Assembly: GCA_016192455.1 (NCBI GenBank) | Contig: JACPUC010000015.1 | Location: forward strand, 1 to 64,000 | DNA from: Candidatus Tectimicrobiota bacterium | GTDB lineage: Bacteria > JACPUC01 | Reading direction: 5' to 3' | DNA: 64,000 bases | Shown here: piece by piece, positions 1 through 64,000 of the stretch | How positions within the stretch are numbered: position 1 is the stretch's first letter | Layout of the letters: the number at the start of each line of letters is the position of its first letter | Made by a program: the position numbers and the translations under genes | The notes under the pieces: generated by a model | Seen by the model: only the letters and a program-made list of their open reading frames with translations | What the model was told of the DNA's origin: nothing | Databases searched by the model: none

Positions 1-714
1 CAGCACCTCGAGGAGGAGTTCGCGCGCCGGGTGCGCGCCTACGAGGCGGACGAGCTGTCGCTCTGCACGCCGCACTTCGCCCTCAACGATCCCCCCATCT
101 ACACCGCCTCGAAGCGCTACCCCGACGTGCAGAAGGCGATGGCCGTCGGCTGGGGCGTGGAGCATTCCGGAGCGATCGTCTCCCACCACGTGGCGCTGCG
201 GGCGGGGCGTTTGCCGCAGGAGTGCGCCGTCTTCGCCCTTGCTCCCAGCGTGCATGATCCATCGCAGGCGCCGCCCGGCAAGCACACCGCCTTCGCCTGG
301 CAGTTCGCGCCGTACCACCTGAAAGAGGGGCCGGAGCATTGGCTGAAGGTGAAGGAGTCGTACGGCGACCACATCCAGAAGGCATGGTGCGAGTATGCGC
401 CGAACATGCGGGGGGAGAACGTGCTGGCGCGCTTCGTCTACACGCCGTACGACATCAGCCAGACGACCATCTCGATGTTCGAAGGCTCCACGGTGCACGG
501 CCACGTCAGCCCGAACCAGATGGGGAACATGCGGCCGGTGGCGGGCTGGTCGACCTACCGCATGCCGATCAAGAACCTCTACCTCTGCGGCAGCTCGGCG
601 CATCCCATGGGGGGTGTCACCGGGGCGCCGGGGTTCAACTGCGCCGGCGCCATCGCCGACGACTACAAGGTGAAGAAGTGGTGGTGGCGCAGCGAGCGCG
701 CGGCGCGCCGGTGA
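1..714 (+). CDS. Phytoene dehydrogenase-like NAD(P)/FAD-dependent oxidoreductase, C-terminal part (5' end outside window)
   Basis: Frame 1 is open from base 1. Family motifs 'PSVHDPSQAPPGKHT', 'YRMPIKNLYLCGSSAHPMGGVTGAPGFNCA'. Confidence 0.85.
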   Translation, partial: QHLEEEFARRVRAYEADELSLCTPHFALNDPPIYTASKRYPDVQKAMAVGWGVEHSGAIVSHHVALRAGRLPQECAVFALAPSVHDPSQAPPGKHTAFAWQFAPYHLKEGPEHWLKVKESYGDHIQKAWCEYAPNMRGENVLARFVYTPYDISQTTISMFEGSTVHGHVSPNQMGNMRPVAGWSTYRMPIKNLYLCGSSAHPMGGVTGAPGFNCAGAIADDYKVKKWWWRSERAARR

Positions 715-778
715 TGCCGTGGCGCGGCGCCGGCTGCGCCGACTCCCCGGCGCACGCCTGGGTCACCTGCTGATTCAC

Positions 779-807
779 TTGACAGCCTCCTCGGCGCGGG
801 GCACCAT
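779..807 (+). promoter_or_regulatory. Putative sigma70 promoter for cobU-cobT-cobS
   Basis: TTGACA (779-784), 17-nt spacer, CACCAT (802-807), about 60 nt upstream of the cobU ATG. Confidence 0.5.
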
Positions 808-867
808 GCGGCCAAACCTCCACCGGGCACCCCTAGCGGCAGGAGGCGGGAGAGGTGCAGCCGCGCC

Positions 868-1443
868 ATGCAGCAACCGGCGAGCCAGCGCCAGATGAGG
901 GGCTATGAGCGGTGTCTTGTCCTGGGAGGGGCCCGAAGCGGCAAGAGTTCCTATGCGGTGGCGCGGTGCGAAGCGTTTCCGCCGCCGCGCGCCTACCTCG
1001 CCACGGCGGAGCCCGGGGATGCTGAGATGGCCGAGCGCATCGCCCGGCATCGGGCAGCGCGCGCCGCGGCGTGGTACACCATTGAGGAGCCGCTGCAGGT
1101 GGCGGCGGCGCTGCAGGAGCAGCAGGGGCGCTGCACCGTCCTCCTCCTGGATTGCCTGACGTTGTGGCTGAGCAACTTGATGGAGCGCGGCCTCGAGGAT
1201 GCAACCATTCTGCAGCGCCTCGAGGAAGCCCTGGCGGCGCTCGGCACGCTGTTGTGCCACGTCATCCTGGTGAGCAATGAGGTGGGCTGGGGGATCGTGC
1301 CGGCCCATCCCTACGGGCGGCGGTTTCGCGATCTGGCGGGGCGGGCGAATCAGATCGCCGCTGCCGCCCTCGATGAGGTCGTCCTCATTGTCGCCGGTCA
1401 GCCCTTGTGCTTGAAACCGGCCGGCGGCTCAACGTCTCGGTGA
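868..1443 (+). CDS. cobU: Bifunctional adenosylcobinamide kinase / cobinamide-phosphate guanylyltransferase
   Basis: P-loop 'LVLGGARSGKS', 'EMAERIARHR', 'LLDCLTLWLSN', 'VSNEVGWGIVP..GRRFRDLAGRANQ'. Confidence 0.95.
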   Translation: MQQPASQRQMRGYERCLVLGGARSGKSSYAVARCEAFPPPRAYLATAEPGDAEMAERIARHRAARAAAWYTIEEPLQVAAALQEQQGRCTVLLLDCLTLWLSNLMERGLEDATILQRLEEALAALGTLLCHVILVSNEVGWGIVPAHPYGRRFRDLAGRANQIAAAALDEVVLIVAGQPLCLKPAGGSTSR

Positions 1444-1449
1444 GAGCCC

Positions 1450-2511
1450 ATGGAACTCCTGACTGCTACTCTGAAGGCCATCACCCCGCTCGACGAGTCG
1501 CTCCTCGCTGAAGCGCAGCGCCATCTCGACCAGCTCACGAAGCCGCAGGGGAGCCTGGGGCGGCTCGAAGAGCTGGCGGCGCAGGCGTACGCCATCAGCG
1601 GTGGGCGGTTCCGGCCCCTTCAACGCATGGCGATCGCCGTCTTCGCCGCCGACCATGGCGTCGTCGAGGAGGGGGTCAGCCTCTACCCGCGGGAAGTCAC
1701 GGCGCAGATGGTGCTCAACTTCCTGGCCGGGGGGGCGGGGATCAACGTCATGGCGCGCCACCTCGGGGCGGAGGTGGTCGTCGTTGACATCGGGGTTGAC
1801 CACGACTTCGCGGGCGTCCCCGGCCTCGTCGCCAGGAAGGTGCTGCGTGGTACCCGCAACATGGCGCGGCAGCCGGCGATGACGCGGCAGGAAGCGGTTG
1901 CGGCGCTCGAGGTCGGCATCGCGGTCGTGAACGAGCTCGCGGCCCGCGGCGTGCAGGCCCTCGGCACCGGCGACATGGGGATTGGCAACACCACGGCCAG
2001 CAGCGCCGTGCTGGCCGCCCTGGCCGGGTTGAGCGTCGAGGACGCGACGGGGCGCGGCACGGGCATCAGCGACGCCATGCTCGCCCACAAGGTGCGGGTC
2101 ATCGAGCGCGCCCTGGCGTGCACCCAGCCTGACGCGCGCGATCCCCTCGATGTGCTGGCCAAGGTCGGCGGTCTCGAGATCGCCGGCATTGCCGGCGCCA
2201 TGCTGGCGGGCGCCGCGGCGCGTCTGCCCGTGGTCGTCGACGGCTTCATCTCCACCGCCGCCGCCCTGCTGGCGGTGGCCCTGGCGCCGGCCTGCCGCGC
2301 TTACCTCATTGCGGCGCACCGCTCGGCTGAACGGGGGCATACCGTCATGCTCGAGAAGCTCGGCCTGCAGCCGCTCCTCGATCTCGACATGCGACTTGGC
2401 GAGGGAACGGGCGCCACCCTCGCCCTCGGGCTCCTGCAGGTGGCGCTGCGCATCGCCTGCGAGATGGCCACGTTCGGCGAGGCAAACGTCTCCACGGCGC
2501 TTGATGGGTAG
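1450..2511 (+). CDS. cobT: Nicotinate-nucleotide--dimethylbenzimidazole phosphoribosyltransferase
   Basis: '[12 protein letters not shown]', 'FAADHGV', 'GDMGIGNTT', 'VVVDGFI', 'MRLGEGTGA'. Confidence 0.97.
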
Positions 2512-2574
2512 CGGCGCGGTTGCGCCCGGGCGCGCGCTCGATCCAGCCGAGCGACGCGCGAGGTGCATGGTCCA

Positions 2575-3318
2575 ATGGTGCGCTCCCTTCTCTTCAGTAT
2601 CCGCTTCCTGACGATCCTGCCGCTCGGTCAGCAACAACGGGTTGAGGGCCGGCATCTTGGCGCCGCCACCCGCTACTTCCCCCTCGCCGGCCTCCTCATC
2701 GGGATCATCGTGGCGCTTGCGGCCGCACTCTTCGGCTGGCTCATGGCAGGGGTGGCCGCCAATGGCTTGGCAGTGGCGGTCTGGGTGGTCATCACCGGCG
2801 CGCTGCACCTCGACGGGCTGGCGGACACGGTGGATGGCTTCTACGCAGGGCGGCAGCCCGACGAGGTGCTGGCGATCATGCGCGACCCGCATATCGGGCT
2901 CATGGGCGTCGTCGCCATCGTCCTGACCCTGCTGCTGAAGTTTGCCGGCGTGGTCAGCCTGCCGGAGTCGGGGCGCTTGCTGCCCCTCGTCGTCCTCCCC
3001 GTGGCCGGACGCTGGAGCATGGTGCTCCTGCTGGGCGGCGCGACCTACGTGCGGCCGCAGGGGGTCGGGCGCGATCTTGCCGATGAGATGAACGCCGCCG
3101 ACGTGCGCGTCGCCGCCGTCATCACGCTCGTCCTCTCACTCCTCTGCCTCGGCTGGAAGCTCGGCATCGTCTTCTTCGTCCTCGTCTGGGCCTTCACCTG
3201 GGTGCTGCAGCTCTTTCTCGTGCGCCGCATCGGCGGCATCACCGGGGACTGCTGCGGGGCAGCCGGCGAGCTCGTCGAGCTGTTCGGCCTCTTCCTCATC
3301 CTCCTGGCGCGCACCTGA
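2575..3318 (+). CDS. cobS: Adenosylcobinamide-GDP ribazoletransferase (cobalamin synthase)
   Basis: Polytopic membrane protein with 'FLTILP', 'TGALHLDGLADTVDG', 'IMRDPHIG', 'GGITGD..GA..E'. Start may be 2563 or 2575. Confidence 0.95.
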   Translation: MVRSLLFSIRFLTILPLGQQQRVEGRHLGAATRYFPLAGLLIGIIVALAAALFGWLMAGVAANGLAVAVWVVITGALHLDGLADTVDGFYAGRQPDEVLAIMRDPHIGLMGVVAIVLTLLLKFAGVVSLPESGRLLPLVVLPVAGRWSMVLLLGGATYVRPQGVGRDLADEMNAADVRVAAVITLVLSLLCLGWKLGIVFFVLVWAFTWVLQLFLVRRIGGITGDCCGAAGELVELFGLFLILLART

Positions 3319-3355
3319 GCGCGGCCGCCCGACGCGCGCCTGCGCGTGCGCTCCT

Positions 3356-6265
3356 TCAGTCCTGACCTCGCTCCTTCCGATCGCGCAGCCCCGCCATGTA
3401 GACCTGCCATGGACGCGGCGCCGCTGCGGTCCCGCCGCCGTGGGGCTGCGGCGCGCGCTCCCCTTCCTCTGCCGGCCGCGTGCGCGCGCGGATCATCTGG
3501 CTCAGGGTGTCGTAATCCAGCGGAGCCTCCGCCGGGGCGTGGGCAGCCGCCGCTGCCTGGTCGCCCCTCCGCCGCCAGCCGCTCGCGAGGCGCTCGGGAA
3601 GCGAGACCCGGCGCACGGCGATGTCAAGGAGGAGGAGACCTAGGGCGATGAGGCTGAGGAGTCGCCAGAGCCGCTGGTAGGTGGCGGTCCAGCCGCCTCC
3701 CCCTTCGAGGCGCGCCGCCTGCGCCCGCGCATCCCCGCCTGGATCGAGGAGGGCGCCCCCGGTCTCCTCCGCCAGCCGCCGCAAGAGGGCCAGGTTCGCG
3801 GTGCCGCTCAGGTACTCGCGGGTGTAAGGGACCGCGTAGCCGATGCTTCGCGGCCCCACGACCGCCGCGGCGCTCCCCTGCCTCTCCCGCGAGGCGGCGC
3901 GGTCGCTGCCGGCTGGAGGTGCGGTCTCCTCGGCAACCTCCGCGGTCACTCCCTGGATCGTGAAGATCTCCTCCCCCTCCGCTGGAGTCGGAAAGGAGGC
4001 GCGGTAGGTTCCCGGAGCCGCCTGCTCGAGGTGGAGCTCCTGCGGCTCGCTCCCCACCCGGCTGCGCACCGCGGTGAGCCGCAGATCATTGAGGAAGCGC
4101 CCGCTGCCGTCGTAGGCGGCAACCTCAAGGACCGCCTCCTCGCGCCCCGTGGCGATCGAGGCTTCGAGATGACCGGCGCTCGGCGGCCGCTGCACCCAGC
4201 GCAGGAGTTGGCCGGCGAGCTGGGAGAGGCGCGGCCAGCGGAGGAGCTCGGAGGACCAGCGGCCGCGCAGATCGGAGGTGAACGCCGCCGACCTCCCCAA
4301 GCCATACTGCCAGATCGCCAGCAGGGGGTCGTTCTCGCCCACGCGCAGGAGGTGCGTCGCCGTCGGTTTGGCGAAGCTCAGCACGTAGCCGTCGATCGCC
4401 GGCAGCGTCCCCAGGGGCAGCTCCGCCAGCACCTCATGGGAGGACTCGGGCCGGATTGGCAGGCGCCGCTCGATGATCAACTGGCGCGCCGCGAGAAGGG
4501 TCTCGTTGGTGAAGATGCGCGGAATGGTTAGGGGGTCGTTGGTGAAGTAGCTGCGTCCGTCGGTCCAGGCGGCCAGGTTGTGCATCAGCCGCACGTCGGC
4601 GTCATCCCCCATGGCGACGGTCGAGACGGTGATGCGGGCGGCCTTGATCCGGCGCGCCAGGCCTTCGAAGTCGCGCGCGTCGGTGAGGCCGTCGGAGAGG
4701 ACGAGGAGGTGCCTGATGACGGCCTCTTCCTTCTCAAGAACCTGGAATGCCTCCTCCATCGCCTGGTAGAGGTCGGTGCCGCCGCCGGCGTCGAGCCTGC
4801 CGAGCGCCTCGGCGATCGAGGCGCGCCCGCGCGCCGTGGTGAGGGGGATGATCCACTGCGGTTTGGCATCGAAGGCCAGCACCCCAACGCGGTCGGCGGG
4901 GTTGAGCAGCTCCACCGCCCCAAAGGAGGCGACCTTCGCCACGTCGAGCTTCGTCTCTCCGAAGATCGTGCTGGTCATGCTGCCGGACTTGTCGATGACC
5001 AGCACCATGGCGATGCTCGGCAGGGTAAGCTCGCTTTTCACATCCATCGAGACCGGCAGGAGGTCCTCGATCGGCGTGCGGTAGTAGCCGCCGGCGCTGA
5101 AGCTCCGCTCACCCCCCAGCATGATGAACCCCCCGCCGGTGTCCCGCACGTAGCGCTCGATGAGCTCCATCTTGGCAAGGGAGATGGTGAACCCGGACAC
5201 GTTGTCGAAGATGATCGCATCGTAGCCCAGGTAGGCGCTGAGCGAGTCCGGCAAGGTGGCGGGGTGCGTGCGCACGGTCGCATAGCCCTGCGCGTTGAGG
5301 AGATGCTCCAGCGGCGCGGGGGCGGCGTCCGGCTCCTGGACGTAGAGGAGGCGCGGTGCTCCCGAGGTCTCCACGAAGCGGCGCAAGCGGTTGTTCTCGA
5401 CGATGGGGTCGTCGGAGACGGTGATGCTTGCCTCGAAGCGGTGCAGGCCCTTCGCCGTTTCGCTCAGCTCGAAGGTGAAGGCGTTCTGCCCGGCGTGCAG
5501 GGCCACCGATTCCTGCGCCGCCAGGAGATCGTCGCGCAGCAGCAGCAACTCGCCGGTGGCGGCGCGCTGGCTGACGACGAGCACCTTGACGGCGAAGGGT
5601 TCCCCTTCGCGCAACCGCTCGGGCAGGATGATGTCGCTGACGAAGACATCGTTGTCCCGCGCCGCCGGGGTAAGGGGGACGCTCCAGAGCTTGATGCCGA
5701 GGGACCTCAGGAGGGGGCGCATCGCATCAGCCTGACCCTGGTTCTCATTGCCGTCGCTGATCAGCACGAGGTGGCGGCTCCCCGTCGCCGGGAAGCTGGC
5801 AACCGCGCGCTGCAGGGCCTGCTCGATGTTCGTGCCGTGGGTGTCGAGCTGGGAGGCCGGCGCCGGCAGCGTCGGGCGTGGCTGCGGCTCAAGCTCGAGG
5901 GAACTCTGCGCCGCGAAGAGGAGGAGCCCGCTCGAGGTTGAGGGAGCAGTGGCCGCCGCAAGGTTGCGGGCGTAAGTCAGGGCGGCCTCGCGCCCGCGCT
6001 CCCCCATGCTGTCCGACCAGTCGAGGAGGAGGAAGAGGGTGGCGCGCAGCGTCGTGGAGGGCAGCGCCAGACCCGCCAGGGCGAGGATCAGCGCCAGGAA
6101 GAGCGCCCCGCGCAGGGCGGTGGCGAGGCGGCGGCGCCACGGCGCCGGCGCGGCGCGCCGGGCCCCCTCGCCGCGCAGGCCCCACCAGACGCCCCAGGCC
6201 AGCAGCGCCAGCAGCGCCAGGTAGGCGGGCTCCAGCAGCCCGACGAGACCTCCGGCTTGGAGCAT
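3356..6265 (-). CDS. Membrane-anchored double-VWA protein with central GATase-like (DUF1355-type) region
   Basis: Two MIDAS motifs ('LDWSDSM', 'IDKSGSM'), 'GGGFIMLGGERSFSAGGYYRTPIEDLLPV', N- and C-terminal TM segments. Confidence 0.85.
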   Translation of the reverse strand: MLQAGGLVGLLEPAYLALLALLAWGVWWGLRGEGARRAAPAPWRRRLATALRGALFLALILALAGLALPSTTLRATLFLLLDWSDSMGERGREAALTYARNLAAATAPSTSSGLLLFAAQSSLELEPQPRPTLPAPASQLDTHGTNIEQALQRAVASFPATGSRHLVLISDGNENQGQADAMRPLLRSLGIKLWSVPLTPAARDNDVFVSDIILPERLREGEPFAVKVLVVSQRAATGELLLLRDDLLAAQESVALHAGQNAFTFELSETAKGLHRFEASITVSDDPIVENNRLRRFVETSGAPRLLYVQEPDAAPAPLEHLLNAQGYATVRTHPATLPDSLSAYLGYDAIIFDNVSGFTISLAKMELIERYVRDTGGGFIMLGGERSFSAGGYYRTPIEDLLPVSMDVKSELTLPSIAMVLVIDKSGSMTSTIFGETKLDVAKVASFGAVELLNPADRVGVLAFDAKPQWIIPLTTARGRASIAEALGRLDAGGGTDLYQAMEEAFQVLEKEEAVIRHLLVLSDGLTDARDFEGLARRIKAARITVSTVAMGDDADVRLMHNLAAWTDGRSYFTNDPLTIPRIFTNETLLAARQLIIERRLPIRPESSHEVLAELPLGTLPAIDGYVLSFAKPTATHLLRVGENDPLLAIWQYGLGRSAAFTSDLRGRWSSELLRWPRLSQLAGQLLRWVQRPPSAGHLEASIATGREEAVLEVAAYDGSGRFLNDLRLTAVRSRVGSEPQELHLEQAAPGTYRASFPTPAEGEEIFTIQGVTAEVAEETAPPAGSDRAASRERQGSAAAVVGPRSIGYAVPYTREYLSGTANLALLRRLAEETGGALLDPGGDARAQAARLEGGGGWTATYQRLWRLLSLIALGLLLLDIAVRRVSLPERLASGWRRRGDQAAAAAHAPAEAPLDYDTLSQMIRARTRPAEEGERAPQPHGGGTAAAPRPWQVYMAGLRDRKERGQD

Positions 6266-6271
6266 GGCCCT

Positions 6272-8167
6272 TCAGCCCTCCCGCCGCCACAGCCACCACT
6301 CCACGCCGAGGACCAGGAGGCCCAGGAGCAGCGGCAGGCGCCAGTACGCGCGCGTGGTCGTCTGCACCACCCCGGGACGCAGGCGTGGCGCCGACCAGGC
6401 GGGGTGATCGCGCGTCGCGATGTCCGATTCCCGCGGATCGAGCAGATTCACCGCAAAGGCGCGCAGCTCGTTTCCCCCCTGCCAGCGGTAGATGCCGACG
6501 CGGTCGGTCGCTTCGTAGCGGAGGGTGAGCTGGTCGTGCGCCGGCAAGGTCAGCCGCGCGCCGTCGGGCCGCAGGAGGCGAAGCTGCGTGGCGCGCGGGG
6601 GAACCGCGAGGACGGCGGCCTCGCCGGCCTGCACCATCTTCGCCGAGAAGCGCAGGCTGCCGGGATGCACCCAGCGCACGAGGTTGCTGATGAAGATCGG
6701 GAACGCCACCCGCAGCGGGAAATCCGACTCCAGAAGATCGAAACCGAGGAGCACGAGGCGGAGGCTGCCGTCATCGTACGCTCCGATCAGCGGCCGTCCC
6801 TGCCCATCGCTGGCCAGCGCCGCACCCGGGGGAACCTGGAGCCGCAGGGTGCGCGCCAGGCGCAGGCCGTCGAGGTTGACGAAACGCAGCAGCGGATGAT
6901 TCGTGGCCCAGCCGCCGAGCGTCGGTCGCTCGATCCAGCCGTTGCCCTTCCAGCCTGCCGTCGAGGCGGCGGCGCCCAACTTCGGAGGCGTCGTGGCGAT
7001 GAGGAGGAAGCTCCCCACCGTCAGCTCCGGCGGCGCCACGCGATCGAAGACGACGAGGTGGTGGCCGCGCGCCTGCTGCGCGAAGTTCCTCTCATCAACC
7101 TCCGGCACGCTGTTGATGAGCACGTGCGGCAGGGCGGCGAAGACCTGGCGCAGGAACTCGTTGCGCGCGCCCACCAGGAGCACCCAGGTGTCCTGCGCGG
7201 CGCCGAGGACGGCGTGCGCCGTGTTGTCGACGGCGAGATCATCCTCCACCTCGAGGTGGGCGTAGGCCTCGCGCGCCTCGCGTTGGGTGACGGGGAGCAC
7301 GAAGCGTTGCTGCCCGCGCGCCGGCAGCGCCAGCTCCACGGCGTGCTGCGGGCGCCCGTCGAACCCCAGGATGAGTCGAGCCTGGGCTGGCGTTGCCGCG
7401 AAGTTGCGCACCTCGAGGAAGAGCTGCACGCTGCCCAACGGACTCCCCCCCTCGGGCGCGACGCCTGCGGGGACGGGCTCCTGCCGGAAGGCGAAGCGGG
7501 TGATGCCGACGTTGCGCTCGCCGCCGGTAACCTGCAGGAGACGGATGTGCGTGCGGCCGGGATCGAGGTCCGCCGGCAGCTCGTCGGCCCCGTCGCTGAT
7601 CAGCACGATCTCGTCCCCCTGCCCGCGCTGCGCCAGGTTGAGGGCCATGAGGAGCGCCGGCCGCAGCGCTCCCGGCTCGTCGCTCGCCTGGAGGCGCTCG
7701 AGGATCTCCCGCAGGCGCGCGCGGTCAGCGCTGAAGAAGCTGCGCAGCATGGGGCGGCGGGCGGCGGTGATGATCGCCATGCGGGCGCCGTCGGGGAGAT
7801 CGGCGAGAAGCCGCTGCGCCTCCCGCCGGGCCAGCTCGAAACGGCTGCCGCGCGGGCCGCGCGCCTGCATGCTGGCGCTGGTGTCGAGGACGACGACGAG
7901 GTCCCCCGAGACCTGCGTCTGCCGCCGCCATTGCGGCTCGGCGAGCGCGGTCGTGAGGAGGAGCAGCGCCAGGAGCTGGAGGAGGAGCTGGGCGTTGCGG
8001 CGCAGGTGCCGCAGGGAGAAGCGGCTGCGTCGGGCCCGCAGCGCCTCCTCCCAGAGGAAGAGCGCCGTCACCGTCACGGTCCGCCGCCGCCGCCGCAAGG
8101 CATGCAGCAGGATGATGAGCGGTGCGACGCTCAGCAGCAACCAAGCTGTGGGATTGCCCCAACCCAT
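6272..8167 (-). CDS. BatA-like N-terminal domain + VWA domain protein
   Basis: 'LIILLHALRRRRRTVTVTALFLW', 'LLLTTALAEP', MIDAS 'LDTSASM', C-terminal 'AVNL.DPRESDI' and 'LGVEWWL'. Confidence 0.85.
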   Translation of the reverse strand: MGWGNPTAWLLLSVAPLIILLHALRRRRRTVTVTALFLWEEALRARRSRFSLRHLRRNAQLLLQLLALLLLTTALAEPQWRRQTQVSGDLVVVLDTSASMQARGPRGSRFELARREAQRLLADLPDGARMAIITAARRPMLRSFFSADRARLREILERLQASDEPGALRPALLMALNLAQRGQGDEIVLISDGADELPADLDPGRTHIRLLQVTGGERNVGITRFAFRQEPVPAGVAPEGGSPLGSVQLFLEVRNFAATPAQARLILGFDGRPQHAVELALPARGQQRFVLPVTQREAREAYAHLEVEDDLAVDNTAHAVLGAAQDTWVLLVGARNEFLRQVFAALPHVLINSVPEVDERNFAQQARGHHLVVFDRVAPPELTVGSFLLIATTPPKLGAAASTAGWKGNGWIERPTLGGWATNHPLLRFVNLDGLRLARTLRLQVPPGAALASDGQGRPLIGAYDDGSLRLVLLGFDLLESDFPLRVAFPIFISNLVRWVHPGSLRFSAKMVQAGEAAVLAVPPRATQLRLLRPDGARLTLPAHDQLTLRYEATDRVGIYRWQGGNELRAFAVNLLDPRESDIATRDHPAWSAPRLRPGVVQTTTRAYWRLPLLLGLLVLGVEWWLWRREG

Positions 8168-8258
8168 GGGCCGCTCGCCTTCAGCCTCTCACCCGCCCGC
8201 TGGAGCCTCGGCGGGCGGAGCGAGGCGGTTGCGTCGGGTGAACGCGCGCGCCTGCCCC

Positions 8259-9176
8259 CTAACTGCGGAGGTGCAGGCCGCAACGCAGGTAGCGCAGGAT
8301 GAAGTCCTCCACCGGTACGCTCGTGTTGGTCCGAAGGTACTCGATGCCATGCCGCAGGCAGGAGCGCTCGAGGGTGCGCAGGTACGTCTGGAGGCGGTCC
8401 TCGTACGCCATGAGGAGCGCCGCGTCGAGCTCGACCCGCCGGCTGCGGGAGCTCTCGAGATCGCGCAGGAGGAGCGGCCCGCCGGGCGGCGGTTCGAGCT
8501 CCTGCGGATCGAGCACCTGGATGAGCACGAGGTCGAAGCGCCTGGCCCGCAGCGCCTGCAGCCCCGCGGCATAGCCGGCGCCGTCCAGGAGGTCGCTGAG
8601 GATCACCGCCAGACCGGCGGTGCGGCTCGCCGAGCGCCCTGGGCTTTGGCTCTGGCACTGCCGGGCGTAAGCGGCGAGCGCGTCGCTGAAGGCCGTCGTC
8701 CCCGTGGCCTGCAGCCGGTTGCAGTAGTCCATGAGGGTGAAGATGTGTTGCCGGTTCGATTTCGGCGCCGGGCCGCGTTCGAGCCGGCCGTGGAAGGTGG
8801 CGAGGCCGATGCGGTCGTGGCTCGCCAGGCCGATGTAGGCGAGGGCGACGGCCACCTTGCAGGCGTAAGCGAGCTTCGTCGTCGGCGCGCCGACCCCCAT
8901 GGACCCTGAGGTGTCGATGAGCAGGTGCAGAGTCAGGTCTTCCTCGGCGCTGAAGAGTTTCACCACCAGGCGTTCGAGGCGGCTGAAGACGTGCCAATCG
9001 ATGTAGCGGCAGTCATCGCCGGCCTGGTAGTGGCGGTACTCGGCGAACTCCAGACTGCTGCCGCGCTTCGGGGAGGGGTGTTCGCCCGCCACCCCCGAGT
9101 GGGTGTGCTGGCGCGCCACGAGCTTGAGGTACTCGAGTCGCCTTAGAAAGCCGGCGTCGAAGAGCTGCTCACGCAT
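8259..9176 (-). CDS. DUF58 domain (VWA-like) protein, MoxR partner
   Basis: 'GSSLEFAEYRHYQAGDDCRYIDW', 'LIDTSGSM', 'ILSDLL'. Confidence 0.92.
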   Translation of the reverse strand: MREQLFDAGFLRRLEYLKLVARQHTHSGVAGEHPSPKRGSSLEFAEYRHYQAGDDCRYIDWHVFSRLERLVVKLFSAEEDLTLHLLIDTSGSMGVGAPTTKLAYACKVAVALAYIGLASHDRIGLATFHGRLERGPAPKSNRQHIFTLMDYCNRLQATGTTAFSDALAAYARQCQSQSPGRSASRTAGLAVILSDLLDGAGYAAGLQALRARRFDLVLIQVLDPQELEPPPGGPLLLRDLESSRSRRVELDAALLMAYEDRLQTYLRTLERSCLRHGIEYLRTNTSVPVEDFILRYLRCGLHLRS

Positions 9177-9287
9177 CCCTGACCCTCGGGCGTAAGGCGA
9201 AATTTCCGCTCCCGGCGGCAGATCAGCGGCACGCCGGCCCTTCCTGGCGCCGCCGGCGGTTGGAGAACGACGTGCACGGACGCACCG

Positions 9288-10295
9288 CTACGGCGCCTCG
9301 GCCACGCTGCGCAGGAGCTCCCGAATGATGCCCTCGGCATGCACGCCCTCCGCTTCTCCCTCGAAGTTCAGGATGAGGCGGTGGCGCAGGCTCGGCAGGG
9401 CCACGGCACGCACATCCTCGAAGCCGACATGCAGCCGGCCCCGCAGCAGGGCGTGCATCTTCGCGCCGAGCACCAGGCTCTGGGCGCCGCGCGGGCTCGA
9501 ACCGTAGCGCACGTAGCGCCGCGTCAACTCACTGCCGGACTCGTGCTCCGGTTGCGTGGCGAGGATGAGGCGGATGGCGTAGTCGCGCACCGGCGTCGCC
9601 AGCGGGATGGAGCGTACCACCTGGCGCAGGCCCAGAATCTCTTCGGCGCTCAGGACAGAGCGCACGCGGTGGTTCTCCGCGCGCGTCGTGCGGTCGATGA
9701 TCTGGCGCAGCTCGTAGAACGAGGGCTGCTTCACGTCAAGCTTCATGAAGAAGCGGTCGATCTGGGCTTCCGGCAGGGGGTAGGTCCCCTCCATCTCGAT
9801 GGGGTTCTGAGTGGCGAGGACGATGAAGGGCTCCTGCAGCCGATGTTCGACGCCGCCGATCGTCACGCTGCGCTCCTGCATGGCCTCGAGCAGCGCCGAT
9901 TGCGTCTTCGGCGTGGCGCGGTTGATCTCATCGGCCAGCACGATGTGCGCGAAGATCGGCCCGCGCTGGAACTCGAAGTACTTCCGGTTCTGCTCATCCT
10001 GGAGCACCATGGTTGTTCCCAGGATGTCCGCCGGCATGAGGTCCGGGGTGAACTGGATGCGCGAGAAGGTCAGGTCGAGGGCTTCGCCGAGGCTCTTGAC
10101 GAGGAGCGTCTTGCCGAGGCCCGGGGCGCCTTCGAGGAGGGCGTGCCCGCCGCAGAGCAGGCAGGTGATCACCCCCTCGATCAGATCCTCGTGGCCGACG
10201 ATGACCTTGCCGATCTCCTCGCGCACGCGGCGCAAGTTGGCGTGGATCGCCGCCAGCCCTTCCTCGCTCATCATGCCGGGGGCGGTCTCGGTCAT
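9288..10295 (-). CDS. moxR: MoxR-family AAA+ ATPase
   Basis: Walker A 'GAPGLGKT', 'RIQFTPDLMPADI', 'LADEINRATPKTQSALLEAMQE', 'ATQNPIEMEGTYPLPEAQIDRF'. Confidence 0.96.
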   Translation of the reverse strand: MTETAPGMMSEEGLAAIHANLRRVREEIGKVIVGHEDLIEGVITCLLCGGHALLEGAPGLGKTLLVKSLGEALDLTFSRIQFTPDLMPADILGTTMVLQDEQNRKYFEFQRGPIFAHIVLADEINRATPKTQSALLEAMQERSVTIGGVEHRLQEPFIVLATQNPIEMEGTYPLPEAQIDRFFMKLDVKQPSFYELRQIIDRTTRAENHRVRSVLSAEEILGLRQVVRSIPLATPVRDYAIRLILATQPEHESGSELTRRYVRYGSSPRGAQSLVLGAKMHALLRGRLHVGFEDVRAVALPSLRHRLILNFEGEAEGVHAEGIIRELLRSVAEAP

Positions 10296-11797
10296 CGGCG
10301 GGGTTCCTGGCGAGGCGCGGGGAGGGAAGGCTGCGTCGGCTCGGCGCCGCCTGCGGGGGCGTCATCCTGCGGTTGGCTCAGCCCAATGGCGAGGAAGTAG
10401 TCGCGGATGAAGGGCCGGTACTCCCGGGGCAGCCCCTCCCGCGTGATCAGCGATTCGAGCTGGCGCTGGTAGTCGCTGAGCACCTCCTGGGACGGCCGCA
10501 GCGCCTCATTGCGGGCCGGCAGGGCGCGGATCGCCGTGCTGCGCAGCTTCCCCGCGGCGACCTGGGCCGGCGTCTCGAAGAGCACGGAGGAGCGCGGGCT
10601 CAAATCCTGGGGCGTCGCCGACCGTGCCGGCGTGCTGCCGGCGCCGATGCCCGAGGCTCCCTGCCCGCCGCCTTCCTCGTCCCGATCGCGCGCCGCCTGC
10701 CGCCCGGCTGGCCCCTCGGGCCCGCCGCCGCTGCCGCGCGGCGCGCCCTCCTCTCCCTCCTCTCCGGCGCCCATGATACGGCCCAGACCCCGTTCAACGA
10801 GCCGCTGGGCGCGGCCCATGAGCTGGGCTTCGAGGAGCTCCCGCACGAGCCGCAGGTGGCGGTGCACAGCGGCGGCCTCGCTGCGCGTGAGATCGCTGCG
10901 CTGGGCCTGGCGAAGGAGTTCGCGGAGCTGCTCCTGAAGGTCCTGGCGTTGGCGCAGCAGGGAGGCGGCCTGGCCGGACTCAGCGCCGCGCTCCGGGAGT
11001 TCGCTGCGAGCGGCCGCCTGCCAGCGATCGAGATCCTGCTGCAGCGCCTCCAGGCGGCGGCGCGCCTGTTCGCCACTCATGGAGCGGGTCTGCAGGCGCT
11101 TCCCCTCGGCCGCCAGCCGTTCGGCCACCTTGCCGACCAGGGGAAGCTTCTGCTCCTCGGCCTTCTGGGCCAGGGTGCGGGCAAAGCTGCGGAGCTCCTC
11201 GCCGCTCTGGGAGAGCTGGGGGGCGACGCCGAGGAGGAAGGAGGGGAGCGGCAGCTCGACCGCCAGGAGAAGCGCCGCGGTGAGGAGCAGCACGGGGAGG
11301 AGCTTGGTGGGCGCGCTGAAGGTCACGGGCCACATGACCCGCGGCTCCACGTGCGCCAGGCGCGTCGTTCCCTGGCGCAGCAGAAGCGCCGCGATGTCTG
11401 CGGGGCACGGCGCGCCGCCCAGGGCTTCCCAGGTGGTGATGAAGCGCTCGCGGGTTCCCAGGCGGCGGTCGAGCTCGAGGAGCACCGCCTGCGGGGTGAT
11501 GGTCTGGCCTTGCCGCAGCCGGGCGTAGACCCCCGCCGCCGCCCCCAGGGCAATGCCCCCGGCGAGCAGCGGCGAGAGCCACTCGAGGCGGGGCCAGACC
11601 ACCGCGAGCTGGCCGGCGATGAGGAGGAGGTGGAGGAAGACGAGGCCCGCCAGGAATGCCTCGGCCGCGAGGCGCCACCGGGCCACCCGCCGGCGGCGCT
11701 GCTGGCACTTCCCGACCAGGGCGGCGAAGCTGCCGGCGAGGAGGGTCTCCTCGGCGGCAGGCTCGCCTCCTGGGGGGTGGGGAACGGCCTCATCCAT
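10292..11797 (-). CDS. Membrane-anchored coiled-coil protein of MoxR/VWA operons
   Basis: N-terminal TM pair, 'LDRRLGTRERFITTWE', helical and Gly-rich middle, C-terminal 'LPREYRPFIRDYF'. Overlaps both neighbours. Confidence 0.7.
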   Translation of the reverse strand: MDEAVPHPPGGEPAAEETLLAGSFAALVGKCQQRRRRVARWRLAAEAFLAGLVFLHLLLIAGQLAVVWPRLEWLSPLLAGGIALGAAAGVYARLRQGQTITPQAVLLELDRRLGTRERFITTWEALGGAPCPADIAALLLRQGTTRLAHVEPRVMWPVTFSAPTKLLPVLLLTAALLLAVELPLPSFLLGVAPQLSQSGEELRSFARTLAQKAEEQKLPLVGKVAERLAAEGKRLQTRSMSGEQARRRLEALQQDLDRWQAAARSELPERGAESGQAASLLRQRQDLQEQLRELLRQAQRSDLTRSEAAAVHRHLRLVRELLEAQLMGRAQRLVERGLGRIMGAGEEGEEGAPRGSGGGPEGPAGRQAARDRDEEGGGQGASGIGAGSTPARSATPQDLSPRSSVLFETPAQVAAGKLRSTAIRALPARNEALRPSQEVLSDYQRQLESLITREGLPREYRPFIRDYFLAIGLSQPQDDAPAGGAEPTQPSLPAPRQEPRR

Positions 11798-12563
11798 GGG
11801 CGGCAGCCTTGCGCTTCACGCGCCGGAACAGGAGCGCCAGCACTCCGACCGCGGCGCTCCCGGCGCCGAGATGGCCCAGCGCCGCCAGCACGGGCGCCGT
11901 GAGCCGCAGGGCGCCGACCTGGAGCGCTGGCGACGCGGCTTCGGGTTGGCTCAAGCTGATGAGGGCGCTGATGACATTGAACCGCGGCGCGAGGAAGGCG
12001 GTGCCGAAGGCGAGCAGGAGATACGTGGCCATGCCGGCGCGCCCTAACCAATCCTCGCGCCGCTCGAGCAGCACGGCGAGGAGCAGCCCGAGCAGACGGT
12101 ACGCGGTGAGACTGACGAGGAGCAGCCCGAGGGTGGCCCCAAGCTGCTTCCAGGCGAATCCGAGCGCCAGGTGGTTGAGCGTCAAGAGAGGGAGGCTGAG
12201 CAGCAGGAACCACGAGACGCTGAGGAAGTGCAGGAGGCACTTCCCGCCGAGAAGCTGCCGGGGCGAGAGTGGCGTATAGCGCAGCCACTCGGCGGGCGCA
12301 TGCGAATCACGGTCGTAGGCATCGCGCGGCAGCGCCGCAAACCCCAGGTAAGCTGCTACCACGAACACCGCAATGCCGAGCACATCATACGGGAACGGCA
12401 GGGCATTCGTCTGCAAGTAATCATAATAGTAACGTTTTGGCCAAGCGAAGAAAAGCACCACGCTCATGATGAGGACGTAGTGCAGGAAGAGGAGGTGCTG
12501 CTCGCGGCGCCCGAAGGCGCGCCGCAGCTCCTCCTCAAGCAGGGGATTTCCCGCACTGCTCAT
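11790..12563 (-). CDS. Polytopic membrane protein (ABC-2 permease-like)
   Basis: 'NPLLEEELRR' start, about 6 TM segments, 'LRYTPLSPRQLLGGK' motif typical of ABC-2-type permeases. Confidence 0.65.
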   Translation of the reverse strand: MSSAGNPLLEEELRRAFGRREQHLLFLHYVLIMSVVLFFAWPKRYYYDYLQTNALPFPYDVLGIAVFVVAAYLGFAALPRDAYDRDSHAPAEWLRYTPLSPRQLLGGKCLLHFLSVSWFLLLSLPLLTLNHLALGFAWKQLGATLGLLLVSLTAYRLLGLLLAVLLERREDWLGRAGMATYLLLAFGTAFLAPRFNVISALISLSQPEAASPALQVGALRLTAPVLAALGHLGAGSAAVGVLALLFRRVKRKAAAHG

Positions 12564-12754
12564 GGTTAGGCTCCCCCGTGCATTCGCCCCGCCGCGGCTG
12601 GCGGAGGTGGGTGCTCCTCGCCTCGCCGGTCTGTTCTACGAGGAACGGGAGCCGTCCCGTAGTCGGCGTCACCAGGGGCGGGAACGTCATGCGGCTCCCT
12701 CGCGGGGACCGGTGCGGCCGGTGCGGGCCGCTCTGCGCCGTGGCGACGGCTCAT

Positions 12755-14995
12755 CTAGAAGCCCTCCATGGCTGGCAGGGTGCGCTGGAAGCCGCGCATG
12801 GGGACGCGGGCGATGAGCAGCGTGGCACGTCGCACGAGGGCCCCCTCATGGATGAGCTCGAACGAGGGCGGTTGCGGAGGCAGCCAGCCGAGCAGAAGAA
12901 GCTCGTTCTCTTGCTCGCTCTTGCGCAAGCGCGACAGAGGGAAGAGGACCTCCATGAGCGAGCGTTTGATCAGTTCCTCCTCGGAGGGGGAGGCGAGCTC
13001 ATCGCGGCGGAAGAAGAGGGCATCCCAAAGACGTTGCAAGGCCTCATCGGGCACCTCCTCCTGGAACAGCGGCAGGCTGCGCGCCGCCTCCTCGCCGGGC
13101 TCGAGCGTCGGCAGGGAGAGGAGACCTCCCATGGCGATGGCGAAGGGTGACCGCAGCGCCATGCCGAGGCTGTTGCGCACCTGGAGGCGGAGGAGCGGGC
13201 CCTCCACCCAGGCGTCGACCTCCAGGCGCGCCGGCACCTGCGTGGCGATCGTGAAAGAGCGTTGCGACCAGCGCGCGGCGGGGATGGAGAGCAGGCGGGC
13301 TCCCTCCTCGCCGAGGTAGTGGACGTCCAGGAACGCCTGCCGCTTCGCGGGCGGCGCAAGCTGACGCAGGGCGGCGTTGGCAGCGGTGCTGCGAATCTGG
13401 ATCGTGGTGCGGCGGGTGGCGAAGAGGCCCCAGTGTCCCTCCAGCAGCGCCAGGGGCTGGCGCGGCGCGACCTCCAGGGTGCGCACGTCGAAGGCCAGCA
13501 CTTGGTCCCGCTGCAACGGATTCCCCAGCAGGAGGAGCGCCACGAAGGTGAATCCCACCGGGGCTGCCGCCGCCAGCCAGAACGCCGCGCGGCGCGGCTG
13601 GCGCGGCCAGGCGCGCGGGCCGAGGCGGCGGGCCAGGAGGCTCAGGAGCGCGGTCGCCGCTCCGCCGGAGTCCGGCCCCGCCGGACGAATGGGCCTCCAG
13701 ACCACGGTAGGCGGCGGATTCCTGAAAGTTCCGCGCTGCCGAGCTGGCAGGTACGCCTCGGAGCGGTGGAGGAACCAGTAGATTCCCGTCAGGAGGCCGA
13801 GGTACGGCAGCACCACGGCAAGGATCAGGAGATGCAGCCAGAGGATGGAAGCGCTGGTCCGGAGGGGGAGCGCGAAGAGGCGTTCGAAGAGGGCGAACGT
13901 TTCAGGACGCTGCTGGGCGGCTCTGGCGGCTGGAAGCATCAGGCGCCAGAGGGCGCCGCGGCCTGCCCAGCCGGTCATCGGGTACTGCGCCAGGTTCAGG
14001 GCGAAGAAGAAGATGCGGCCGCGCAGGTAGGGGTGACGCACGAGGATTGGCAGAGACCGGTGCGCCACGAGCACCTCGGCGGGGGAGACAATCGAGCGCA
14101 GCTTCGCCCGGGCGACGAGGAAGGGTTGCGCTGCCACGAGCGGCTGGCCGAAATACCGGGCCAGCTCCGGCAGGGCCTCCAGTTGGGTGACCCCGAGCCC
14201 TTCCACCGGCAGCCAGCGCGCCGCGCTGGGAAGCTCCGGCGGCGCCCCCACCTCGCCGGCGATCACCAGGGAGCCACCCTGCGCCACCCAGCGTTCCAGC
14301 GCCTCGAGCTGCGCCCTCCCCAGCCGCTGGAGGGGAAGCTGCTGCACGAGCACCACGGCCACCCCGTCAAAGGCGTACCAGTCGGTGGGGAGTCGATCGA
14401 GGTGGGGATAGGTGACGAGGTAGCGCGCCGTGGTGGTTTGGGCGAGGAAATCGGCGCTCACCGCGTCGCTAAGGACGACGATGAGATCACTGGTGGTGAA
14501 ATGGTTGCGCAGGTCGATGGCCTGCTCGGCGACGGCGCCGAACTCATCGCGCAAGATGACGCGCAGCGGTTCCGAAAAGCTATCGAGGTAGACGGTGAAG
14601 GCGAAGCGCTTCCGCGATCCCGAGGGGAGCAGCACCCGGCGCACGTAGCGCGCCTGAAACGCCGTGCCGCGGAAGCGGGAGCCCTCGTGGACGAGGAGTT
14701 CCAGGCTGCCCCGCAGGGACGGCCCTGAGTTCTCCACGAGGACGGACACCGGAACCCAGGAATCCAGCTTGAAGCGTTCCTGAAACCCCAGGTGAACACT
14801 GAGGCGGGTTGGAGCGGCGGCCCAGCCGAGGCCCGGCAGGAGCAGGCTGGCGATGGCGCTCAGGAGGAGCGTTCGCAGCCGGCTGCGGCGCCGCTGCGGC
14901 CGGCGGGTCGGCGGCGAGACCTGGCATGGCGCCGCGGCCCGGAGCGCGCAAGAAAGGCTCGGGGCCGCGCCTGGCTGCGGCATCAGGTTCCACAT
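12755..14995 (-). CDS. Large exported/membrane protein with GATase-like domain (first gene of MoxR operon); start uncertain
   Basis: Signal-like 'RLRTLLLSAIASLLLPGLGWAA', 'WVPVSVLVEN.G', 'LPTDWYAFDGV', 'ALERWVAQGGSLVIAG', two TM segments. Longest ORF starts at 15094. Confidence 0.7.
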   Translation of the reverse strand: MWNLMPQPGAAPSLSCALRAAAPCQVSPPTRRPQRRRSRLRTLLLSAIASLLLPGLGWAAAPTRLSVHLGFQERFKLDSWVPVSVLVENSGPSLRGSLELLVHEGSRFRGTAFQARYVRRVLLPSGSRKRFAFTVYLDSFSEPLRVILRDEFGAVAEQAIDLRNHFTTSDLIVVLSDAVSADFLAQTTTARYLVTYPHLDRLPTDWYAFDGVAVVLVQQLPLQRLGRAQLEALERWVAQGGSLVIAGEVGAPPELPSAARWLPVEGLGVTQLEALPELARYFGQPLVAAQPFLVARAKLRSIVSPAEVLVAHRSLPILVRHPYLRGRIFFFALNLAQYPMTGWAGRGALWRLMLPAARAAQQRPETFALFERLFALPLRTSASILWLHLLILAVVLPYLGLLTGIYWFLHRSEAYLPARQRGTFRNPPPTVVWRPIRPAGPDSGGAATALLSLLARRLGPRAWPRQPRRAAFWLAAAAPVGFTFVALLLLGNPLQRDQVLAFDVRTLEVAPRQPLALLEGHWGLFATRRTTIQIRSTAANAALRQLAPPAKRQAFLDVHYLGEEGARLLSIPAARWSQRSFTIATQVPARLEVDAWVEGPLLRLQVRNSLGMALRSPFAIAMGGLLSLPTLEPGEEAARSLPLFQEEVPDEALQRLWDALFFRRDELASPSEEELIKRSLMEVLFPLSRLRKSEQENELLLLGWLPPQPPSFELIHEGALVRRATLLIARVPMRGFQRTLPAMEGF

Positions 14996-15315
14996 GGGGC
15001 GGCGCGGGGAAATCGAGGGCGGTGAGGTGCGTGCCGAGCTGGTGTTGGCAGGGTGAGGGAGCGAACGGGGGAGGCGAAGGGGAGCACGCCGCATCCTCTC
15101 CGGGTTGCACCTCTAGGCTGTGCGACCCATATTGGTGCGCGAGCTGACGTGCCGCGCCGCCGCTTGCCGGCGCGGTCAGTTCCGGCGCCGCCTCGCGCTT
15201 CCTCTCCTGAGCGAGTTCTACCGCAGTCCGTCAGCCGCGTAAACAGGAAAAGAGCTGCGGGTCCATCTCCGAGGGGCGCCAAGTCGTTTTCCCCTGTGCG
15301 GAGGTGCGAGGTGTG

Positions 15316-15324
15316 TGGTACATT
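15316..15324 (+). promoter_or_regulatory. Possible extended -10 promoter (TGnTACATT) for the lipid operon
   Basis: TGGTACATT in the divergent intergenic region about 180 nt upstream of 15507. No clear -35. Confidence 0.3.
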
Positions 15325-15506
15325 CCCCTTGCATGCAGCCTCGCGGAGCGTGGAGACCTGAGGTGGGGCCGCGGGGGCGGCCGCGGCGAGGCGCCGCCCG
15401 GCCTGCGAACCCTCTCCTCCCGAGTGGCTGGCTGACCGACGCACGCAGCCTGGCGCGGGGTCGTTCTTCCGTTTGCACGGCTTGATCTTCTCCAGAGGGC
15501 GATCAC

Positions 15507-18191
15507 GTGGGACGAGATTCCCAAGCCAGCGCGCCGAAAGGAATTCGCGCCGCTCTTGCCGGCAAGACGCTGCTCGTCTCCGGCGCCACCGGTTTTCTCG
15601 GCAAGGCCCTGATCGAGAAGCTCCTCTTCGAAATACCCGCCATCAAGCGCATCTATCTCCTCATCCGGCCCCGAGGAGGCGACGTTCCAGCCCAGGCACG
15701 GCTCAAGGCGGACATCTTCTCGAGCCCCCTCTTCCAACGCCTGCGGACGCGGGAAGAGGGGCGGGAAGGGTTCGAGGCTTTCCTGGGCGGAAAGGTTGTC
15801 GCCGTTGAAGGGGACCTCATGCAGGTGGGCCTCGGCTTGGCGGACGAGGACCTGCGGCGGCTCGCCAAGGAGATCGACCTCATCATCAACAGCGCCGCCA
15901 CCGTGCAGTTCGATGAACGCCTTGATCTGGCGCTGAACTTGAACACCCTGGGACCGCAGCGCTTGCTGGCGTTGGCCAAGAGCTGCCTGCGGCGTCCCCT
16001 CCTGGTGCAGGTCTCCACCTGCTACGTCGGGGGGAAGCTCGCCGGTCCCATCCCGGAGCAGGTGCTCGAGCAGGAGCAGACGATCAGCCACCTGCGGGGT
16101 GATGCCAACCTGCCGCCATTCAACGTCGATGAAGAGATCCGCCACCTCTTCCGGACCATTCGGCAGATCATCCAGGAGAGCCATCATCCGGAACGTCGAG
16201 TGGAGATCGTGGCCCTTGCCCGTGAGCAGCTCCTCAACGGGCAGGCGGCAAGCAAGCGGCAGGGCTCCCGGGCGGCGAATGGCGGGCAGCGGCTGGCCGA
16301 AGTCTCCTTCGAGGCGGCGCGCGGCCAGTGGATCGCCAGGCGCCTCGTGAGCGAGGGGATGAGCCGCGCCCAGCGCTATGGCTGGAACGACACCTACACC
16401 TTCACCAAGGCGCTGGGGGAGAAGCTCCTCGTCCGCGACCACGGCGCCGTGCCGCTCATCATCCTGCGGCCCTCCATCATCGAGAGCAGCCTGCGCGAGC
16501 CGGAGGCGGGGTGGATCGAAGGCTACCGCATGGCCGACCCGATGATCGCCGCGTATGGCCTCGGCAAGCTGCGCAAGTTCTCCAGCCGCCGCGAGGTGGT
16601 GCTCGACGTCATCCCCCTCGATGTTGTGGTGAACACGCTCATCGCCGCCATGGCTCACCCGCCGGCGGCGGGGCACGTCGTCTATCAGACGGCGTCCGGC
16701 AGCCGCGTCCCCCTCACCATTGGGAGGCTGGCCGACTACATCTTCGAGTACTTCCGCGACCATCCGATGCGAACTCGCAAGGGCCAGCCCATCCGCGTCA
16801 AACCCTGGCGATTGCAGCCGCAGGAGGAGTTTCAGCGCCACCTCTACTGGCGCTCCTTCCTGCCGGTGAAGATGCTGCACCGCGTGCTGCGCTCGCTGGC
16901 CTGGCTCCCCTTCGCGCCGTCGCTCCTCGAGAAGGTGGGGAAGCTACGCAACGCCCTCGAGCAGCTCCGGCACCTCAGCACGATTTACGCTCCCTACACC
17001 AACCATAGCCCGCTCTTCGAGACGAAAGCCACGGAGAAGCTCTTCGATCTGCTGCGCGAGGAAGACCGGCAGCGCTTCAACTTCAGCCTTGCTGATCTCG
17101 ACTGGGAGCACTACGTCAAGGAGGTGCACATTCCCGGCCTCATCCGCAACGTCATCCAGGCCGAGCGCCCGCCCCGGCTGACGGCGATCTCCCCGGTTCC
17201 CCTGGCTGACGAGGCGACGCTGGCGGCCTGGGGCGAAGCGCCGATCGCGGAGATGATCGCCCCCGCGAGCATGGTCGATCCCCTCACCGAGGCGGAGTTC
17301 ACCCTCTGGAATGAGACGGATGCGCTCGAGGAGGACGTTGCCGGCATTGGCATGGGCGAGGCTCGCGACCAAGGGGCCGCGGCGGCAACAACCCTTGAGG
17401 AGCTGGAGCAGGCCGAGGCAAGCAGGGCCGCGCCGCTGCCGACCGAGCGGCCGTTGCGCCTGCGGCGCCGCCTGGCGATCCCCGCCGTGCCCGCCATCCT
17501 CGCGCCGCAGCGTCGCTCTCCCCTCACCTTCATGCAGGTGGCCTTCCGCGACTTCATCGGGGTGCTGGGGCTAATTGCCAACCGCGTCTATTTCCGCTCG
17601 GAAGTGACGGGGCTCGATCACCTGCCCACGGATGGCGCCTTCATCGTCGCCTCCAACCACTGCAGCCATCTCGACACCACGGCTGTCATCCTGTCGATGG
17701 GACCCTACGCTCTGCGGGCCTGCGTCGTGGGGGCGCGTGACTACTTCTTCAACACCCGTCTCAAGGCCTGGTTCTTCGGCAGTCTGTTGAAAGCCATCCC
17801 CTTCGATCGGCAGGGGAACTTCATCGCCGGCATCCGCCAGTGCCGCGAAGCGCTCATGAATCGCACCCCGGTGCTCATCTACCCGGAAGGGACCCGCTCC
17901 CTCACCGGCATGCTGCAGCCGTTCAAGCTCGGGGTGGGGGTGCTGGCCTACGAGCTCAAGGTTCCCGTTGTTCCCGCCTACGTCAGCGGCACCTACCAGG
18001 CGCTGCCGAAAGGGTCATGGTTCCCCCGTCCCTACAAGGTTCGGGTGCGCTTCGGTCCTCCCCTCACCCCCTCCGCCGCGACGGCCGAGGATGACCGGGA
18101 CGGCTCGCCCTACACGGCCTACGTGACCCTCGTGCGCCGGCTGCGCCAGGCCATTGAAGAGCTCCGCGATGCCAGCGCCACGCCGGCATGA
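15507..18191 (+). CDS. Fatty acyl-CoA reductase (NAD_binding_4 + Sterile domains) fused to a PlsC-type glycerolipid acyltransferase
   Basis: 'VSGATGFLGK', 'NSAATVQFDE', 'VSTCYV', YxxxK 'TYTFTKALGE', 'RPSIIES', 'DWEHYVKEVHIPGL'. C-terminal 'NHCSHLD' (HxxxxD) and 'YPEGTRS'. Confidence 0.92.
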   Translation: MGRDSQASAPKGIRAALAGKTLLVSGATGFLGKALIEKLLFEIPAIKRIYLLIRPRGGDVPAQARLKADIFSSPLFQRLRTREEGREGFEAFLGGKVVAVEGDLMQVGLGLADEDLRRLAKEIDLIINSAATVQFDERLDLALNLNTLGPQRLLALAKSCLRRPLLVQVSTCYVGGKLAGPIPEQVLEQEQTISHLRGDANLPPFNVDEEIRHLFRTIRQIIQESHHPERRVEIVALAREQLLNGQAASKRQGSRAANGGQRLAEVSFEAARGQWIARRLVSEGMSRAQRYGWNDTYTFTKALGEKLLVRDHGAVPLIILRPSIIESSLREPEAGWIEGYRMADPMIAAYGLGKLRKFSSRREVVLDVIPLDVVVNTLIAAMAHPPAAGHVVYQTASGSRVPLTIGRLADYIFEYFRDHPMRTRKGQPIRVKPWRLQPQEEFQRHLYWRSFLPVKMLHRVLRSLAWLPFAPSLLEKVGKLRNALEQLRHLSTIYAPYTNHSPLFETKATEKLFDLLREEDRQRFNFSLADLDWEHYVKEVHIPGLIRNVIQAERPPRLTAISPVPLADEATLAAWGEAPIAEMIAPASMVDPLTEAEFTLWNETDALEEDVAGIGMGEARDQGAAAATTLEELEQAEASRAAPLPTERPLRLRRRLAIPAVPAILAPQRRSPLTFMQVAFRDFIGVLGLIANRVYFRSEVTGLDHLPTDGAFIVASNHCSHLDTTAVILSMGPYALRACVVGARDYFFNTRLKAWFFGSLLKAIPFDRQGNFIAGIRQCREALMNRTPVLIYPEGTRSLTGMLQPFKLGVGVLAYELKVPVVPAYVSGTYQALPKGSWFPRPYKVRVRFGPPLTPSAATAEDDRDGSPYTAYVTLVRRLRQAIEELRDASATPA

Positions 18192-18234
18192 GGTCGTCCT
18201 GAACGCCACCTCGCGGCGATCAGCCTGCCTGCAG

Positions 18235-18900
18235 ATGGCCTTCTTCGATGTGGATGGCACCTGCGTCGATACCACCATCCTGCACTACTATGTCTGGTTC
18301 GTTCGCGATCGCGTTGCGCCGCCCTGGCGCTGGCTGCGGATCGGCAAGCTCCTCTCCCTCGTCCCGTACTACTGGGTTCTTGACCAGGTCTCCCGGACCG
18401 CCTTTAGCATCGCCTTCTACCGCGCCTATGCCGGTATCGCGGCGGCGGAGCTGGAGGAGTGGGGGCGAACCACGCTGCGCCAGCGACTCCTGCCGCATGT
18501 CTACCCGGGGGCGAGAGCTGAGATCAGCGCCCTGGGGAGAGATGGGGTGCCGATCACCTTCGTGACCGGCTCGTTGCCGGCGGTGGTGGAGCCGGTGCGG
18601 CAGCTTGCCGCGCAGGAGGGGTCGCCGGCGGAGGTGCTGGGGAGCGTGCTCGCGGTGCGGCGGGGCGTCTTCACGGGGGACCTGGAGGGGGCTCCCCTGG
18701 CGAGCGAGGCGAAGCGCCGGCGCCTCGAGTCCCTCGCCACGGAGCGTGGCATCAGCCTCGAGCAGTGCGCCGCCTATGGCGACTCCATGGCTGATCTGCC
18801 GATGCTCGAGGCGGTCGGTCAGCCGGTGGCCGCGAACCCCACCCCGTCCCTGCGTCGCATTGCCCGGCGGCGCGGCTGGACGATTTGCGATTGGGCCTAG
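18235..18900 (+). CDS. HAD-superfamily subfamily IB phosphatase (SerB-like)
   Basis: Motif I 'FFDVDGT', motif II 'VTGS', 'K' in 'EAKRR', motif IV 'YGDSMADLPML..VG.PVAANP'. The start could be a little further upstream (frame open from 18154). Confidence 0.9.
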   Translation: MAFFDVDGTCVDTTILHYYVWFVRDRVAPPWRWLRIGKLLSLVPYYWVLDQVSRTAFSIAFYRAYAGIAAAELEEWGRTTLRQRLLPHVYPGARAEISALGRDGVPITFVTGSLPAVVEPVRQLAAQEGSPAEVLGSVLAVRRGVFTGDLEGAPLASEAKRRRLESLATERGISLEQCAAYGDSMADLPMLEAVGQPVAANPTPSLRRIARRRGWTICDWA

Positions 18901-18937
18901 GTTGTGGTTGGGCGGAGCTTGCGGGACGGCCGGACCT

Positions 18938-20173
18938 ATGCTGGCGATCCAGTACCTGAAGAGCATCCCGCGCTTCCTCGCGGTGCGTGGGCTGGGGACG
19001 TTCTGGAAGGGGGCGGCGACGAGCCGATTCGGCTGCGCGCAGCTCCGCGAGATCGCCCCGCCCCCCTTGCCGAACGAGCGCTGGCTGCGCCTGCGCCCTA
19101 TCCTCGCCGGCATCTGCGGCTCGGACCTGGCGACGATCACGGCGAGGAACACCCCGTACTTCTCGCCCCTCCTCTCCTACCCGTTCACCCTCGGCCATGA
19201 GCTGGTAGGGCGCGTCGAGGAGGTGGGGGCGGCGGTCGAGGGGGTGGCGAGGGGCGACAAGGTCCTCGTCGAGCCGGCGTTAAGCTGCGCGGTGCGGGGC
19301 ATCGAGCCGCCCTGCCCGATGTGCCAGGCCGGCCATGCCGCCTGCTGCCTGAACATCATGCACGGCGCCATCTCCCCCGGCATCCAGACCGGCTACTGCC
19401 GCGATACCGGGGGCGGCTGGAGCGAGTCCCTGGTGGTGCACGAGCGGCAGGTGCTGCGGGCCCCCGAGGAGACGCCGGACGAGGCGCTCGTGCTGGTGGA
19501 GCCTTTGAGCTGCGCGGTGCACGCCGCCCTGAAGGTCGCTTGCCCGGCGGCCGGCACGGCCCTGGTGCTGGGGTGCGGCGCCATCGGCTTGCTCCTCACC
19601 TTTGCGCTGCGCACCCTTGGGAATCCCGGCCGCATCATCGCGGTCCACCGCTACCCCCACCAGGCGGCGTTCGCCAGGGTCTTCGGCGCCGATTGCCTCG
19701 TCCAGGACGGTCCCGGGGTGGAGGAGGAGATCGCCGCGCTGACGCGCGCCGAGCGCCGCAAGCCGGAGATCGGCGGCAGCGTCTTCCTGGGCGGGGTGGA
19801 CGTGACCTACGATTGCGTCGGCTCCTCCGGCAGCCTCGACCAGGCCCTGCGCTACACGCGCGCGCTCGGGGCGGTTGCCGTGGTGGGCATGCCGGGGGTG
19901 CCGCGCGGCCTTGACTGGACGGCCATCTGGTACAAGGAGCTGCGCGTCGTCGGCACCTATGCGTACGGCCTTGAGGAGTACGCGGGTGAGCGCCTGCGCA
20001 CCTTCGAGCTGGCGGCCCGCCTGGCGCGCCGGCACGCCGCCAAGCTGGCGCCGCTCGTCGGGGCGCGCTACCCCCTGCGGGAGTTCCCGGCGGCCATTGC
20101 CTCGGCGCGCTTCAGCGGGCGGTCCGGCGTGGTGAAGACGGTCTTCGAGGTGACGCCGGAGGGGCGGCTGTAG
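18938..20173 (+). CDS. Zinc-dependent medium-chain dehydrogenase/reductase
   Basis: 'GICGSDL', 'LGHELVG', Cys cluster 'SCAVRGIEPPCPMCQAGHAACC', 'EPLSCAVH', Rossmann 'LGCGAIG'. ATG at 18938. Confidence 0.92.
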   Translation: MLAIQYLKSIPRFLAVRGLGTFWKGAATSRFGCAQLREIAPPPLPNERWLRLRPILAGICGSDLATITARNTPYFSPLLSYPFTLGHELVGRVEEVGAAVEGVARGDKVLVEPALSCAVRGIEPPCPMCQAGHAACCLNIMHGAISPGIQTGYCRDTGGGWSESLVVHERQVLRAPEETPDEALVLVEPLSCAVHAALKVACPAAGTALVLGCGAIGLLLTFALRTLGNPGRIIAVHRYPHQAAFARVFGADCLVQDGPGVEEEIAALTRAERRKPEIGGSVFLGGVDVTYDCVGSSGSLDQALRYTRALGAVAVVGMPGVPRGLDWTAIWYKELRVVGTYAYGLEEYAGERLRTFELAARLARRHAAKLAPLVGARYPLREFPAAIASARFSGRSGVVKTVFEVTPEGRL

Positions 20174-20308
20174 GACGTTCCAGCCATGGCAGGGCGCTGC
20201 GGGCGGCCCTGGCAGAGGCGCCGGGAAGCGTTCGGTCGAGGAGACGTGGGCTCGTCCGCAGCGCCCCCGAAGTGAGCAAGGGATCGGAGCGGGAATCGAG
20301 GATCAGGG

Positions 20309-21922
20309 ATGCACGATGCCGCGCAGCAACGCGACCCGGAACGCGATCGCAACGGTCTTGTCTGGTACGTCGAGAAACCGAACCAAAAGTTTCTCTTCGC
20401 CTGCGGAGAGCGCTACGTTTGGGAGACCCTGCCACCCGGCACGCGCATCGTCGAGGCGCCGCCGTCGGTGCCGGGGCTTGCCGACCCGGACGCGGCGATC
20501 GAGGCGGCGCTGGAGCACCCCCTCGGCTGCGATCCCCTCTCGGCCCAGTTGCGGCCGGGGATGAAGGTGACCATCGCCTTCGACGACCTGTCGCTGCCGC
20601 TGCCGCCCATGCAGCGGCCCGACGTGCGCCAGCGCGTCATCGAGATCGTGCTGCGCAAGCTGGCCGCGGCCGGTATTGACGATATCCACCTCATCGTCGC
20701 CACCAGCCTTCACCGGCGCATGACCAAGGCCGAGCTGCAACACGCCCTGGGCCGCCGCATCGTGCGGGCGTTCTACCCGCATCGCCTTTACAACCACGAT
20801 GCGGAGAATCCGGACGGCATCGTCGCCCTCGGCAAGACCGAGCAGGGCGAGGTGGTGGAGTTGAACCGGCGGGCCGTCGAGTCGGACCTCCTGATCTACG
20901 TGAACATCAACCTCGTCTCCATGGACGGCGGCAACAAGTCGGTGCCCGTGGGCTTGGGAACCTACGCCAGCCTGCGCTTCCACCACAACGTGCACAGCCT
21001 CATGCAGTCGCGCTCTTTCATGGACCCGCGGCACTCCTACCTGCACCACTCCTGCGACCGCATGGGACGCGTGGTCGCCGAGCACGTCAAGATCTTCACC
21101 ATCGAAACGACCTTGAACGGCGACATGTTCCCCTGGTTCATGACCTTCCTCAACAAGACCGAGAAGCACTACACCGCCTTCGACCGCCTCTCCCTGCACG
21201 CCACCCGCGGCTTCCTCGACCACTCGCCCCTGGCGGTCAATCGCAGGCTCTTCCAGGCCATCAAGTCGCCCTACCAGCTCAGCGGCGTGCACGCCGGGGA
21301 GACGAACGCGGTGCACGCGAAGACAATGGAGCAGGTCTTCAAGCAGCACCTCGTGCGTGTCGAAGGCCAGGCGGACATCGTCGTCATGGGGTTGGCGCAC
21401 ATCTGTCCCTACAACGTCAACTCCATCATGAACCCCATCCTGGTCATGTGCCTGGGGCTGGGCTACATGTTCAACTTCTACCGCGGCCGGCCGCTGGGGC
21501 GGAAGGGTGGCGTGATGATCTTCCTGCATCCGGTGGAGTACAAGTTCAACGCCGTGCACCACCCCTCCTACATCGACTTCTTCGAGGAGGTGCTGACCGA
21601 GACGCAGGACTCCAGCGTCATCGAGGCGAAATACGAAGAGAGCTACGCGCGCAACCCCCGCTACCTCGAGGCGTATCGTTTCGGGCATGCCTACCACGGC
21701 GTGCACCCGTTCTACATGTGGTACTGGGGCACCCAGGGGCAGCGGCACTTCGCGCGCGTCATCTTCGTTAACCCCACCAGCCCACAGGCGGTGCGGCGCA
21801 TGGGGTTCGAGGCGGCGCCGTCGCTGCCGGCCGCCCTCGAGATGGCGCGCGACACGCTGGGGGCGAACGCCTCCATCACCTACCAGCGGGTGCCGCCGAT
21901 CTCGATGTGCGAGGTGGTCTGA
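20309..21922 (+). CDS. Lactate racemase (LarA/DUF2088)-fold protein
   Basis: 'ALEHPLG..PL', 'VTIAFDD', 'IVATSLHRRMT', 'NHDAE', 'ELNRRAVESDLLIYV', 'GGNKS', 'GGVMI'. Confidence 0.85.
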   Translation: MHDAAQQRDPERDRNGLVWYVEKPNQKFLFACGERYVWETLPPGTRIVEAPPSVPGLADPDAAIEAALEHPLGCDPLSAQLRPGMKVTIAFDDLSLPLPPMQRPDVRQRVIEIVLRKLAAAGIDDIHLIVATSLHRRMTKAELQHALGRRIVRAFYPHRLYNHDAENPDGIVALGKTEQGEVVELNRRAVESDLLIYVNINLVSMDGGNKSVPVGLGTYASLRFHHNVHSLMQSRSFMDPRHSYLHHSCDRMGRVVAEHVKIFTIETTLNGDMFPWFMTFLNKTEKHYTAFDRLSLHATRGFLDHSPLAVNRRLFQAIKSPYQLSGVHAGETNAVHAKTMEQVFKQHLVRVEGQADIVVMGLAHICPYNVNSIMNPILVMCLGLGYMFNFYRGRPLGRKGGVMIFLHPVEYKFNAVHHPSYIDFFEEVLTETQDSSVIEAKYEESYARNPRYLEAYRFGHAYHGVHPFYMWYWGTQGQRHFARVIFVNPTSPQAVRRMGFEAAPSLPAALEMARDTLGANASITYQRVPPISMCEVV

Positions 21923-21929
21923 GGAGCCG

Positions 21930-22913
21930 ATGAGGCCGCCGCTACCCGCGTTGAACCTGGCCGTCATCGTCAATCCCCGCTCCGGGGCGGGGAAGGGGCG
22001 GCGGCTTGCCGCGCGGCTGAGCGCCTGGTTGAAGCAGCAGGGGATTGTGGCGCCGTTCGCCCTCACCGAAGCGCCGGGCCACGGGCGCGCGCTGGCGGCG
22101 GGGTTCCTGAGAGAGGGCCACCGGCTCCTCATTGTCGTTGGCGGCGACGGCACGCTCCATGAGGTGGTGAATGCCATGGTGGCCGGGAGCGGTGGGCTTG
22201 CGAACGCCGCTCCGCCGCGCCAGCGACATGGCGTTGGCTCGATTGCGGTCAGCGCCGACGAACCCCCGCGCCCGCTGCTGGCGATCCTGCCGTGCGGCAA
22301 GGGGAACGACTTCGCCCGTGCCCTCGGCATCCCGACGCGCTGGGAAAGCTGGCTGGCGATGCTGCGGGCGGGATCGACGCGCGGCGTCGATCTGGGATGG
22401 GCCGGCGGGCGGGCCTTCACCACGGTTGCCGCGGTGGGGTTCGATGCCGAGGTGAGCGAGCGCGTCAACGCCGCCAGGCTGCGCGGCGCCGGCAGCATGC
22501 TCTACCTGCTCATGGCCCTGCGCCACCTGTTCCGCTACCAGCCGAAACTGCTGCGCCTGAGCGGCGATTTCGGCGTCTTCGAGGGTCGCGTCTTCCTCAC
22601 CGCCGTTGGCAACACGCCGCACTACGGCGGCGGCATGCGCATCACCCCCGGCGCCGACCCAGGGGACGGCGTCCTGGAGGTCTGCATCGTCGAGCCGATG
22701 CCGAAGCTGGCCGTGCTGCGCCTGCTGCCGAGCGTCTACACGGGCCGTCACGTCAGCCACCCGCGGGTGCGCTGCGAACGCACGCGCACCCTGCGCGTCG
22801 AAAGCCCTGAAGGGCCCCTCTGGCTGCACGCCGACGGCGAACCCCTCTGCCAAACCCCCGCCGCCATCGAGACCCTCCCGCGGGCCGTGCGGCTGCTCGT
22901 GCCGGCGCCGTAA
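21930..22913 (+). CDS. Diacylglycerol/lipid kinase family protein (YegS/DagK-like)
   Basis: 'VIVNPRSG', 'VGGDGTLHEVVN', 'LPCGKGNDFARALG', 'GFDAEV', 'YGGGM', 'HADGE'. Confidence 0.92.
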   Translation: MRPPLPALNLAVIVNPRSGAGKGRRLAARLSAWLKQQGIVAPFALTEAPGHGRALAAGFLREGHRLLIVVGGDGTLHEVVNAMVAGSGGLANAAPPRQRHGVGSIAVSADEPPRPLLAILPCGKGNDFARALGIPTRWESWLAMLRAGSTRGVDLGWAGGRAFTTVAAVGFDAEVSERVNAARLRGAGSMLYLLMALRHLFRYQPKLLRLSGDFGVFEGRVFLTAVGNTPHYGGGMRITPGADPGDGVLEVCIVEPMPKLAVLRLLPSVYTGRHVSHPRVRCERTRTLRVESPEGPLWLHADGEPLCQTPAAIETLPRAVRLLVPAP

Positions 22914-22981
22914 GGGGTGTGATGCGAGGGAGCATCGCCCCCTCGCGCACCCCGTTTACGCGAGCTGCTGCGCAGCTCGCG
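22914..22981. repeat. Tandem GC-rich hairpins (terminator- or REP-like) after the lipid operon
   Basis: GGGGTG..GCGAGGG / CCCTCGC.CACCCC (22914-22953) followed by GTTT, then perfect 10-bp stem CGCGAGCTGC-TGC-GCAGCTCGCG (22959-22981). Confidence 0.6.
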
Positions 22982-22982
22982 G

Positions 22983-23174
22983 GAGATAATCTGGGATTAC
23001 TTGAACTGTGCGAATCGAAAAAGGATTAGGAGCGAGACAGGCATCTTCCTGGCCTGGCTGTCGATCCTCTTCATGGCGCACTTTCACTACCCGTTTCACC
23101 TACCGACGACGCAGGCGCTCTTCATTGTGTTGACGGCGATGCTTTTGGTTGACAAGCCCACCGCAAGTCTGTAG
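22983..23174 (+). pseudogene. 3' remnant of an O-antigen-ligase-like membrane protein
   Basis: Start-less frame reads EIIWDYLNCANRKRIRSETGIFLAWLSILFMAHFHYPFHLPTTQALFIVLTAMLLVDKPTASL* (TAG 23172-74). 'F.YPFHLP' between two TM helices resembles Wzy_C/O-antigen ligase C-termini. Confidence 0.45.
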
Positions 23175-23263
23175 ATTTGAGTCTACGGCGCAAACTGAGC
23201 GCCAAGCCCGGCGAAGGTTTCTCGCGCCACAACCGGGAGCTCGTAAGCGAGAGGGAGCCTACC

Positions 23264-24274
23264 ATGCCTCAGTTCATCTCCTTTACGCAGACCCAAGACA
23301 TGTTCGGACAATACGGCGGATCGCCGTACCCGCCCGACCGCGTGGTGGTTGACCAGCCGAACATCCGATCCGACGCGAGGCGTCTGGAAGCCGCGATCGC
23401 CAAACAGCGGACCGGCCTGGCGGCGGCAAGGGACAAACTCGCCAAGATGCGGGACCGGGTGAACGCGCTTTATGGCACGCCCGCGATGAATGATCCGGCG
23501 ATTCTGGCGATGTCGAATCATCACATCCCCGCCTTGGAGATCAGGGTCGCCGCCATCGAGACCGATCTTGGGTTGAAGGAACGCACGTTGGAGCGGACGA
23601 AGATTCTCTTGGCCCAGATGAGCGAGGATGAGAAGAATCTTCAGCAGGCCCAGGAGAACCCGGCGGTCGCGGCCGAGATGGGGAAGGTACTCACAGCGGC
23701 GGGGGTCAAGATCGGAGATATAATGGAAGAGACACAAGTGTTGCGAGAAAGATTTGATCAGATTCGGAGCGCAGTTGGTGATATTCTGATTGATTATTAC
23801 ATTTACGCTAGAATTGCTGAAATAGCAGATTCTAATCAGCTTCTTTGGCAGAGCAATGATTTCTGGGGGTTCTTGGACCGGCTCTATCGTAGTTCAATGG
23901 TTATTCGAATTCGGTCGCAGATTGACACCCATAAAGACGTGATTTCTTTTAGGAAGTTCCTTGAAGATCTAAAAACGTCTGATACTAAATTCAGAATTAG
24001 AAGAGAAGAAATAGATAGTGATATAATGCAATTAGATGAGAGTACCAAGCCAATCAAGGCTTACACAAATAAGTATGTTGCACACATTGATAAGAATCGG
24101 TCTGAGTTTAATACTAGGAGGGAACAGATTCGTTTAAGTATTGAAGTATTAGACAAGCTACTGTGTAAATACTGGAAGATCATGTTTGATGAGGATTTGC
24201 AAACCGTCCAATCGGAACTCGAATTCAAGAATTGGGAAGAAATTTTCTCCTTTCCATGGATAACTCCCAAATAA
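23264..24274 (+). CDS. Hypothetical protein: N-terminal coiled coil + C-terminal HEPN/AbiU2-like domain
   Basis: RBS GAGGGAG before ATG 23264. C-half has 'VIRIR...D...DVISFRKFL', 'YTNKYVAHID', 'WEEIFSFPW'. Strong GC drop after about 23720. Confidence 0.55.
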   Translation: MPQFISFTQTQDMFGQYGGSPYPPDRVVVDQPNIRSDARRLEAAIAKQRTGLAAARDKLAKMRDRVNALYGTPAMNDPAILAMSNHHIPALEIRVAAIETDLGLKERTLERTKILLAQMSEDEKNLQQAQENPAVAAEMGKVLTAAGVKIGDIMEETQVLRERFDQIRSAVGDILIDYYIYARIAEIADSNQLLWQSNDFWGFLDRLYRSSMVIRIRSQIDTHKDVISFRKFLEDLKTSDTKFRIRREEIDSDIMQLDESTKPIKAYTNKYVAHIDKNRSEFNTRREQIRLSIEVLDKLLCKYWKIMFDEDLQTVQSELEFKNWEEIFSFPWITPK

Positions 24275-24348
24275 GTCTGCAGTACTTCCTTTGGCATATT
24301 CCACGGTAGGATGAAACTGAATCATTTGAGATCCTCAGGTATGCCCCT

Positions 24349-25218
24349 TTACTTCACCGCGCCGACGGTGAAGCCGGCGATGAAGCGGTCGACGAAGAGG
24401 TTGTAGAGGATGGCGATGGGGACGCTGGCGATGAAGCAGGCGGCCATGAGGGAGCCCCAGAAGTAGACGTCGCCGCGCACCAGGAAGGTGGGCACCCCGA
24501 CGCTGATGGTGAAATCGGCGGACGAGGTGATGAAGGTGAGGGCGTAGACGAACTCCTGCATGACGAGCGTGAAGGTGAAGATGACCACCGTCAGGATGCC
24601 GGCGATCGAGATCGGCACGATGATCTTCACGAAGGCCCCGAAGCGGCTCAGGCCGTCGATCATCGCCGCCTCCTCGAGGTCGCGCGGGATGGCCTTGAAG
24701 AACCCCATGAGCAACCAGGTGGAGAAGGGGACGGTGATGCTCGGGTAGACGAGGACGAGCGACCAGAGGGAGTCCTGCAGCCCCAGGTTGGCGACGACGC
24801 GCGACAGCGGGATGAAGAGGAGGGTGGGCGGCACCAGGTAGGTGAGGAAGATGCCGATGCCGAGGCTCTCCCCCCAGCGCCCCGTCAGCCGCGCCAAGCT
24901 GTACCCGGCCGGCAGGGCGAGGGCGAGGGTGATGACCACCACGAGCAGGCCGACGAAGGCGGTGTTCCACATCCACTGGGCGAACTGCGTCTCGAAGAAG
25001 AGGACGCGCAGGTTCTCGATGGTGGCCGGTTCGTTGTAAAGGAAGGGGTTGTTGCCGCGGTTCAGGAGGTCGCGGGTCTGCTTGAAGGTGGTGATGAGCA
25101 TCCACAGGAAGGGAAAGGCGGCGAAGAAGGCGAAGAGAGCCACGACCCCATAGTGAGCGACCTCGCGGAGCGCCCGGAGCACGCTGAAACGGTTCCATCG
25201 GGAGCCTCGCGCCGCCAC
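24349..25218 (-). CDS. Carbohydrate ABC transporter permease (MalG-like)
   Basis: EAA motif 'IPRDLEEAAMIDG', 6 TM segments, C-terminal 'FIAGFTVGAVK'. Confidence 0.95.
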   Translation of the reverse strand: MAARGSRWNRFSVLRALREVAHYGVVALFAFFAAFPFLWMLITTFKQTRDLLNRGNNPFLYNEPATIENLRVLFFETQFAQWMWNTAFVGLLVVVITLALALPAGYSLARLTGRWGESLGIGIFLTYLVPPTLLFIPLSRVVANLGLQDSLWSLVLVYPSITVPFSTWLLMGFFKAIPRDLEEAAMIDGLSRFGAFVKIIVPISIAGILTVVIFTFTLVMQEFVYALTFITSSADFTISVGVPTFLVRGDVYFWGSLMAACFIASVPIAILYNLFVDRFIAGFTVGAVK

Positions 25219-25219
25219 C

Positions 25220-26203
25220 TCAGGTCACCTCCGAGCGGCGCGCCAGGCGCAGCATGAGGAAGGCCACCGCCACGAGGAGCGGGAAGAGGAAGAGCGCGAT
25301 CGCGGCTCCTTCGGCGAGGTCGCCGCCTTCGATGCCGGTGAAGAAGGCGAGGCTGGCGAGGACGTGCGTGGAGTCGAAGGGGCCTCCCCGCGTGAGAACG
25401 AAGATGACGATCATGTCGGTGAAGGTGAAGACGATGCCGAAGAGCACCGCCACCCCCATGATGGGGAGGACCATGGGGATGGTGATCTCGAAGAGCTGCC
25501 GCCAGAAGCGCGCGCCATCGGCGGCGGCGGCCTCCTGGATGTCGCGCGGGATCGAGGTGAGGCCGGCAAGGAGGATGATGGTCGCCAGCGGCAACAGACG
25601 CCAGACGTGCACCGCGATGACGGACGCCATGGCGAGCTTCGGCAGCCCCAGCCAGATCGGCCAGGTGCTCGGTCCGAAGATGCCCACCGCCCGCAGGCCC
25701 CAGTTGACGATGCTGTAGATGGAGTCGAGCATCCAGAGCCAGCCGATGGCGCCGAGGGAAATCGGCGCCACCCAGGGCAGGATGATGAGCAGGCGGACGA
25801 CCCACTTGCCGCGGAAATCCCGCACCAGGGACAGGGCGAGAATCTTCGCCAGGATCAGGACGATCGCCTGGGAGACAAACGTGAAGATGAAGCTGTTCTT
25901 CAGCGCCACTTGAAAGCCGGGCGTATCCAGGATGGCGCGGAAGTTCTTCAGGCCGACGAAGTGCAACTCCTCCGTGCCGACGGTGATATTGCTGAAGCTG
26001 TAGAAGAGGGCGAGAAAGAACGGCATGCCGATGAGGGCGGCGATGTAGATCACCGCCGGCGCGATCATCACCCGCCCAAGCCAATCCTCGCGATCGAGGA
26101 AGTAGGCGCGGCGTCTGGCCGGTGCTGCGCTGCTCACGCGCGGCTCTCCACCGGAAGGAGGATGCGGCTGGGCGACTGATGCCGGTTCATGCTCACCCCG
26201 CAC
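25220..26203 (-). CDS. Carbohydrate ABC transporter permease (MalF-like)
   Basis: 'FVGLKNF', 'LILPW', EAA motif 'LAGLTSIPRDIQEAAAADGA'. Confidence 0.95.
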   Translation of the reverse strand: MRGEHEPASVAQPHPPSGGEPRVSSAAPARRRAYFLDREDWLGRVMIAPAVIYIAALIGMPFFLALFYSFSNITVGTEELHFVGLKNFRAILDTPGFQVALKNSFIFTFVSQAIVLILAKILALSLVRDFRGKWVVRLLIILPWVAPISLGAIGWLWMLDSIYSIVNWGLRAVGIFGPSTWPIWLGLPKLAMASVIAVHVWRLLPLATIILLAGLTSIPRDIQEAAAADGARFWRQLFEITIPMVLPIMGVAVLFGIVFTFTDMIVIFVLTRGGPFDSTHVLASLAFFTGIEGGDLAEGAAIALFLFPLLVAVAFLMLRLARRSEVT

Positions 26204-26218
26204 CGCGGCGCCTTTCTC

Positions 26219-27259
<1,041 letters not shown>

Positions 27260-27462
27260 GGAAGCATCACAGAGGTGAAGGAGACTGGCGCAGCCCCTCC
27301 CCCGCGAACACCATGAGAGGTGGCGTGGACACCATGAGGAGAGGAGGGATCACTCCTCGCAGGGAGCCTCCTCCCCTCCTTCTCCGCGGACCTTGCAGCC
27401 GGGGACGAGGCCGCCCCCCGCCGCCCTGGCAAGGAACCCGCCGCCAGCAGCCGACGCGGGGC

Positions 27463-28809
27463 CTAGAGCTTACCCCGTTCGCTCCACTTTTGGAAGATGC
27501 GCTCCACTTGCTTGGAGGCTTCGGCCACGGCATCCTCGGGCGACATGATGCCCTGCGCAGCCTTGGCGAACATCGTCGAGACGATCCAGGTGCTGAAGAC
27601 CTCATCAATGGCGGCGTTCGCATACCCTGGATAGCCGACGTTGGTTGCCCACGACTCGACATCCTCGAGCACCTTGTACTTGTCGCTCGGCTTCGCCTTC
27701 GGATCGTTCGCCAGGAGCTGCTTGAGGTCCGGCACCGTGCTCGTGAAGCACGGGAAGTTGTAGTACTCGCTGGCCAGGAAGCCTTTCTTGAAGTTGTCCA
27801 CGTAGTCCACCAGGAACTTCTTCGCGCCCTCGATGTTCTTGGCGAACTTCCAGATGCAGTAAACGTCCATGACGTGTTCGAGGCCGATGCGCCGCACCGG
27901 CCCCGCCGCCGCCTTGGCCAGCCAGATGTTATCGGTGACGGGAATCTTTTCATTCTCGCCGGTGCGCGTAACGGAGATGGCGTTCAGCGCCAGGGATCCC
28001 TTGCCGGCGAGCATGAAGCGATTGTTCGAGGAGGCGTCCCAGGAGAAGACCTCGGGGGTCATCGTTTCCTGGTAGAGGGCCTTGACAAACTTCACCGCCT
28101 CGACAGTCTGCTTCGAGCCGAGGATCGGCTTGCCGTTCTCGTCCTGCTCCGAGCTGCCCCAGGAGTACATGAGCGAGCGCATCGCCATGTTCGTGTCGAT
28201 CTCGGAGGCCAGGCCGATGCCGACGGGGTTGTCAAACTGCTTCTTGATCTTGGCGCCGCCGACGCGGATGTCTTCCCACGAATCGGGCTTCACGCCAACG
28301 GCATCCCAGAGGTCCTTGCGGTAGTTGATGGGATCGGGCACGTAGCTGTCGGAGAAGCCGTAGTACTTCTTCGTCTTCGGGTTGTACGTGCTCTTGATGG
28401 CCAGGGGGATGGCCTTGCCATGCTTGCGCTCGACCTCTTCGTAGATTTCGCGGTGATCGATCACCTGATCTTCGTGCACCGGCGGCGGCCACAGGAAGAG
28501 GAAGAGGTCGTGCCCCTGTTGCGCCCGAACCTCCGCCGCGGCGCGGGCGTTCAGCCCGGCGATGCCGATGTTGTCAACGATGACGTTGGTGTTGTTCTTT
28601 TGTCCCCACTCCTTCACGTAGGTCTCGTTGAACCACTTATCGTAGCCGGGGACAAAGTGATTCCACTGCAGAATCCGCAAGGTCTTCTGCTGCGCTGTGG
28701 CCCTCCCTGGGACGATGATCGCCGGCCCAAGAGTCGCGGCGGCGGCGCCGGCGCCAGCCACCTTCATGAAGTCACGACGTGAAAGGTGACGCTTGGTCGA
28801 TTCTTCCAC
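27463..28809 (-). CDS. ABC transporter extracellular solute-binding protein, Tat-exported
   Basis: Twin-arginine signal 'SRRDFMKVAG', SBP_bac_1-type body ('INYRKDLW', 'WDASSNNR'). First gene of the ABC operon. Confidence 0.92.
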   Translation of the reverse strand: MEESTKRHLSRRDFMKVAGAGAAAATLGPAIIVPGRATAQQKTLRILQWNHFVPGYDKWFNETYVKEWGQKNNTNVIVDNIGIAGLNARAAAEVRAQQGHDLFLFLWPPPVHEDQVIDHREIYEEVERKHGKAIPLAIKSTYNPKTKKYYGFSDSYVPDPINYRKDLWDAVGVKPDSWEDIRVGGAKIKKQFDNPVGIGLASEIDTNMAMRSLMYSWGSSEQDENGKPILGSKQTVEAVKFVKALYQETMTPEVFSWDASSNNRFMLAGKGSLALNAISVTRTGENEKIPVTDNIWLAKAAAGPVRRIGLEHVMDVYCIWKFAKNIEGAKKFLVDYVDNFKKGFLASEYYNFPCFTSTVPDLKQLLANDPKAKPSDKYKVLEDVESWATNVGYPGYANAAIDEVFSTWIVSTMFAKAAQGIMSPEDAVAEASKQVERIFQKWSERGKL

Positions 28810-28984
28810 CGGATGCCCTCCTCCAAACAGTGACCCTCACAACTCCTCCGCAGCCGTTTCGACGAACCCCGCGCCTCCCGCCACACCTCCCCTTGGCAGT
28901 TCCTCAGAGGCAGAGCGTTCTGGCGAGGCCCTCTCTCGACAGCGCCACGGAGCAATCTGATGGGATTATTACAACCTTTACTGG

Positions 28985-29014
28985 AGAGTACCCAAGCACT
29001 CCGTAGCATGTCAA
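28985..29014 (-). promoter_or_regulatory. Putative sigma70 promoter of the ABC operon
   Basis: Minus-strand TTGACA (29014-29009), 18-nt spacer, TACTCT (28990-28985) in a locally AT-rich stretch. Confidence 0.5.
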
Positions 29015-29254
29015 CACACAACGCGAGCACCTGAGGGGGAAGAACCTCGCCTCCCCCAGGTCGCATGCGGGCGCCCTCCGCACCGGGAACCGCTGGCGTT
29101 GCAGCGTGAGCAAGGCCGCCGTTGCCTCCCTGGCCCAGCGGGAGATGCTCTTGGCCTCCCTCCTTGACTTCAGCGCTCTGCCTCCCCATCATCGCTGCTG
29201 CAGGCGCGGTGCGGCGACGACGGCACGGCAAGGCACAGGCCGCCAGGGGGGCAC

Positions 29255-29941
29255 ATGGCAAGCGTCACGCAGCTTAAGGATGGCATCTACCGGCTCAGCA
29301 TTTGGCATGACAAGATCGGCATGAGCTTCAGTCAATTCCTCATCGCGGACGCGCAACCGACGCTGATTGAGACGGGCTACCGGAAGGACTTCGAGGAGAC
29401 GCGCCGGGCGATCGCCGAAGTTCTTGACCCATCGACGCTGCGTTTCGTGGTGGTGCCCCACTTCGAAGGGGATGAATGCGGCGCGCTCAATGAGATCCTG
29501 CGTCTGGCGCCTCGTGCCCAGCCGGTGACGAATCGCATCGGCGCCATGACCTCCATCGCCGACTTCGCCATCGCCAGCCCCTACGTCGCCCAGGAGGGTG
29601 ACGTCCTCGACCTTGGGCGGCATAAACTGCGCATCATCATGGCCCCCTTCGTCCATGCCTGGGAGAGCCTCGTCGTGTACGAGGAGACGGAGCAGGTGCT
29701 GTTCAGCAGCGATTTCTTGGGGCAGTACGGCGTCCCCGACGCCATCAGCGATGCCGACCTGACCGGCAGGATGAAAGAATTCGTCAGCCCCGAAAGCTTC
29801 CCATCGGATCGGCACATCCACGCGCTTGTGGCGAAGATCGAGGCGCTTCCCTATTCCATGTTCGCCCCGATGCACGGCGCCGCTCTCACCGCACACCACG
29901 CCGCCAGCCTGCGGGCCATGAAGGAGCTGCGGTTCCCCTGA
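29255..29941 (+). CDS. Stand-alone metallo-beta-lactamase-fold di-iron protein (FprA N-domain/ODP-like)
   Basis: 'PTLIETG', 'VPHFEGDECGA', 'APFVHAWES', 'LFSSDF', 'APMHG'. No flavodoxin domain. Confidence 0.8.
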   Translation: MASVTQLKDGIYRLSIWHDKIGMSFSQFLIADAQPTLIETGYRKDFEETRRAIAEVLDPSTLRFVVVPHFEGDECGALNEILRLAPRAQPVTNRIGAMTSIADFAIASPYVAQEGDVLDLGRHKLRIIMAPFVHAWESLVVYEETEQVLFSSDFLGQYGVPDAISDADLTGRMKEFVSPESFPSDRHIHALVAKIEALPYSMFAPMHGAALTAHHAASLRAMKELRFP

Positions 29942-30270
29942 GGCGGCGGCGCCACGCCGTCTTTCCCTCCGCGGCCCTGCCCTCGCCGCTTCCGCCACCG
30001 CTGGTAAGGTCGTCTCCTGCTGCCGGGCGGTGGCCCGGTCGCGGAGGCTGCGCTCAAGCCCAGCGCCCTCAGGCGCTCCGCTGCCGCGGGCGGGGCGGCG
30101 ACGTGACGGTGTGCGGGGGCTGCTGGCGCGCGCGGTGGCTGTCGGCGCGGCGGCATCGCCCGCCATGTCCCGCTGCCGCTTGGAGAAGCAGGGTGGCCAG
30201 CCGCTTCAAGGTGGAAGCAGGGTTCGGGCGGCGCGCCGCCCGCCTCCGCCGGCGGCGCTCAGAGCAGCGA

Positions 30271-31089
30271 GTGCGTCCTGCGGGCAGCGCGGGAGAGGAA
30301 AAGACGAACCCCGCCAGTCGCCGCCTGGGTGCTCTTGTGGTCTTCTGGCTGCTCGTCGCCTGGGTGGGTGTGGCGCAGGCGCAACCCCTGACGGTCTCCA
30401 CCGCCGCCAGCCTCCGCGATACCTTCAGGGAGATCGCCCGGGCCTTCGAGGCGGCGCACCCTGGGGTGCGCGTGCGCTTGAACCTCGGCGCTTCGGGAAC
30501 CCTGCAGCAGCAGATCGAGCAGGGCGCCCCCGTGGATGTGTTCGCCTCCGCCGCCCTACCGCAGATGGATGCCCTCGAGCGGCAGGGTCTGCTGGTTCCG
30601 GAGAGCCGGCGCAGCTTCGCCACGAACCGGTTGGCGCTCGTCGTCCCGAACAGCGCCTCGCCCGAGCTGGGAAGTTTCGCCGCTCTCACGTCGAGGAGTG
30701 TGGCGCGCATCGCCATGGGAGACCCGCGCTCCGTGCCGGCTGGCGGTTACGCCAAGGAGGTCTTCGAGCACCTCGGGCTGTGGGAGGAGCTGCGCCCCAA
30801 GCTGATCTTCAGCAGCCATGTGCGCCAGGCGCTCGACTACGTGACGCGACGCGAGGTGGATGCGGCCGTCGTCTACCTGACCGATGCGCAGCTCCAGCGC
30901 CACGACGTGCGCCTTGCGGCGCTCGCCGACGCCGCCTGGCACCGACCCATCCGCTACCCCGTCGCGGTGCTGCGGGATGCCCCACAGCGCAAGCTTGCGG
31001 CAGTCTTCGTGGAGTTCGTGACGGGACCTCGCGGACGGGATCTTCTGCAACGCTTTGGCTTCGGCCTCCCAGAGGCGGCGGCCAAGTAG
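30271..31089 (+). CDS. modA: Molybdate ABC transporter substrate-binding protein
   Basis: 'TVSTAASL', 'GASGTLQQQIEQGAPVDVFASA', 'SVPAGGYA', 'VYLTDA', 'IRYP'. Start uncertain (30103-30340). Confidence 0.95.
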   Translation: MRPAGSAGEEKTNPASRRLGALVVFWLLVAWVGVAQAQPLTVSTAASLRDTFREIARAFEAAHPGVRVRLNLGASGTLQQQIEQGAPVDVFASAALPQMDALERQGLLVPESRRSFATNRLALVVPNSASPELGSFAALTSRSVARIAMGDPRSVPAGGYAKEVFEHLGLWEELRPKLIFSSHVRQALDYVTRREVDAAVVYLTDAQLQRHDVRLAALADAAWHRPIRYPVAVLRDAPQRKLAAVFVEFVTGPRGRDLLQRFGFGLPEAAAK

Positions 31090-31108
31090 GGAGCGGTGAG
31101 GAGCAGCG

Positions 31109-31786
31109 ATGTCCTGGCAATTCTGGCCCCCCCTCTACCTTAGTATCAAGGTCTCCTTCACGGCCACCTTGGTTGTCGGGCTTGTCGGCATCCCCTTGGC
31201 GCTGCTCCTGGCGCGCCGTCGGTTTTGGGGGAAGCGGCTGCTTGATCTCGTGCTCACGCTGCCGATCGTCCTCCCCCCGACCGTGGTGGGCTACCTGCTG
31301 ATCGTGGTCCTGGGCCGGCGCGGCCTTCTCGGTCGCTACCTCTACGACTGGTTCGGGGTGAGTCTTGCCTTCACCTGGGAGGCCGCCGTCGTGGCCTCCT
31401 GCGTGGTGGCCATGCCCCTCATGATCAAGTCGGCCCGCGCGGCCTTCGAGGCGACGGACCCGCACCTCGAGCTCGTCTCCTACACCCTCGGCAAGTCCCG
31501 CCTCTACACCTTCCTGCACATCACCATGCCGCTGTCGAAGTTCGGCCTTATCGCCGGACTGGTCCTTGCCTTCGCCCGTGCCATGGGAGAATTCGGCGCC
31601 ACCGTCATGTTCGCCGGCAACATCCCGGGTGAGACCGCCACGATGCCGCTGGAGATCTTCTCGGCCCACACCGCGGGTGATAACCGGACCGCGGCGCTCC
31701 TCGTGGTGATCCACACCGCCGTGGCGCTCCTCATGCTCTATGGGGTGCAGCGCTGGGAGAGCCGGCCGTGGTGGGCGCGCCGTTGA
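31109..31786 (+). CDS. modB: Molybdate ABC transporter permease
   Basis: 'LPIVLPPTVVGY', 'FARAMGEFGAT.MFAGNIPG.T.TMPL.I'. Confidence 0.96.
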   Translation: MSWQFWPPLYLSIKVSFTATLVVGLVGIPLALLLARRRFWGKRLLDLVLTLPIVLPPTVVGYLLIVVLGRRGLLGRYLYDWFGVSLAFTWEAAVVASCVVAMPLMIKSARAAFEATDPHLELVSYTLGKSRLYTFLHITMPLSKFGLIAGLVLAFARAMGEFGATVMFAGNIPGETATMPLEIFSAHTAGDNRTAALLVVIHTAVALLMLYGVQRWESRPWWARR

Positions 31787-32175
31787 CGGCCGCCGCGCCG
31801 AGGAGAGCAGCCTGCTGCGATCTTCCGGCGCTCTGGCGGGCTTCGCCGGCGTCCGGTTCCAGCCTGGCGAACCTCCAACCGGCGAGGCGCAATACGGAAG
31901 CCAACATCAATGCCTGGCGCGCCCACCCGGAGGTCCTCCGGGCCCTCCAGCCTTCCTTCCGAACGGCGTAATGTGTCAAGTTTTATGAAACTCTCTCCGC
32001 CTCGGAAGCAGAGGATTTGTTGCCCCGTTTGGCAAGGGCGGATGTGGGGAATTCAGGCAATTGTTACGTACTCAGAACGACTTGCATCATTCTCTCGCCT
32101 CTTGCCTTGACATCTTAGGGCGAAGAACCTGATCATCATACTGTGGAGATGCACCGCTGACCCGGCAGGGAGCGG

Positions 32176-34053
32176 GTGTCGATTGGAGGCTCTGAATTGA
32201 AGGGGAGCTTCCTCACCGTCGAGGAAGAGGGAGGCGCGCGGCAACACTCCCTGCAGCGGCACGACCACGGGTATGGTCTGCGGCGGAGCCGTCGAAGGTC
32301 GTGGTGGCTGCGGCTCCTCCTCCTTCTCCAGCTTCTGGTCCTGGCTGGCTGCGGCGGCACGCGCATCGTCTACATCCCCCCGCAGCTCTTGCAAGGGATG
32401 CCCGCGAAGCCTGCCGGGAAGCCTGAGGTCAAGGTGACCAGCGAGGCGGTGGAAGCAAGCCTGGCGCCGCAGCGACGCGCGGAGGGGGTTGCGGCGACCC
32501 TGCCGGCGCGGTCTCCCGCACAGGCCGAGACAAGCCAGCCGGCCGCGCCAGGCGGACCAGGGGCCGCCGAGACGACGGGCAAGCTGATCCAGCCGGGGGA
32601 GCCCCTGCCGGACCTCACGATGTCGCGGCTCCAGCTCGTCCCCAGCGAGGGTCCGGCCGCCGCCCCGCTCGGGCCGCCGGAACGTCTGCCTCGGGAGCCG
32701 GGGGTGCTGGGGAGCGCACCAGGCCGTCTGCCGCCGGAGTCCGCCGGCGCGGCGCCGCGCGGCATGCGCGAGGAACAGCCTGGGGGGCTTCCTGACCTGA
32801 CCATGTCGGGGCTCCAAGTGCAACCGCGAACGGCGGGACGGCGCTTCAGCCTCTCCGCGCAAGACCAGGAGATCAACGCGGTCTTAATCCGCCTGGCGCA
32901 CGCCGGGGGGGTGAACCTGGCGGTCGACCCGGATGTGCGCGGCCGGGTCAGTGTGGAGCTCAACGAGGTGACGTTGGATCAGGCCCTCACCGCAATCCTC
33001 CCCCCGCTGGGCTATGCCGCGCAGCGCTCGGGAGGCATCATCTGGATCGGGCGGCCCGATCTCGAGAGCCGCACCTTCGACCTGGGCTTCTTGAGCACCC
33101 AGCCCGTGACGCGCCGGGTTGATGACCAGCCCCGGGACGTGGTTGACGTGCGCGCCCGCCAGCTCGTCTGGGAGGAACTTTGGCACGCCCTGGAAACGGT
33201 CATTTTCGGGGGACCGGACGAATCCGCCGCGGCCGGAGCCGGCAAGCTCAGGTATGCCCGCAGTGGACTGCACGGGCGACGCCTCATCATGCAGCCGCGC
33301 AGCGGCCTGGTGTTGATCAGGACGACGCCCGACAACCTGGCGGTCAGCGCCTCCCTCATTGACCGCGTCAGGAATGCGGCCCGGCGCCGCGTTGCCGTGG
33401 CGGGCGCCATCGTGGAGGTGCGGCAGCCCGGCGGCCGAGGCGCCCCGGGGGTGATCGAGGGGGCGCCGCCGGAGAAGCCGCCTGCGTCGCCGCGGGCCGG
33501 GGCGGCCGGAGCCGCCATCCAGCGCCGTGCCGCGAAGGAGGGATTGCCGGCCACCGACGGCTTGGTGGACATCATCGTGAGCCGCAAGAGCATCGCTGAC
33601 ATCATCGCCGCCCTGGAGGCGGCGGGCGAGGTGCGCGTCGTGGCGCGACCTCGTCTCTTGGTCAGCAACAACCAGCGGGCGGTCCTGAAGTTCCAGCACA
33701 GTCCAGGAGCTTCCGCGGGAGCGCCGCTGGCAGGACTCGAGCTCGTGGTCGCGCCGAGCGTCGGAGAAGATGGTTCCCTGAACATCATCCTTCACCCGAT
33801 CTTGGTGAGTGGCGGGGGAGGGGGCGAGTCCGCGACCGGCGAGATCGACACCGTCGTCGTCCTGCGCCCGGGTGAGACACTCATCATGAGCGGGCTGGTG
33901 CAGGGGTTGGCGGTCGCGCCCGCGGCCGGCGCGTCGGCTTCCTCCTCGGCGCCGCCGTCGCAGCGAGGAAGCCGCTCCGAGCTGATCATCCTGCTGCGCG
34001 CCACCATCCTGACCGATGAAGTGGAGCCCCGCTCCTCCCGCGCTGGCGGATAG
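32176..34053 (+). CDS. Secretin-family outer membrane lipoprotein (MshL/GspD-like, divergent)
   Basis: Lipobox 'LAGC' (Cys at 32350), N0/STN-like 'FSLSAQDQ..NLAVDPDVRGRVSVEL..VTLDQAL', secretin-like 'VVARPRLLVSNNQRA', 'EIDTVV.LRPGETLIMSGL', 'SELIILLR'. Confidence 0.75.
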   Translation: MSIGGSELKGSFLTVEEEGGARQHSLQRHDHGYGLRRSRRRSWWLRLLLLLQLLVLAGCGGTRIVYIPPQLLQGMPAKPAGKPEVKVTSEAVEASLAPQRRAEGVAATLPARSPAQAETSQPAAPGGPGAAETTGKLIQPGEPLPDLTMSRLQLVPSEGPAAAPLGPPERLPREPGVLGSAPGRLPPESAGAAPRGMREEQPGGLPDLTMSGLQVQPRTAGRRFSLSAQDQEINAVLIRLAHAGGVNLAVDPDVRGRVSVELNEVTLDQALTAILPPLGYAAQRSGGIIWIGRPDLESRTFDLGFLSTQPVTRRVDDQPRDVVDVRARQLVWEELWHALETVIFGGPDESAAAGAGKLRYARSGLHGRRLIMQPRSGLVLIRTTPDNLAVSASLIDRVRNAARRRVAVAGAIVEVRQPGGRGAPGVIEGAPPEKPPASPRAGAAGAAIQRRAAKEGLPATDGLVDIIVSRKSIADIIAALEAAGEVRVVARPRLLVSNNQRAVLKFQHSPGASAGAPLAGLELVVAPSVGEDGSLNIILHPILVSGGGGGESATGEIDTVVVLRPGETLIMSGLVQGLAVAPAAGASASSSAPPSQRGSRSELIILLRATILTDEVEPRSSRAGG

Positions 34054-34180
34054 AGGAGAGCCGGAGCCGTTCCGGCGCTTCGGCTGCCTGCACCTCCATC
34101 ACCCGGGGCATTCCTCTCCGCCCTGCGGGGGAGCCGGCGCGGCAGCCCATAGGTTGTTCTGGCGAGGGAAGGGAAGGAGC

Positions 34181-36151
34181 ATGTACGAAGCCTACTTCGG
34201 CTTGCGTGAGAAGCCCTTTAACCTTGCCCCCGATCCCGCTTACTTCTTCCTCAGCAGCAAGCACCGCGACGTGCTTGATCATCTGCTCTACACGGTCCGC
34301 GAGCGGGAAGGGTTCGCCGTCTTTACTGGCGAGGTGGGTACGGGGAAGACGACCGTGTGTCGGACCTTCCTGAACACCTTGCCGCCACAGGTGACCAGCG
34401 CCCTGGTGCTCAACCCCCTCCTCTCCGAGGACGAGCTCCTGCGCGCCATCGTCCAGGATTTCGGCCTGCAACCCGAAGGCGCCACGAAGAAGGGCCTCAT
34501 CGACCAGCTCAACGACTTCCTCCTCGCCTCCCTCGCCGAAGGACGCAACGCCGTCCTCATCATTGACGAGGCGCAAAACCTCTCCAGCGCGGTGCTGGAG
34601 CAAATCCGCATTCTGTCGAACCTGGAAACCGAGAAAGAGAAGCTCCTACAGATCATCCTGGTGGGACAGGCGGAGCTGCGCGACAAGCTCGAGCGACCGG
34701 AGCTCCGGCAGCTCAACCAGCGCGTCTCGATTCGTTTCCACCTCGATCCGCTCAGTCCCACCGAGACGCGGGAGTACGTCGACCATCGCCTGCAGGTGGC
34801 GGGCGCCGGTGAAACACCGCGTTTCACGCGCAAAGCGGTCGACCTTGTCTACGCTTACTCCGGCGGCGTACCCCGCCGCATCAACCTCCTCTGCGATCGG
34901 GCGCTCCTGCGGGCGTTCGTCGAGCAGGAGGGGCGCGTCACCCCGCGCATGGTGCGGTTGGGACGGCGCAGCCTCAGCGGCGAGGATGCCGCGGGCATCT
35001 CTCGCCGGCGCTTCTCCTCGGGGCGGCCGCTCGCGGCGGCGGGCCTGAGTGCGGCCGTGATCCTGGCCGGTGGCATCTACGCCTTGGGAGTTTGGTCAGC
35101 GGATTGGGTCAGTCGCAGGGAGGCAACCTCGAACCTCCAGGCCGAAGCGGTGACGAGCACCTCCCTTCCCTCGCCAGGGTTCGCGGCGGGCCCACTACCC
35201 GGTGGCGCCCAGACCAATGGCGCCGAGACCGGCTTGGCGCCCCCCGGCAGGAGCGGGCCGTCACCGTTGCACCGGGGTGCGCCGGCCCGGCCAGCCGCCG
35301 CCACCACCGCCCCCGCCGGGCCGCCCGCCGCGCCCCTGCCTGGGACCACCGCCGCCAGCCCTTCAATGGACGGGAGAGAGCGGAGCGCGCTGATCAATCC
35401 GGCCCGGAGCACGGCGCCAGGCGCCATGTCGGCGGCGGAACCGCAGCCAGAGGGTCGGCGCGCCGAGGCGCCTACTGGCGGATCAGCGTTGCCGGCGCGG
35501 AGCTCCGGGACTCTTCACGCCCCCGGCGCGGCCAACCCCCAGGGCTCGGCATCGCGGCTGACGCCGCCTGCCGCGCCGATCGCCGCCGCAGAATCATCCT
35601 CCTCGGCTCGCCAGGAGCGGCCCGGCGCGCGGGGGGATGCGCCGAGGACGGCGCTTGCCCCCAGCCTCCGCAGAGGACCCGCCGCGGCGGAGTCGGAACC
35701 GCTGCGCATTGCGGCGCCCTCCGTCTCCAAGCCTCAGGGGCTCGGCGGCGCGGCGGCTGCTGGAATCCCCACTCCACCAAGGGCCGCGGATGCCGCTGGA
35801 CGGCCGGCTCCGCCAGTCGCTGCCGCCGCTGCGTCCCGGGCCGATCCACGCCTGCCGGGTACGCTGGCGGAGCGCCTCTTCAAGCCTGATCCGCGGTTCC
35901 CCTTCACCGTCCATCTCGGCTCCTACCGGAGCGCTGAGAACGCCTTGGAAGCTGCTGGCGTCCTTGAACAACGGGGATATACTATTTATGTAGCCATAGT
36001 GTCTGCTCCAAGGCGGGGGGAGTACTACCGCATTCTCGTGGGACGGTACGCGAGCAAGCGCGAAGCCGTCCTGGCTGCGAAGCAACTGCGCCTCCAGGCG
36101 ACGGATGAGCCACGGGTGCTCGAGTCGCGGCGCGCGGTGGTGTTCCAATAG
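34181..36151 (+). CDS. ExeA/MshM-family AAA ATPase with TM segment and C-terminal SPOR domain
   Basis: 'MYEAYFGLREKPF', Walker A 'GEVGTGKT', 'IIDEAQNL', 'LVGQAEL', 'GVPRRINLLCDRAL'. C-terminal 'FTVHLGSY...YYRILVGRY.SKREA'. Confidence 0.9.
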   Translation: MYEAYFGLREKPFNLAPDPAYFFLSSKHRDVLDHLLYTVREREGFAVFTGEVGTGKTTVCRTFLNTLPPQVTSALVLNPLLSEDELLRAIVQDFGLQPEGATKKGLIDQLNDFLLASLAEGRNAVLIIDEAQNLSSAVLEQIRILSNLETEKEKLLQIILVGQAELRDKLERPELRQLNQRVSIRFHLDPLSPTETREYVDHRLQVAGAGETPRFTRKAVDLVYAYSGGVPRRINLLCDRALLRAFVEQEGRVTPRMVRLGRRSLSGEDAAGISRRRFSSGRPLAAAGLSAAVILAGGIYALGVWSADWVSRREATSNLQAEAVTSTSLPSPGFAAGPLPGGAQTNGAETGLAPPGRSGPSPLHRGAPARPAAATTAPAGPPAAPLPGTTAASPSMDGRERSALINPARSTAPGAMSAAEPQPEGRRAEAPTGGSALPARSSGTLHAPGAANPQGSASRLTPPAAPIAAAESSSSARQERPGARGDAPRTALAPSLRRGPAAAESEPLRIAAPSVSKPQGLGGAAAAGIPTPPRAADAAGRPAPPVAAAAASRADPRLPGTLAERLFKPDPRFPFTVHLGSYRSAENALEAAGVLEQRGYTIYVAIVSAPRRGEYYRILVGRYASKREAVLAAKQLRLQATDEPRVLESRRAVVFQ

Positions 36152-36178
36152 AGCGCCCTTGGGGGAGAGGACGCTGCC

Positions 36179-39100
36179 ATGAGTCTCATTGCTGACGCGT
36201 TGCGGCGCGCGCAGGAAGAGCGCGAGAAGGCTGCACAACGCGCCTCTCCGCAAAGAGGGGCGCCGGAGCACCCTGAGGGCGAGCAGACCGCCGGCCCTGA
36301 GGTGGAGCATCCACCCAGCGCCACGGCGGCGAAAGGCGGTGGCCAGGAGGAGCGTGTGCAGCGCCGTGAGAGCGCCCGGTCAACCCCCGCCGCCGCGCCG
36401 GCAGAGCCGCGCCGGGCGGCAAGGCGCGGGACGCAGCACGCGGCGCCTCGTCCGTCGGGTGAGCCTGCACCTGGGGAACCCCTCGCGGGCATGAGCGATG
36501 CCGAGCTTGAGGAGAAGATCTCCGATGCGCGCACGAGCCTCCTGCGAGCGTTCCAGGAGCAAGAGGAGGCGCAGGGGAAGGAGCGGCCCGCTGCCGCCGC
36601 GGCACCTTCGGCGGCAGCGGGGTCGCGGACCGGGAGCGCCGGCGGCGGCAAGGGAACCGCAGCGGGCCGGGCGACGACGACCTTCGCATCGCCGGCACGT
36701 GGAAAGCAGGTCAAAGAGCAAACGCCAACCCCGCCTCTCGTCGCGCGCCAGCCGTCTCCGCCAACGCCTCCACCCATCCCACCTCAGCAGCAGGTTGAGC
36801 CACCCGACGACGCACCTCATGAGGAAGCAGAGGGGGGGGAGGTGGCGTTAGGTCCCGTCTTCCCGGGGAGCGAGCGCGACGCCGTCCGCAGAGAGTTCCT
36901 TGATCTCATTGGGGCGGCTCAAGGCGTTCCTCCCGCGTCGGCGCCCGCCGCCGAATCCCGCGAGGAGCTGGCGGCATTCCAGCCGGGAACGAAGGAAGAG
37001 GCGCCTCCGCCACAGCCCCCGTGGCGGCCGAGGTCCGTGGCCGAGGAGACGTTGTTCGAGCCGGGCGACACGGGGACCACTCCCTTTCCCACCGAACCGT
37101 CAAGCGGAACGGAGGGGGAGGCGGAAGCGAAGGTTCGCCACGATCCGCTGGCCGCTCAGGCGCAAGGCTTTGCGACGGTGGACGACCTGTTTGGGGATCT
37201 CGGTCAAGGAACGAGCAGGGAGACGGTTCCCGAGGCGGGTGTGAGGTTGCCGGCTCAGCCAAGCCATGCGCCCGGGCCGGCGGCAAGACCCGCCGCTGTC
37301 CCGGCCACGCGGAGTCCGGAGTCTGCCCCGGCGGCGCGCCAGCGGTCGATGCCCCCGGCGACTGCCGCGGAGGTGCAAGAGCGTGGCTTGCCCAGCCCCG
37401 AGGAGCAGGGGTCGGAAGTGGCGCCGCAGTCTGAGAAGCCCGCCGCGGGGGCTGAAGCTCAGCAAGCGGCCCTCCTGGAGTCATTAAAAAAACTCGGCAT
37501 GCGGCCCCAAGACTTGCTCCCGACCGCAGCGGCGTCCGAGTCGTCCGCCGGCGTGACCAGCGGCGAGCCCGCCGGAACCGCCGCGGCGGGGCTGGGGCAT
37601 GACCGGCGCGGCGAACCCGGTCGTCCCCCGCCGAGCGAGCTGACAGCACCAGAGGAGGCCCACACGGCGGAGGAAAAAGGGCGGCCGGAGAAGCTGCAAG
37701 GCATCGGCCAAGAGGAGGACCATGAAGGTGGTCCTGCTACGAGCCGAGGAGCGGCCGCAAGGGGGGCTCCGCTGCGGAGGCAGCCGGCTCCGCTCGCGGC
37801 GAGGCGAGCGGCGCAACCCAGCCGGGAAGCCGCGCAGCCGCAACAGCCGGAACCTGCGACCCCTCCGGTGCCAGGTGATGAGGACCTCCTCGACAGCCTG
37901 AAGAAGCTGGGGACCGGTGCCGGCGCAATCGAGCAGGAGCGCCAACCAGATCGCGAGGAGGCGTTCGAGGACCTCCCAGGGATTGCCGACAAGTGGGAGG
38001 CTCTTCCCCAGGCGCGCGGGCCGTCGTCCGAGGATGACAAGGAAGACGCGGGAAGTTTTCTGGAGCGTAATCGCATCCTGATCGGCATCGGCGGCATCAT
38101 CCTCCTGCTTGTGATCGGCATCTTTTCGATTGGTCGCCAAACGTTCTTTGGTCGCCGTTCCGAGCAGGTGGCGCGGCCCTCAAGCCAGGAGATTGCACGG
38201 CTGCTGGCAGAGCGGAAGCTCCTGGAAAAGCAACAGGGTGCTCGACGGAGCCCCACCACGGCGGAGTTTGCGGAGGACGTGGCGAGGCGGACACGTCAGC
38301 TCCAGTCGGAGATTGCCAGTCAACCCCTCCCCGCGGCGGGGGCCGGGACACCCTCCTCGCCCGCAGCCGCGGCGGCAGGCGGCGCGGCTCGACCGAGCGC
38401 GGTCGCGCCGTCGAGGGCCCCAACGTCTGTCCCTCCGGGTGGATCGGCGAAGGCAGCCGCCGGGTCGGTTCAAACCGCCAGCATCGGGAAGATCAACGAG
38501 GGCGGGCTCCTCGAAGGGTTGAAGACCATCACCTCTGAACCCGGCGAGGTCCGCCCGCGCGCGGCGGCCCCGGCCTCGGGCCCGGCTGCTGCGGAGTCCG
38601 CGGCTCCCCGTCCGGCTGCCGTGCCTGCCGGCGCCACGCGAGCCGAACAAACAGCACGACCACCCACCCCGCCACCGGAGCCGGCGGCGCGGGTCGCTCC
38701 TGCACCTGCCGCGGCTGAGAAGGTGATGCGGGACGGCGGGGACCGTGGGTCGATAGTAGGCGCCGCGCCGGGCGCTGAACGTGCGGTGCCGTCTCGCGCC
38801 GCCGCAGCTCCGGCGGCTCCCGCGGCGCCGGCGGCCCCTGCACAGGAGAAGCGTGACCTGCCGATCGCGCCGGCGGCTGCGCCGGGAACCCCGCGGGAGG
38901 CGCCAGCCGGCAAAATGGAGGACGGGAAGCCAGCCGCCGCACCGGCGCCGACCCCCAGCGGACCGGCGGATGAGCGGACTCCCCCGTCGACGCGTGCGGG
39001 AGAAACGTTTGTCAGCGAATCGTTCCCAGCCGATCCGGAGGAGCGCCGCAACCTGGCGCGCATGCACTTCGCCCGCGGCGTGAGCGCCCATCGCCTGGCG

Positions 39101-39628
39101 CAGCTCTCGCGGGCCGCGCATGAGTACCAGCGCACCCTCTGGCTGGACCCGGTCCGGGTTGATGCGTGGAACAACTTGGGCGTCGCTCTGCGTGACCGTG
39201 CTCGGTTCGGGGCCGCCGTGGTGGCGCTGCAGCGCGCTCTCGAGCTGCAGCCGTCGTTCGCTCGCGCGCACCATAACATGGGGGAGATCGCCTTCCTCAC
39301 CGGGAACCTTGCGGGCGCCGTGCAGGAGTATGAGGAAGCCCTCAGACTTGACCCCGGCAGCCTCGAGACGCGCCTCAACCTGGCGGTGGTCTACCGTCAG
39401 CAGCAGCGCTACCAGGAGGCGGAGAAGACCCTGCGCGGCGTGCTGGAGGCGAACCCGAACCTGCCGGAAGCACACTACAATCTGGCGCGGGTGTACGAGT
39501 TGAGCGGCAAACGCGAGCGTGCCATCGAGGCCTATGAGAACTTCCTGCGCTTGCGAGGGACGCGCTTTGACACCCTCGCGGAGCGCGTCCGCCGCCACCT
39601 CACCACCTTGAAGAAACCGGCAGGCTAG
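36179..39628 (+). CDS. GspB/MshN-like bitopic protein: long low-complexity region, TM, C-terminal TPR repeats
   Basis: N-terminal 'MSLIADALRRA', TM 'ILIGIGGIILLLVIGIFSI', TPRs 'AWNNLG', 'AHHNMG', 'RLNLA', 'AHYNLA'. Confidence 0.8.
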   Translation: MSLIADALRRAQEEREKAAQRASPQRGAPEHPEGEQTAGPEVEHPPSATAAKGGGQEERVQRRESARSTPAAAPAEPRRAARRGTQHAAPRPSGEPAPGEPLAGMSDAELEEKISDARTSLLRAFQEQEEAQGKERPAAAAAPSAAAGSRTGSAGGGKGTAAGRATTTFASPARGKQVKEQTPTPPLVARQPSPPTPPPIPPQQQVEPPDDAPHEEAEGGEVALGPVFPGSERDAVRREFLDLIGAAQGVPPASAPAAESREELAAFQPGTKEEAPPPQPPWRPRSVAEETLFEPGDTGTTPFPTEPSSGTEGEAEAKVRHDPLAAQAQGFATVDDLFGDLGQGTSRETVPEAGVRLPAQPSHAPGPAARPAAVPATRSPESAPAARQRSMPPATAAEVQERGLPSPEEQGSEVAPQSEKPAAGAEAQQAALLESLKKLGMRPQDLLPTAAASESSAGVTSGEPAGTAAAGLGHDRRGEPGRPPPSELTAPEEAHTAEEKGRPEKLQGIGQEEDHEGGPATSRGAAARGAPLRRQPAPLAARRAAQPSREAAQPQQPEPATPPVPGDEDLLDSLKKLGTGAGAIEQERQPDREEAFEDLPGIADKWEALPQARGPSSEDDKEDAGSFLERNRILIGIGGIILLLVIGIFSIGRQTFFGRRSEQVARPSSQEIARLLAERKLLEKQQGARRSPTTAEFAEDVARRTRQLQSEIASQPLPAAGAGTPSSPAAAAAGGAARPSAVAPSRAPTSVPPGGSAKAAAGSVQTASIGKINEGGLLEGLKTITSEPGEVRPRAAAPASGPAAAESAAPRPAAVPAGATRAEQTARPPTPPPEPAARVAPAPAAAEKVMRDGGDRGSIVGAAPGAERAVPSRAAAAPAAPAAPAAPAQEKRDLPIAPAAAPGTPREAPAGKMEDGKPAAAPAPTPSGPADERTPPSTRAGETFVSESFPADPEERRNLARMHFARGVSAHRLAQLSRAAHEYQRTLWLDPVRVDAWNNLGVALRDRARFGAAVVALQRALELQPSFARAHHNMGEIAFLTGNLAGAVQEYEEALRLDPGSLETRLNLAVVYRQQQRYQEAEKTLRGVLEANPNLPEAHYNLARVYELSGKRERAIEAYENFLRLRGTRFDTLAERVRRHLTTLKKPAG

Positions 39629-40502
39629 GGCGCCGGCAAGGGGGAGCCGCGGGGCGGGGGGAGCGTCCGTCGCCACAGCGCGGCGCCGATTGTTCGCCGC
39701 GGAGGCGGTCGGGTAAAGAGTTCCTCCGGCCTCGCGCGGGAGGCTCTGTGGAGCTCCCGCGCCGCCACCTCATCGCCAGCGCGCCCGGCGGCGCGGGTTT
39801 TTGGCGCACCACGGCGGGCCGGGTGATCAGCTCGATCACCGTGACACGCAGCCCTTCTCGGAGAGTCTCGGCAAGGCAACGCTCCCGCCAGCGGCTCACC
39901 ATCGCCTCCTTGATCATCCCCGGCAAGAAGCTGTCCTGAAGCGGCGAGGCTCGCCAGGAAGCGCGCCATGGGTGTATCGTCGAGGTGCGTCGGCGAACCG
40001 CCCTGCTCGAGCACCGCCACCATGCGCCGCCGGCGCGGTCCCCCCGCAGAAGCACGGGATCACGAGCACTCTGTGGTCGACCCCTGTCAGTCTTGCGGGC
40101 CTGCCGCGATTGCAGTGCGGCAGGAACGTTGCGCCCTCGCCGCTGACTAACTGCTTGAACGGACCTCGCGAGGGCCGAGGTAGGCCTTGTCATTCACCGA
40201 GCCGTACCGGGTTGGGCGGCGGAGGCGGAAACGGCGCCTCCACGCGCCGCCGGCCAGGCTCGCACGACGGCTCGGCGAAGACCTTCCCCTCTGTCGCTCA
40301 ATGAAGGTTGCCGAATGTGAGCCACACCTGCCACGGGCCCGATGCCGCAGCCAGAGACGTTTCTCGGCGGTCCCTTGATCTGCAGCGTTCGGCGCGCGGG
40401 AACGAGCCGCGGCGCTGCCGCCGCCGCGCCCCGTGCCCAGGCGCCGCAACAGGAACTCCCTCGGGGAGCGTCCGATGGGGTGGCAGCAGGGCTCTCCTGG
40501 AG

Positions 40503-41924
40503 GTGCTGGGGGAGAAGCTTTGTCGCGCAGCTTCAGGCCGGCACGCGGCCCACCAGGAGGCTGCCGCGGCAGTCCTGCCTCTGTCGCGGCGGCGCGGCCT
40601 GTCTCCTCGCGGGGTGGCAGGGCCGATTCTGGCCATCCTCCTCGGGGTGGCGCTGGCGGCCGCTAGTCCCGCCTCGGCCCAAACCAGCGTCGCCGGTCGC
40701 TACACCGGCTCCACTCCCGAGTCAGGGGGGCAGATTTTCGCGGCCCTCAGGCTCAGCGGTCCGAACGAGCGCTTGACCGGCTCGCTCTCTGTCTTCAGCA
40801 GCCGCCTCGCCGCCACCCTGGTCGAGGACCTCGAGGTGACCGGCACCGCCTCGGGGAGCGTCATCTTCCTTACCTTCAACGACGTGGGGTTCACGGGGAC
40901 GATTGAGACTTCCACGACCATGAGCTTCGATCTCGGGCCGACGCGGCTTGTTCTCGAGCGCCTGCCCGCGCGGCTCTCGGAGATCTACACCGGGCGCGTC
41001 TTCAGCGGCCTCCAGCAGCTCCAGGCGATCATGGAGCTTGAGATCGCCGGGGAGCGGCTGAGCGCAACCGTCACCGTCACCGACCAGGCTGGAGCGTTGC
41101 GCATCGACAGAGGCGTTGTGGTGCTTGACTACACCCCCAGCAGCGCCATCGAGGTGCGCGAGGTCATCGCCTCCGGCCAGCCCTCGGCCTTCGAGGATGT
41201 TGGGCTGCTCCTGAGCCGGGGCGAGGCGGTGCTCTTCCGGGAGCTCGGCCGCTTAAACCGCTTCGATGCCCCGCAAGAGGAGTTCCGTGGCCGCATCGCC
41301 GATATTCGCACCGATCCCCTGCGCATCATCACGCAGGCCGGGGAGGTGATCCAGGTTGCGACCACCACGGTGCTGCAGGATGAGCGCGGTGTCTTCATCG
41401 ATCTGCCGGACCTGGCCCTTGGCTCCCTCCTGGAGGTCCGTGGCCGGCGCTTGCCGCTGGGGGATTTCGCGGCGGAGACGGTGATCCTCCTCGCGGAGGA
41501 CGGAGGCGTCACCCCCGGCGGTGCGCCCGGTCTCGTCCCTGGAGTGACTCCCGGTGAAATTCCCGGCCTTCCCGGAGAAGTTGGAGAGCTGGGTCCGCGG
41601 GTGGTCGTCGGGTCGATCACGGCGGTGCGCAGCGGGGGCGGCACGGACCGCATCATCAGTGTTGGGGTGCTGGAGTTCACCGTTTCAGAGGCGACACCCG
41701 TGACGCGCAACGATGGCACCGCCATCACGCTGAACGACCTTGCGGCGGGACAGAGCGTCCGGCTGCAGGTGGATGATCAGAACCGCGTCATCTCAATCCT
41801 CGTTCTGAGACAAGGACGAGAGAAAGACGTGCCGAATCTGGAGACCTTGCGTCCGCCCGACGAGACGGACGTGCCCAATCGAGAAGTTGATCAACTGAAC
41901 ACCGAGCTCGACGATCCGGGCTAA
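40503..41924 (+). CDS. Secreted beta-rich protein with two DUF5666-like (OB-fold) repeats; start uncertain
   Basis: Signal 'ILAILLGVALAAASPASA|Q'. Repeats 'FRGRI..I...TTVLQDERG...LPDLALGSLLEVRG' and 'VGSITAV...EATPVTRNDG...LNDLAAGQSVRL'. Frame is open from 40308. Confidence 0.65.
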   Translation: MLGEKLCRAASGRHAAHQEAAAAVLPLSRRRGLSPRGVAGPILAILLGVALAAASPASAQTSVAGRYTGSTPESGGQIFAALRLSGPNERLTGSLSVFSSRLAATLVEDLEVTGTASGSVIFLTFNDVGFTGTIETSTTMSFDLGPTRLVLERLPARLSEIYTGRVFSGLQQLQAIMELEIAGERLSATVTVTDQAGALRIDRGVVVLDYTPSSAIEVREVIASGQPSAFEDVGLLLSRGEAVLFRELGRLNRFDAPQEEFRGRIADIRTDPLRIITQAGEVIQVATTTVLQDERGVFIDLPDLALGSLLEVRGRRLPLGDFAAETVILLAEDGGVTPGGAPGLVPGVTPGEIPGLPGEVGELGPRVVVGSITAVRSGGGTDRIISVGVLEFTVSEATPVTRNDGTAITLNDLAAGQSVRLQVDDQNRVISILVLRQGREKDVPNLETLRPPDETDVPNREVDQLNTELDDPG

Positions 41925-42048
41925 CGGCGTCCCGCCGGTGAGCGCCGTGTCACACCTTTGAGCTGCGGCCCGACCGGGAGAACCACGCGCGGGCGTGGCG
42001 CGCTCTGCCGCCGGCGGCGCCAGAAGAGAGGAGAGACGAAATTTCGCC

Positions 42049-42078
42049 TTGACACAGCTAAAAAGAGGTGCCTATAGT
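42049..42078 (+). promoter_or_regulatory. sigma70 promoter of the dcw cluster
   Basis: TTGACA (42049-54), 18-nt spacer, TATAGT (42073-78). Confidence 0.75.
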
Positions 42079-42084
42079 GCCGTT

Positions 42085-42110
42085 AGTGGAGAAAAGTGGG
42101 GTGTAATGGA
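42085..42110 (+). promoter_or_regulatory. MraZ binding (DCW) boxes
   Basis: GTGG (42086), GTGG (42096), ATGG (42106) at exact 10-bp period between the promoter and mraZ. Confidence 0.8.
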
Positions 42111-42155
42111 AGAAAATCCCTTATCCCCCCACCAACATCCTCCGGAGCGGCTGAG

Positions 42156-42614
42156 ATGTTCCTGGGCACCTACCACGTCTCCATGGATGACAAGGGCAGA
42201 GTCAGCATGCCCGCACGGTTTCGCGAGGTGCTCAGCAGCAATTATTCCCCCGAACTCATTATTACACACCTGGATAACTACCTCGTCGCCTACCCGCGTG
42301 AAGAGTGGTTAAAGCTTGCCACAAGCTTTGACAGTGCGCAAGCCTTCGATCCGAAGGGGCACGCGTACCTGCGGCTCTTCTTCGCGCGCGCCACCCAGTG
42401 CACGCTGGACAGTCAAGGCCGCACCGTCATCGTGCCGCACCTGCGCGAGCTTGCGGCCCTGCAGCGCGAGCTCATTCTTGTCGGCATCATGAATCGCATC
42501 GAGCTGTGGAGTCAGGAGCGTTGGGAGGCGTTCGTCGCGGAGCATCGGGACCAGTACGCCGAGCAGGCGGGGAACCTCATGCGCCGGTCCGGGCTGAGGG
42601 GGGTGAGCCTGTGA
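42156..42614 (+). CDS. mraZ: Transcriptional regulator MraZ
   Basis: 'MFLGTY..SMDDKGRV.MPARFR', 'LDSQGR', 'RIELW'. Confidence 0.95.
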   Translation: MFLGTYHVSMDDKGRVSMPARFREVLSSNYSPELIITHLDNYLVAYPREEWLKLATSFDSAQAFDPKGHAYLRLFFARATQCTLDSQGRTVIVPHLRELAALQRELILVGIMNRIELWSQERWEAFVAEHRDQYAEQAGNLMRRSGLRGVSL

Positions 42615-42715
42615 CGGCCAGCGGGCTGCGCGCCGGAGGGGAGCACATCCGAGTTGAACGAAACCTCGGCGTGCCGGCGCGGTGCCGGCGCATCGCGGCG
42701 TGGGGGCGCAGGCTC

Positions 42716-43669
42716 ATGGGCGGCGTGGAGCATGCGAAGCACGTCCCGGTAATGGTGCAGGAGGTGCTGGAGTACCTGCGGCCGAAGCCTGGGGGGCTCT
42801 ATGTCGATGCCACTCTGGGCGCGGGGGGGCATGCGGAGCGCATCCTGGGGGCGGCGCCGGGGAGTCGGCTCATCGGCATCGACTGCGATGCCGAGGCGAT
42901 CGACGCGGCGCGCGCTCGCTTGCGCGTTTACGGCGAGCGGGCCTGCCTCCTGCAGCGGCGCCATGAGGAGCTGGCGGCTCTCCTCACGGAGCTGGGCGTC
43001 ACAAGCGTGGACGGTCTCCTCTTCGACCTCGGCGTCTCATCGCTGCAGCTCGAGGCCGCGGGGCGAGGCTTCAGCTTCCTCCGCGACGGCCCGCTCGACA
43101 TGCGCTTCGATGCCCGCCAGGAGTTGACGGCGGCGCAGCTCCTCGCCACGGCGACGGTCGAGGAGCTGACGCGTCTCCTGCGCGTGCATGGCGAGGAGCG
43201 CTGGGCGGCGCGCATCGCCAAGGCCGTGGTGCAGCGCCGGGGCGCGCGGCCGCTGCGGCGCACCGGCGAGCTCGCCGCGCTCGTCGGCTCGGTCGTGCCG
43301 CGGCGCTTCCAATCGCTGCGGCGCCACCACGTCGCCACGCAAACCTTCCAGGCCCTGCGCGTCGCGGTGAATCGCGAGCTGTGCGGCCTCGCCGCGACGC
43401 TGCGCGCGGCCTGCCGCGTCCTGGGGCCGCAGGGGCGGCTCTGCGTCATCAGCTTCCACTCCGGTGAAGATCGCATCGTCAAGGAGGTGCTGCGGGAGCT
43501 GGCGCGCGGCTGTGTCTGCCCGCCCCGCCAGCCGGTGTGCACCTGCGGCGGCAAGCCGCTCATCACCTTGCTGACGCGACGCCCGCGCCGACCGAGCGCC
43601 GGCGAGGTGGCGGCGAACCCTCGAGCTCGCAGTGCTCGGCTTCGTGCCGCCGAGCGTCTCGCCACCTAG
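42716..43669 (+). CDS. rsmH: 16S rRNA m4C1402 methyltransferase
   Basis: 'HVPVM', 'VDATLGAGGHA', 'DLGVSS.QL', 'RGFSF..DGPLDMR', 'ISFHSGEDRIVK', 'NPRARSA.LR'. Alternative GTG start at 42611. Confidence 0.97.
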   Translation: MGGVEHAKHVPVMVQEVLEYLRPKPGGLYVDATLGAGGHAERILGAAPGSRLIGIDCDAEAIDAARARLRVYGERACLLQRRHEELAALLTELGVTSVDGLLFDLGVSSLQLEAAGRGFSFLRDGPLDMRFDARQELTAAQLLATATVEELTRLLRVHGEERWAARIAKAVVQRRGARPLRRTGELAALVGSVVPRRFQSLRRHHVATQTFQALRVAVNRELCGLAATLRAACRVLGPQGRLCVISFHSGEDRIVKEVLRELARGCVCPPRQPVCTCGGKPLITLLTRRPRRPSAGEVAANPRARSARLRAAERLAT

Positions 43670-43692
43670 GAGAGAGGCAGGAGGGCACTCTT

Positions 43693-44211
43693 GTGGAGCG
43701 CAACCAGCCGATGCCGGCGCCAGCCCATGCCAGGCAGCGTCTCCCACGCCGCTGGCCCGATCCTGGGGGTCTGGTGCGCCTGGCGGCGGCGGTGCTCCTG
43801 GCGCTCAGTGGCGGTCTGCTCTTCACCTGGCCGCGCGTGCAGACGTTCAAGGTGGGGTATGCCATCAGCCAGCAAGAGGAGCGCCGCACCGCCCTCATCC
43901 ACGACCAGGGGGCGCTGCTCATCGAGGTGGAGAGTCTGCGCGCCCTGCGGCGCATCGCTCAGATCGCCCGGGAACAGCTCGCGATGCGCCCACCCAAGCC
44001 GGAGCGGGTGGTGTTCGTCGAGGTGACGCGCAGCACGGCGTCCGTAGCGACGCCGCCGCAGGCGTCACGGCGCCCGCGGCCGCATCGCCCCCCCAAGGGC
44101 GCCGAGCGGCAGGGCGCCGCGTGGGAGGTCTTGCAGCGTGTCTCCCCGCAGGAGGGGGGCGCCGCAGCCGCGGCGGCGCCGCGGCAGGGGCCTGGGGGAG
44201 GCGGCGAGTAG
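43693..44211 (+). CDS. ftsL: Cell division protein FtsL
   Basis: Single TM, coiled coil ending 'LRRIAQIAREQLAM..P'. Lies between rsmH and ftsI. Confidence 0.8.
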   Translation: MERNQPMPAPAHARQRLPRRWPDPGGLVRLAAAVLLALSGGLLFTWPRVQTFKVGYAISQQEERRTALIHDQGALLIEVESLRALRRIAQIAREQLAMRPPKPERVVFVEVTRSTASVATPPQASRRPRPHRPPKGAERQGAAWEVLQRVSPQEGGAAAAAAPRQGPGGGGE

Positions 44212-44238
44212 AAAGCGGAGGCGTGGCGGAGTGTCGAG

Positions 44239-46170
44239 GTGCCAGCGATGAGCCAGCCAGGGCAGGAGCGGGAACACCAGGATCGCCAGGTGCGGCGGCG
44301 CATGCTGGCGTTCGTGGTCGTCTTTGGCGCGGCGCTCCTGGCCGTCCTGCTTCGGCTGGTGGACCTCCAGCTCCTGCGCCACGACGTGTTGAGCGGCAAG
44401 GCCGAACGCCAACACCTGCAGGCGTTGCGGCTGAAGCCGAACCGGGGCCGCATCCTCGACCGCCAGGGGCGCGCGCTGGCGCTCAGCATCCCGGCGGCCT
44501 CGGTGTATGCCCATACCGCCGTGCTCGGTGACGGGTCCGAGGTGGCCGCCCTGCTGGGAAAAGCCCTCGACCTTGCCCCGGCGGCGGTCAGCGAGAAGCT
44601 GCGGGTGGAGCGCTCCTTCGTCTGGATCAAGCGTCAAGTCACCCCAGAGGAGGCGGCCCGGGTGCGAGCCCTCAATCTCCCCGGCATCGGCATGCTGGAG
44701 GAGAGTCGGCGGTTCTACCCGAAACGCAGCCTGGCCGGGCAGGTGCTGGGATTCGTGGGGATCGACGGCCGCGGCCTGGAAGGCATCGAGTTGCGCTTTG
44801 ATGAGTACCTGCGGGGGCGCGAGCGGACCATCACCGTCAGCCGCGACGCCACCGGCCGGAAACTCCGCCTGCGCGACGAGGACGCCGCCGACGAGGGGCC
44901 GGGGCGCGGCTCCGACGTGGTGGTGACGCTCGACGAGGCCATCCAGACGTTCGCGGAGGAAGCGCTCCACGAGCAGGTTGAACGGACGAAAGCGCGCGGC
45001 GGCACGGTCATCGTCCTCGATCCCGGGAGCGGCGCGCTGCTGGCCATGGCCCAGGAGCCGCCCTTCAATCCCAACACCTACAAGGAGGCCCAGGCGAGCG
45101 ACTGGCGCAACCGTGCCATCACCGACAGTTACGAGCCCGGTTCTACCTTCAAGGTGATCGGCGCCAGCACGGCGCTCCACCTCGGCCGGGTCCGCTTGAC
45201 GGAGCTCTTCTTCGGAGAGCAGGGGAGCTACGCCGTCGGCGGCATCGTCATCCACGACCAGACGCCGTCGAGCTGGCTCACCTTCCCGCAGGTGATCCAG
45301 AAGTCGAGCAACATCGGCACCGTGAAGATCACCCAGCGCCTCACCCCCCGCCAGCTCTACGAGGCGATGCGGCGCTTCGGTTTCGGCGCACCCACCGGGG
45401 TGGACCTGCCCGGCGAGGTGGGGGGATTGCTCCACCCGCTTGCGGGGTGGTCCTCCTCGTCGATCGGCGCCCTGGCGATCGGCCAAGAGATCGGCGTGAC
45501 GCCGCTGCAGCTCGCGGTCGCCTACGCGGCCATCGCCAATGGCGGTGAGGTGGTCCAGCCCCACGTGCTGTACGAGGTGCGCAACGGCAACGACGTGGTC
45601 GTGGCCACGCCGCGGAGGGCGGCGCGGCGGGTCCTTTCCCCCGAGGCGAGTGCGCAGATGCGGCAGGTGCTCGAAGGAGCGGTGACGGAGGGAACCGGGA
45701 CCGCGGCGGCGGTGCCGGGGTACCGCATCGCCGGCAAGACCGGCACGGCGCAGAAGGCCGATCCGGCGCTGGGGACCTACGCCCCCGGCAAGTATGTCGC
45801 CTCCTTCGTCGGCTTCGCCCCGGCGGAGTCGCCGCGCATCGTCGTCCTGGCGCTCCTTGACGAACCGCGCGGCACGCACTACGGCGGCAAGATCGCGGCC
45901 CCCGTCTTTCGCCGCCTCGTCGAAGCCACGCTCTACTACCTCCGCGTTCCGTCCAGCCTGTCGCGGCGGGCGACCGTGCCGGAGCCCGTCGCGCGGCGAG
46001 AGCGGCGGGACGGCCGTGGGAGCGGCCTTGCTGGACCGGCGAGGAGATCCACGAGCGCAGCGCGACAGCTCGTCTCGAGCACCCTCGGTTCCCTCTTTGG
46101 CGAAGCCTTCGGTGAAGCGGCCGCGAAGGCGGCGGATGGGGCTTCATCGACCGCGCCCGCGGGCAGGTGA
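44239..46170 (+). CDS. ftsI: Penicillin-binding protein FtsI (PBP3)
   Basis: 'RGRILDR', 'RRFYP', SxxK 'EPGSTFK', 'KSSN', 'GKTGTAQK'. Confidence 0.95.
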   Translation: MPAMSQPGQEREHQDRQVRRRMLAFVVVFGAALLAVLLRLVDLQLLRHDVLSGKAERQHLQALRLKPNRGRILDRQGRALALSIPAASVYAHTAVLGDGSEVAALLGKALDLAPAAVSEKLRVERSFVWIKRQVTPEEAARVRALNLPGIGMLEESRRFYPKRSLAGQVLGFVGIDGRGLEGIELRFDEYLRGRERTITVSRDATGRKLRLRDEDAADEGPGRGSDVVVTLDEAIQTFAEEALHEQVERTKARGGTVIVLDPGSGALLAMAQEPPFNPNTYKEAQASDWRNRAITDSYEPGSTFKVIGASTALHLGRVRLTELFFGEQGSYAVGGIVIHDQTPSSWLTFPQVIQKSSNIGTVKITQRLTPRQLYEAMRRFGFGAPTGVDLPGEVGGLLHPLAGWSSSSIGALAIGQEIGVTPLQLAVAYAAIANGGEVVQPHVLYEVRNGNDVVVATPRRAARRVLSPEASAQMRQVLEGAVTEGTGTAAAVPGYRIAGKTGTAQKADPALGTYAPGKYVASFVGFAPAESPRIVVLALLDEPRGTHYGGKIAAPVFRRLVEATLYYLRVPSSLSRRATVPEPVARRERRDGRGSGLAGPARRSTSAARQLVSSTLGSLFGEAFGEAAAKAADGASSTAPAGR

Positions 46171-46182
46171 AAGGAAGCGCAC

Positions 46183-47691
46183 GTGCGGCTCGACACGCTC
46201 TTGCAGCACCTCGTGACCACGGATGTGCAGGGTGACGTGGAGTGCGAGGTCACGAGTGTCACGGAGGACTCGCGGCAGGTGCGGGCGGGGAGTCTCTTCG
46301 TGGCGGTGACGGGCTTCCAAGCTGATGGCCTGCGCTTCATTCCCGATGCCCTCGAGCGCGGGGCTAAGGTGATTGTCATCGAGGCGACCGCCGAGCTCCC
46401 CAGCAACCTCCTGGCGCCGCACGCCACCGTCGTCCGCGTCCCCAACGCCCGCGCCGCCCTGGCGGCCGCCGCGGCCGCCTTCTACGGCCATCCGTCGCGG
46501 GACCTCTTCCTCGTCGGCATTACCGGCACGAATGGCAAGACCACCACTTCCTACCTGGTGCGAGCGTTGTTCACGGAGCATGGCCACCGCTGCGGCGTGA
46601 TCGGCACCATCGGCTACCTGCTGGACCAAGAGTCCCTGCCCGCCACGCACACCACGCCGGGCGCCGTGCCTCTGCAGGGCTACCTGCGCCGGATGTGCGA
46701 GAAGGGCTGCACCTGCTGCATCGTCGAGGTCTCCTCGCATGCGCTCAGCCTCGCCCGCGCCGACGCCTGCGCCTTCGACCTCGCCATCTTCACCAATCTC
46801 ACCCAGGACCACTTCGACTTCCACGGCACCTTCGACAACTACTTCGCGGCGAAGCGCCGGCTCTTCGTGGACTTGTGTCCGGCGCGCGCCATCATCAACG
46901 TCGACGATCCCTGGGGCCGTCTCCTGCTGCGCGAGACGACGGCCCCGGTGGTGACCTACGGCATGCGGGAGCCGGCGGACGTGGAGGCGCACGAGGTGAA
47001 CCTGTCGATGGGCGGCGTGAGCTTCCGGGCCGTCCTGCCCAACGGCAGCTTCCCGGTGCGCTCGCCGCTGCTCGGCGAGCACAATGTCGCCAACCTCCTC
47101 GCGGCCATCGCCGCGGGCTACTCGCAAGGCTTCCGCGCCGACCGCATGCAGCGCGCCCTGCGGCAGGTGGCGGGGGTGCCGGGCCGGTTCGAGGTGGTGC
47201 CGAGCAGCGAGGATTTCCTCGTCGTCGTCGATTACGCCCACACGGACGACGCGCTGCGCAACGTCCTGCATGCCGCGCGGAAGCTGACGCGCCAGCGCCT
47301 CATCACGGTGTTCGGGTGCGGCGGCGACCGCGACCGCACGAAGCGCCCGCGCATGGGCAGGGTGGCGGTCCGCCTCAGCGACCTGGTGGTCATCACCTCC
47401 GACAACCCGCGCAGCGAAGATCCCCACACGATCATCGAGGAGATTCTGGTCGGCGCGGCGGCGGTCGCCAACAAGGAGACGGCGTACCGTGTCGAGCCCG
47501 ACCGGCGGCGGGCGATCGCCCTTGCCATCGAGGAGGCGCGACCCGGCGACATCGTCCTGATCGCCGGCAAGGGGCACGAGACCTACCAAGTGCTGAAGGA
47601 CCGCACCATTCACTTTGACGACCGCGAGGTGGCGCGGGAGATGCTGGCCGGCAGGGCCCGGGGCGTGGCCGCGCGGCCGCTGGTCTTGTAA
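46183..47691 (+). CDS. murE: UDP-MurNAc-dipeptide--meso-DAP ligase
   Basis: '[10 protein letters not shown]', 'EVSSH', 'VDYAHT', 'FGCGGDRD', DAP-type 'DNPR', 'AGKGHE'. Confidence 0.97.
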   Translation: MRLDTLLQHLVTTDVQGDVECEVTSVTEDSRQVRAGSLFVAVTGFQADGLRFIPDALERGAKVIVIEATAELPSNLLAPHATVVRVPNARAALAAAAAAFYGHPSRDLFLVGITGTNGKTTTSYLVRALFTEHGHRCGVIGTIGYLLDQESLPATHTTPGAVPLQGYLRRMCEKGCTCCIVEVSSHALSLARADACAFDLAIFTNLTQDHFDFHGTFDNYFAAKRRLFVDLCPARAIINVDDPWGRLLLRETTAPVVTYGMREPADVEAHEVNLSMGGVSFRAVLPNGSFPVRSPLLGEHNVANLLAAIAAGYSQGFRADRMQRALRQVAGVPGRFEVVPSSEDFLVVVDYAHTDDALRNVLHAARKLTRQRLITVFGCGGDRDRTKRPRMGRVAVRLSDLVVITSDNPRSEDPHTIIEEILVGAAAVANKETAYRVEPDRRRAIALAIEEARPGDIVLIAGKGHETYQVLKDRTIHFDDREVAREMLAGRARGVAARPLVL

Positions 47692-47775
47692 GTTCTCGGC
47701 GGCCGCGGCGCGCTGGGCGCTGGAGCCGGCGCCAGGCGGCAGCGTTGACGACTCGCGGCGAAGGGACGACCCGAG

Positions 47776-49407
47776 GTGGCGACCGTGGCGAGCGGAATTC
47801 ATGAGGAGCACGCCTTGGCCAGCGAGTTTGCCACGCCGGTTGCCGCCCGCGATGTGGCGGCGGCCGTGGGGGCGCGGTGCCTCCGCGCGCTGCCGCAGCC
47901 AGGAGCGGCCGCCGCGGCAGGAGCGGCCGCCTGGCAGCTCGTGCCGCAGCCGGATGAAGCAGCCCTTGCTCAGGACGCTTTCCGCGGCGTCGCCGCCGAC
48001 ACGCGTGCCCTGCAGCCCGGCTACCTCTTCGCGGCGCTGCGGGGTGCGCGGCGCGACGGGCATGAGTTCCTGCTCCAGGCGCGGGAGGCCGGCGCGGCCG
48101 CGGCGCTCGTCGCCGAGAGCTGGGCGCGGCAGCTTGTGGCTCGCGGCGGCTCGCGCCGGTCCGACTCGCCGGCGGCGGCGCGGGGGTTGGCGCTGCTCGC
48201 CGTCCCTGATCCCCTGACCGCCCTGGGGAACCTCGCGGCCTGGCACCGCGCCCGCCATCCCGTGTGCCTCGTCGCCGTGACCGGCAGCAACGGCAAGACG
48301 ACCGCCAAGGAGATCATCGCCGGCGTCCTGGGGCGGCGTCTCGAGACGCTGCGCACGGCAGGGAACTTCAACAATCTCCTGGGCGTTCCCTTGATGGCGC
48401 TGCGTCTCTCCCGTAGACACGCGGCGGCGGTCCTGGAACTGGCGATGAATCATGCGGGGGAGATGGGCCGCCTGGCCGACATCGTGCGGCCGGACGTGGC
48501 GGTGTTCACGAATGTGGGGCCGGCGCACCTCGGACACCTCGGCAGCCTCGCGGCCATCGCCGAAGCGAAGGCCGAACTGCTCGGCGGGCTGCGGGAGGGG
48601 GGCGTCGTCATCATGAACGCCGATGACGAGCAGGTCTGCCGGGTAGTGGAGCGCTGGGCGGCGGGGAGCGCCGTCGCGCCCGCGAGCCGACGCGTCGTCG
48701 CCTACGGCGTCGCCAGGGGCGAGGTACGGGCGACCAGCATCGCGGAGCTGGGGCTTGGGGGGGTGCGGTTCACCCTGGAGCTTGCCGGGCGAACGGCTCC
48801 CGTGCACCTCCGCTGCCTGGGGCGACACACGGTGCACCACGCCCTCGCCGCGGCCGCCGTGGGTCGGGAGTTTGGGCTCGGACTGCCGGACATCGTCGCC
48901 GGGCTGGAGGCCTTCGAGGGGCTGCCGCAGCACCTCGAGCCGCTGCGTTTGGGAAACGGCGTGGTCCTCATCAATGACGCCTACAATGCGAACCCGGCCT
49001 CGATGACGGCGGCGCTGCGCTTCCTCGCCTCCTTGCCGCGCTCGGGCCGCGCCTGGCTGGTAGCGGGGGATATGCTCGAGCTCGGGGAGGCGGCGGAGGC
49101 GCTGCATGGCGAAATCGGCGCGCGCTGCGCCGAGGCGGCGCTGGAGTGTCTCATTGCCGTGGGGGACTTCGCGGCCGCGGTGGTGGCGGGTGCGCGGCGC
49201 GGCGGCATGCCAGCAAGCGCCTGCCATGCGGCCGCCACGCTGGACGAGGCGGCGACGGAGCTTGAAACGCGCCTCCAGGCTGGGGATGTCGTCCTCTGCA
49301 AGGCGTCCCGCGGCATGCGCCTGGAGCTCCTGTGCGAGCGCCTGGTGGAGTGGGCCGGCGGGCACGCTGCGCAGGTCTGCGAGCGGCGACCGGGGAGGAA
49401 GGCCTGA
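47776..49407 (+). CDS. murF: UDP-MurNAc-tripeptide--D-Ala-D-Ala ligase
   Basis: 'DGHEF', 'VTGSNGKTT', 'GNFNN..GVP', '[11 protein letters not shown]', 'GDMLELG', 'KASRG'. Confidence 0.95.
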
Positions 49408-50486
49408 TGCTTTACGAACTCCTCGTACCGCTCAAGGCGTACATCGGCGCCTTCAACGTTTTCCGCTACATCACCTTTCGCACCTCGTACGCGATCATCA
49501 CCGGCCTGCTCCTGAGCTTCCTGCTGGGACCCGTGCTCATCCGTCTCTTGAAGCGCTACCAGATCGGCGAGAGCATCCGCGGCGACGGGCCGCAGAACCA
49601 CTTGAGCAAAGCGGGGACGCCGACGATGGGGGGGCTGCTGATCATCGTCGCCATTGCGGTGCCCACCTTGCTCTGGGCGAACCTCCGCAACCCCTACATC
49701 TGGATCGGCCTCCTCAGCCTCTTCGGCTATGGGGCGATAGGGTTCTGGGATGACTACCTGAAGCTCCGCCGCAAGAAGGGGTTGTCTGCCAAGCCGAAGC
49801 TTTTGGCGCAGCTCCTCTTGGCGCTCCTCATCACGCTCCTCCTCGCCTGGATGGGCCGGGGCTGGTCCGAGGCAACCGTCTTGAGCCTGCCGTTCTTCAA
49901 GACCATCATGCCGACCTTGGGCTGGCTCTACCTCCCAGTCGCGCTGCTCGTCATCGTGGGGACCTCAAACGCGGTGAACCTCACCGACGGCCTGGACGGC
50001 CTGGCGATCGGCCCTCTCATCATCGCCTTCGCCACCTATATGGTCCTCGCCTACCTCGCGGGCCATGCCCGCTTCGCCGCCTACCTCGACCTCATCCACG
50101 TGCGCAACGCCGGGGAGCTGGCGGTCTTCTGCGGCGCCATCGTGGGCGGGGGCCTGGGCTTCCTCTGGTTCAACAGTTACCCAGCGCAGCTCTTCATGGG
50201 GAACGTCGGCTCCCTCGCCTTGGGCGGCACCCTGGGGAGCGTGGCCGTGCTCACGAAGCACGAGGTCCTCCTCGTCCTCGTGGGGGGCCTCTTCGTCATG
50301 GAGGCGGGCTCGGTGATCCTGCAGGTGGCCTCCTACAAGACGCGCCGCAAGCGCATCTTCAAGATGGCTCCCCTGCACCACCACTTCGAGGTGGCGGGCT
50401 GGCAGGAGCCGAAGGTCATCGTGCGGTTCTGGATCGTCTCGATCATTCTGGCGCTGCTCAGCTTGAGCACCCTGAAGCTGCGATGA
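49407..50486 (+). CDS. mraY: Phospho-MurNAc-pentapeptide transferase
   Basis: 'KAGTPTMGG', 'WDDY', '[11 protein letters not shown]', 'MAPLHHHFE'. Confidence 0.98.
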
Positions 50487-51880
50487 GGGTGAGGATGGAC
50501 GGAGATCTCCAGGGCAAGCGAGTGACGGTCGTCGGCTGCGGGCGCTCCGGCGTGGCTGCGGCCCACCTGCTCGTTGCCCGCGGCGCGCAGGTGACGGTGA
50601 CCGATGAGCAGCCGGCGGCGGCCCTGCGCGCGCCGGAGGTCCGCTTGCCCGCGGCGGTCCGGCGGCGCTTCGGCGGCTTCCGGCAGGAGGATTTCCTCAC
50701 GGCGCAGCAGCTCATCGTCAGCCCGGGGGTGGCGTACGATCATCCCCTCCTTGCGCGGGCGCGCGCCGCCGGCGTCAGGACCAGGAGCGAACTCGAGCTC
50801 GCCTTCACGCAGATGCCGCCGCCTGGGCAACGCCGCCTGGTCGCCATCACCGGCACCAACGGCAAGACCACCGTGACGAGCTGGATCGGCACGCTCCTGG
50901 AAGCGGCTGGGATGGAGACGCGGGTCTGCGGCAACATCGGTCACGCCTTCAGCGCGGCCGTGTTGGAGCCGCCGGCGGAGCGCTACGTGGTCGAGGTGAG
51001 CAGCTTCCAGCTTGAGGGCATCGAGCGCTTCCGGCCCGCGATCGGCGTCCTCCTCAACATCACCCCCGACCACCTCGACCGGCACGGCAGCCTGGAGCGC
51101 TATCGGGACCTGAAACTGCGCCTGGCCGAGCAGCAACAGCCTGATGATGCGCTCATCGTCAACCTCGATGACCCGCAGCTCGCCGGAGCCGAGCCGCCGG
51201 GTCAGGCGCGGCGCTACGCCACCAGTCGCCGCGCGCCGGTCGAGCAGGGCGCCTTTGTGCGCCACGGTCTCATCGTCCTGCGCCTGCGGGGCGAGGAGCG
51301 CGTGCTCGGCCCGCGCAGCCTCCTGAGGCTGACCGCGGTGCACGACGAGGAGAACCTCCTGGCGGCCCTCCTGGCGGCGGCTCTGGCGGGAGCGCCGCTG
51401 GACGCCCTCGCCGCCGCCGTGCCGAACCTGACGCGGCGGCCGCACCGGCTCGAGCTGCTGGGAGAGATCGAAGGGGCGCCCGTCTTCAACGACTCGAAGG
51501 CGACGAACATCGGCGCCGTGCAGAAGGCGCTCGAGAACTTCGCCCCGGGGGTCATTCTCCTCCTCGGCGGGCAGAACAAGGGACTCGACTTCTCGCCGCT
51601 CGCGGACGCGGTAGCCGAGAAGGTGGCGCTGCTGGTCCTCTTCGGCGGGGCGCGCCGCGTCCTCGCCACGGCGCTGCGCGGCACGACGGCGATGGTGGAG
51701 GCAGCCACCTTGGCCGAGGCGGTCGAGGTGAGCCTGGCCCATGCCGCGCCGGGACGGGTCATCCTCCTGTCGCCGGGGTGCACGAGTTTCGACGAGTTTG
51801 CGAACTACGAGGAGCGTGGCGAACGCTTCAAGACGCTGGTGCGCGAGGCCATGGCACGCACTCCAGAGGCATCATCGTGA
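50483..51880 (+). CDS. murD: UDP-MurNAc-L-Ala--D-Glu ligase
   Basis: 'ITGTNGKTT', 'EVSSFQLE', '[10 protein letters not shown]', 'NDSKATN', 'SPGCTSFD'. Confidence 0.97.
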
Positions 51881-52974
51881 ACCAGGTCACCCGCCAGCTC
51901 GATCCGGTGCTCCTGGCGGCGGCCGCCCTCCTGACCATCGGGGGCGTCATCATGGTGTTCAGCTCGAGCGCTTTGCTGGCCGAGCGGCGCTTCGGAGACC
52001 CGTACTTCTTCATGAAGCGGCAGCTCTTCTTCGTGGCGCTGGGGGTGGTCGGCATGCTCGTGCTGTCGCGGCTCGACACGCACCGCCTGGAGCGGCTGGC
52101 CTTGCCCCTCCTGGTGGTGAGCCTCCTTGTCTTGATCCTGGTGCTCATCCCCGGCATCGGGCATCGGGTGGGGGGCGCTCGTCGCTGGCTGTCGCTGGGG
52201 TGGTGGCGGGTGCAACCGGCGGAGCTTGCCAAGCTCGCCCTGGTGATCTACTTCGCCCGCAACCTCTGCCGGCACCAGGAGAAGCTGCAGGACCTCGTGA
52301 ACGGCTTCCTGCCGAACGCCCTGGTGCTGGCGCTGGCGAGCGGCCTCATCGCGCTGCAGCCGGACGTCGGCAATGCGCTGCTCGTCTGCCTCCTCGCGGC
52401 GGTGCTGTTCGTTGCCGCCGGCATGCGCCTGCGCCACCTGGGAGCGACGCTCCTCCTCGGCTTGCCGCTCCTGGCGGTGCTCGTGGCCTCGGCGGACTAC
52501 CGACTGCGGCGCCTCCTGGCGTTCCTCGACCCCTGGGCCGACCCCACCGGCAGCGGCTTCCAGATCGTCCAGTCGTACCTGGCGCTGGGAAGCGGCGGCG
52601 TGTTCGGCCAGGGGTTGGGCGCCGGCCAGCAAAAGCTCTTCTTCCTGCCGGAGGCGCATACCGATTTCATCTTCGCCATCATCGGCGAGGAGCTCGGCTT
52701 TGTCGGCACGGCCGTGATCGTTCTCCTCTTCGGCGTGCTGCTGTGGCGCGGAGCGATGATCGCGCTGCGCTGCCAGGAACCGTTCCCGCGCTTCCTCGCC
52801 TTCGGCCTGACGACGCTGCTGTCGCTGCAGGCGCTCTCCAACATGGCGGTCGTCGTGGGGCTGCTGCCGACGAAGGGGCTTCCCCTGCCGTTCGTGAGCT
52901 TGGGTGGTTCCTCCCTCTTCATGGCGCTGGCAGCCACCGGACTCTTGATGGGAGTGGCCCGGAGAGGACAATGA
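51877..52974 (+). CDS. ftsW: SEDS peptidoglycan polymerase FtsW
   Basis: 'GARRW', 'QPAELAK', 'QPD', 'LPEAHTDFIF..IGEELG', 'PTKGLPLPFVS.GGSS'. Confidence 0.97.
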   Translation: MNQVTRQLDPVLLAAAALLTIGGVIMVFSSSALLAERRFGDPYFFMKRQLFFVALGVVGMLVLSRLDTHRLERLALPLLVVSLLVLILVLIPGIGHRVGGARRWLSLGWWRVQPAELAKLALVIYFARNLCRHQEKLQDLVNGFLPNALVLALASGLIALQPDVGNALLVCLLAAVLFVAAGMRLRHLGATLLLGLPLLAVLVASADYRLRRLLAFLDPWADPTGSGFQIVQSYLALGSGGVFGQGLGAGQQKLFFLPEAHTDFIFAIIGEELGFVGTAVIVLLFGVLLWRGAMIALRCQEPFPRFLAFGLTTLLSLQALSNMAVVVGLLPTKGLPLPFVSLGGSSLFMALAATGLLMGVARRGQ

Positions 52975-54164
52975 ACCGTGCCGCGGCGGAGAATGTGACT
53001 CGCCAAGGCGTCGCGCCGGCAGCGCACCGGAGCGGCGGGGCCACGGGCGCGCGCCTGGTCATCACGGGCGGCGGCACGGGGGGGCACGTCTATCCCGCCC
53101 TGGCTCTGGCCGAGGAAGCGCGGCGGCGCGGCCTCGAGGTGCTCTACGTGGGGACGCGCAGGGGCCTCGAGGCGAAACTCGTCCCTGCCCTGGCGGCGGA
53201 GCTGGGGTTCCGTTTCCAGACGGTGGCGGCGGCAGGGTTCATGGGGAGGCCGGTCTGGCGCCAACTCCTTGGCCTCGGCGAGCTTGCCTGGGGGGTGTTC
53301 CAGGCGCTTTGGGTGCTGCGACGGGAGCGCGCCAGCCTCGTCATCGGCATGGGGGGCTACGTCGCGGCGCCCGTCCTCCTGGCAGCCTGGCTGAGTAAGA
53401 TTCCAAGCCTCCTCTGCGAGCAGAACGTGCGGCCGGGGATGGCGAACGCCCTCCTGGGGAGGGTGGCGCGCGCCTGGGCCGTGGCCTTCCCGGAGACCGC
53501 CGCCCGGCTTCCCGGTCGGCGCGCGGTGGTCACCGGCAACCCGGTGCGCCGCAGCATCTGCGAGGCCGGTCTGGCGCGCCGCCGGCGCGGCAGCCCGCCG
53601 CGGCCCCCGGCCCTCCTCGTCTTCGGCGGCAGCCAGGGGGCGCGCAGCATCAACCGGGCGATGGTCGAGGCTCTGCCGCTGCTGCGGGCGCGCGCCGATG
53701 GCGTGCGCATCACGCACCAGACCGGACCGCGCGACCAGGACTGGGTGGCCGAGGCCTATGGCCGGGCGGGTGTTGCGGCGCAGGTGGTGACGTACATCGA
53801 CGACATGGCGTCGGCCTGCCTGGCGTCCTCCCTCGTCGTCTGCCGCGCCGGCGCGACGAGCGTGGCGGAGCTCACGGTCATGGGCCTGCCGGCTATCCTC
53901 GTGCCCTACCCCCATGCGGCCCACGGGCACCAGGAGGAGAACGCCCGCGGCCTCGTGGCCCACGGTGCGGCGCTCATGATCCGCGATGCCGAGCTGAGCG
54001 GGGCCCGGCTCGCCGCCGCCATCGACGAACTTCTCGACGACCCGCCGCGGCGCTGCCGGATGAGCGCCTGCAGCCGCGCCCTGGGGAAGCCGGACGCGGC
54101 GGCGAGCATCCTCGAACTCTGCGCAGATCTCCTGGGTCTGCCTCCAGCTCCACGGGAGGGGTGA
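52971..54164 (+). CDS. murG: Lipid I GlcNAc transferase
   Basis: '[10 protein letters not shown]', 'GGYV', 'EQN', 'GNPVR', 'GGSQGA', 'RAGA', 'HQEENA'. Confidence 0.97.
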
Positions 54165-55576
54165 TGTTCCACAAGGTGCGCAAGGTGCACTTCGTCGGCA
54201 TCGGCGGCATCGGCATGAGCGGCATCGCCGAGGTGCTCCTGACGCTGGGGTTCCGCGTGAGCGGCTCCGACCTCCAGGAGAGCCCCAGCCTACGCCGCCT
54301 GGAGCGGCTCGGGGCCCGCTGCCGCGTCGGCCACCAGGCGGAGAACCTGGGCGACTGCGAAGTGGTCGTCTACTCCTCCGCGGTGCCCCTGGACAACCCC
54401 GAGCTTGCGGCGGCGCGCCAGCTCCACCTGCCGGTGATCCGCCGCGCCGAGATGCTGGCCGAGCTGATGCGCCTGAAGTACAGCGTGGCGGTGGCGGGAA
54501 CGCACGGCAAGACCACCACGACCTCGCTCATCAGCACCGTGCTGGCGCATGCCGGTCTCGACCCGACGGCGATTATCGGCGGCCGCCTGAACAGCCTGCA
54601 GACGAACTCGAAGCTGGGCGAGGGGGAGTACCTCGTGGCCGAGGCGGACGAGAGCGACGGCTCCTTCCTGAAGCTCTTCCCCACCTGCGCCGTGGTGACG
54701 AACATCGACGCCGATCACCTCGACTACTACCGCGATCTCGAGCAGATCAAGCAGGCGTTCCTCGAGTTCATCAACAAGGTCCCCTTCTACGGCTTCGCCG
54801 TGCTCTGCTTCGATCACAAGGTGATCCAGAGCCTCCTTCCCCAGGTGGAGCGCCGCTGCATCACCTATGGCCTCAACCCGCAGGCCGACTACTCCGCCCA
54901 CGACCTCCTCTTCAGCGGGGCGCGGAGCCGCTTCGTGGCCTATCGGGGCGCCGCGAAGCTCGGCGAGGTGGAAGTTGCCCTGCCGGGCGCCCACAACGTC
55001 TGCAATGCCCTCGCCACCCTGGCCGTGGCCCTCGAACTGGACGTGCCGTTCGCGGTGGTGCAGCAGGCCCTGCGGGACTTCGGCGGCATCCAGCGACGCT
55101 TCGAGATCAAAGGCGTGCGGCGCGACATCATGGTGGTGGACGACTACGGCCATCATCCCAGGGAGATCGAAGCCACGCTCACGGCGGCGAAGGGCGGCTG
55201 GGAGCAGAAGCGGCTCGTCGTCGCCTTCCAGCCGCACCGCTACAGCCGCACCCAGGCCCTCTTCGCGGAGTTCTGCACGGCGTTCTACCAGGCGGACGTG
55301 CTCCTCCTGACCGACATCTACTCCGCCGGCGAGGCGCCCATCGCCGGGGTGAGCGGCGCCCGCCTGGCGGAGGGGCTGCGTGAGCATGGTCACCGCAATG
55401 TGACGTACCTGGCGAGTCGCGAGGAGGTCCTGGCGACGTTACAAGAGATTGTCCGACCCGGCGACCTCGTCCTCACCCTCGGAGCCGGCAACATTTACAG
55501 CGTGGGGAATGAGCTCATCGCCTGGTTAGAGAATGACGAGGCGGCGGGGGCGGGGGAGCGCCCCCCCTGGCGCTGA
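54164..55576 (+). CDS. murC: UDP-MurNAc--L-alanine ligase
   Basis: 'GIGGIGMSG', 'GTHGKTTT', 'EADESDGSF', 'DDYGHHP', 'FQPHRYSRT'. Confidence 0.98.
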
Positions 55577-55634
55577 GGAGAACTCCGTGTCGTGCAGCCT
55601 GAGGAGGGCGAGGGAGCCCTCGAGGAGCACCCTG

Positions 55635-56618
55635 ATGGGTGGGCCAGACGAACTCGCGCAGCTCTTCCGGGGCCTTGCCGGGCGCAGGGAGAGCGAGGCG
55701 CCGCTCGCCCCGCACAGCTCGTTCGGCATCGGCGGCCCGGCCGACCTCCTGCTCTTGCCGCCAAACGTGGCGGCGCTGCGGGAGGCGGCGGCGCTGGCGC
55801 GGGAGCATGGGGTGGCGCTGGTGGTCCTCGGCGCGGGGACGAATGTCCTCGTCTCCGATGCGGGGGTGCGCGGCGTGGTGCTGAGCTTGAAAGACGGGTT
55901 CCAGGAGCTGGGCATCCAGGCGGGCAACGGGGGGGGCGGCCGCCATGCGGAGGGCGGAGCCGAGGTGGTCGTGCGGGCCGAGGCCGGGGTGAAGCAGGCA
56001 CGACTGGCCCGCTTTGCCCAGCAGCATGGATTGGCTGGGGCGGAGTTCATGATCGGCATTCCGGGGACGGTTGGCGGGGCGGTACGCATGAACGCCGGCA
56101 CGCGCGCCGCCTGCACCGCCGACATTCTCCTCGATGCCGAGGTGCTGCTGCCCGATGGTCGCCTCGCCACCCTGAGCCGGGAAGAGATCGACCTCTCGTA
56201 CCGCGCTTCGGCGCTTCCCGCGGAGGCGATCGTCGTGGCGGCGCGCTTCCGGCTCGTGCGGGACGACCCGACGCGCATCGCGGAGCGCATGGCGGCGGAC
56301 AGCGCTAGGCGCAAGGCCACCCAGCCCCTGGCGTGCCGCAGTGCCGGTTCCTTCTTCAAGAATCCGCCCGGCACGAGCGCCGGTTGGTTGATCGATGCGG
56401 CGGGCCTGAAGGAGTCGGCGGTGGGGGATGCCCGCGTCTCCCGCAGGCATGCCAACTTCCTCATCAACGTTGGCCAGGCGCGGGCCCGCGACGTGGTGGC
56501 CCTCATGCGGCAGGTGCAGCACAGCGTCGCGTGCCGCTGGGACGTCTGGCTCACCCCCGAGGTGACGATGGTGGGGGACGAGCACGCGGCGCACGAACCA
56601 GAGGAGGAGGCAGGTTGA
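55635..56618 (+). CDS. murB: UDP-N-acetylenolpyruvoylglucosamine reductase
   Basis: 'GIGGPA', 'GAGTNVL', 'GIPGTVGGAVRMNAG', 'SAGSFFKNP', 'HANF'. Confidence 0.96.
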   Translation: MGGPDELAQLFRGLAGRRESEAPLAPHSSFGIGGPADLLLLPPNVAALREAAALAREHGVALVVLGAGTNVLVSDAGVRGVVLSLKDGFQELGIQAGNGGGGRHAEGGAEVVVRAEAGVKQARLARFAQQHGLAGAEFMIGIPGTVGGAVRMNAGTRAACTADILLDAEVLLPDGRLATLSREEIDLSYRASALPAEAIVVAARFRLVRDDPTRIAERMAADSARRKATQPLACRSAGSFFKNPPGTSAGWLIDAAGLKESAVGDARVSRRHANFLINVGQARARDVVALMRQVQHSVACRWDVWLTPEVTMVGDEHAAHEPEEEAG

Positions 56619-57412
56619 ACGCACCCGAGGCGCCCATGCCGTTTCGACCCAAGGTGCTCTCCAGCCGCCACAGTGTGGAGCGGGGACGACGCCTGGCGCG
56701 CACCGTGTACCGCGGAGCGATGTTCAGCGCCGTGGCCGTCCTCGGCGTGCTCGGCTACCAGGCGGCCGTCTCCTCCTCGCTCCTGACGGTGACCGAGGTG
56801 ATCCTCGAGGAGGTGCAGCGGGCGCCGTCGGAAGAGCTGCTGCGGCTGGTCCAGGTGCCGCGCACCGCGAACATCCTGCGCGTCGATACGCAAGGCATTG
56901 CCGACCGCGTGGCCAGCCACGCGTGGGTGGAGGATGCCTCGGTGATACGCCGCTTCCCCCACGCCCTGATCGTGCGGGTGAAGGAGCGGGTGCCGATCGC
57001 CGTCCTGCAGGGGAACCAGGCGGTGCTCCTGGATCGCTACGGCGTCATTTTGGGACCGGCCGATGCCGGCGCCCGGCGCGATTTCGTGGCGCTCAGCGGC
57101 GGCAGGGAGGGGGTGCTGCGCCCCGGGGCGGTTGTCGGCCAGCCGCTGCGTACGGCGCTCGAGGTGCTGCAAACCCTGCGGCGGGAGCACGCCTTTGCAG
57201 GAATGCGGATCAGTCGACTGCACGTCGTGGACGAGGGGTCCCTCGAAGTGCATCTCCAACCCAATAGCCTCATCGTGGTGCTGCGGGGCGAAGACCTCGC
57301 GTCGCAGCTCGCCCGCTTCGATGCAGTGGCGGCATCCTTTGGACCAGCGCTCCCATCGCGGCTCAGGATCGACGTCTCCTTTGTCGGCCAGGCGGTGGTG
57401 CGCTCGCTCTGA
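56615..57412 (+). CDS. ftsQ: Cell division protein FtsQ/DivIB
   Basis: TM, POTRA ('WVEDASVIRRFPHAL.V.VKERVP'). TTG start after GAGGAGGAGG, overlapping the murB stop. Confidence 0.85.
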   Translation: MNAPEAPMPFRPKVLSSRHSVERGRRLARTVYRGAMFSAVAVLGVLGYQAAVSSSLLTVTEVILEEVQRAPSEELLRLVQVPRTANILRVDTQGIADRVASHAWVEDASVIRRFPHALIVRVKERVPIAVLQGNQAVLLDRYGVILGPADAGARRDFVALSGGREGVLRPGAVVGQPLRTALEVLQTLRREHAFAGMRISRLHVVDEGSLEVHLQPNSLIVVLRGEDLASQLARFDAVAASFGPALPSRLRIDVSFVGQAVVRSL

Positions 57413-57429
57413 TGCAGGTGGGAGGGTTC

Positions 57430-58662
57430 ATGGCACGGAACGGCACCATCTACGCGGGGCTCGACATCGGCACGACGAAAGTCTGCTGCGTCATTGCCCA
57501 GGTTGACCACGATGGTCAAGTCGAGATCGTTGGCATCGGCACCCACCCCTCGAAGGGGATGCGCAAGGGAGTGGTGGTCAACATCGAGGGCACCCTCGAG
57601 TCGATCCAGGCGGCGGTGCAGGAGGCCGAGCTGATGGCCGGCAGCACGGTCACCTCGGTCTACGTGGGGATGTCGGGGAGCCACATCCAGGGCTTCAACA
57701 GCCACGGCATCATCGCCATCAAGCACCACGAGGTCACCGAGGTCGATGTGGCGCGGGTCATCGATGCCGCCAAGGCGGTCGCCATGCCGCTGGATCGCGA
57801 GATCATCCATGTGCTGCCGCAGGAGTTCATCATCGACGACCAGGACGGCATCAAGGACCCCCTCGGCATGGCCGGGGTGCGACTCGAGGCCAAGGTGCAC
57901 ATCGTCTCCGGCGCCATCACGGCGGTGCAGAACATGCTGCGCGCCGTGCGCCGGGCCAACCTCGAGGTGACCGACATCGCCTTGGAGCAACTGGCCTCGA
58001 GCGAGGCCGTGCTGACGCCCGACGAGAAGGAGCTCGGCGTCTGCATGCTCGACATCGGCGGCGGCACCACTGACATCGCCATCTTCTGCGAGGATGCCAT
58101 CAAGCACACCGCCGTGGTGGGGCTGGGCGGCTACAACGTGACCAATGACATCGCCATCGGCCTGCGCACCCCGATGATCGAGGCGGAGAAGATCAAGCGC
58201 AAGTACGGCTGCGCCTTCTCGGAGGGGGTGACGGAAGACGAGACGATCGAGGTGCCCAGCGTGGGAGGCCGGGCGCCGCGCGTCCTCTCCCGCAAGATTC
58301 TCTCGGAGATCATCGAGCCCCGCGTCGAGGAGCTCTGCGGCATCGTCAACAAGGAGATCATCAAGAGCGGCTTCTGGGAGTTCATCCCCTCCGGCGTCGT
58401 CCTCACGGGAGGGGCCAGCATCATGGAGGGGATGGTGGAGATCGCCGAGCGCGTCTTTGATCTGCCGGTGCGCCGGGGCGTGCCGATTGGGGTGGGCGGG
58501 CTTGTCGATGTGGTGAGCAGCCCCATCTACTCCACCGCCGTCGGCCTCATTCTCTTCGGCCTGCGCGGCAAGGATCAGGGGCGCTTCTATCGGGCCGCGC
58601 AGCGTTCGCTCTCGAAGAGGGTGACGCAGCAGCTCGCGGCGTGGTTCGGCAACTTGCATTGA
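57430..58662 (+). CDS. ftsA: Cell division protein FtsA
   Basis: 'GLDIGTTKV', 'DIGGGTTD', 'VVLTGG', C-terminal amphipathic helix. Confidence 0.98.
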
Positions 58663-58840
58663 GCGTCACGCCGGCAACGGAGGCCATGGCGGGCGGGGTG
58701 ACGTCCAGACGCCTCCAGGGAGGAACGGCGCGGCTGCGGGGGAAGTCCTCGCCGCGGCGACGCGAAGGAGAGCGAGTCGCCGCCGCGCGAGTCTGAGAAG
58801 GGGTCTGGGCGACCAGCGCCGGGAAAGGGGGAGATGGGGT

Positions 58841-59995
<1,155 letters not shown>

Positions 59996-60022
59996 CAGCA
60001 ACGAGGAGAAGCGGAGAGCGCA

Positions 60023-60051
60023 TTGAATTCAGCCAGGGAAGGGAACATAAT
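60023..60051 (+). promoter_or_regulatory. Putative sigma70 promoter for yggS-proC-yggT-divIVA
   Basis: TTGAAT (60023-28), 17-nt spacer, CATAAT (60046-51). Confidence 0.55.
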
Positions 60052-60144
60052 AGCCACAGCCAGGTGTCATACGAGCGGCATTGCTGAAGGCGCAACCAGG
60101 CGGAGGCATTCCCGCATGCGTGCGATGAGCAAGGAGGAGACGGC

Positions 60145-60927
60145 ATGCGCGCCCAGCCGGCGGCTCGGGAGACCTCCATTGCCGAGCGCTGGCGGTGGGT
60201 GACGGAGCGCGTGGCGGCTGCGGCGGCGCGGGTTGGCCGGCGAGCCGAGGAGGTGCGCATCATCGCGGTCACCAAGACGGTGGCCGCGCCGCGGGTCGTC
60301 GAAGCCGTCGCCGCGGGGGCGCGGGAGTTCGGAGAGAACCGGGTGCAGGAGGCGCGCGCCAAGGTGGCGGAGGCGCGCACGCTCCTTCGCCAAGGGGCGG
60401 GCGACGGCGAGGAGGCGTGGCAGGCTCCTCCCCCGGGAGCGGTGACGCCGCGGTGGCACCTCATCGGGCATCTGCAGAAGAACAAGGTGAAGCACATCTT
60501 CGACCTCTTCTGCATGGTGCACTCGGTGGACAGCCTGGAGCTGGCGGAGGAGATCGAGCGGCGGGGTGTCGGTGCGGGTCGGGTGATGCCGATCCTCCTC
60601 GAGGTGAACATCGCGGCCCAGGCGCAGAAGTTTGGGTTGCCGGATGATGAGGTGGCGGGGGTGGCGGAGCGCGTGGGCAAGCTTGCCCACGTGCGGCTGC
60701 AGGGTCTGATGGCGATCCCCCCCCTCTCGGAGGACGCGGAGACCTCCCGCCCGTATTACGCCCAGGTGCGTCGCCTGGCGCGCGAGATAGCGGCGCTCCG
60801 TCTTCCCGGCGTCGGCATGGATGAGCTCTCCATGGGGATGACGAACGATTTCGAGGTCGCGGTGGAAGAGGGCGCGACCATGGTGCGGATTGGCACCGCC
60901 ATCTTCGGCCCCCGGCCCCTTTCCTAA
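60145..60927 (+). CDS. yggS: PLP homeostasis protein YggS
   Basis: 'AVTK', 'FGENRVQE', '[11 protein letters not shown]', 'LSMGM.ND', 'VRIGTAIFG'. Confidence 0.96.
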
Positions 60928-60963
60928 CCGCGGAGTTGGCGCGGGGCCTGAACACGGATACGA

Positions 60964-61815
60964 ATGACCATGCGGCCACGAATCCTGGCGTTTCTCGGCG
61001 GCGGCAACATGGGCGAGGCGATGTTGAAGGGCCTCCTCAATGCCCGCTTCGCCGAACCGCAGCAGCTTCTCGTCGCGGACATCAATCGCCAGCGCGTCGA
61101 GTACCTGGAACGGACCTACGGCGTGCGAGGGGCGGTCAACAACCGCGAGGCGGTCGCCGAGGCGGACGTCATCATCCTGGCCGTGAAACCCCAGAATCTG
61201 CCGGAGCTGCTGCAGGACATCCGCGAGGAGCTCGATGAGACGAAGCTCGTCATCTCCATTGCCGCCGGGGTGCCCCTGCGCACGATCGAGGAGATCGTCA
61301 AGAAGGAGCTGCGCCTCATCCGCACCATGCCGAACACGCCGGCGCTGGTGCAGGAGGCCGCCACGGCGCTGGCCCGCGGCACCTTCGCTTCGGAACCGGA
61401 CCTGAAGCTGGCGGAGCAGATCTTTGCCTCCGTGGGGAAGACGATCGTCATCGAAGAGAACCTCATGGATGCGGTGACCGGCCTCAGCGGCAGCGGTCCG
61501 GCCTACGTCTTCCTCCTCATTGAAGCCATGGCCGACTCGGGGGTGAAGATGGGGCTGACGCGCCAGGCTTCCCTGCTGCTGTCGGCGCAGACCGTGCTGG
61601 GCGCCGCCCGTCTGCTGCTGGAGACGAACGAGCATCCCGGCCGCCTGAAGGATATGGTCTGCTCGCCCGGCGGCACTGCCATCGTGGGTCTCCACACCCT
61701 TGAGCAGGGGGGCCTGCGAACCACCATCATCAACGCCGTGGAAGCGGCCACGAAGCGCTCCATCGAGCTCGGCCAGCAGTACCGGGTCCAACCATCGAGC
61801 GACGCTCCACGCTAG
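60964..61815 (+). CDS. proC: Pyrroline-5-carboxylate reductase
   Basis: 'FLGGGNMG', 'LAVKP', 'RTMPNTP', 'SGSGPAY', 'VCSPGGT'. Confidence 0.97.
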   Translation: MTMRPRILAFLGGGNMGEAMLKGLLNARFAEPQQLLVADINRQRVEYLERTYGVRGAVNNREAVAEADVIILAVKPQNLPELLQDIREELDETKLVISIAAGVPLRTIEEIVKKELRLIRTMPNTPALVQEAATALARGTFASEPDLKLAEQIFASVGKTIVIEENLMDAVTGLSGSGPAYVFLLIEAMADSGVKMGLTRQASLLLSAQTVLGAARLLLETNEHPGRLKDMVCSPGGTAIVGLHTLEQGGLRTTIINAVEAATKRSIELGQQYRVQPSSDAPR

Positions 61816-61828
61816 GTCATGCAGCGGC

Positions 61829-62131
61829 ATGTTCATCTTCGGCTATTTCATCAGCGCCTTGGCTCGCCTCGTTGATGTGGTGCTCATGCTCTACATGCTG
61901 ATCATCATTGCACGGGCCGTCATGTCGTGGATCAACCCGGATCCCTACAACGGCGTCGTGCAGTTCGTCTATCGCACCGCTGAGCCGTCGCTGGGTGCCG
62001 TGAGGCGGAGCCTGCCGATCCGCGACCTGGGCGTCGACGTCTCGCCGATCATCGTGGTGCTCGTGGTGATGTTCCTGCGCTGGGCGCTCGTGCCATCCCT
62101 CGAGGACCTCGGCCGTCTCCTGGTTCCCTGA
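61829..62131 (+). CDS. yggT: YggT family membrane protein
   Basis: 'MSWINPDPYN', 'TAEP', 'DVSPII'. Confidence 0.9.
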   Translation: MFIFGYFISALARLVDVVLMLYMLIIIARAVMSWINPDPYNGVVQFVYRTAEPSLGAVRRSLPIRDLGVDVSPIIVVLVVMFLRWALVPSLEDLGRLLVP

Positions 62132-62184
62132 TGCTCCGCCCGCTCAGCCTTTCCCCGCACCCCTCCCGGAGGAGGAAGACCACC

Positions 62185-62826
62185 ATGAGAATCACGCCGC
62201 TCGATTTGCGCCAGCAGCAGTTCAAGCGCGCGTGGCGCGGCTACGACCCGGAGGAAGTCGATGCCTTGCTCGAGGCGGCGGCCTTTGAGCTGGAGGCGCT
62301 CCTGAAGGAGCAGCAGAATCTCCAGGAGCAGTTCGCCGGGCTTGCGGACGAGCTTGCGGGGGCGCGCGCGGAGGAATCGGAGATCAAGCAGATGCTGCTG
62401 GCGGCGCACCAGGTGCGCGAAGACCTCGTGGCGCAGGCCACGAAGGAGGCCCAGCTCCTCCTGAAGGAAGCGCGCCTGCGCGGGGATGACTTCCTGCGGC
62501 AATGCCGTGAGAAGGATCGGCGCATCACCACCAAGCTGACCGAGCTCGAGCGCCAGTACCAGACCTTTCGCGCCAGGCTCCGCGGCCTCCTCGAGACGCA
62601 CCTGCAGCTCCTCGAGGAGAGCGGGCGCGATCTCGCTGCGCCTGAGCGGCGGGACACGCCGTCGTCGGAGGATGGGAACGCGCTGCCTGCCGCCCTGGTC
62701 GAGAAGGAGAAGAGAGAGGCGGCGGCGCGCCCGTCTCGAGAGGGGCGCGGCGCCCCCGCCCCCGATACCCTCGAGTTCCCTGCCTCGTCCGCGCAAGCCC
62801 TTGATGCCGAGCCGCAGCGACCATGA
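62185..62826 (+). CDS. divIVA: DivIVA domain protein
   Basis: 'MRITPLDLRQQQFK...RGYDPEEVDALL' followed by coiled coil. Strong RBS GGAGGAGG. Confidence 0.9.
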   Translation: MRITPLDLRQQQFKRAWRGYDPEEVDALLEAAAFELEALLKEQQNLQEQFAGLADELAGARAEESEIKQMLLAAHQVREDLVAQATKEAQLLLKEARLRGDDFLRQCREKDRRITTKLTELERQYQTFRARLRGLLETHLQLLEESGRDLAAPERRDTPSSEDGNALPAALVEKEKREAAARPSREGRGAPAPDTLEFPASSAQALDAEPQRP

Positions 62827-63197
62827 GCCCGTCTGAACCGAAGTCCTCAGCCGCTGCGGACGCGGCGGCGTCCCTGCGGGGGTGGAGCTGCCGGGATGGC
62901 GAAGGCGGGGCCGCGTTCACCGTCAAGGTCCAGCCGCGCGCCGCCCGCGCGGCCTTGGGCCAGGTTCAGAACGGCGCCTTGACGCTGCGTCTCACGGCGG
63001 CGCCGGTTGAGGGGGAGGCCAACGCGGCGTGCTGCAAGTTCCTCGCGAAAGTCCTCGGCGTCGCCGCCGGGCGCGTTCACATCCGGCGCGGGGCCGGCTC
63101 GCGCACCAAGGTCATCCAGGTTGAGGGGATCGAGGCGGCGGCCGTGCGTGCGCGCGTCGCCGCCCTCCTGGATCGGCAATCCTCCGCTCGCCGCTGA
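62823..63197 (+). CDS. yggU: DUF167 (YggU) family protein
   Basis: 'VKVQPRA', 'APVEGEAN', 'GSRTK'. Confidence 0.9.
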   Translation: MSPSEPKSSAAADAAASLRGWSCRDGEGGAAFTVKVQPRAARAALGQVQNGALTLRLTAAPVEGEANAACCKFLAKVLGVAAGRVHIRRGAGSRTKVIQVEGIEAAAVRARVAALLDRQSSARR

Positions 63198-63206
63198 GTC
63201 TACCCC

Positions 63207-64000
<794 letters not shown>

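What the first reader, a model, noticed from the sequence alone, without database searches (positions are those of the whole stretch)
15507..22913. Five-gene operon that looks like a compact, uncharacterised ether-lipid (alkylglycerol) pathway
Seen: co-oriented FAR-acyltransferase fusion, HAD-IB phosphatase, Zn-dehydrogenase, LarA/DUF2088 protein and DAG-kinase-like protein; all except the LarA-fold protein keep their usual catalytic motifs. Established: eukaryotic ether-lipid synthesis uses FAR (fatty alcohol), DHAP acyltransferase, alkyl-DHAP synthase (AGPS), an alkyl-DHAP reductase and phosphatase/kinase steps. Myxobacterial ElbD combines FAR, acyl-CoA synthetase, ACP and acyltransferase, and from memory its cluster also holds HAD and DUF2088-type genes (to be verified). 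Inference: every step has a candidate here except AGPS, and the LarA-fold protein is the only unassigned gene. This would be an AGPS-independent route with a dedicated MDR reductase and lipid kinase.
Basis: partly seen in the sequence, partly recalled or inferred. Interest (0 to 1): 0.85.

Follow-up and report, generated by a model that had tools for sequence, protein, structure and literature searches.

The report
Ether-lipid operon with a nickel-pincer enzyme
This five-gene operon is a compact relative of the myxobacterial elb ether-lipid genes, and its most conserved member is a nickel-cofactor enzyme of unknown reaction that may be the missing catalyst that makes the ether bond.

Summary
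The five co-oriented genes are real and sit at the stated coordinates. They are a FAR-acyltransferase fusion, a HAD-IB hydrolase, a Zn-MDR dehydrogenase, a LarA homologue (NCBIfam NF052592, LarAH14/15/16 family) and a YegS-type lipid kinase.

The linkage is not chance. Of 50 LarAH loci from other species with at least 5 kb on both sides, 44 carry FAR, acyltransferase, HAD and MDR beside the LarAH. The kinase is accessory, present in 8 of 50.

In 6 of 80 loci, and in 7 of 7 strong hits from an even sample of 400 genomes, FAR and acyltransferase belong to one FAR-ACS-ACP-acyltransferase protein, the published ElbD architecture. One locus reads SDR-HAD-LarAH-ElbD-type-SDR, the published composition and order of M. 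xanthus elbABCDE, with the LarAH at the elbC position.

The LarAH keeps the cofactor-binding residues and one catalytic His. The second His is Asn and the Arg75 equivalent is Leu. larBCE genes adjoin the cassette in 7 of 80 loci, and LarC is present in 12 of 12 cassette genomes.

No AGPS, CarF or PlsA/Ger-type gene was found in this 88%-complete genome.

Verdict: this is an elb-type ether-lipid operon. The idea that the LarAH forms the ether bond is plausible but untested.

The parts
15507..18191 (+). g1: fatty acyl-CoA/ACP reductase (NAD_binding_4 + Sterile domains, residues about 25-549) fused to a PlsC/GNPAT-type acyltransferase (residues about 698-826). It has no ACS or ACP domains.
   Evidence: Pfam and NCBIfam. 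Motifs GATGFLG, YTFTK, HX4D and EGTRS in the translation. Homologues in cassette loci are 28-45% identical over FAR and 32-50% over the acyltransferase. The same fused architecture occurs in 4 of 66 loci where both parts were seen.
18235..18900 (+). g2: HAD-IB family hydrolase, a putative phosphatase in the ElbB-type position.
   Evidence: TIGR01490 at 111.1 bits against cut-off 98.3. DxDxT and GDxxxD motifs. Present beside the LarAH in 49 of 50 well-flanked loci.
18938..20173 (+). g3: Zn-dependent medium-chain dehydrogenase of the polyol/secondary-alcohol dehydrogenase type.
   Evidence: ADH_N plus ADH_zinc_N. No NCBIfam equivalog was reached. Best solved relatives are 4ej6, ketose reductase, xylitol, butanediol and galactitol-1-P 5-dehydrogenases, at E about 1e-22 to 1e-18. 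Present in 46 of 50 well-flanked loci.
20309..21922 (+). g4: LarA homologue of the LarAH14/15/16 family, a single-histidine nickel-pincer-nucleotide (NPN) type enzyme in the ElbC-equivalent position.
   Evidence: NF052592 at 809.8 bits against cut-off 740. It is the only Lar_N protein in the genome. Residue mapping to LarA and family conservation. AlphaFold model with pLDDT 93.3; best fold match 9q3k_A with TM 0.77/0.86.
21930..22913 (+). g5: YegS/DgkB-type soluble lipid kinase, an accessory member of the cassette.
   Evidence: DAGK_cat plus YegS_C; TIGR00147 at 146 bits against 118.65. GGDGT motif. Beside the LarAH in only 8 of 50 well-flanked loci, none of them in the FAR-HAD-MDR-LarAH-AT order typical of Actinomycetota, and in 4 of 7 strong loci of the even sample.

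Best explanation
The operon is a compact variant of the elb-type bacterial pathway for 1-O-alkylglycerol ether lipids, one that needs no AGPS.

Proposed course (all steps are inferred, none is shown):
1. The FAR half of g1 reduces a fatty acyl thioester to the fatty alcohol or aldehyde.
2. The acyltransferase half acylates DHAP or glycerol-3-phosphate at C1.
3. The LarA homologue g4, loaded with the nickel-pincer cofactor made by LarB, LarC and LarE encoded elsewhere in the genome, carries out the hydride-mediated step that installs the ether at glycerol C1. One route is transient oxidation of the C2 hydroxyl, which activates C1 for acyl-to-alkyl exchange and so mimics AGPS. The other is 'borrowed-hydrogen' reduction of a hemiacetal formed between fatty aldehyde and glycerol phosphate, giving 1-alkyl-DHAP.
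4. The Zn-MDR g3 reduces the 2-keto intermediate to 1-alkyl-glycerol-3-phosphate. In the Myxococcus-type operon the ElbE/ElbA SDRs sit in the place of this enzyme.
5. The HAD-IB hydrolase g2 and the lipid kinase g5 set the phosphorylation state of the alkyl(acyl)glycerol.

My odds: the cassette serves ether-lipid synthesis, about 0.6-0.65. The LarA homologue is itself the ether-forming catalyst, about 0.3.
For: (1) Conserved cassette. Among 80 loci from other species found with g4, 50 have at least 5 kb on both sides. Of these, HAD is present in 49, FAR in 48, acyltransferase in 48 and MDR in 46, and all four in 44. At least six different gene orders occur, across Actinomycetota, Dehalococcoidia, Planctomycetota, Acidobacteriota, Poribacteria, a cyanobacterium and a Binataceae-like MAG.

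(2) Link to elb. FAR and acyltransferase are parts of one FAR/AMP-binding/PP-binding/acyltransferase protein in 6 of 66 scorable loci. The same holds in 7 of 7 strong LarAH hits among 400 evenly sampled genomes. L165 is NAD-epimerase / HAD / Lar_N / FAR-ACS-ACP-AT / NAD-epimerase. That is the composition and order published for M. xanthus elbABCDE. ElbD is required there for alkyl and vinyl ether lipids, while loss of the AGPS homologue has a minor effect (PMC9131029, passages).

(3) The NCBIfam cut-off for NF052592 separated cassette-linked LarAHs from unlinked ones. The five linked ones scored 809.8, 827, 837, 909 and 913 bits. The three without lipid neighbours scored 487, 517 and 544 bits. 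16 of 17 loci with weaker homologues in one phylum, and 5 of 5 weaker ones in the even sample, had no FAR, acyltransferase or HAD.

(4) The LarAH is built to use NPN. The Asp72, His108, Lys184 and His200 equivalents (D93, H135, K210, H226) are invariant in 81 of 81. larB, larC and larE lie next to the cassette in 7 of 80 loci. LarC is present in 12 of 12 cassette genomes including this one, against 212 of 401 in the sample. The own genome has LarB, LarC and LarE, and g4 is its only Lar_N protein.

(5) It is unlikely to be a 2-hydroxyacid racemase. His174 is Asn (N201 in 76 of 81). Arg75 is Leu or Ile in 81 of 81 and Leu or Val in the 6 cassette proteins, but Gln or Thr in 4 of the 5 non-cassette relatives compared there and Val in the fifth. 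The C-terminal domain aligns only with the single-His LarA-like structures. The Frankia LarAH14 protein showed no activity in all seven activity columns of the table (PMC7583248, table read). [quoted passage not shown]

(6) No AGPS-type protein was found in the genome. The only strong FAD-oxidase_C proteins are a GlcD/GlcE-like pair.
Against: - No product is known for this cassette. No lipid data exist for this organism.
- Most carriers among the 80 loci are Actinomycetota (Frankia, Micromonospora, Actinomadura, Acidimicrobiales). I know of no report of ether lipids in these (recalled), and my one search gave nothing relevant among the 15 of 528 papers listed.
- The 80 loci are the best of at least 598 and are heavy in related actinobacteria, so the counts are not independent.
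- That M. xanthus ElbC itself is a LarA homologue was not tested on the M. xanthus sequence. It was tested only on an unnamed locus of identical composition.
- In the review's account, ElbD and ElbE, not ElbC, were the genes shown to matter.
- Isolated ElbD gave no detectable acyltransferase activity or fatty alcohol, so even the elb chemistry is unsettled.
- The Myxococcus-type operon lacks the MDR, so the MDR step is not universal.
- A phosphatase and a kinase in one operon have no clean joint role in my scheme.
- LarC is common (53% of sampled genomes), so its presence in all carriers is only moderately informative.
- The genome is 88% complete, so absence of AGPS is not proven.
Confidence: 0.5

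Rival explanations
1. The cassette does make ether lipids, but the LarA homologue is not the ether-forming enzyme. It would perform a hidden-redox isomerisation on the glycerol backbone or on an intermediate. Examples are setting or inverting the C2 configuration of alkyl- or acyl-glycerol phosphate, or a keto/hydroxy shift. The ether bond would be made by the FAR-acyltransferase/ElbD protein or by an unlinked enzyme.
For: All characterised LarA homologues are racemases or epimerases acting at a C-H(OH) centre (PMC7583248, PMC11770544, passages). Gatreddi et al. propose one-directional epimerisation for single-His enzymes (PMC12611868, section 2.5). The published genetics point to ElbD and ElbE. 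The MDR-LarAH pair also occurs without lipid genes in L168.
Against: The second base needed for inversion is replaced by Asn. No other cassette member has a fold known to make ether bonds. The LarAH is as tightly conserved in the cassette as FAR and the acyltransferase. The L168 LarAH falls below the family cut-off (517 bits) and has different pocket residues.
Confidence: 0.25
2. The cassette makes a fatty-alcohol- or aldehyde-derived lipid that is not a glycerol ether. Candidates are a wax-ester-like or acyl/alkyl-dihydroxyacetone lipid, a long-chain diol or hydroxy-ketone lipid, or a signalling lipid. The LarAH and MDR would tailor a polar, possibly phosphorylated, polyol head.
For: Cultured actinobacterial carriers are not known for ether lipids (recalled). 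The MDR resembles polyol and sugar-phosphate dehydrogenases. The nearest solved LarA-like enzymes sit in sugar-metabolism contexts and bind an unidentified ligand of about 316 Da (PMC12611868, sections 2.4 and 2.6). Homologues of elbD occur in Pontiella, where no ether lipids were detected (PMC11868695, passage).
Against: The direct architectural and syntenic continuity with elbABCDE, whose ElbD is genetically tied to ether lipids. The acyltransferase is of the glycerol-phosphate/DHAP (PlsC) type. A hydrophobic residue replaces the carboxylate/phosphate-binding Arg75 specifically in the cassette clade.
Confidence: 0.15
3. The five genes are neighbours by chance or share only regulation, with no common pathway.
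For: Nothing beyond the lack of direct experimental data. No promoter or terminator signal delimits the operon.
Against: 44 of 50 well-flanked loci keep all four partners on the same strand in several phyla and gene orders. 7 of 7 strong hits in an unbiased sample keep FAR-ACS-ACP-AT beside the LarAH. Gaps between genes here are 7-135 nt.
Confidence: 0.02

Closest known systems
Myxococcus xanthus elbABCDE ether-lipid biosynthesis operon (Lorenzen et al. 2014, as described in PMC9131029 and PMC13012113; the original paper is not held)
   Same: FAR and PlsC-type acyltransferase domains lie in one protein, and a HAD hydrolase is adjacent. A LarAH of the same NCBIfam family sits at the elbC position of an elbABCDE-type locus (L165, 827 bits). 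There is one NAD(P)-dependent dehydrogenase partner. The route is AGPS-independent.
   Different: The window's g1 lacks the ACS and ACP domains of ElbD. A Zn-MDR replaces the two SDR (NAD-epimerase family) genes elbA and elbE. A YegS-type lipid kinase is added. The equation of M. xanthus ElbC itself with the LarAH was not tested on that organism's sequence.
LarA superfamily, group LarAH14 (Frankia sp. enzyme, Desguin et al. 2020, PMC7583248), and the single-histidine LarA-like enzymes LarA_Sp and LarA_Bw (PDB 9q2u/9q3k and 9q3j; Gatreddi et al. 2025, PMC12611868)
   Same: LarA fold (TM 0.77/0.86 to 9q3k_A). The NPN-binding Lys, His and Asp and one catalytic His are kept. The second catalytic His is replaced by Asn. 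The shared C-domain motif includes the equivalents of LarA_Sp Tyr307 and His401 (Y368, H466). The substrate is unknown.
   Different: Only 20-23% identical to the solved enzymes. LarA_Sp His306 corresponds to Pro, and the Arg75/Lys76 position is Leu. The genomic context is lipid synthesis rather than sugar metabolism. Whether it forms the same octamer is unknown.
Eukaryotic/peroxisomal ether-lipid pathway (FAR1, GNPAT, AGPS, acyl/alkyl-DHAP reductase) and M. xanthus MXAN_1676-1675-1674
   Same: An alcohol-forming FAR type (NAD_binding_4 + Sterile), a GNPAT/AGPAT-like acyltransferase and a ketoreductase candidate. MXAN_1675 is described as the same FAR + acyltransferase two-domain fusion as g1.
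   Different: No AGPS flavoenzyme is present in the operon or was found in the genome. The reductase candidate is an MDR, not an SDR. A nickel-pincer enzyme is present instead.
Anaerobic routes: PlsA/PlsR plasmalogen synthase and Ger (glycerol ester reductase)
   Same: Both give bacterial glycerol ether or vinyl-ether lipids without AGPS.
   Different: The enzyme families are unrelated. The genome's HGD-D family proteins are separate BcrB/BcrC-like subunits with two activase subunits, in a benzoyl-CoA-reductase-like cluster, not beside this operon. That PlsA and Ger are long multidomain proteins is recalled, not tested.

Membership tests
elb-type ether-lipid gene cluster (M. xanthus elbABCDE) | Multidomain ElbD: FAR + acyl-CoA synthetase + ACP + AGPAT-like acyltransferase | tested here: not met
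   g1 has the FAR and acyltransferase domains only. Full ElbD-type proteins occupy the same place in 6 of 66 scorable loci and in 7 of 7 strong loci of the even sample.
elb-type ether-lipid gene cluster (M. xanthus elbABCDE) | Adjacent HAD-superfamily hydrolase (ElbB) | tested here: met
   g2 is HAD-IB. HAD lies beside the LarAH in 49 of 50 loci and in the elbB position in L165.
elb-type ether-lipid gene cluster (M. xanthus elbABCDE) | ElbC-type gene between the HAD gene and elbD | tested here: inconclusive
   In L165, L097, L127, L163, L166 and L167 a LarAH lies directly between HAD and the ElbD-type gene, and in L164 about 2.8 kb from it. The M. xanthus ElbC sequence itself could not be examined. 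The literature calls it 'unknown function'.
elb-type ether-lipid gene cluster (M. xanthus elbABCDE) | NAD-dependent epimerase/dehydratase (SDR) genes elbA and elbE | tested here: not met
   No SDR is in the window operon. A Zn-MDR is present instead. SDRs flank the cassette in L165.
elb-type ether-lipid gene cluster (M. xanthus elbABCDE) | Required for alkyl ether lipid production | not testable with these tools
   Needs lipid analysis of a mutant or a heterologous host.
NCBIfam NF052592, LarAH14/15/16 family (LarA superfamily) | Whole-protein score over the curated cut-off (740 bits) | tested here: met
   809.8 bits over residues 18-536.
LarA superfamily, NPN-dependent enzymes | NPN-binding residues: Lys184 (covalent link), His200 (Ni ligand) and Asp72 | tested here: met
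   K210, H226 and D93 by alignment to 6c1w. All are invariant in 81 of 81.
LarA superfamily, racemases/epimerases | Two catalytic histidines (His108 and His174) | tested here: not met
   The His108 equivalent H135 is present. The His174 equivalent is N201 (Asn in 76 of 81, Thr in 5).
LarA superfamily, 2-hydroxyacid enzymes | Arg75 binding the cofactor phosphate and the substrate carboxylate | tested here: not met
   L96, which is Leu in 77 and Ile in 4 of 81. The C-terminal substrate domain does not align with canonical LarA or Mar2 by profile, so Lys298 could not be mapped.
LarA superfamily, NPN-dependent enzymes | NPN biosynthesis genes larB, larC and larE in the genome | tested here: met
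   LarB on C4, LarE on C1, and LarC as an N-part on C7 and a C-part on C1, all over their cut-offs.
AGPS-dependent (eukaryote-type) ether-lipid pathway | Alkyl-DHAP synthase flavoenzyme | tested here: not met
   The 3 FAD-oxidase_C hits in the genome are a GlcD/GlcE-like pair plus one 22-bit hit. The best one matches glycolate oxidase at 292 bits against AGPS at 117 bits. The assembly is 88% complete.
Alcohol-forming fatty acyl reductase (FAR) | NAD_binding_4 Rossmann domain with YxxxK, plus the C-terminal Sterile (FAR_C) domain | tested here: met
   209.1 and 45.9 bits, both over their cut-offs. YTFTK is in the translation. Alcohol versus aldehyde output is not testable here.
YegS/DgkB lipid kinases (TIGR00147) | DAGK catalytic domain with GGDGT, plus the YegS_C domain, over the cut-off | tested here: met
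   146.2 bits against 118.65. The substrate is unknown.

The most novel reading that the evidence does not exclude
The LarAH14-family protein (the ElbC equivalent) is a nickel-pincer-nucleotide enzyme that forms the glycerol ether bond of bacterial alkyl ether lipids. It would replace the flavoenzyme AGPS, and would do so through a transient, cofactor-held hydride taken from glycerol C2. One version oxidises C2 to activate C1 for acyl-to-alkyl exchange. The other returns the borrowed hydride to a hemiacetal-derived oxocarbenium formed with a fatty aldehyde. This would be the first non-racemase reaction of the LarA fold, the first lipid role for nickel, and the missing step of the Elb pathway. 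It would operate in Actinomycetota, Chloroflexota, Acidobacteriota, Planctomycetota, Poribacteria and Myxococcota.
Probability: 0.3. Interest if true: 0.9.

Novelty: new variant of a known kind. Interest (0 to 1): 0.7.

Why it matters
Three points make this worth following up.

1. How aerobic bacteria make alkyl ether lipids without AGPS has been open since ElbD was found in 2014. The review read here states that the functions of ElbD and its partners remain unresolved.
2. The LarAH14 group is an orphan of the nickel-pincer enzyme superfamily. It was inactive in all seven activities tested.
3. Placing a LarAH14-family enzyme at the conserved heart of the elb-type cassette joins the two problems and makes both testable with a defined gene set, larBCE and nickel. 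The family is large: 6016 proteins at E <= 1e-30 in one search, and at least 598 hits among species genomes.

It also bears on which bacteria may be sources of the non-isoprenoid glycerol ethers used as environmental biomarkers. The cassette lies in many soil Actinomycetota and in sponge-associated Poribacteria and Acidobacteriota. If g5 is an alkylglycerol kinase, it would give a sequence to an activity that I recall as an orphan enzyme (not checked in any call).

Tried and rejected
- Lorenzen et al. 2014 is not held, and supplements are closed. I could not see the gene-context Table S1 of Desguin et al. 2020. It may already list FAR or acyltransferase neighbours for group 14. The main text has no 'acyl' or 'lipid'.
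- Paper searches that link LarA, DUF2088 or lactate racemase with ether lipids found no such paper. The 2026 sponge elb preprint has none of these words, nor 'racemase' or 'nickel'.
- A search for glycerol ethers in the carrier actinobacteria gave only unrelated ecology papers among the 15 of 528 listed. All 10 searches are used.
- Reaching the M. xanthus genome directly failed. The phylum around L097 turned out to be another lineage, where only 2 of 17 LarAH-positive genomes carry the cassette.
- Contexts of weaker LarAH homologues (TPR, GGDEF, SDR, FdhD neighbours) gave no chemical clue.
- The long-chain 1,2-diol lipid idea was dropped once the ElbD link appeared.
- CarF (PF10520) was not found, but the control rang in no genome, so this says little.
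- HGD-D hits proved to be a benzoyl-CoA-reductase-like cluster, not PlsA/Ger-like.
- The promoter and terminator scan was uninformative.
- 'Longer' homologues gave 9 apparent fusions: LarAH with acyltransferase, MDR or TetR, and one protein with FAR, HAD, MDR and LarAH domains. Each is a single sequence on a single contig. They may be gene-calling run-throughs, so I do not count them as Rosetta-stone evidence.
- The predicted structure could only be used for fold comparison. Pocket geometry could not be inspected.
- No complex prediction was run, since no binding claim is made.

Full report
**Observation**

The window holds five co-oriented, tightly spaced genes at 15507-22913 on the + strand. 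Pfam and NCBIfam give the following.
- g1 (15507-18191, 894 aa): NAD_binding_4 at 209 bits, Sterile at 45.9 bits and a PlsC-type Acyltransferase domain at 75.6 bits.
- g2: HAD-IB, TIGR01490 at 111.1 bits against a cut-off of 98.3.
- g3: a Zn-MDR with ADH_N and ADH_zinc_N. It reaches no equivalog.
- g4 (20309-21922): Lar_N, and NF052592 'LarAH14/15/16 family' at 809.8 bits against a cut-off of 740.
- g5: DAGK_cat plus YegS_C, TIGR00147 at 146 bits against 118.65.

Homologue alignments place the real starts of g2, g3 and g5 at 18235, 18938 and 21930. This leaves intergenic gaps of 43, 37, 135 and 7 nt. The usual catalytic motifs of FAR, acyltransferase, HAD, MDR and kinase can be read in the translations. 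The flanking genes are unrelated: a minus-strand MoxR/DUF58/BatA/VWA operon upstream, and an AbiU2 HEPN gene and an ABC transporter downstream.

**Is the grouping more than chance?**

The best 80 loci (52-62% identity by best segment) were kept. They are mostly Actinomycetota: Acidimicrobiales, Frankia, Micromonospora, Actinomadura and Solirubrobacterales. The set also includes Dehalococcoidia, Planctomycetota, Acidobacteriota, Poribacteria, Zixiibacteriota, Leptolyngbya JSC-1 and a MAG labelled delta proteobacterium.

I ran tblastn with the window's proteins at E <= 1e-10 and counted hits within 9 kb of the LarAH. Of the 50 loci with at least 5 kb on both sides:
- HAD is present in 49, FAR in 48, acyltransferase in 48, MDR in 46 and the kinase in 8.
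- All four core partners are present in 44.
- 37 loci have the order FAR-HAD-MDR-LarAH-AT, and 3 have the window's order.

The 30 shorter loci agree as far as they reach; 17 have all four partners. The loci are related species and are not independent. Retention through several gene orders and phyla still shows a functional unit. The kinase is accessory.

**Link to the elb ether-lipid genes**

Both FAR and acyltransferase were seen in 66 loci.
- They are separate genes in 56.
- They are fused as in the window in 4, all Dehalococcoidia MAGs.
- They are fused with an intervening AMP-binding and PP-binding segment in 6.

L097 shows this last form explicitly. It has a 1471-aa NAD_binding_4 / AMP-binding / PP-binding / Acyltransferase protein preceded by HAD and LarAH. 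That is the ElbD architecture described for M. xanthus (PMC9131029, passages read).

An independent, even sample of 400 bacterial genomes (348 genera counted with the own genome) searched with a profile of 81 LarAHs gave 7 strong hits of at least 730 bits. All 7 have the ElbD-type protein within 10 kb, 6 have HAD, 2 have MDR and 4 have the kinase. The 5 weaker hits fetched had none of FAR, acyltransferase or HAD.

One strong locus, L165, comes from an unnamed 9.0-Mb genome. It reads NAD-epimerase / HAD / Lar_N (536 aa) / FAR-ACS-ACP-AT (1467 aa) / NAD-epimerase, co-oriented and abutting. This is the published composition and order of elbA-E, where elbC is called a protein of unknown function. 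However, the M. xanthus sequence itself was not available to me.

**The curated cut-off marks the cassette clade**

Cassette-linked LarAHs pass NF052592: the window at 809.8, L165 at 827, L097 at 837, Micromonospora at 909 and Frankia at 913 bits. Homologues without lipid neighbours score 487, 517 and 544 bits. In the phylum around L097, 17 of 201 genomes had a LarAH match at E <= 1e-40. Of the 17 loci fetched, only one carried the cassette, in addition to L097 itself.

**What the LarA homologue is**

Alignment to L. plantarum LarA (6c1w) maps the residues as follows.

| LarA residue | Window residue |
|---|---|
| Asp72 | D93 |
| Arg75 | L96 |
| His108 | H135 |
| His174 | N201 |
| Lys184 | K210 |
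| His200 | H226 |

Across 81 family members, D93, H135, K210, H225 and H226 are invariant. N201 is Asn in 76 and Thr in 5. N199 is invariant. Position 96 is Leu in 77 and Ile in 4. Of the five non-cassette relatives compared, four have Gln or Thr at position 96 and one has Val; none of the five keeps both Ser95 and Asn at 199/201.

A profile of the family aligns only its N-domain with canonical LarA and Mar2. The C-domain aligns only with the two recently solved single-histidine LarA-like enzymes. Those are also the best sequence hit (E 2e-33) and the best fold hit (9q3k_A, TM 0.77/0.86, for a model of pLDDT 93.3). The equivalents of LarA_Sp Tyr307 and His401 are conserved (Y368, H466), and His306 is Pro.

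The literature read gives three points.
- The Frankia LarAH14 protein was inactive in all seven activity columns of the table (PMC7583248, table).
- Groups 14 and 15 lack the His174 equivalent, and the substrate of the solved Asn-type enzymes is unknown (PMC12611868, sections 2.1 and 2.4-2.6).

**The cofactor travels with the cassette**

The own genome encodes LarB, LarE and a two-part LarC, all over their cut-offs, and g4 is its only Lar_N protein. larB, larC and larE lie directly beside the cassette in 7 of 80 loci. LarC is present in all 12 cassette genomes tested, including the own genome. One of them, G492, has a stop codon inside its LarC match. The base rate is 212 of 401 in the same sample, so this is only moderate support.

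**Other ether routes in this genome**

The only strong FAD-oxidase_C proteins are an adjacent GlcD/GlcE-like pair. The better one matches glycolate oxidase at 292 bits against AGPS at 117 bits. CarF was not found, but the control was silent everywhere. The HGD-D family proteins belong to a benzoyl-CoA-reductase-like set of separate subunits with two activases. The assembly is 88% complete, so these are 'not found', not 'absent'.

**Most likely function**

What is shown:
- a conserved cassette of FAR, PlsC-type acyltransferase, HAD-IB, one NAD(P) dehydrogenase (MDR here, SDRs in the Myxococcus type) and an NPN-type LarAH;
- its continuity with elbABCDE.

What is established in the literature: ElbD is required for alkyl and vinyl ether lipids in M. 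xanthus, and the AGPS homologue contributes little.

What is inferred:
1. FAR supplies the alcohol or aldehyde.
2. The acyltransferase makes 1-acyl-DHAP or 1-acyl-G3P.
3. The LarAH uses the pincer cofactor to hold a hydride from glycerol C2 while the C1 substituent is converted to an ether. This could be AGPS-like acyl-to-alkyl exchange on the transient ketone, or return of the hydride to a hemiacetal-derived cation.
4. The MDR reduces alkyl-DHAP.
5. HAD and the kinase adjust the phosphate.

A single acid/base histidine suffices for such a scheme, because no inversion is needed. The hydrophobic replacement of Arg75 fits a lipid rather than a carboxylate. I give about 0.6-0.65 to 'ether-lipid cassette' and about 0.3 to 'the LarAH makes the ether bond'.

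**Against this reading**

- No product is known for this cassette.
- The many cultured actinobacterial carriers are not known for ether lipids (recalled; one search was uninformative).
- ElbC was not among the genes reported to matter.
- elbD homologues occur in an organism where no ether lipids were detected (PMC11868695).
- The MDR is missing from the Myxococcus-type operon.
- A phosphatase and a kinase together remain unexplained.

**Novelty**

The pathway kind (elb) is known, and this is a new variant of it. What appears new is that a LarAH14-family nickel-pincer enzyme is a core member. Within the held library I found no paper joining LarA or DUF2088 with ether lipids. The unseen supplements of Desguin et al. 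2020, and Lorenzen et al. 2014, may bear on this.

Noticed in passing
window 23177-24274 (+): An AbiU2-type HEPN gene (PF18734, E 4.8e-8) lies directly downstream. Its GC3 is 0.59, against 0.83-0.97 for neighbouring genes, and a sigma-70-like promoter match sits at 23149-23177. It looks like a recently acquired defence gene. The region 22-30 kb has lower GC (0.60-0.66) than the rest of the window.
   Followed up: partly
window 3359-15094 (-): A minus-strand operon of MoxR AAA ATPase, DUF58, BatA and VWA proteins (aerotolerance-type 'Bat' set). It also holds two ORFs without Pfam hits (10295-11797, 11793-12563) and a 779-aa DUF4350-like protein (12755-15094). It is oriented divergently from the lipid operon.
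   Followed up: partly
G000:C7:298945-300033 (-) and G000:C1:39000-40705 (+): LarC is in two parts in this genome. The N-terminal part (profile positions 1-236) is alone on contig 7. The C-terminal part (237-374) lies next to larE on contig 1, overlapping its end. larB is on a third contig (C4:55308-56291).
   Followed up: no
L168 (G321:C3:20000-39999), 9602-12408: An MDR 52% identical to g3 sits beside a LarAH only 37% identical to g4 (517 bits, below the family cut-off), with no FAR, acyltransferase or HAD within 10 kb. The MDR-LarAH pair may be an older two-enzyme module reused outside lipid synthesis.
   Followed up: partly
L062, L067, L074, L081 at about 3500-6350; also L030, L066, L091: In Micromonospora, Actinomadura, Thermomonospora and some uncultured Actinomycetota, larC, larB and larE lie immediately beside the FAR-HAD-MDR-LarAH-AT cassette, giving a self-contained locus of about 10 kb.
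   Followed up: yes
G000:C31:229806-233995 (L173 3807-7995): A four-gene cluster resembles class I benzoyl-CoA reductase or 2-hydroxyacyl-CoA dehydratase (BcrC-, BcrB-like subunits and two activase subunits), all below the equivalog cut-offs. A second BcrB-like gene lies beside a 3-hydroxybutyryl-CoA dehydrogenase on C22. This suggests an anaerobic or facultative lifestyle.
   Followed up: partly
proteins P0121-P0129: Nine long proteins join a LarAH of this family to an acyltransferase, an MDR, a TetR domain or (P0129, 1460 aa) FAR, HAD and MDR domains. Each is a single sequence on one contig, so real fusions and gene-calling run-throughs cannot be told apart.
   Followed up: no
whole genome G000: the genome search found no relative closer than 'same domain' among 400 genomes, so the window's organism stands in an isolated lineage of the held collection. 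Its FAR-acyltransferase fusion type is shared only with four Dehalococcoidia MAGs among the 80 loci. Its closest LarAH in the even sample (68% identity, L162) sits in an ElbD-type cassette with the same HAD-MDR-LarAH-kinase order.
   Followed up: partly

What the first reader, a model, noticed from the sequence alone, without database searches (positions are those of the whole stretch)
20309..21922. LarA-fold protein with a remodelled active site inside a lipid operon
By-eye alignment to lactate racemase LarA (sequence recalled from memory): the His of 'ATGxHR' is kept (ATSLHRR), the cofactor-binding Lys of 'GGRKS' is kept (GGNKS), and the Ni-ligand His region is kept (RFHH). The 'DxTR' Arg is replaced (DDLSLP) and the second catalytic His ('EPHFFAG') is missing (NINLVSMD). 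The protein is also longer (537 aa). No larB/C/E genes lie in the window. Inference: it is not a hydroxy-acid racemase but catalyses new chemistry, possibly acyl-to-alkyl exchange or hydride-transfer-assisted ether formation, with a nickel-pincer or alternative cofactor.
Basis: partly seen in the sequence, partly recalled or inferred. Interest (0 to 1): 0.72.

Follow-up and report, generated by a model that had tools for sequence, protein, structure and literature searches.

The report
Nickel-cofactor LarA homologue in ether-lipid-type operon
This gene encodes a relative of nickel-dependent lactate racemase that has lost the residues needed to racemise a hydroxy acid and sits in a widely conserved fatty-alcohol/glycerolipid operon, so it probably carries out a still unknown step of bacterial ether-lipid synthesis.

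Summary
ORF 20309-21922 (+) is a 537-aa LarA-fold protein. It keeps the cofactor-holding residues (Asp93, His135, Lys210, His226) but has Leu96 for Arg75 and no His at the His174 position.

It is not an orphan. It passes the curated NCBIfam model "LarAH14/15/16" (809.8 bits, cut-off 740). That group's missing histidine is already published, and its Frankia member showed no activity in seven assays.

The genome encodes larB, larC and larE on other contigs, and this is its only LarA homologue. In 8 of 80 related loci larB/C/E lie beside the operon. A nickel-pincer cofactor is therefore likely.

The gene order reductase(+acyltransferase)-HAD-Zn-dehydrogenase-LarAH recurs across at least five phyla. 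It mirrors the myxobacterial elb ether-lipid genes.

An ether-forming role is inferred from context only. I could not test whether this protein equals ElbC.

One result is unexplained: five genomes keep the operon and all key residues but lack larB/C/E.

This scan reached the same reading earlier on other DNA. Verdict: a new member of a known, uncharacterised family.

The parts
15507..18191 (+). Fatty acyl reductase fused to a PlsC/AGPAT-type acyltransferase (894 aa, 'FARAT' architecture; no acyl-AMP ligase or ACP domain)
   Evidence: Pfam NAD_binding_4 8.4e-62 (res 25-377), Sterile 6.3e-12 (475-549), Acyltransferase 4.2e-21 (698-826). NCBIfam gives only sub-cut-off thioester-reductase and AGP-acyltransferase domain matches.
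18235..18900 (+). HAD-IB family phosphatase (221 aa from the ATG at 18235; ElbB-like)
   Evidence: Pfam HAD 1.9e-29. NCBIfam TIGR01490 scores 111.1 bits, cut-off 98.3. The ATG at 18235 is followed by MAFFDVDGT, the HAD motif I. The mechanical ORF starts at 18154.
18938..20173 (+). Zn-dependent medium-chain dehydrogenase of the polyol/threonine-dehydrogenase type (411 aa from the ATG at 18938)
   Evidence: Pfam ADH_N 1.1e-19 and ADH_zinc_N 4.4e-18. The best NCBIfam matches are all below cut-off: L-threonine 3-DH, L-idonate 5-DH, galactitol-1-phosphate 5-DH. Homologues align from residue ~111 of the longer ORF, which fits the ATG at 18938.
20309..21922 (+). LarA homologue of the LarAH14/15/16 family (537 aa): the finding
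   Evidence: NCBIfam NF052592 scores 809.8 bits, cut-off 740. Pfam Lar_N 6e-39. AF2 model pLDDT 90.5. Foldseek top hit 9Q3K, TM 0.77/0.85. Key residues Asp93, Leu96, His135, Asn199/Asn201, Lys210, His225/His226, Tyr368, His463/His466.
21930..22913 (+). YegS/Rv2252/BmrU-type lipid (diacylglycerol) kinase (327 aa). It starts 7 nt after the LarAH stop, and that spacer contains GGAG.
   Evidence: Pfam DAGK_cat 4.3e-27 and YegS_C 3.4e-41. NCBIfam TIGR00147 scores 146.2 bits, cut-off 118.65. Junction sequence.

Best explanation
Shown:
- The gene encodes a full-length member of the curated LarAH14/15/16 branch of the lactate-racemase (LarA) superfamily.
- It lacks the second catalytic His and the carboxylate-binding Arg.
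- It is the fourth gene of a five-gene same-strand cluster: FAR-acyltransferase, HAD phosphatase, Zn-dehydrogenase, LarAH, lipid kinase.
- The core of that cluster is conserved across phyla.
- The genome encodes larB, larC and larE.

Inferred:
- The protein is an NPN enzyme that acts on a glycerol-phosphate-type lipid precursor, not on a free 2-hydroxy acid. It belongs to an elb-type alkyl-ether glycerolipid pathway.

Most likely mechanism (inference):
- His135 deprotonates the C2 hydroxyl of a glycerol-3-phosphate-derived intermediate while NPN takes the C2 hydride. This is a transient ketone, as in LarA.
- Without a second base, the hydride is not returned to the opposite face.
- Instead it completes an ether-forming step with the aldehyde or alcohol made by the FAR domain. 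One route returns the hydride to C2 after exchange at C1, giving 1-alkyl-G3P.
- The other route delivers it to a hemiacetal-derived oxocarbenium, giving 1-alkyl-DHAP, which the neighbouring Zn-dehydrogenase then reduces.
- The acyltransferase, HAD phosphatase and lipid kinase then process the alkyl-glycerol phosphate.
For: Family and fold.

Residue map against LarA_Lp and LarA_Sp. These residues are invariant in 25 of 25 family members from several phyla.

Of the four residues next to the unidentified ligand in holo LarA_Sp (His115, His306, Tyr307, His401; PMC12611868 section 2.4), three are kept here: His135, Tyr368, His466.

Cofactor:
- The own genome has LarB (294 bits, cut-off 175), LarE (342 bits, cut-off 150) and a two-gene LarC (266 and 165 bits). 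It has only one Lar_N protein.
- larB+larC+larE lie within 8 kb of the LarAH gene in 8 of 80 loci. In L046 larE sits directly upstream of the reductase gene.
- In 201 sampled genomes of the phylum holding Micromonospora locus L046, 44 of 48 LarAH-positive genomes have LarC, against 100 of 153 LarAH-negative ones. Fisher p = 2e-4, not corrected for relatedness.

Context:
- Of 80 loci, 77 have a match to the reductase-acyltransferase protein, 77 to HAD, 72 to Zn-ADH and 8 to the kinase.
- In Planctomycetota and Acidobacteriota the reductase protein has the full FAR-ligase-(ACP)-acyltransferase architecture described for ElbD.
- The nearest out-group LarA homologues (463-487 aa) have none of these neighbours in 0 of 80 loci.
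- M. xanthus also has an AGPS-FARAT-SDR operon. The window has FARAT + dehydrogenase + LarAH and no AGPS next to it.

Desguin et al. [quoted passage not shown]
Against: - No biochemical or genetic datum exists for this family in lipid synthesis. The reviews I read report insertions in elbA, elbB, elbD and elbE but none in elbC.
- I could not verify that ElbC is a LarA homologue.
- Five genomes lack LarB, LarC and LarE above cut-off, yet keep the operon and every NPN-binding residue. They are G184, G079, G121 and G019, which are close kin, plus G004.
- 8 of 80 loci lack the Zn-ADH. If alkyl-DHAP is the product, a reductase must then come from elsewhere.
- ElbD homologues do not always go with ether lipids: Pontiella has them and none were detected (PMC11868695).
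- Sponge-symbiont elb-like clusters often hold only elbD and elbB.
- LarC is common in the sampled phylum even without this protein (100 of 153), so co-occurrence is only modest evidence.
Confidence: 0.45

Rival explanations
1. It is an NPN-dependent stereo-inverting or one-way isomerase that acts on a small polar precursor of the pathway. Candidates are the C2 centre of glycerol phosphate (G3P to G1P), glycerate, or another polyol phosphate. It would set backbone stereochemistry rather than make the ether bond.
For: All characterised LarA homologues invert C2 of a hydroxy compound. Gatreddi et al. propose one-way racemisation for single-His homologues and a phosphorylated polyol-like ligand in LarA_Sp. 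The neighbouring dehydrogenase resembles polyol-phosphate dehydrogenases, though all matches are below cut-off.
Against: Only one acid/base His is present and Arg75 is lost. LarAH14 was inactive in seven assays, but glycerol phosphate was not among them. Nothing in the operon calls for an inverted backbone.
Confidence: 0.2
2. It acts in the lipid pathway but at a tailoring step other than ether formation. An example is an internal hydride shift (keto/hydroxy isomerisation) on an acyl- or alkyl-dihydroxyacetone phosphate or on the fatty chain. The ether bond would be made by another enzyme.
For: There is tight operon linkage but no direct evidence for which step. NCBI names the family only 'hydroxyacid isomerase'. 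The own genome has three FAD-oxidase_C proteins, so an AGPS-like enzyme was not ruled out.
Against: The minimal conserved sets (reductase, HAD, LarAH, acyltransferase, as in L086) hold no other candidate for the ether step. Two of the three FAD-oxidase_C genes are adjacent, which looks like a glycolate-oxidase pair (inference).
Confidence: 0.15
3. The operon does not make ether lipids at all. It could make wax esters, fatty-alcohol phosphates or diol lipids instead, and the LarA homologue serves that other chemistry.
For: The ether-lipid assignment is by homology to elb only. ElbD homologues occur in Pontiella, where no ether lipids were found. The window's reductase protein lacks the ligase and ACP domains of ElbD.
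Against: The combination of reductase, glycerolipid acyltransferase, phosphatase and diacylglycerol-type kinase points to a glycerol backbone. The full ElbD architecture occurs in the same operon in other phyla.
Confidence: 0.1
4. The protein works without the nickel-pincer cofactor. It could use another ligand at Lys210/His226, or act as a non-catalytic partner of the reductase/acyltransferase.
For: Five genomes keep the operon and all key residues but have no LarB, LarC or LarE above cut-off.
Against: The Lys, the Ni-ligand His and the ribose-binding Asp are invariant in 25 of 25 and 8 of 8 aligned sequences. larB/C/E adjoin the operon in 8 of 80 loci. The closest solved relative binds NPN covalently.
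Confidence: 0.08

Closest known systems
LarAH14/15/16 family (NCBIfam NF052592); tested member LarAH14 of Frankia sp. (Desguin et al. 2020, PMC7583248)
   Same: It scores above the curated cut-off over the whole length. It is 52-62% identical to members from Actinomycetota, including Frankia MAGs, Chloroflexota, Planctomycetota, Acidobacteriota and cyanobacteria. It shows the same loss of the His174 equivalent that is published for groups 14/15.
   Different: Nothing that defines the family differs. The substrate of the family is unknown: LarAH14 gave no activity in seven assays. The window's organism is the only genome of its phylum held by the tool.
Single-histidine LarA homologues LarA_Sp and LarA_Bw (PDB 9Q2U/9Q3K, 9Q3J; Gatreddi et al. 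2025, PMC12611868)
   Same: They are the best solved relatives by sequence (4.7e-55) and by fold (TM 0.77/0.85). They share the NPN Lys, the Ni His, the ribose Asp and one catalytic His. They also share the C-domain Tyr and His near the ligand: Tyr368 = Tyr307 and His466 = His401.
   Different: Identity is only 24%. Lys76 of LarA_Sp is Leu96 here and His306 is Pro367. The window protein has an extra ~48-aa insertion. Their gene context is glycolysis/carbohydrate, not lipid. Whether Asn201 or Asn199 matches their invariant Asn185 is ambiguous.
Lactate racemase LarA of Lactiplantibacillus plantarum (PDB 5HUQ)
   Same: The fold matches (Foldseek E 5e-23), as do the NPN-binding residues Asp72, His108, Lys184 and His200.
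   Different: His174 and Arg75 are absent. It scores 89.7 bits against a cut-off of 460. It is about 100 aa longer. It is not next to larB/C/E or to lactate genes.
elbA-E ether-lipid operon of Myxococcus xanthus (Lorenzen et al. 2014, seen only as described in PMC9131029 and PMC13012113)
   Same: A HAD phosphatase (ElbB-like) and a FAR plus AGPAT-type acyltransferase (ElbD-like) stand in one operon with the LarA homologue. In Planctomycetota and Acidobacteriota the same operon has the FAR-ligase-(ACP)-acyltransferase architecture of ElbD.
   Different: The window's reductase lacks the ligase and ACP domains. A Zn-ADH stands where elb has SDR-type ElbE/ElbA. A lipid kinase is added and the gene order differs. 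ElbC is called 'unknown function' in both papers. Its identity with this family is asserted only by earlier notes of this scan and was not tested here.
Alkylglycerone-phosphate synthase (AGPS) operon MXAN_1676-1674 and eukaryotic FARAT (PMC13012113)
   Same: A FAR-acyltransferase fusion and an NAD(P)-type reductase accompany one further enzyme that makes the ether bond. The window has the same two companions.
   Different: The third enzyme here is a LarA-fold, probably nickel-pincer protein, not the flavoenzyme AGPS. Functional equivalence is an inference.

Membership tests
LarA superfamily (Pfam Lar_N PF09861, LarA fold) | Lar_N domain above the gathering score, and a two-domain LarA fold | tested here: met
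   Lar_N scores 133.8 bits, cut-off 23.3. The AF2 model has pLDDT 90.5. Of the 18 rows printed with E <= 0.001 in the Foldseek PDB search (19 counted, rank gaps not shown), all but one (rank 19, PDB 4NAR, titled only Q9WYS3) are entries titled as LarA-family proteins, with TM up to 0.85. LarA_C matches only weakly (17.7 bits, cut-off 25).
NCBIfam NF052592 LarAH14/15/16 | Whole-protein score at or above the curated cut-off of 740 bits | tested here: met
   809.8 bits over residues 18-536, profile positions 2-519 of 520.
Lactate racemase LarA (NF033504) | Score of at least 460 bits | tested here: not met
   89.7 bits.
Lactate racemase LarA (NF033504) | Two catalytic histidines (His108 and His174) and the carboxylate/phosphate-binding Arg75 | tested here: not met
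   His135 = His108 is present. There is no His in 194-209, with Asn201 aligned to His174. Leu96 = Arg75.
NPN-dependent enzymes | Lys for the thioamide link, His as Ni ligand, Asp at the ribose | tested here: met
   Lys210, His226 and Asp93 align to Lys184, His200 and Asp72. They are invariant in 25 of 25 sequences.
NPN-dependent enzymes | Cofactor biosynthesis genes larB, larC and larE in the same genome | tested here: met
   All three are above cut-off on contigs C4, C7/C1 and C1.
NPN-dependent enzymes | Ni and NPN actually bound to the protein | not testable with these tools
   This needs purified protein with metal analysis and mass spectrometry.
Single-His LarAH subfamily of Gatreddi et al. 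2025 (group 17) | Invariant Asn at the His174 position | tested here: inconclusive
   HMMER aligns Asn201 with His174 of LarA_Lp. It places Asn185 of LarA_Sp in a 4-residue gap.
Single-His LarAH subfamily of Gatreddi et al. 2025 (group 17) | Lys at the Arg75 position | tested here: not met
   Lys76 of LarA_Sp aligns to Leu96 here.
elb-type ether-lipid operon | ElbD-type reductase + acyltransferase and ElbB-type HAD phosphatase in one operon | tested here: met
   compared with the description of elb. The ligase and ACP domains are absent in the window but present in L015 and L035.
elb-type ether-lipid operon | The LarA homologue is the orthologue of ElbC (MXAN_1529) | not testable with these tools
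   No Myxococcus genome could be reached. Lorenzen 2014 is not held. An in-family 536-aa protein from a Myxococcales MAG exists, but its neighbours could not be fetched.
elb-type ether-lipid operon | The product is a 1-O-alkyl glycerolipid | not testable with these tools
   This needs lipid analysis of a carrier strain and a mutant.

The most novel reading that the evidence does not exclude
The LarAH14/15/16 proteins are the missing ether-bond-forming enzymes of the aerobic bacterial elb-type pathway. They would use the nickel-pincer cofactor for 'borrowed-hydride' chemistry: oxidise C2 of the glycerol phosphate backbone, form the C1-O-alkyl bond with a fatty aldehyde or alcohol, then give the hydride back. 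That would be a flavin-free functional analogue of AGPS and the first non-racemase reaction of the LarA superfamily.
Probability: 0.3. Interest if true: 0.85.

Novelty: new member of a known kind. Interest (0 to 1): 0.58.

Why it matters
Two open questions meet in this gene.

First, LarA researchers do not know what the one-histidine homologues do. The tested group-14 protein was inactive (PMC7583248) and the solved group-17 structures have no assigned substrate (PMC12611868).

Second, lipid researchers do not know how the elb pathway forms the alkyl ether bond. Papers up to 2026 still leave ElbC unlabelled.

The family is common. It was found in 48 of 201 sampled genomes of one phylum. It has 349 representatives at E <= 1e-30 among clusters at 50% identity. 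It is unusually conserved, at 52-62% identity across phyla.

If it makes ether bonds, it would add a new reaction type to nickel enzymology. It would also give a marker gene for bacterial ether-lipid producers, which matters for lipid proxies in sediments.

In the literature I could search, no paper links the nickel-pincer cofactor or DUF2088 to ether lipids (in the broader searches none of the papers listed held DUF2088). Table S1 of Desguin 2020 lists neighbour COGs per group and may already show this context.

Tried and rejected
1. Testing ElbC = LarA homologue.
- Lorenzen 2014 is not held.
- A search for 'elbC' and MXAN_1529 found only the review, which calls it unknown.
- The Atlas search showed a 471-aa Lar_N cluster, commonest in Myxococcota.
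- I took short relatives (463-487 aa) from the representative search and fetched 80 metagenome loci around such proteins.
- None of the 80 has a reductase, acyltransferase, HAD or Zn-ADH neighbour. These short forms are an out-group, not ElbC.
- A 536-aa in-family protein from a Myxococcales MAG turned up.

2. A phylum-level search around the own genome returned only the genome itself. I used the phylum of locus L046 instead.

3. AGPS in the own genome: three FAD-oxidase_C matches, which do not discriminate AGPS from glycolate oxidase. Inconclusive.

4. The promoter/terminator scan of 14900-23400 gave counts no higher than shuffled sequence. There are no tRNA genes in the window.

5. The tools return no coordinates of the model.

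6. Flanking genes in L012, L014 and L015 (M16 peptidase, CitMHS transporter, P5C reductase, and proteins with no family match) are unrelated. They bound the conserved core.
Full report
**Observation.** The ORF 20309-21922 (+) is open and encodes 537 aa. It has codon-position GC of 0.64/0.40/0.92. It matches Pfam Lar_N at 6e-39.

A profile built from 25 family members aligns to L. plantarum LarA (5HUQ) as follows: Asp93 = Asp72, Leu96 = Arg75, His135 = His108, Lys210 = Lys184, His226 = His200. No histidine lies between residues 194 and 209. HMMER places Asn201 opposite His174.

Its recalled 'EPHFFAG' prints as ESHfFAG in the PDB sequence.

Which Asn is the structural equivalent of His174 is uncertain:
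- Against LarA_Sp, the published Asn185 falls in a four-residue gap.
- Asn199 is the better kept of the two in more distant relatives.
- The tools give no coordinates with which to decide.

**Family.** The protein is not an orphan with a privately remodelled site. It scores 809.8 bits against NCBIfam NF052592, 'NPN-dependent hydroxyacid isomerase, LarAH14/15/16 family' (cut-off 740). It scores only 80-94 bits against the lactate, malate and other racemase models, whose cut-offs are 460-540.

Gatreddi et al. 2025 (sections 2.1, 2.4-2.6 read) state that groups 14 and 15 of Desguin et al. 2020 lack the His174 equivalent. Desguin et al. 2020 (sections and passages read) purified LarAH14 of Frankia sp. 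and found none of seven activities. [quoted passage not shown]

The family is large and strongly conserved:
- 5792 proteins had E <= 0.001 among the 7999 candidates scored, and the best 120 are all at least 54% identical.
- Among representatives of clusters at 50% identity, 2852 reach E <= 0.001, 1088 reach 1e-10 and 349 reach 1e-30.
- There are 101 invariant columns in 25 sequences from several phyla.

**Structure.** An AlphaFold2 model from that alignment has mean pLDDT 90.5 and pTM 0.90. The best Foldseek matches are the single-histidine homologues 9Q3K (TM 0.77/0.85, 24% identity) and 9Q3J. Next come LarA of Isosphaera, L. plantarum LarA and the malate racemase.

In holo LarA_Sp, NPN is linked to Lys195 and ligated by His211. 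An unidentified ligand lies near His115, His306, Tyr307 and His401. Section 2.5 of that paper prints His221, but the sequence alignment fits 211.

The window protein keeps three of those four residues: His135, Tyr368 and His466. It has Pro367 for His306. It carries a ~48-aa insertion (about 271-318) that shorter relatives lack.

**Cofactor.** The window (contig C12) has no lar genes, but the genome does:
- LarB at C4:55581-56204 (294 bits, cut-off 175).
- LarE at C1:39117-39896 (342 bits, cut-off 150).
- LarC split into an N-terminal gene on C7 (266 bits, profile 1-236) and a C-terminal gene beside larE on C1 (165 bits, profile 237-374).

This protein is the genome's only Lar_N match.

Among the 80 related loci, 8 carry larB, larC and larE within the 8-kb flanks: L016, L046, L050, L051, L056, L057, L063 and L089. 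In the Micromonospora locus L046, larE lies directly upstream of the reductase gene.

I then sampled 201 genomes of the phylum of L046, which is Actinomycetota by the record title.
- 48 have the family above cut-off and 144 have LarC.
- By my cross-reading of the two lists, 44 of the 48 have LarC, against 100 of the other 153. The odds ratio is 5.8 and Fisher p = 2e-4, uncorrected for relatedness.
- These tallies include genomes flagged as unpublished. G093 and G151 are among the positives. G073, G176, G125, G053, G006 and G023 are among the rest.
- Without these eight the figures are 42 of 46 against 95 of 147, p = 3e-4.

**An unexplained exception.** The four LarAH-positive genomes without LarC are G184, G079, G121 and G019. 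The Acidimicrobiales chromosome behind L086 (G004) also lacks it. All five also lack LarB and LarE above cut-off: 0 of 5 for each.

Yet they keep the reductase-HAD-(ADH)-LarAH-acyltransferase operon. They also keep Asp93, His135, Asn199, Asn201, Lys210, His225 and His226.

The first four are close kin, so this is about two independent cases. It is the main evidence against strict NPN dependence, and I have no explanation for it.

**Context.** In the window the gene is fourth of five same-strand genes:
- A FAR-acyltransferase fusion, 15507-18191.
- A HAD-IB phosphatase, 18235-18900.
- A Zn-dehydrogenase of the polyol/threonine type, 18938-20173.
- The LarA homologue, 20309-21922.
- A YegS-type lipid kinase, 21930-22913, which starts 7 nt after the LarAH stop.

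I fetched 80 loci from one-genome-per-species contigs, taking the best 80 of at least 600 matches. They are mostly Actinomycetota, with Chloroflexota, Planctomycetota, Acidobacteriota, cyanobacteria and unclassified MAGs as well.
- 77 match the reductase-acyltransferase protein (either part), 77 the HAD, 72 the Zn-ADH and 8 the kinase. The usual order is reductase-HAD-ADH-LarAH, followed by the acyltransferase when it is not fused. Several misses are on short contigs.
- In Planctomycetota (L015, 1416 aa) and Acidobacteriota (L035, 1458 aa) the first gene is FAR + acyl-AMP ligase + (ACP in L035) + acyltransferase.
- That is the architecture described for ElbD of M. xanthus. ElbB there is a HAD phosphatase (PMC9131029 passages; PMC13012113 legend).
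- The window's shorter FAR-acyltransferase matches the 'FARAT' type of MXAN_1675, which sits beside AGPS and an SDR.

As a specificity control, the nearest out-group LarA homologues (463-487 aa, 31-48% identical to their own query) have none of these neighbours in 0 of 80 metagenome loci.

**Mechanism.** What is shown:
- An NPN-type active site with one base.
- No carboxylate-binding Arg.
- A fixed partnership with a fatty acyl reductase, a glycerolipid acyltransferase and a phosphatase.
- Cofactor genes in the genome, sometimes in the operon.

What I infer is this. His135 and NPN transiently oxidise the C2 hydroxyl of a glycerol-phosphate-type intermediate. The parked hydride is then used to finish an ether-forming step with the reductase's aldehyde or alcohol. 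The product is either 1-alkyl-G3P (hydride back to C2) or 1-alkyl-DHAP (hydride to the alkyl C1'). In the second case the neighbouring Zn-dehydrogenase reduces the product.

I put about 0.8 on 'NPN-type enzyme of this lipid pathway' and about 0.3 on 'the ether-forming enzyme'.

Against this reading:
- No experiment touches it.
- Insertions were reported for elbA, elbB, elbD and elbE but not elbC.
- 8 of 80 loci lack the ADH.
- ElbD homologues occur in Pontiella without detected ether lipids.
- Many sponge-symbiont elb-like clusters hold only elbD and elbB.

**ElbC.** Earlier agents of this scan, working on other genomes, repeatedly called this family the counterpart of ElbC. I reached the elb comparison independently. 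I could not test the ElbC identity:
- The original paper is not held.
- No Myxococcus genome could be reached.
- The only Myxococcales lead is an in-family 536-aa protein from a MAG whose neighbours I could not fetch.

**Novelty.** The protein is a new member of a known, curated but uncharacterised family. The missing histidine is published.

The link between the nickel-pincer cofactor and an ether-lipid-type operon did not appear in any paper found by my searches:
- 'lactate racemase' with fatty acyl-CoA reductase, ether lipid and gene cluster.
- elbC/MXAN_1529.
- DUF2088 with ether and lipid terms.
- 'nickel-pincer' with 'ether lipid', which gave one unrelated Haloferax annotation paper (listing only).

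The supplementary Tables S1 and S3 of Desguin 2020 may already list this gene context.

Noticed in passing
own genome, G000:C7:298951-299886 (-) and G000:C1:40232-40648 (+): LarC is encoded as two separate genes on different contigs. The N-terminal part covers profile 1-236 and the C-terminal part covers 237-374. The C-terminal gene lies next to larE (C1:39117-39896).
   Followed up: partly
G184, G079, G121, G019 (loci L091-L094) and G004 (L086): Five genomes keep the full reductase-HAD-(ADH)-LarAH-acyltransferase operon and all cofactor-binding residues. None has LarB, LarC or LarE above cut-off.
   Followed up: yes
window 23177-24274 (+): A HEPN AbiU2-type gene (Pfam 4.8e-08) follows the operon. 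It is preceded by the only sigma-70-like site of the scanned stretch (23149-23177). It could be a defence or abortive-infection gene unrelated to the lipid genes.
   Followed up: no
window 12755-15094 (-): A 779-aa ORF is divergent from the operon. It has only a sub-threshold DUF4350 match and no NCBIfam match.
   Followed up: no
L041:1647-11278 (Leptolyngbya sp. JSC-1): This is a variant cluster. It holds ligase-ACP-acyltransferase (929 aa, no FAR domain), HAD, an SDR/epimerase-type reductase, two methyltransferases, the LarA homologue and a B12-binding radical SAM protein with DUF4070.
   Followed up: partly
L035:6891-7838 (Acidobacteriota MAG): An IS481-type transposase gene (rve, LZ_Tnp_IS481) is inserted between the Zn-ADH and the LarA homologue of the operon.
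   Followed up: no
L097-L176 (metagenome loci): The nearest out-group LarA homologues (463-487 aa, without the ~48-aa insertion) have no reductase, acyltransferase, HAD or Zn-ADH neighbours in any of 80 loci. Their own context was not examined.
   Followed up: partly
own genome G000: A phylum-level search centred on the window's genome returned only that genome. It appears to be the sole representative of its phylum in the held set. Its closest LarAH relatives are unnamed metagenome proteins at 70-78% identity.
   Followed up: no
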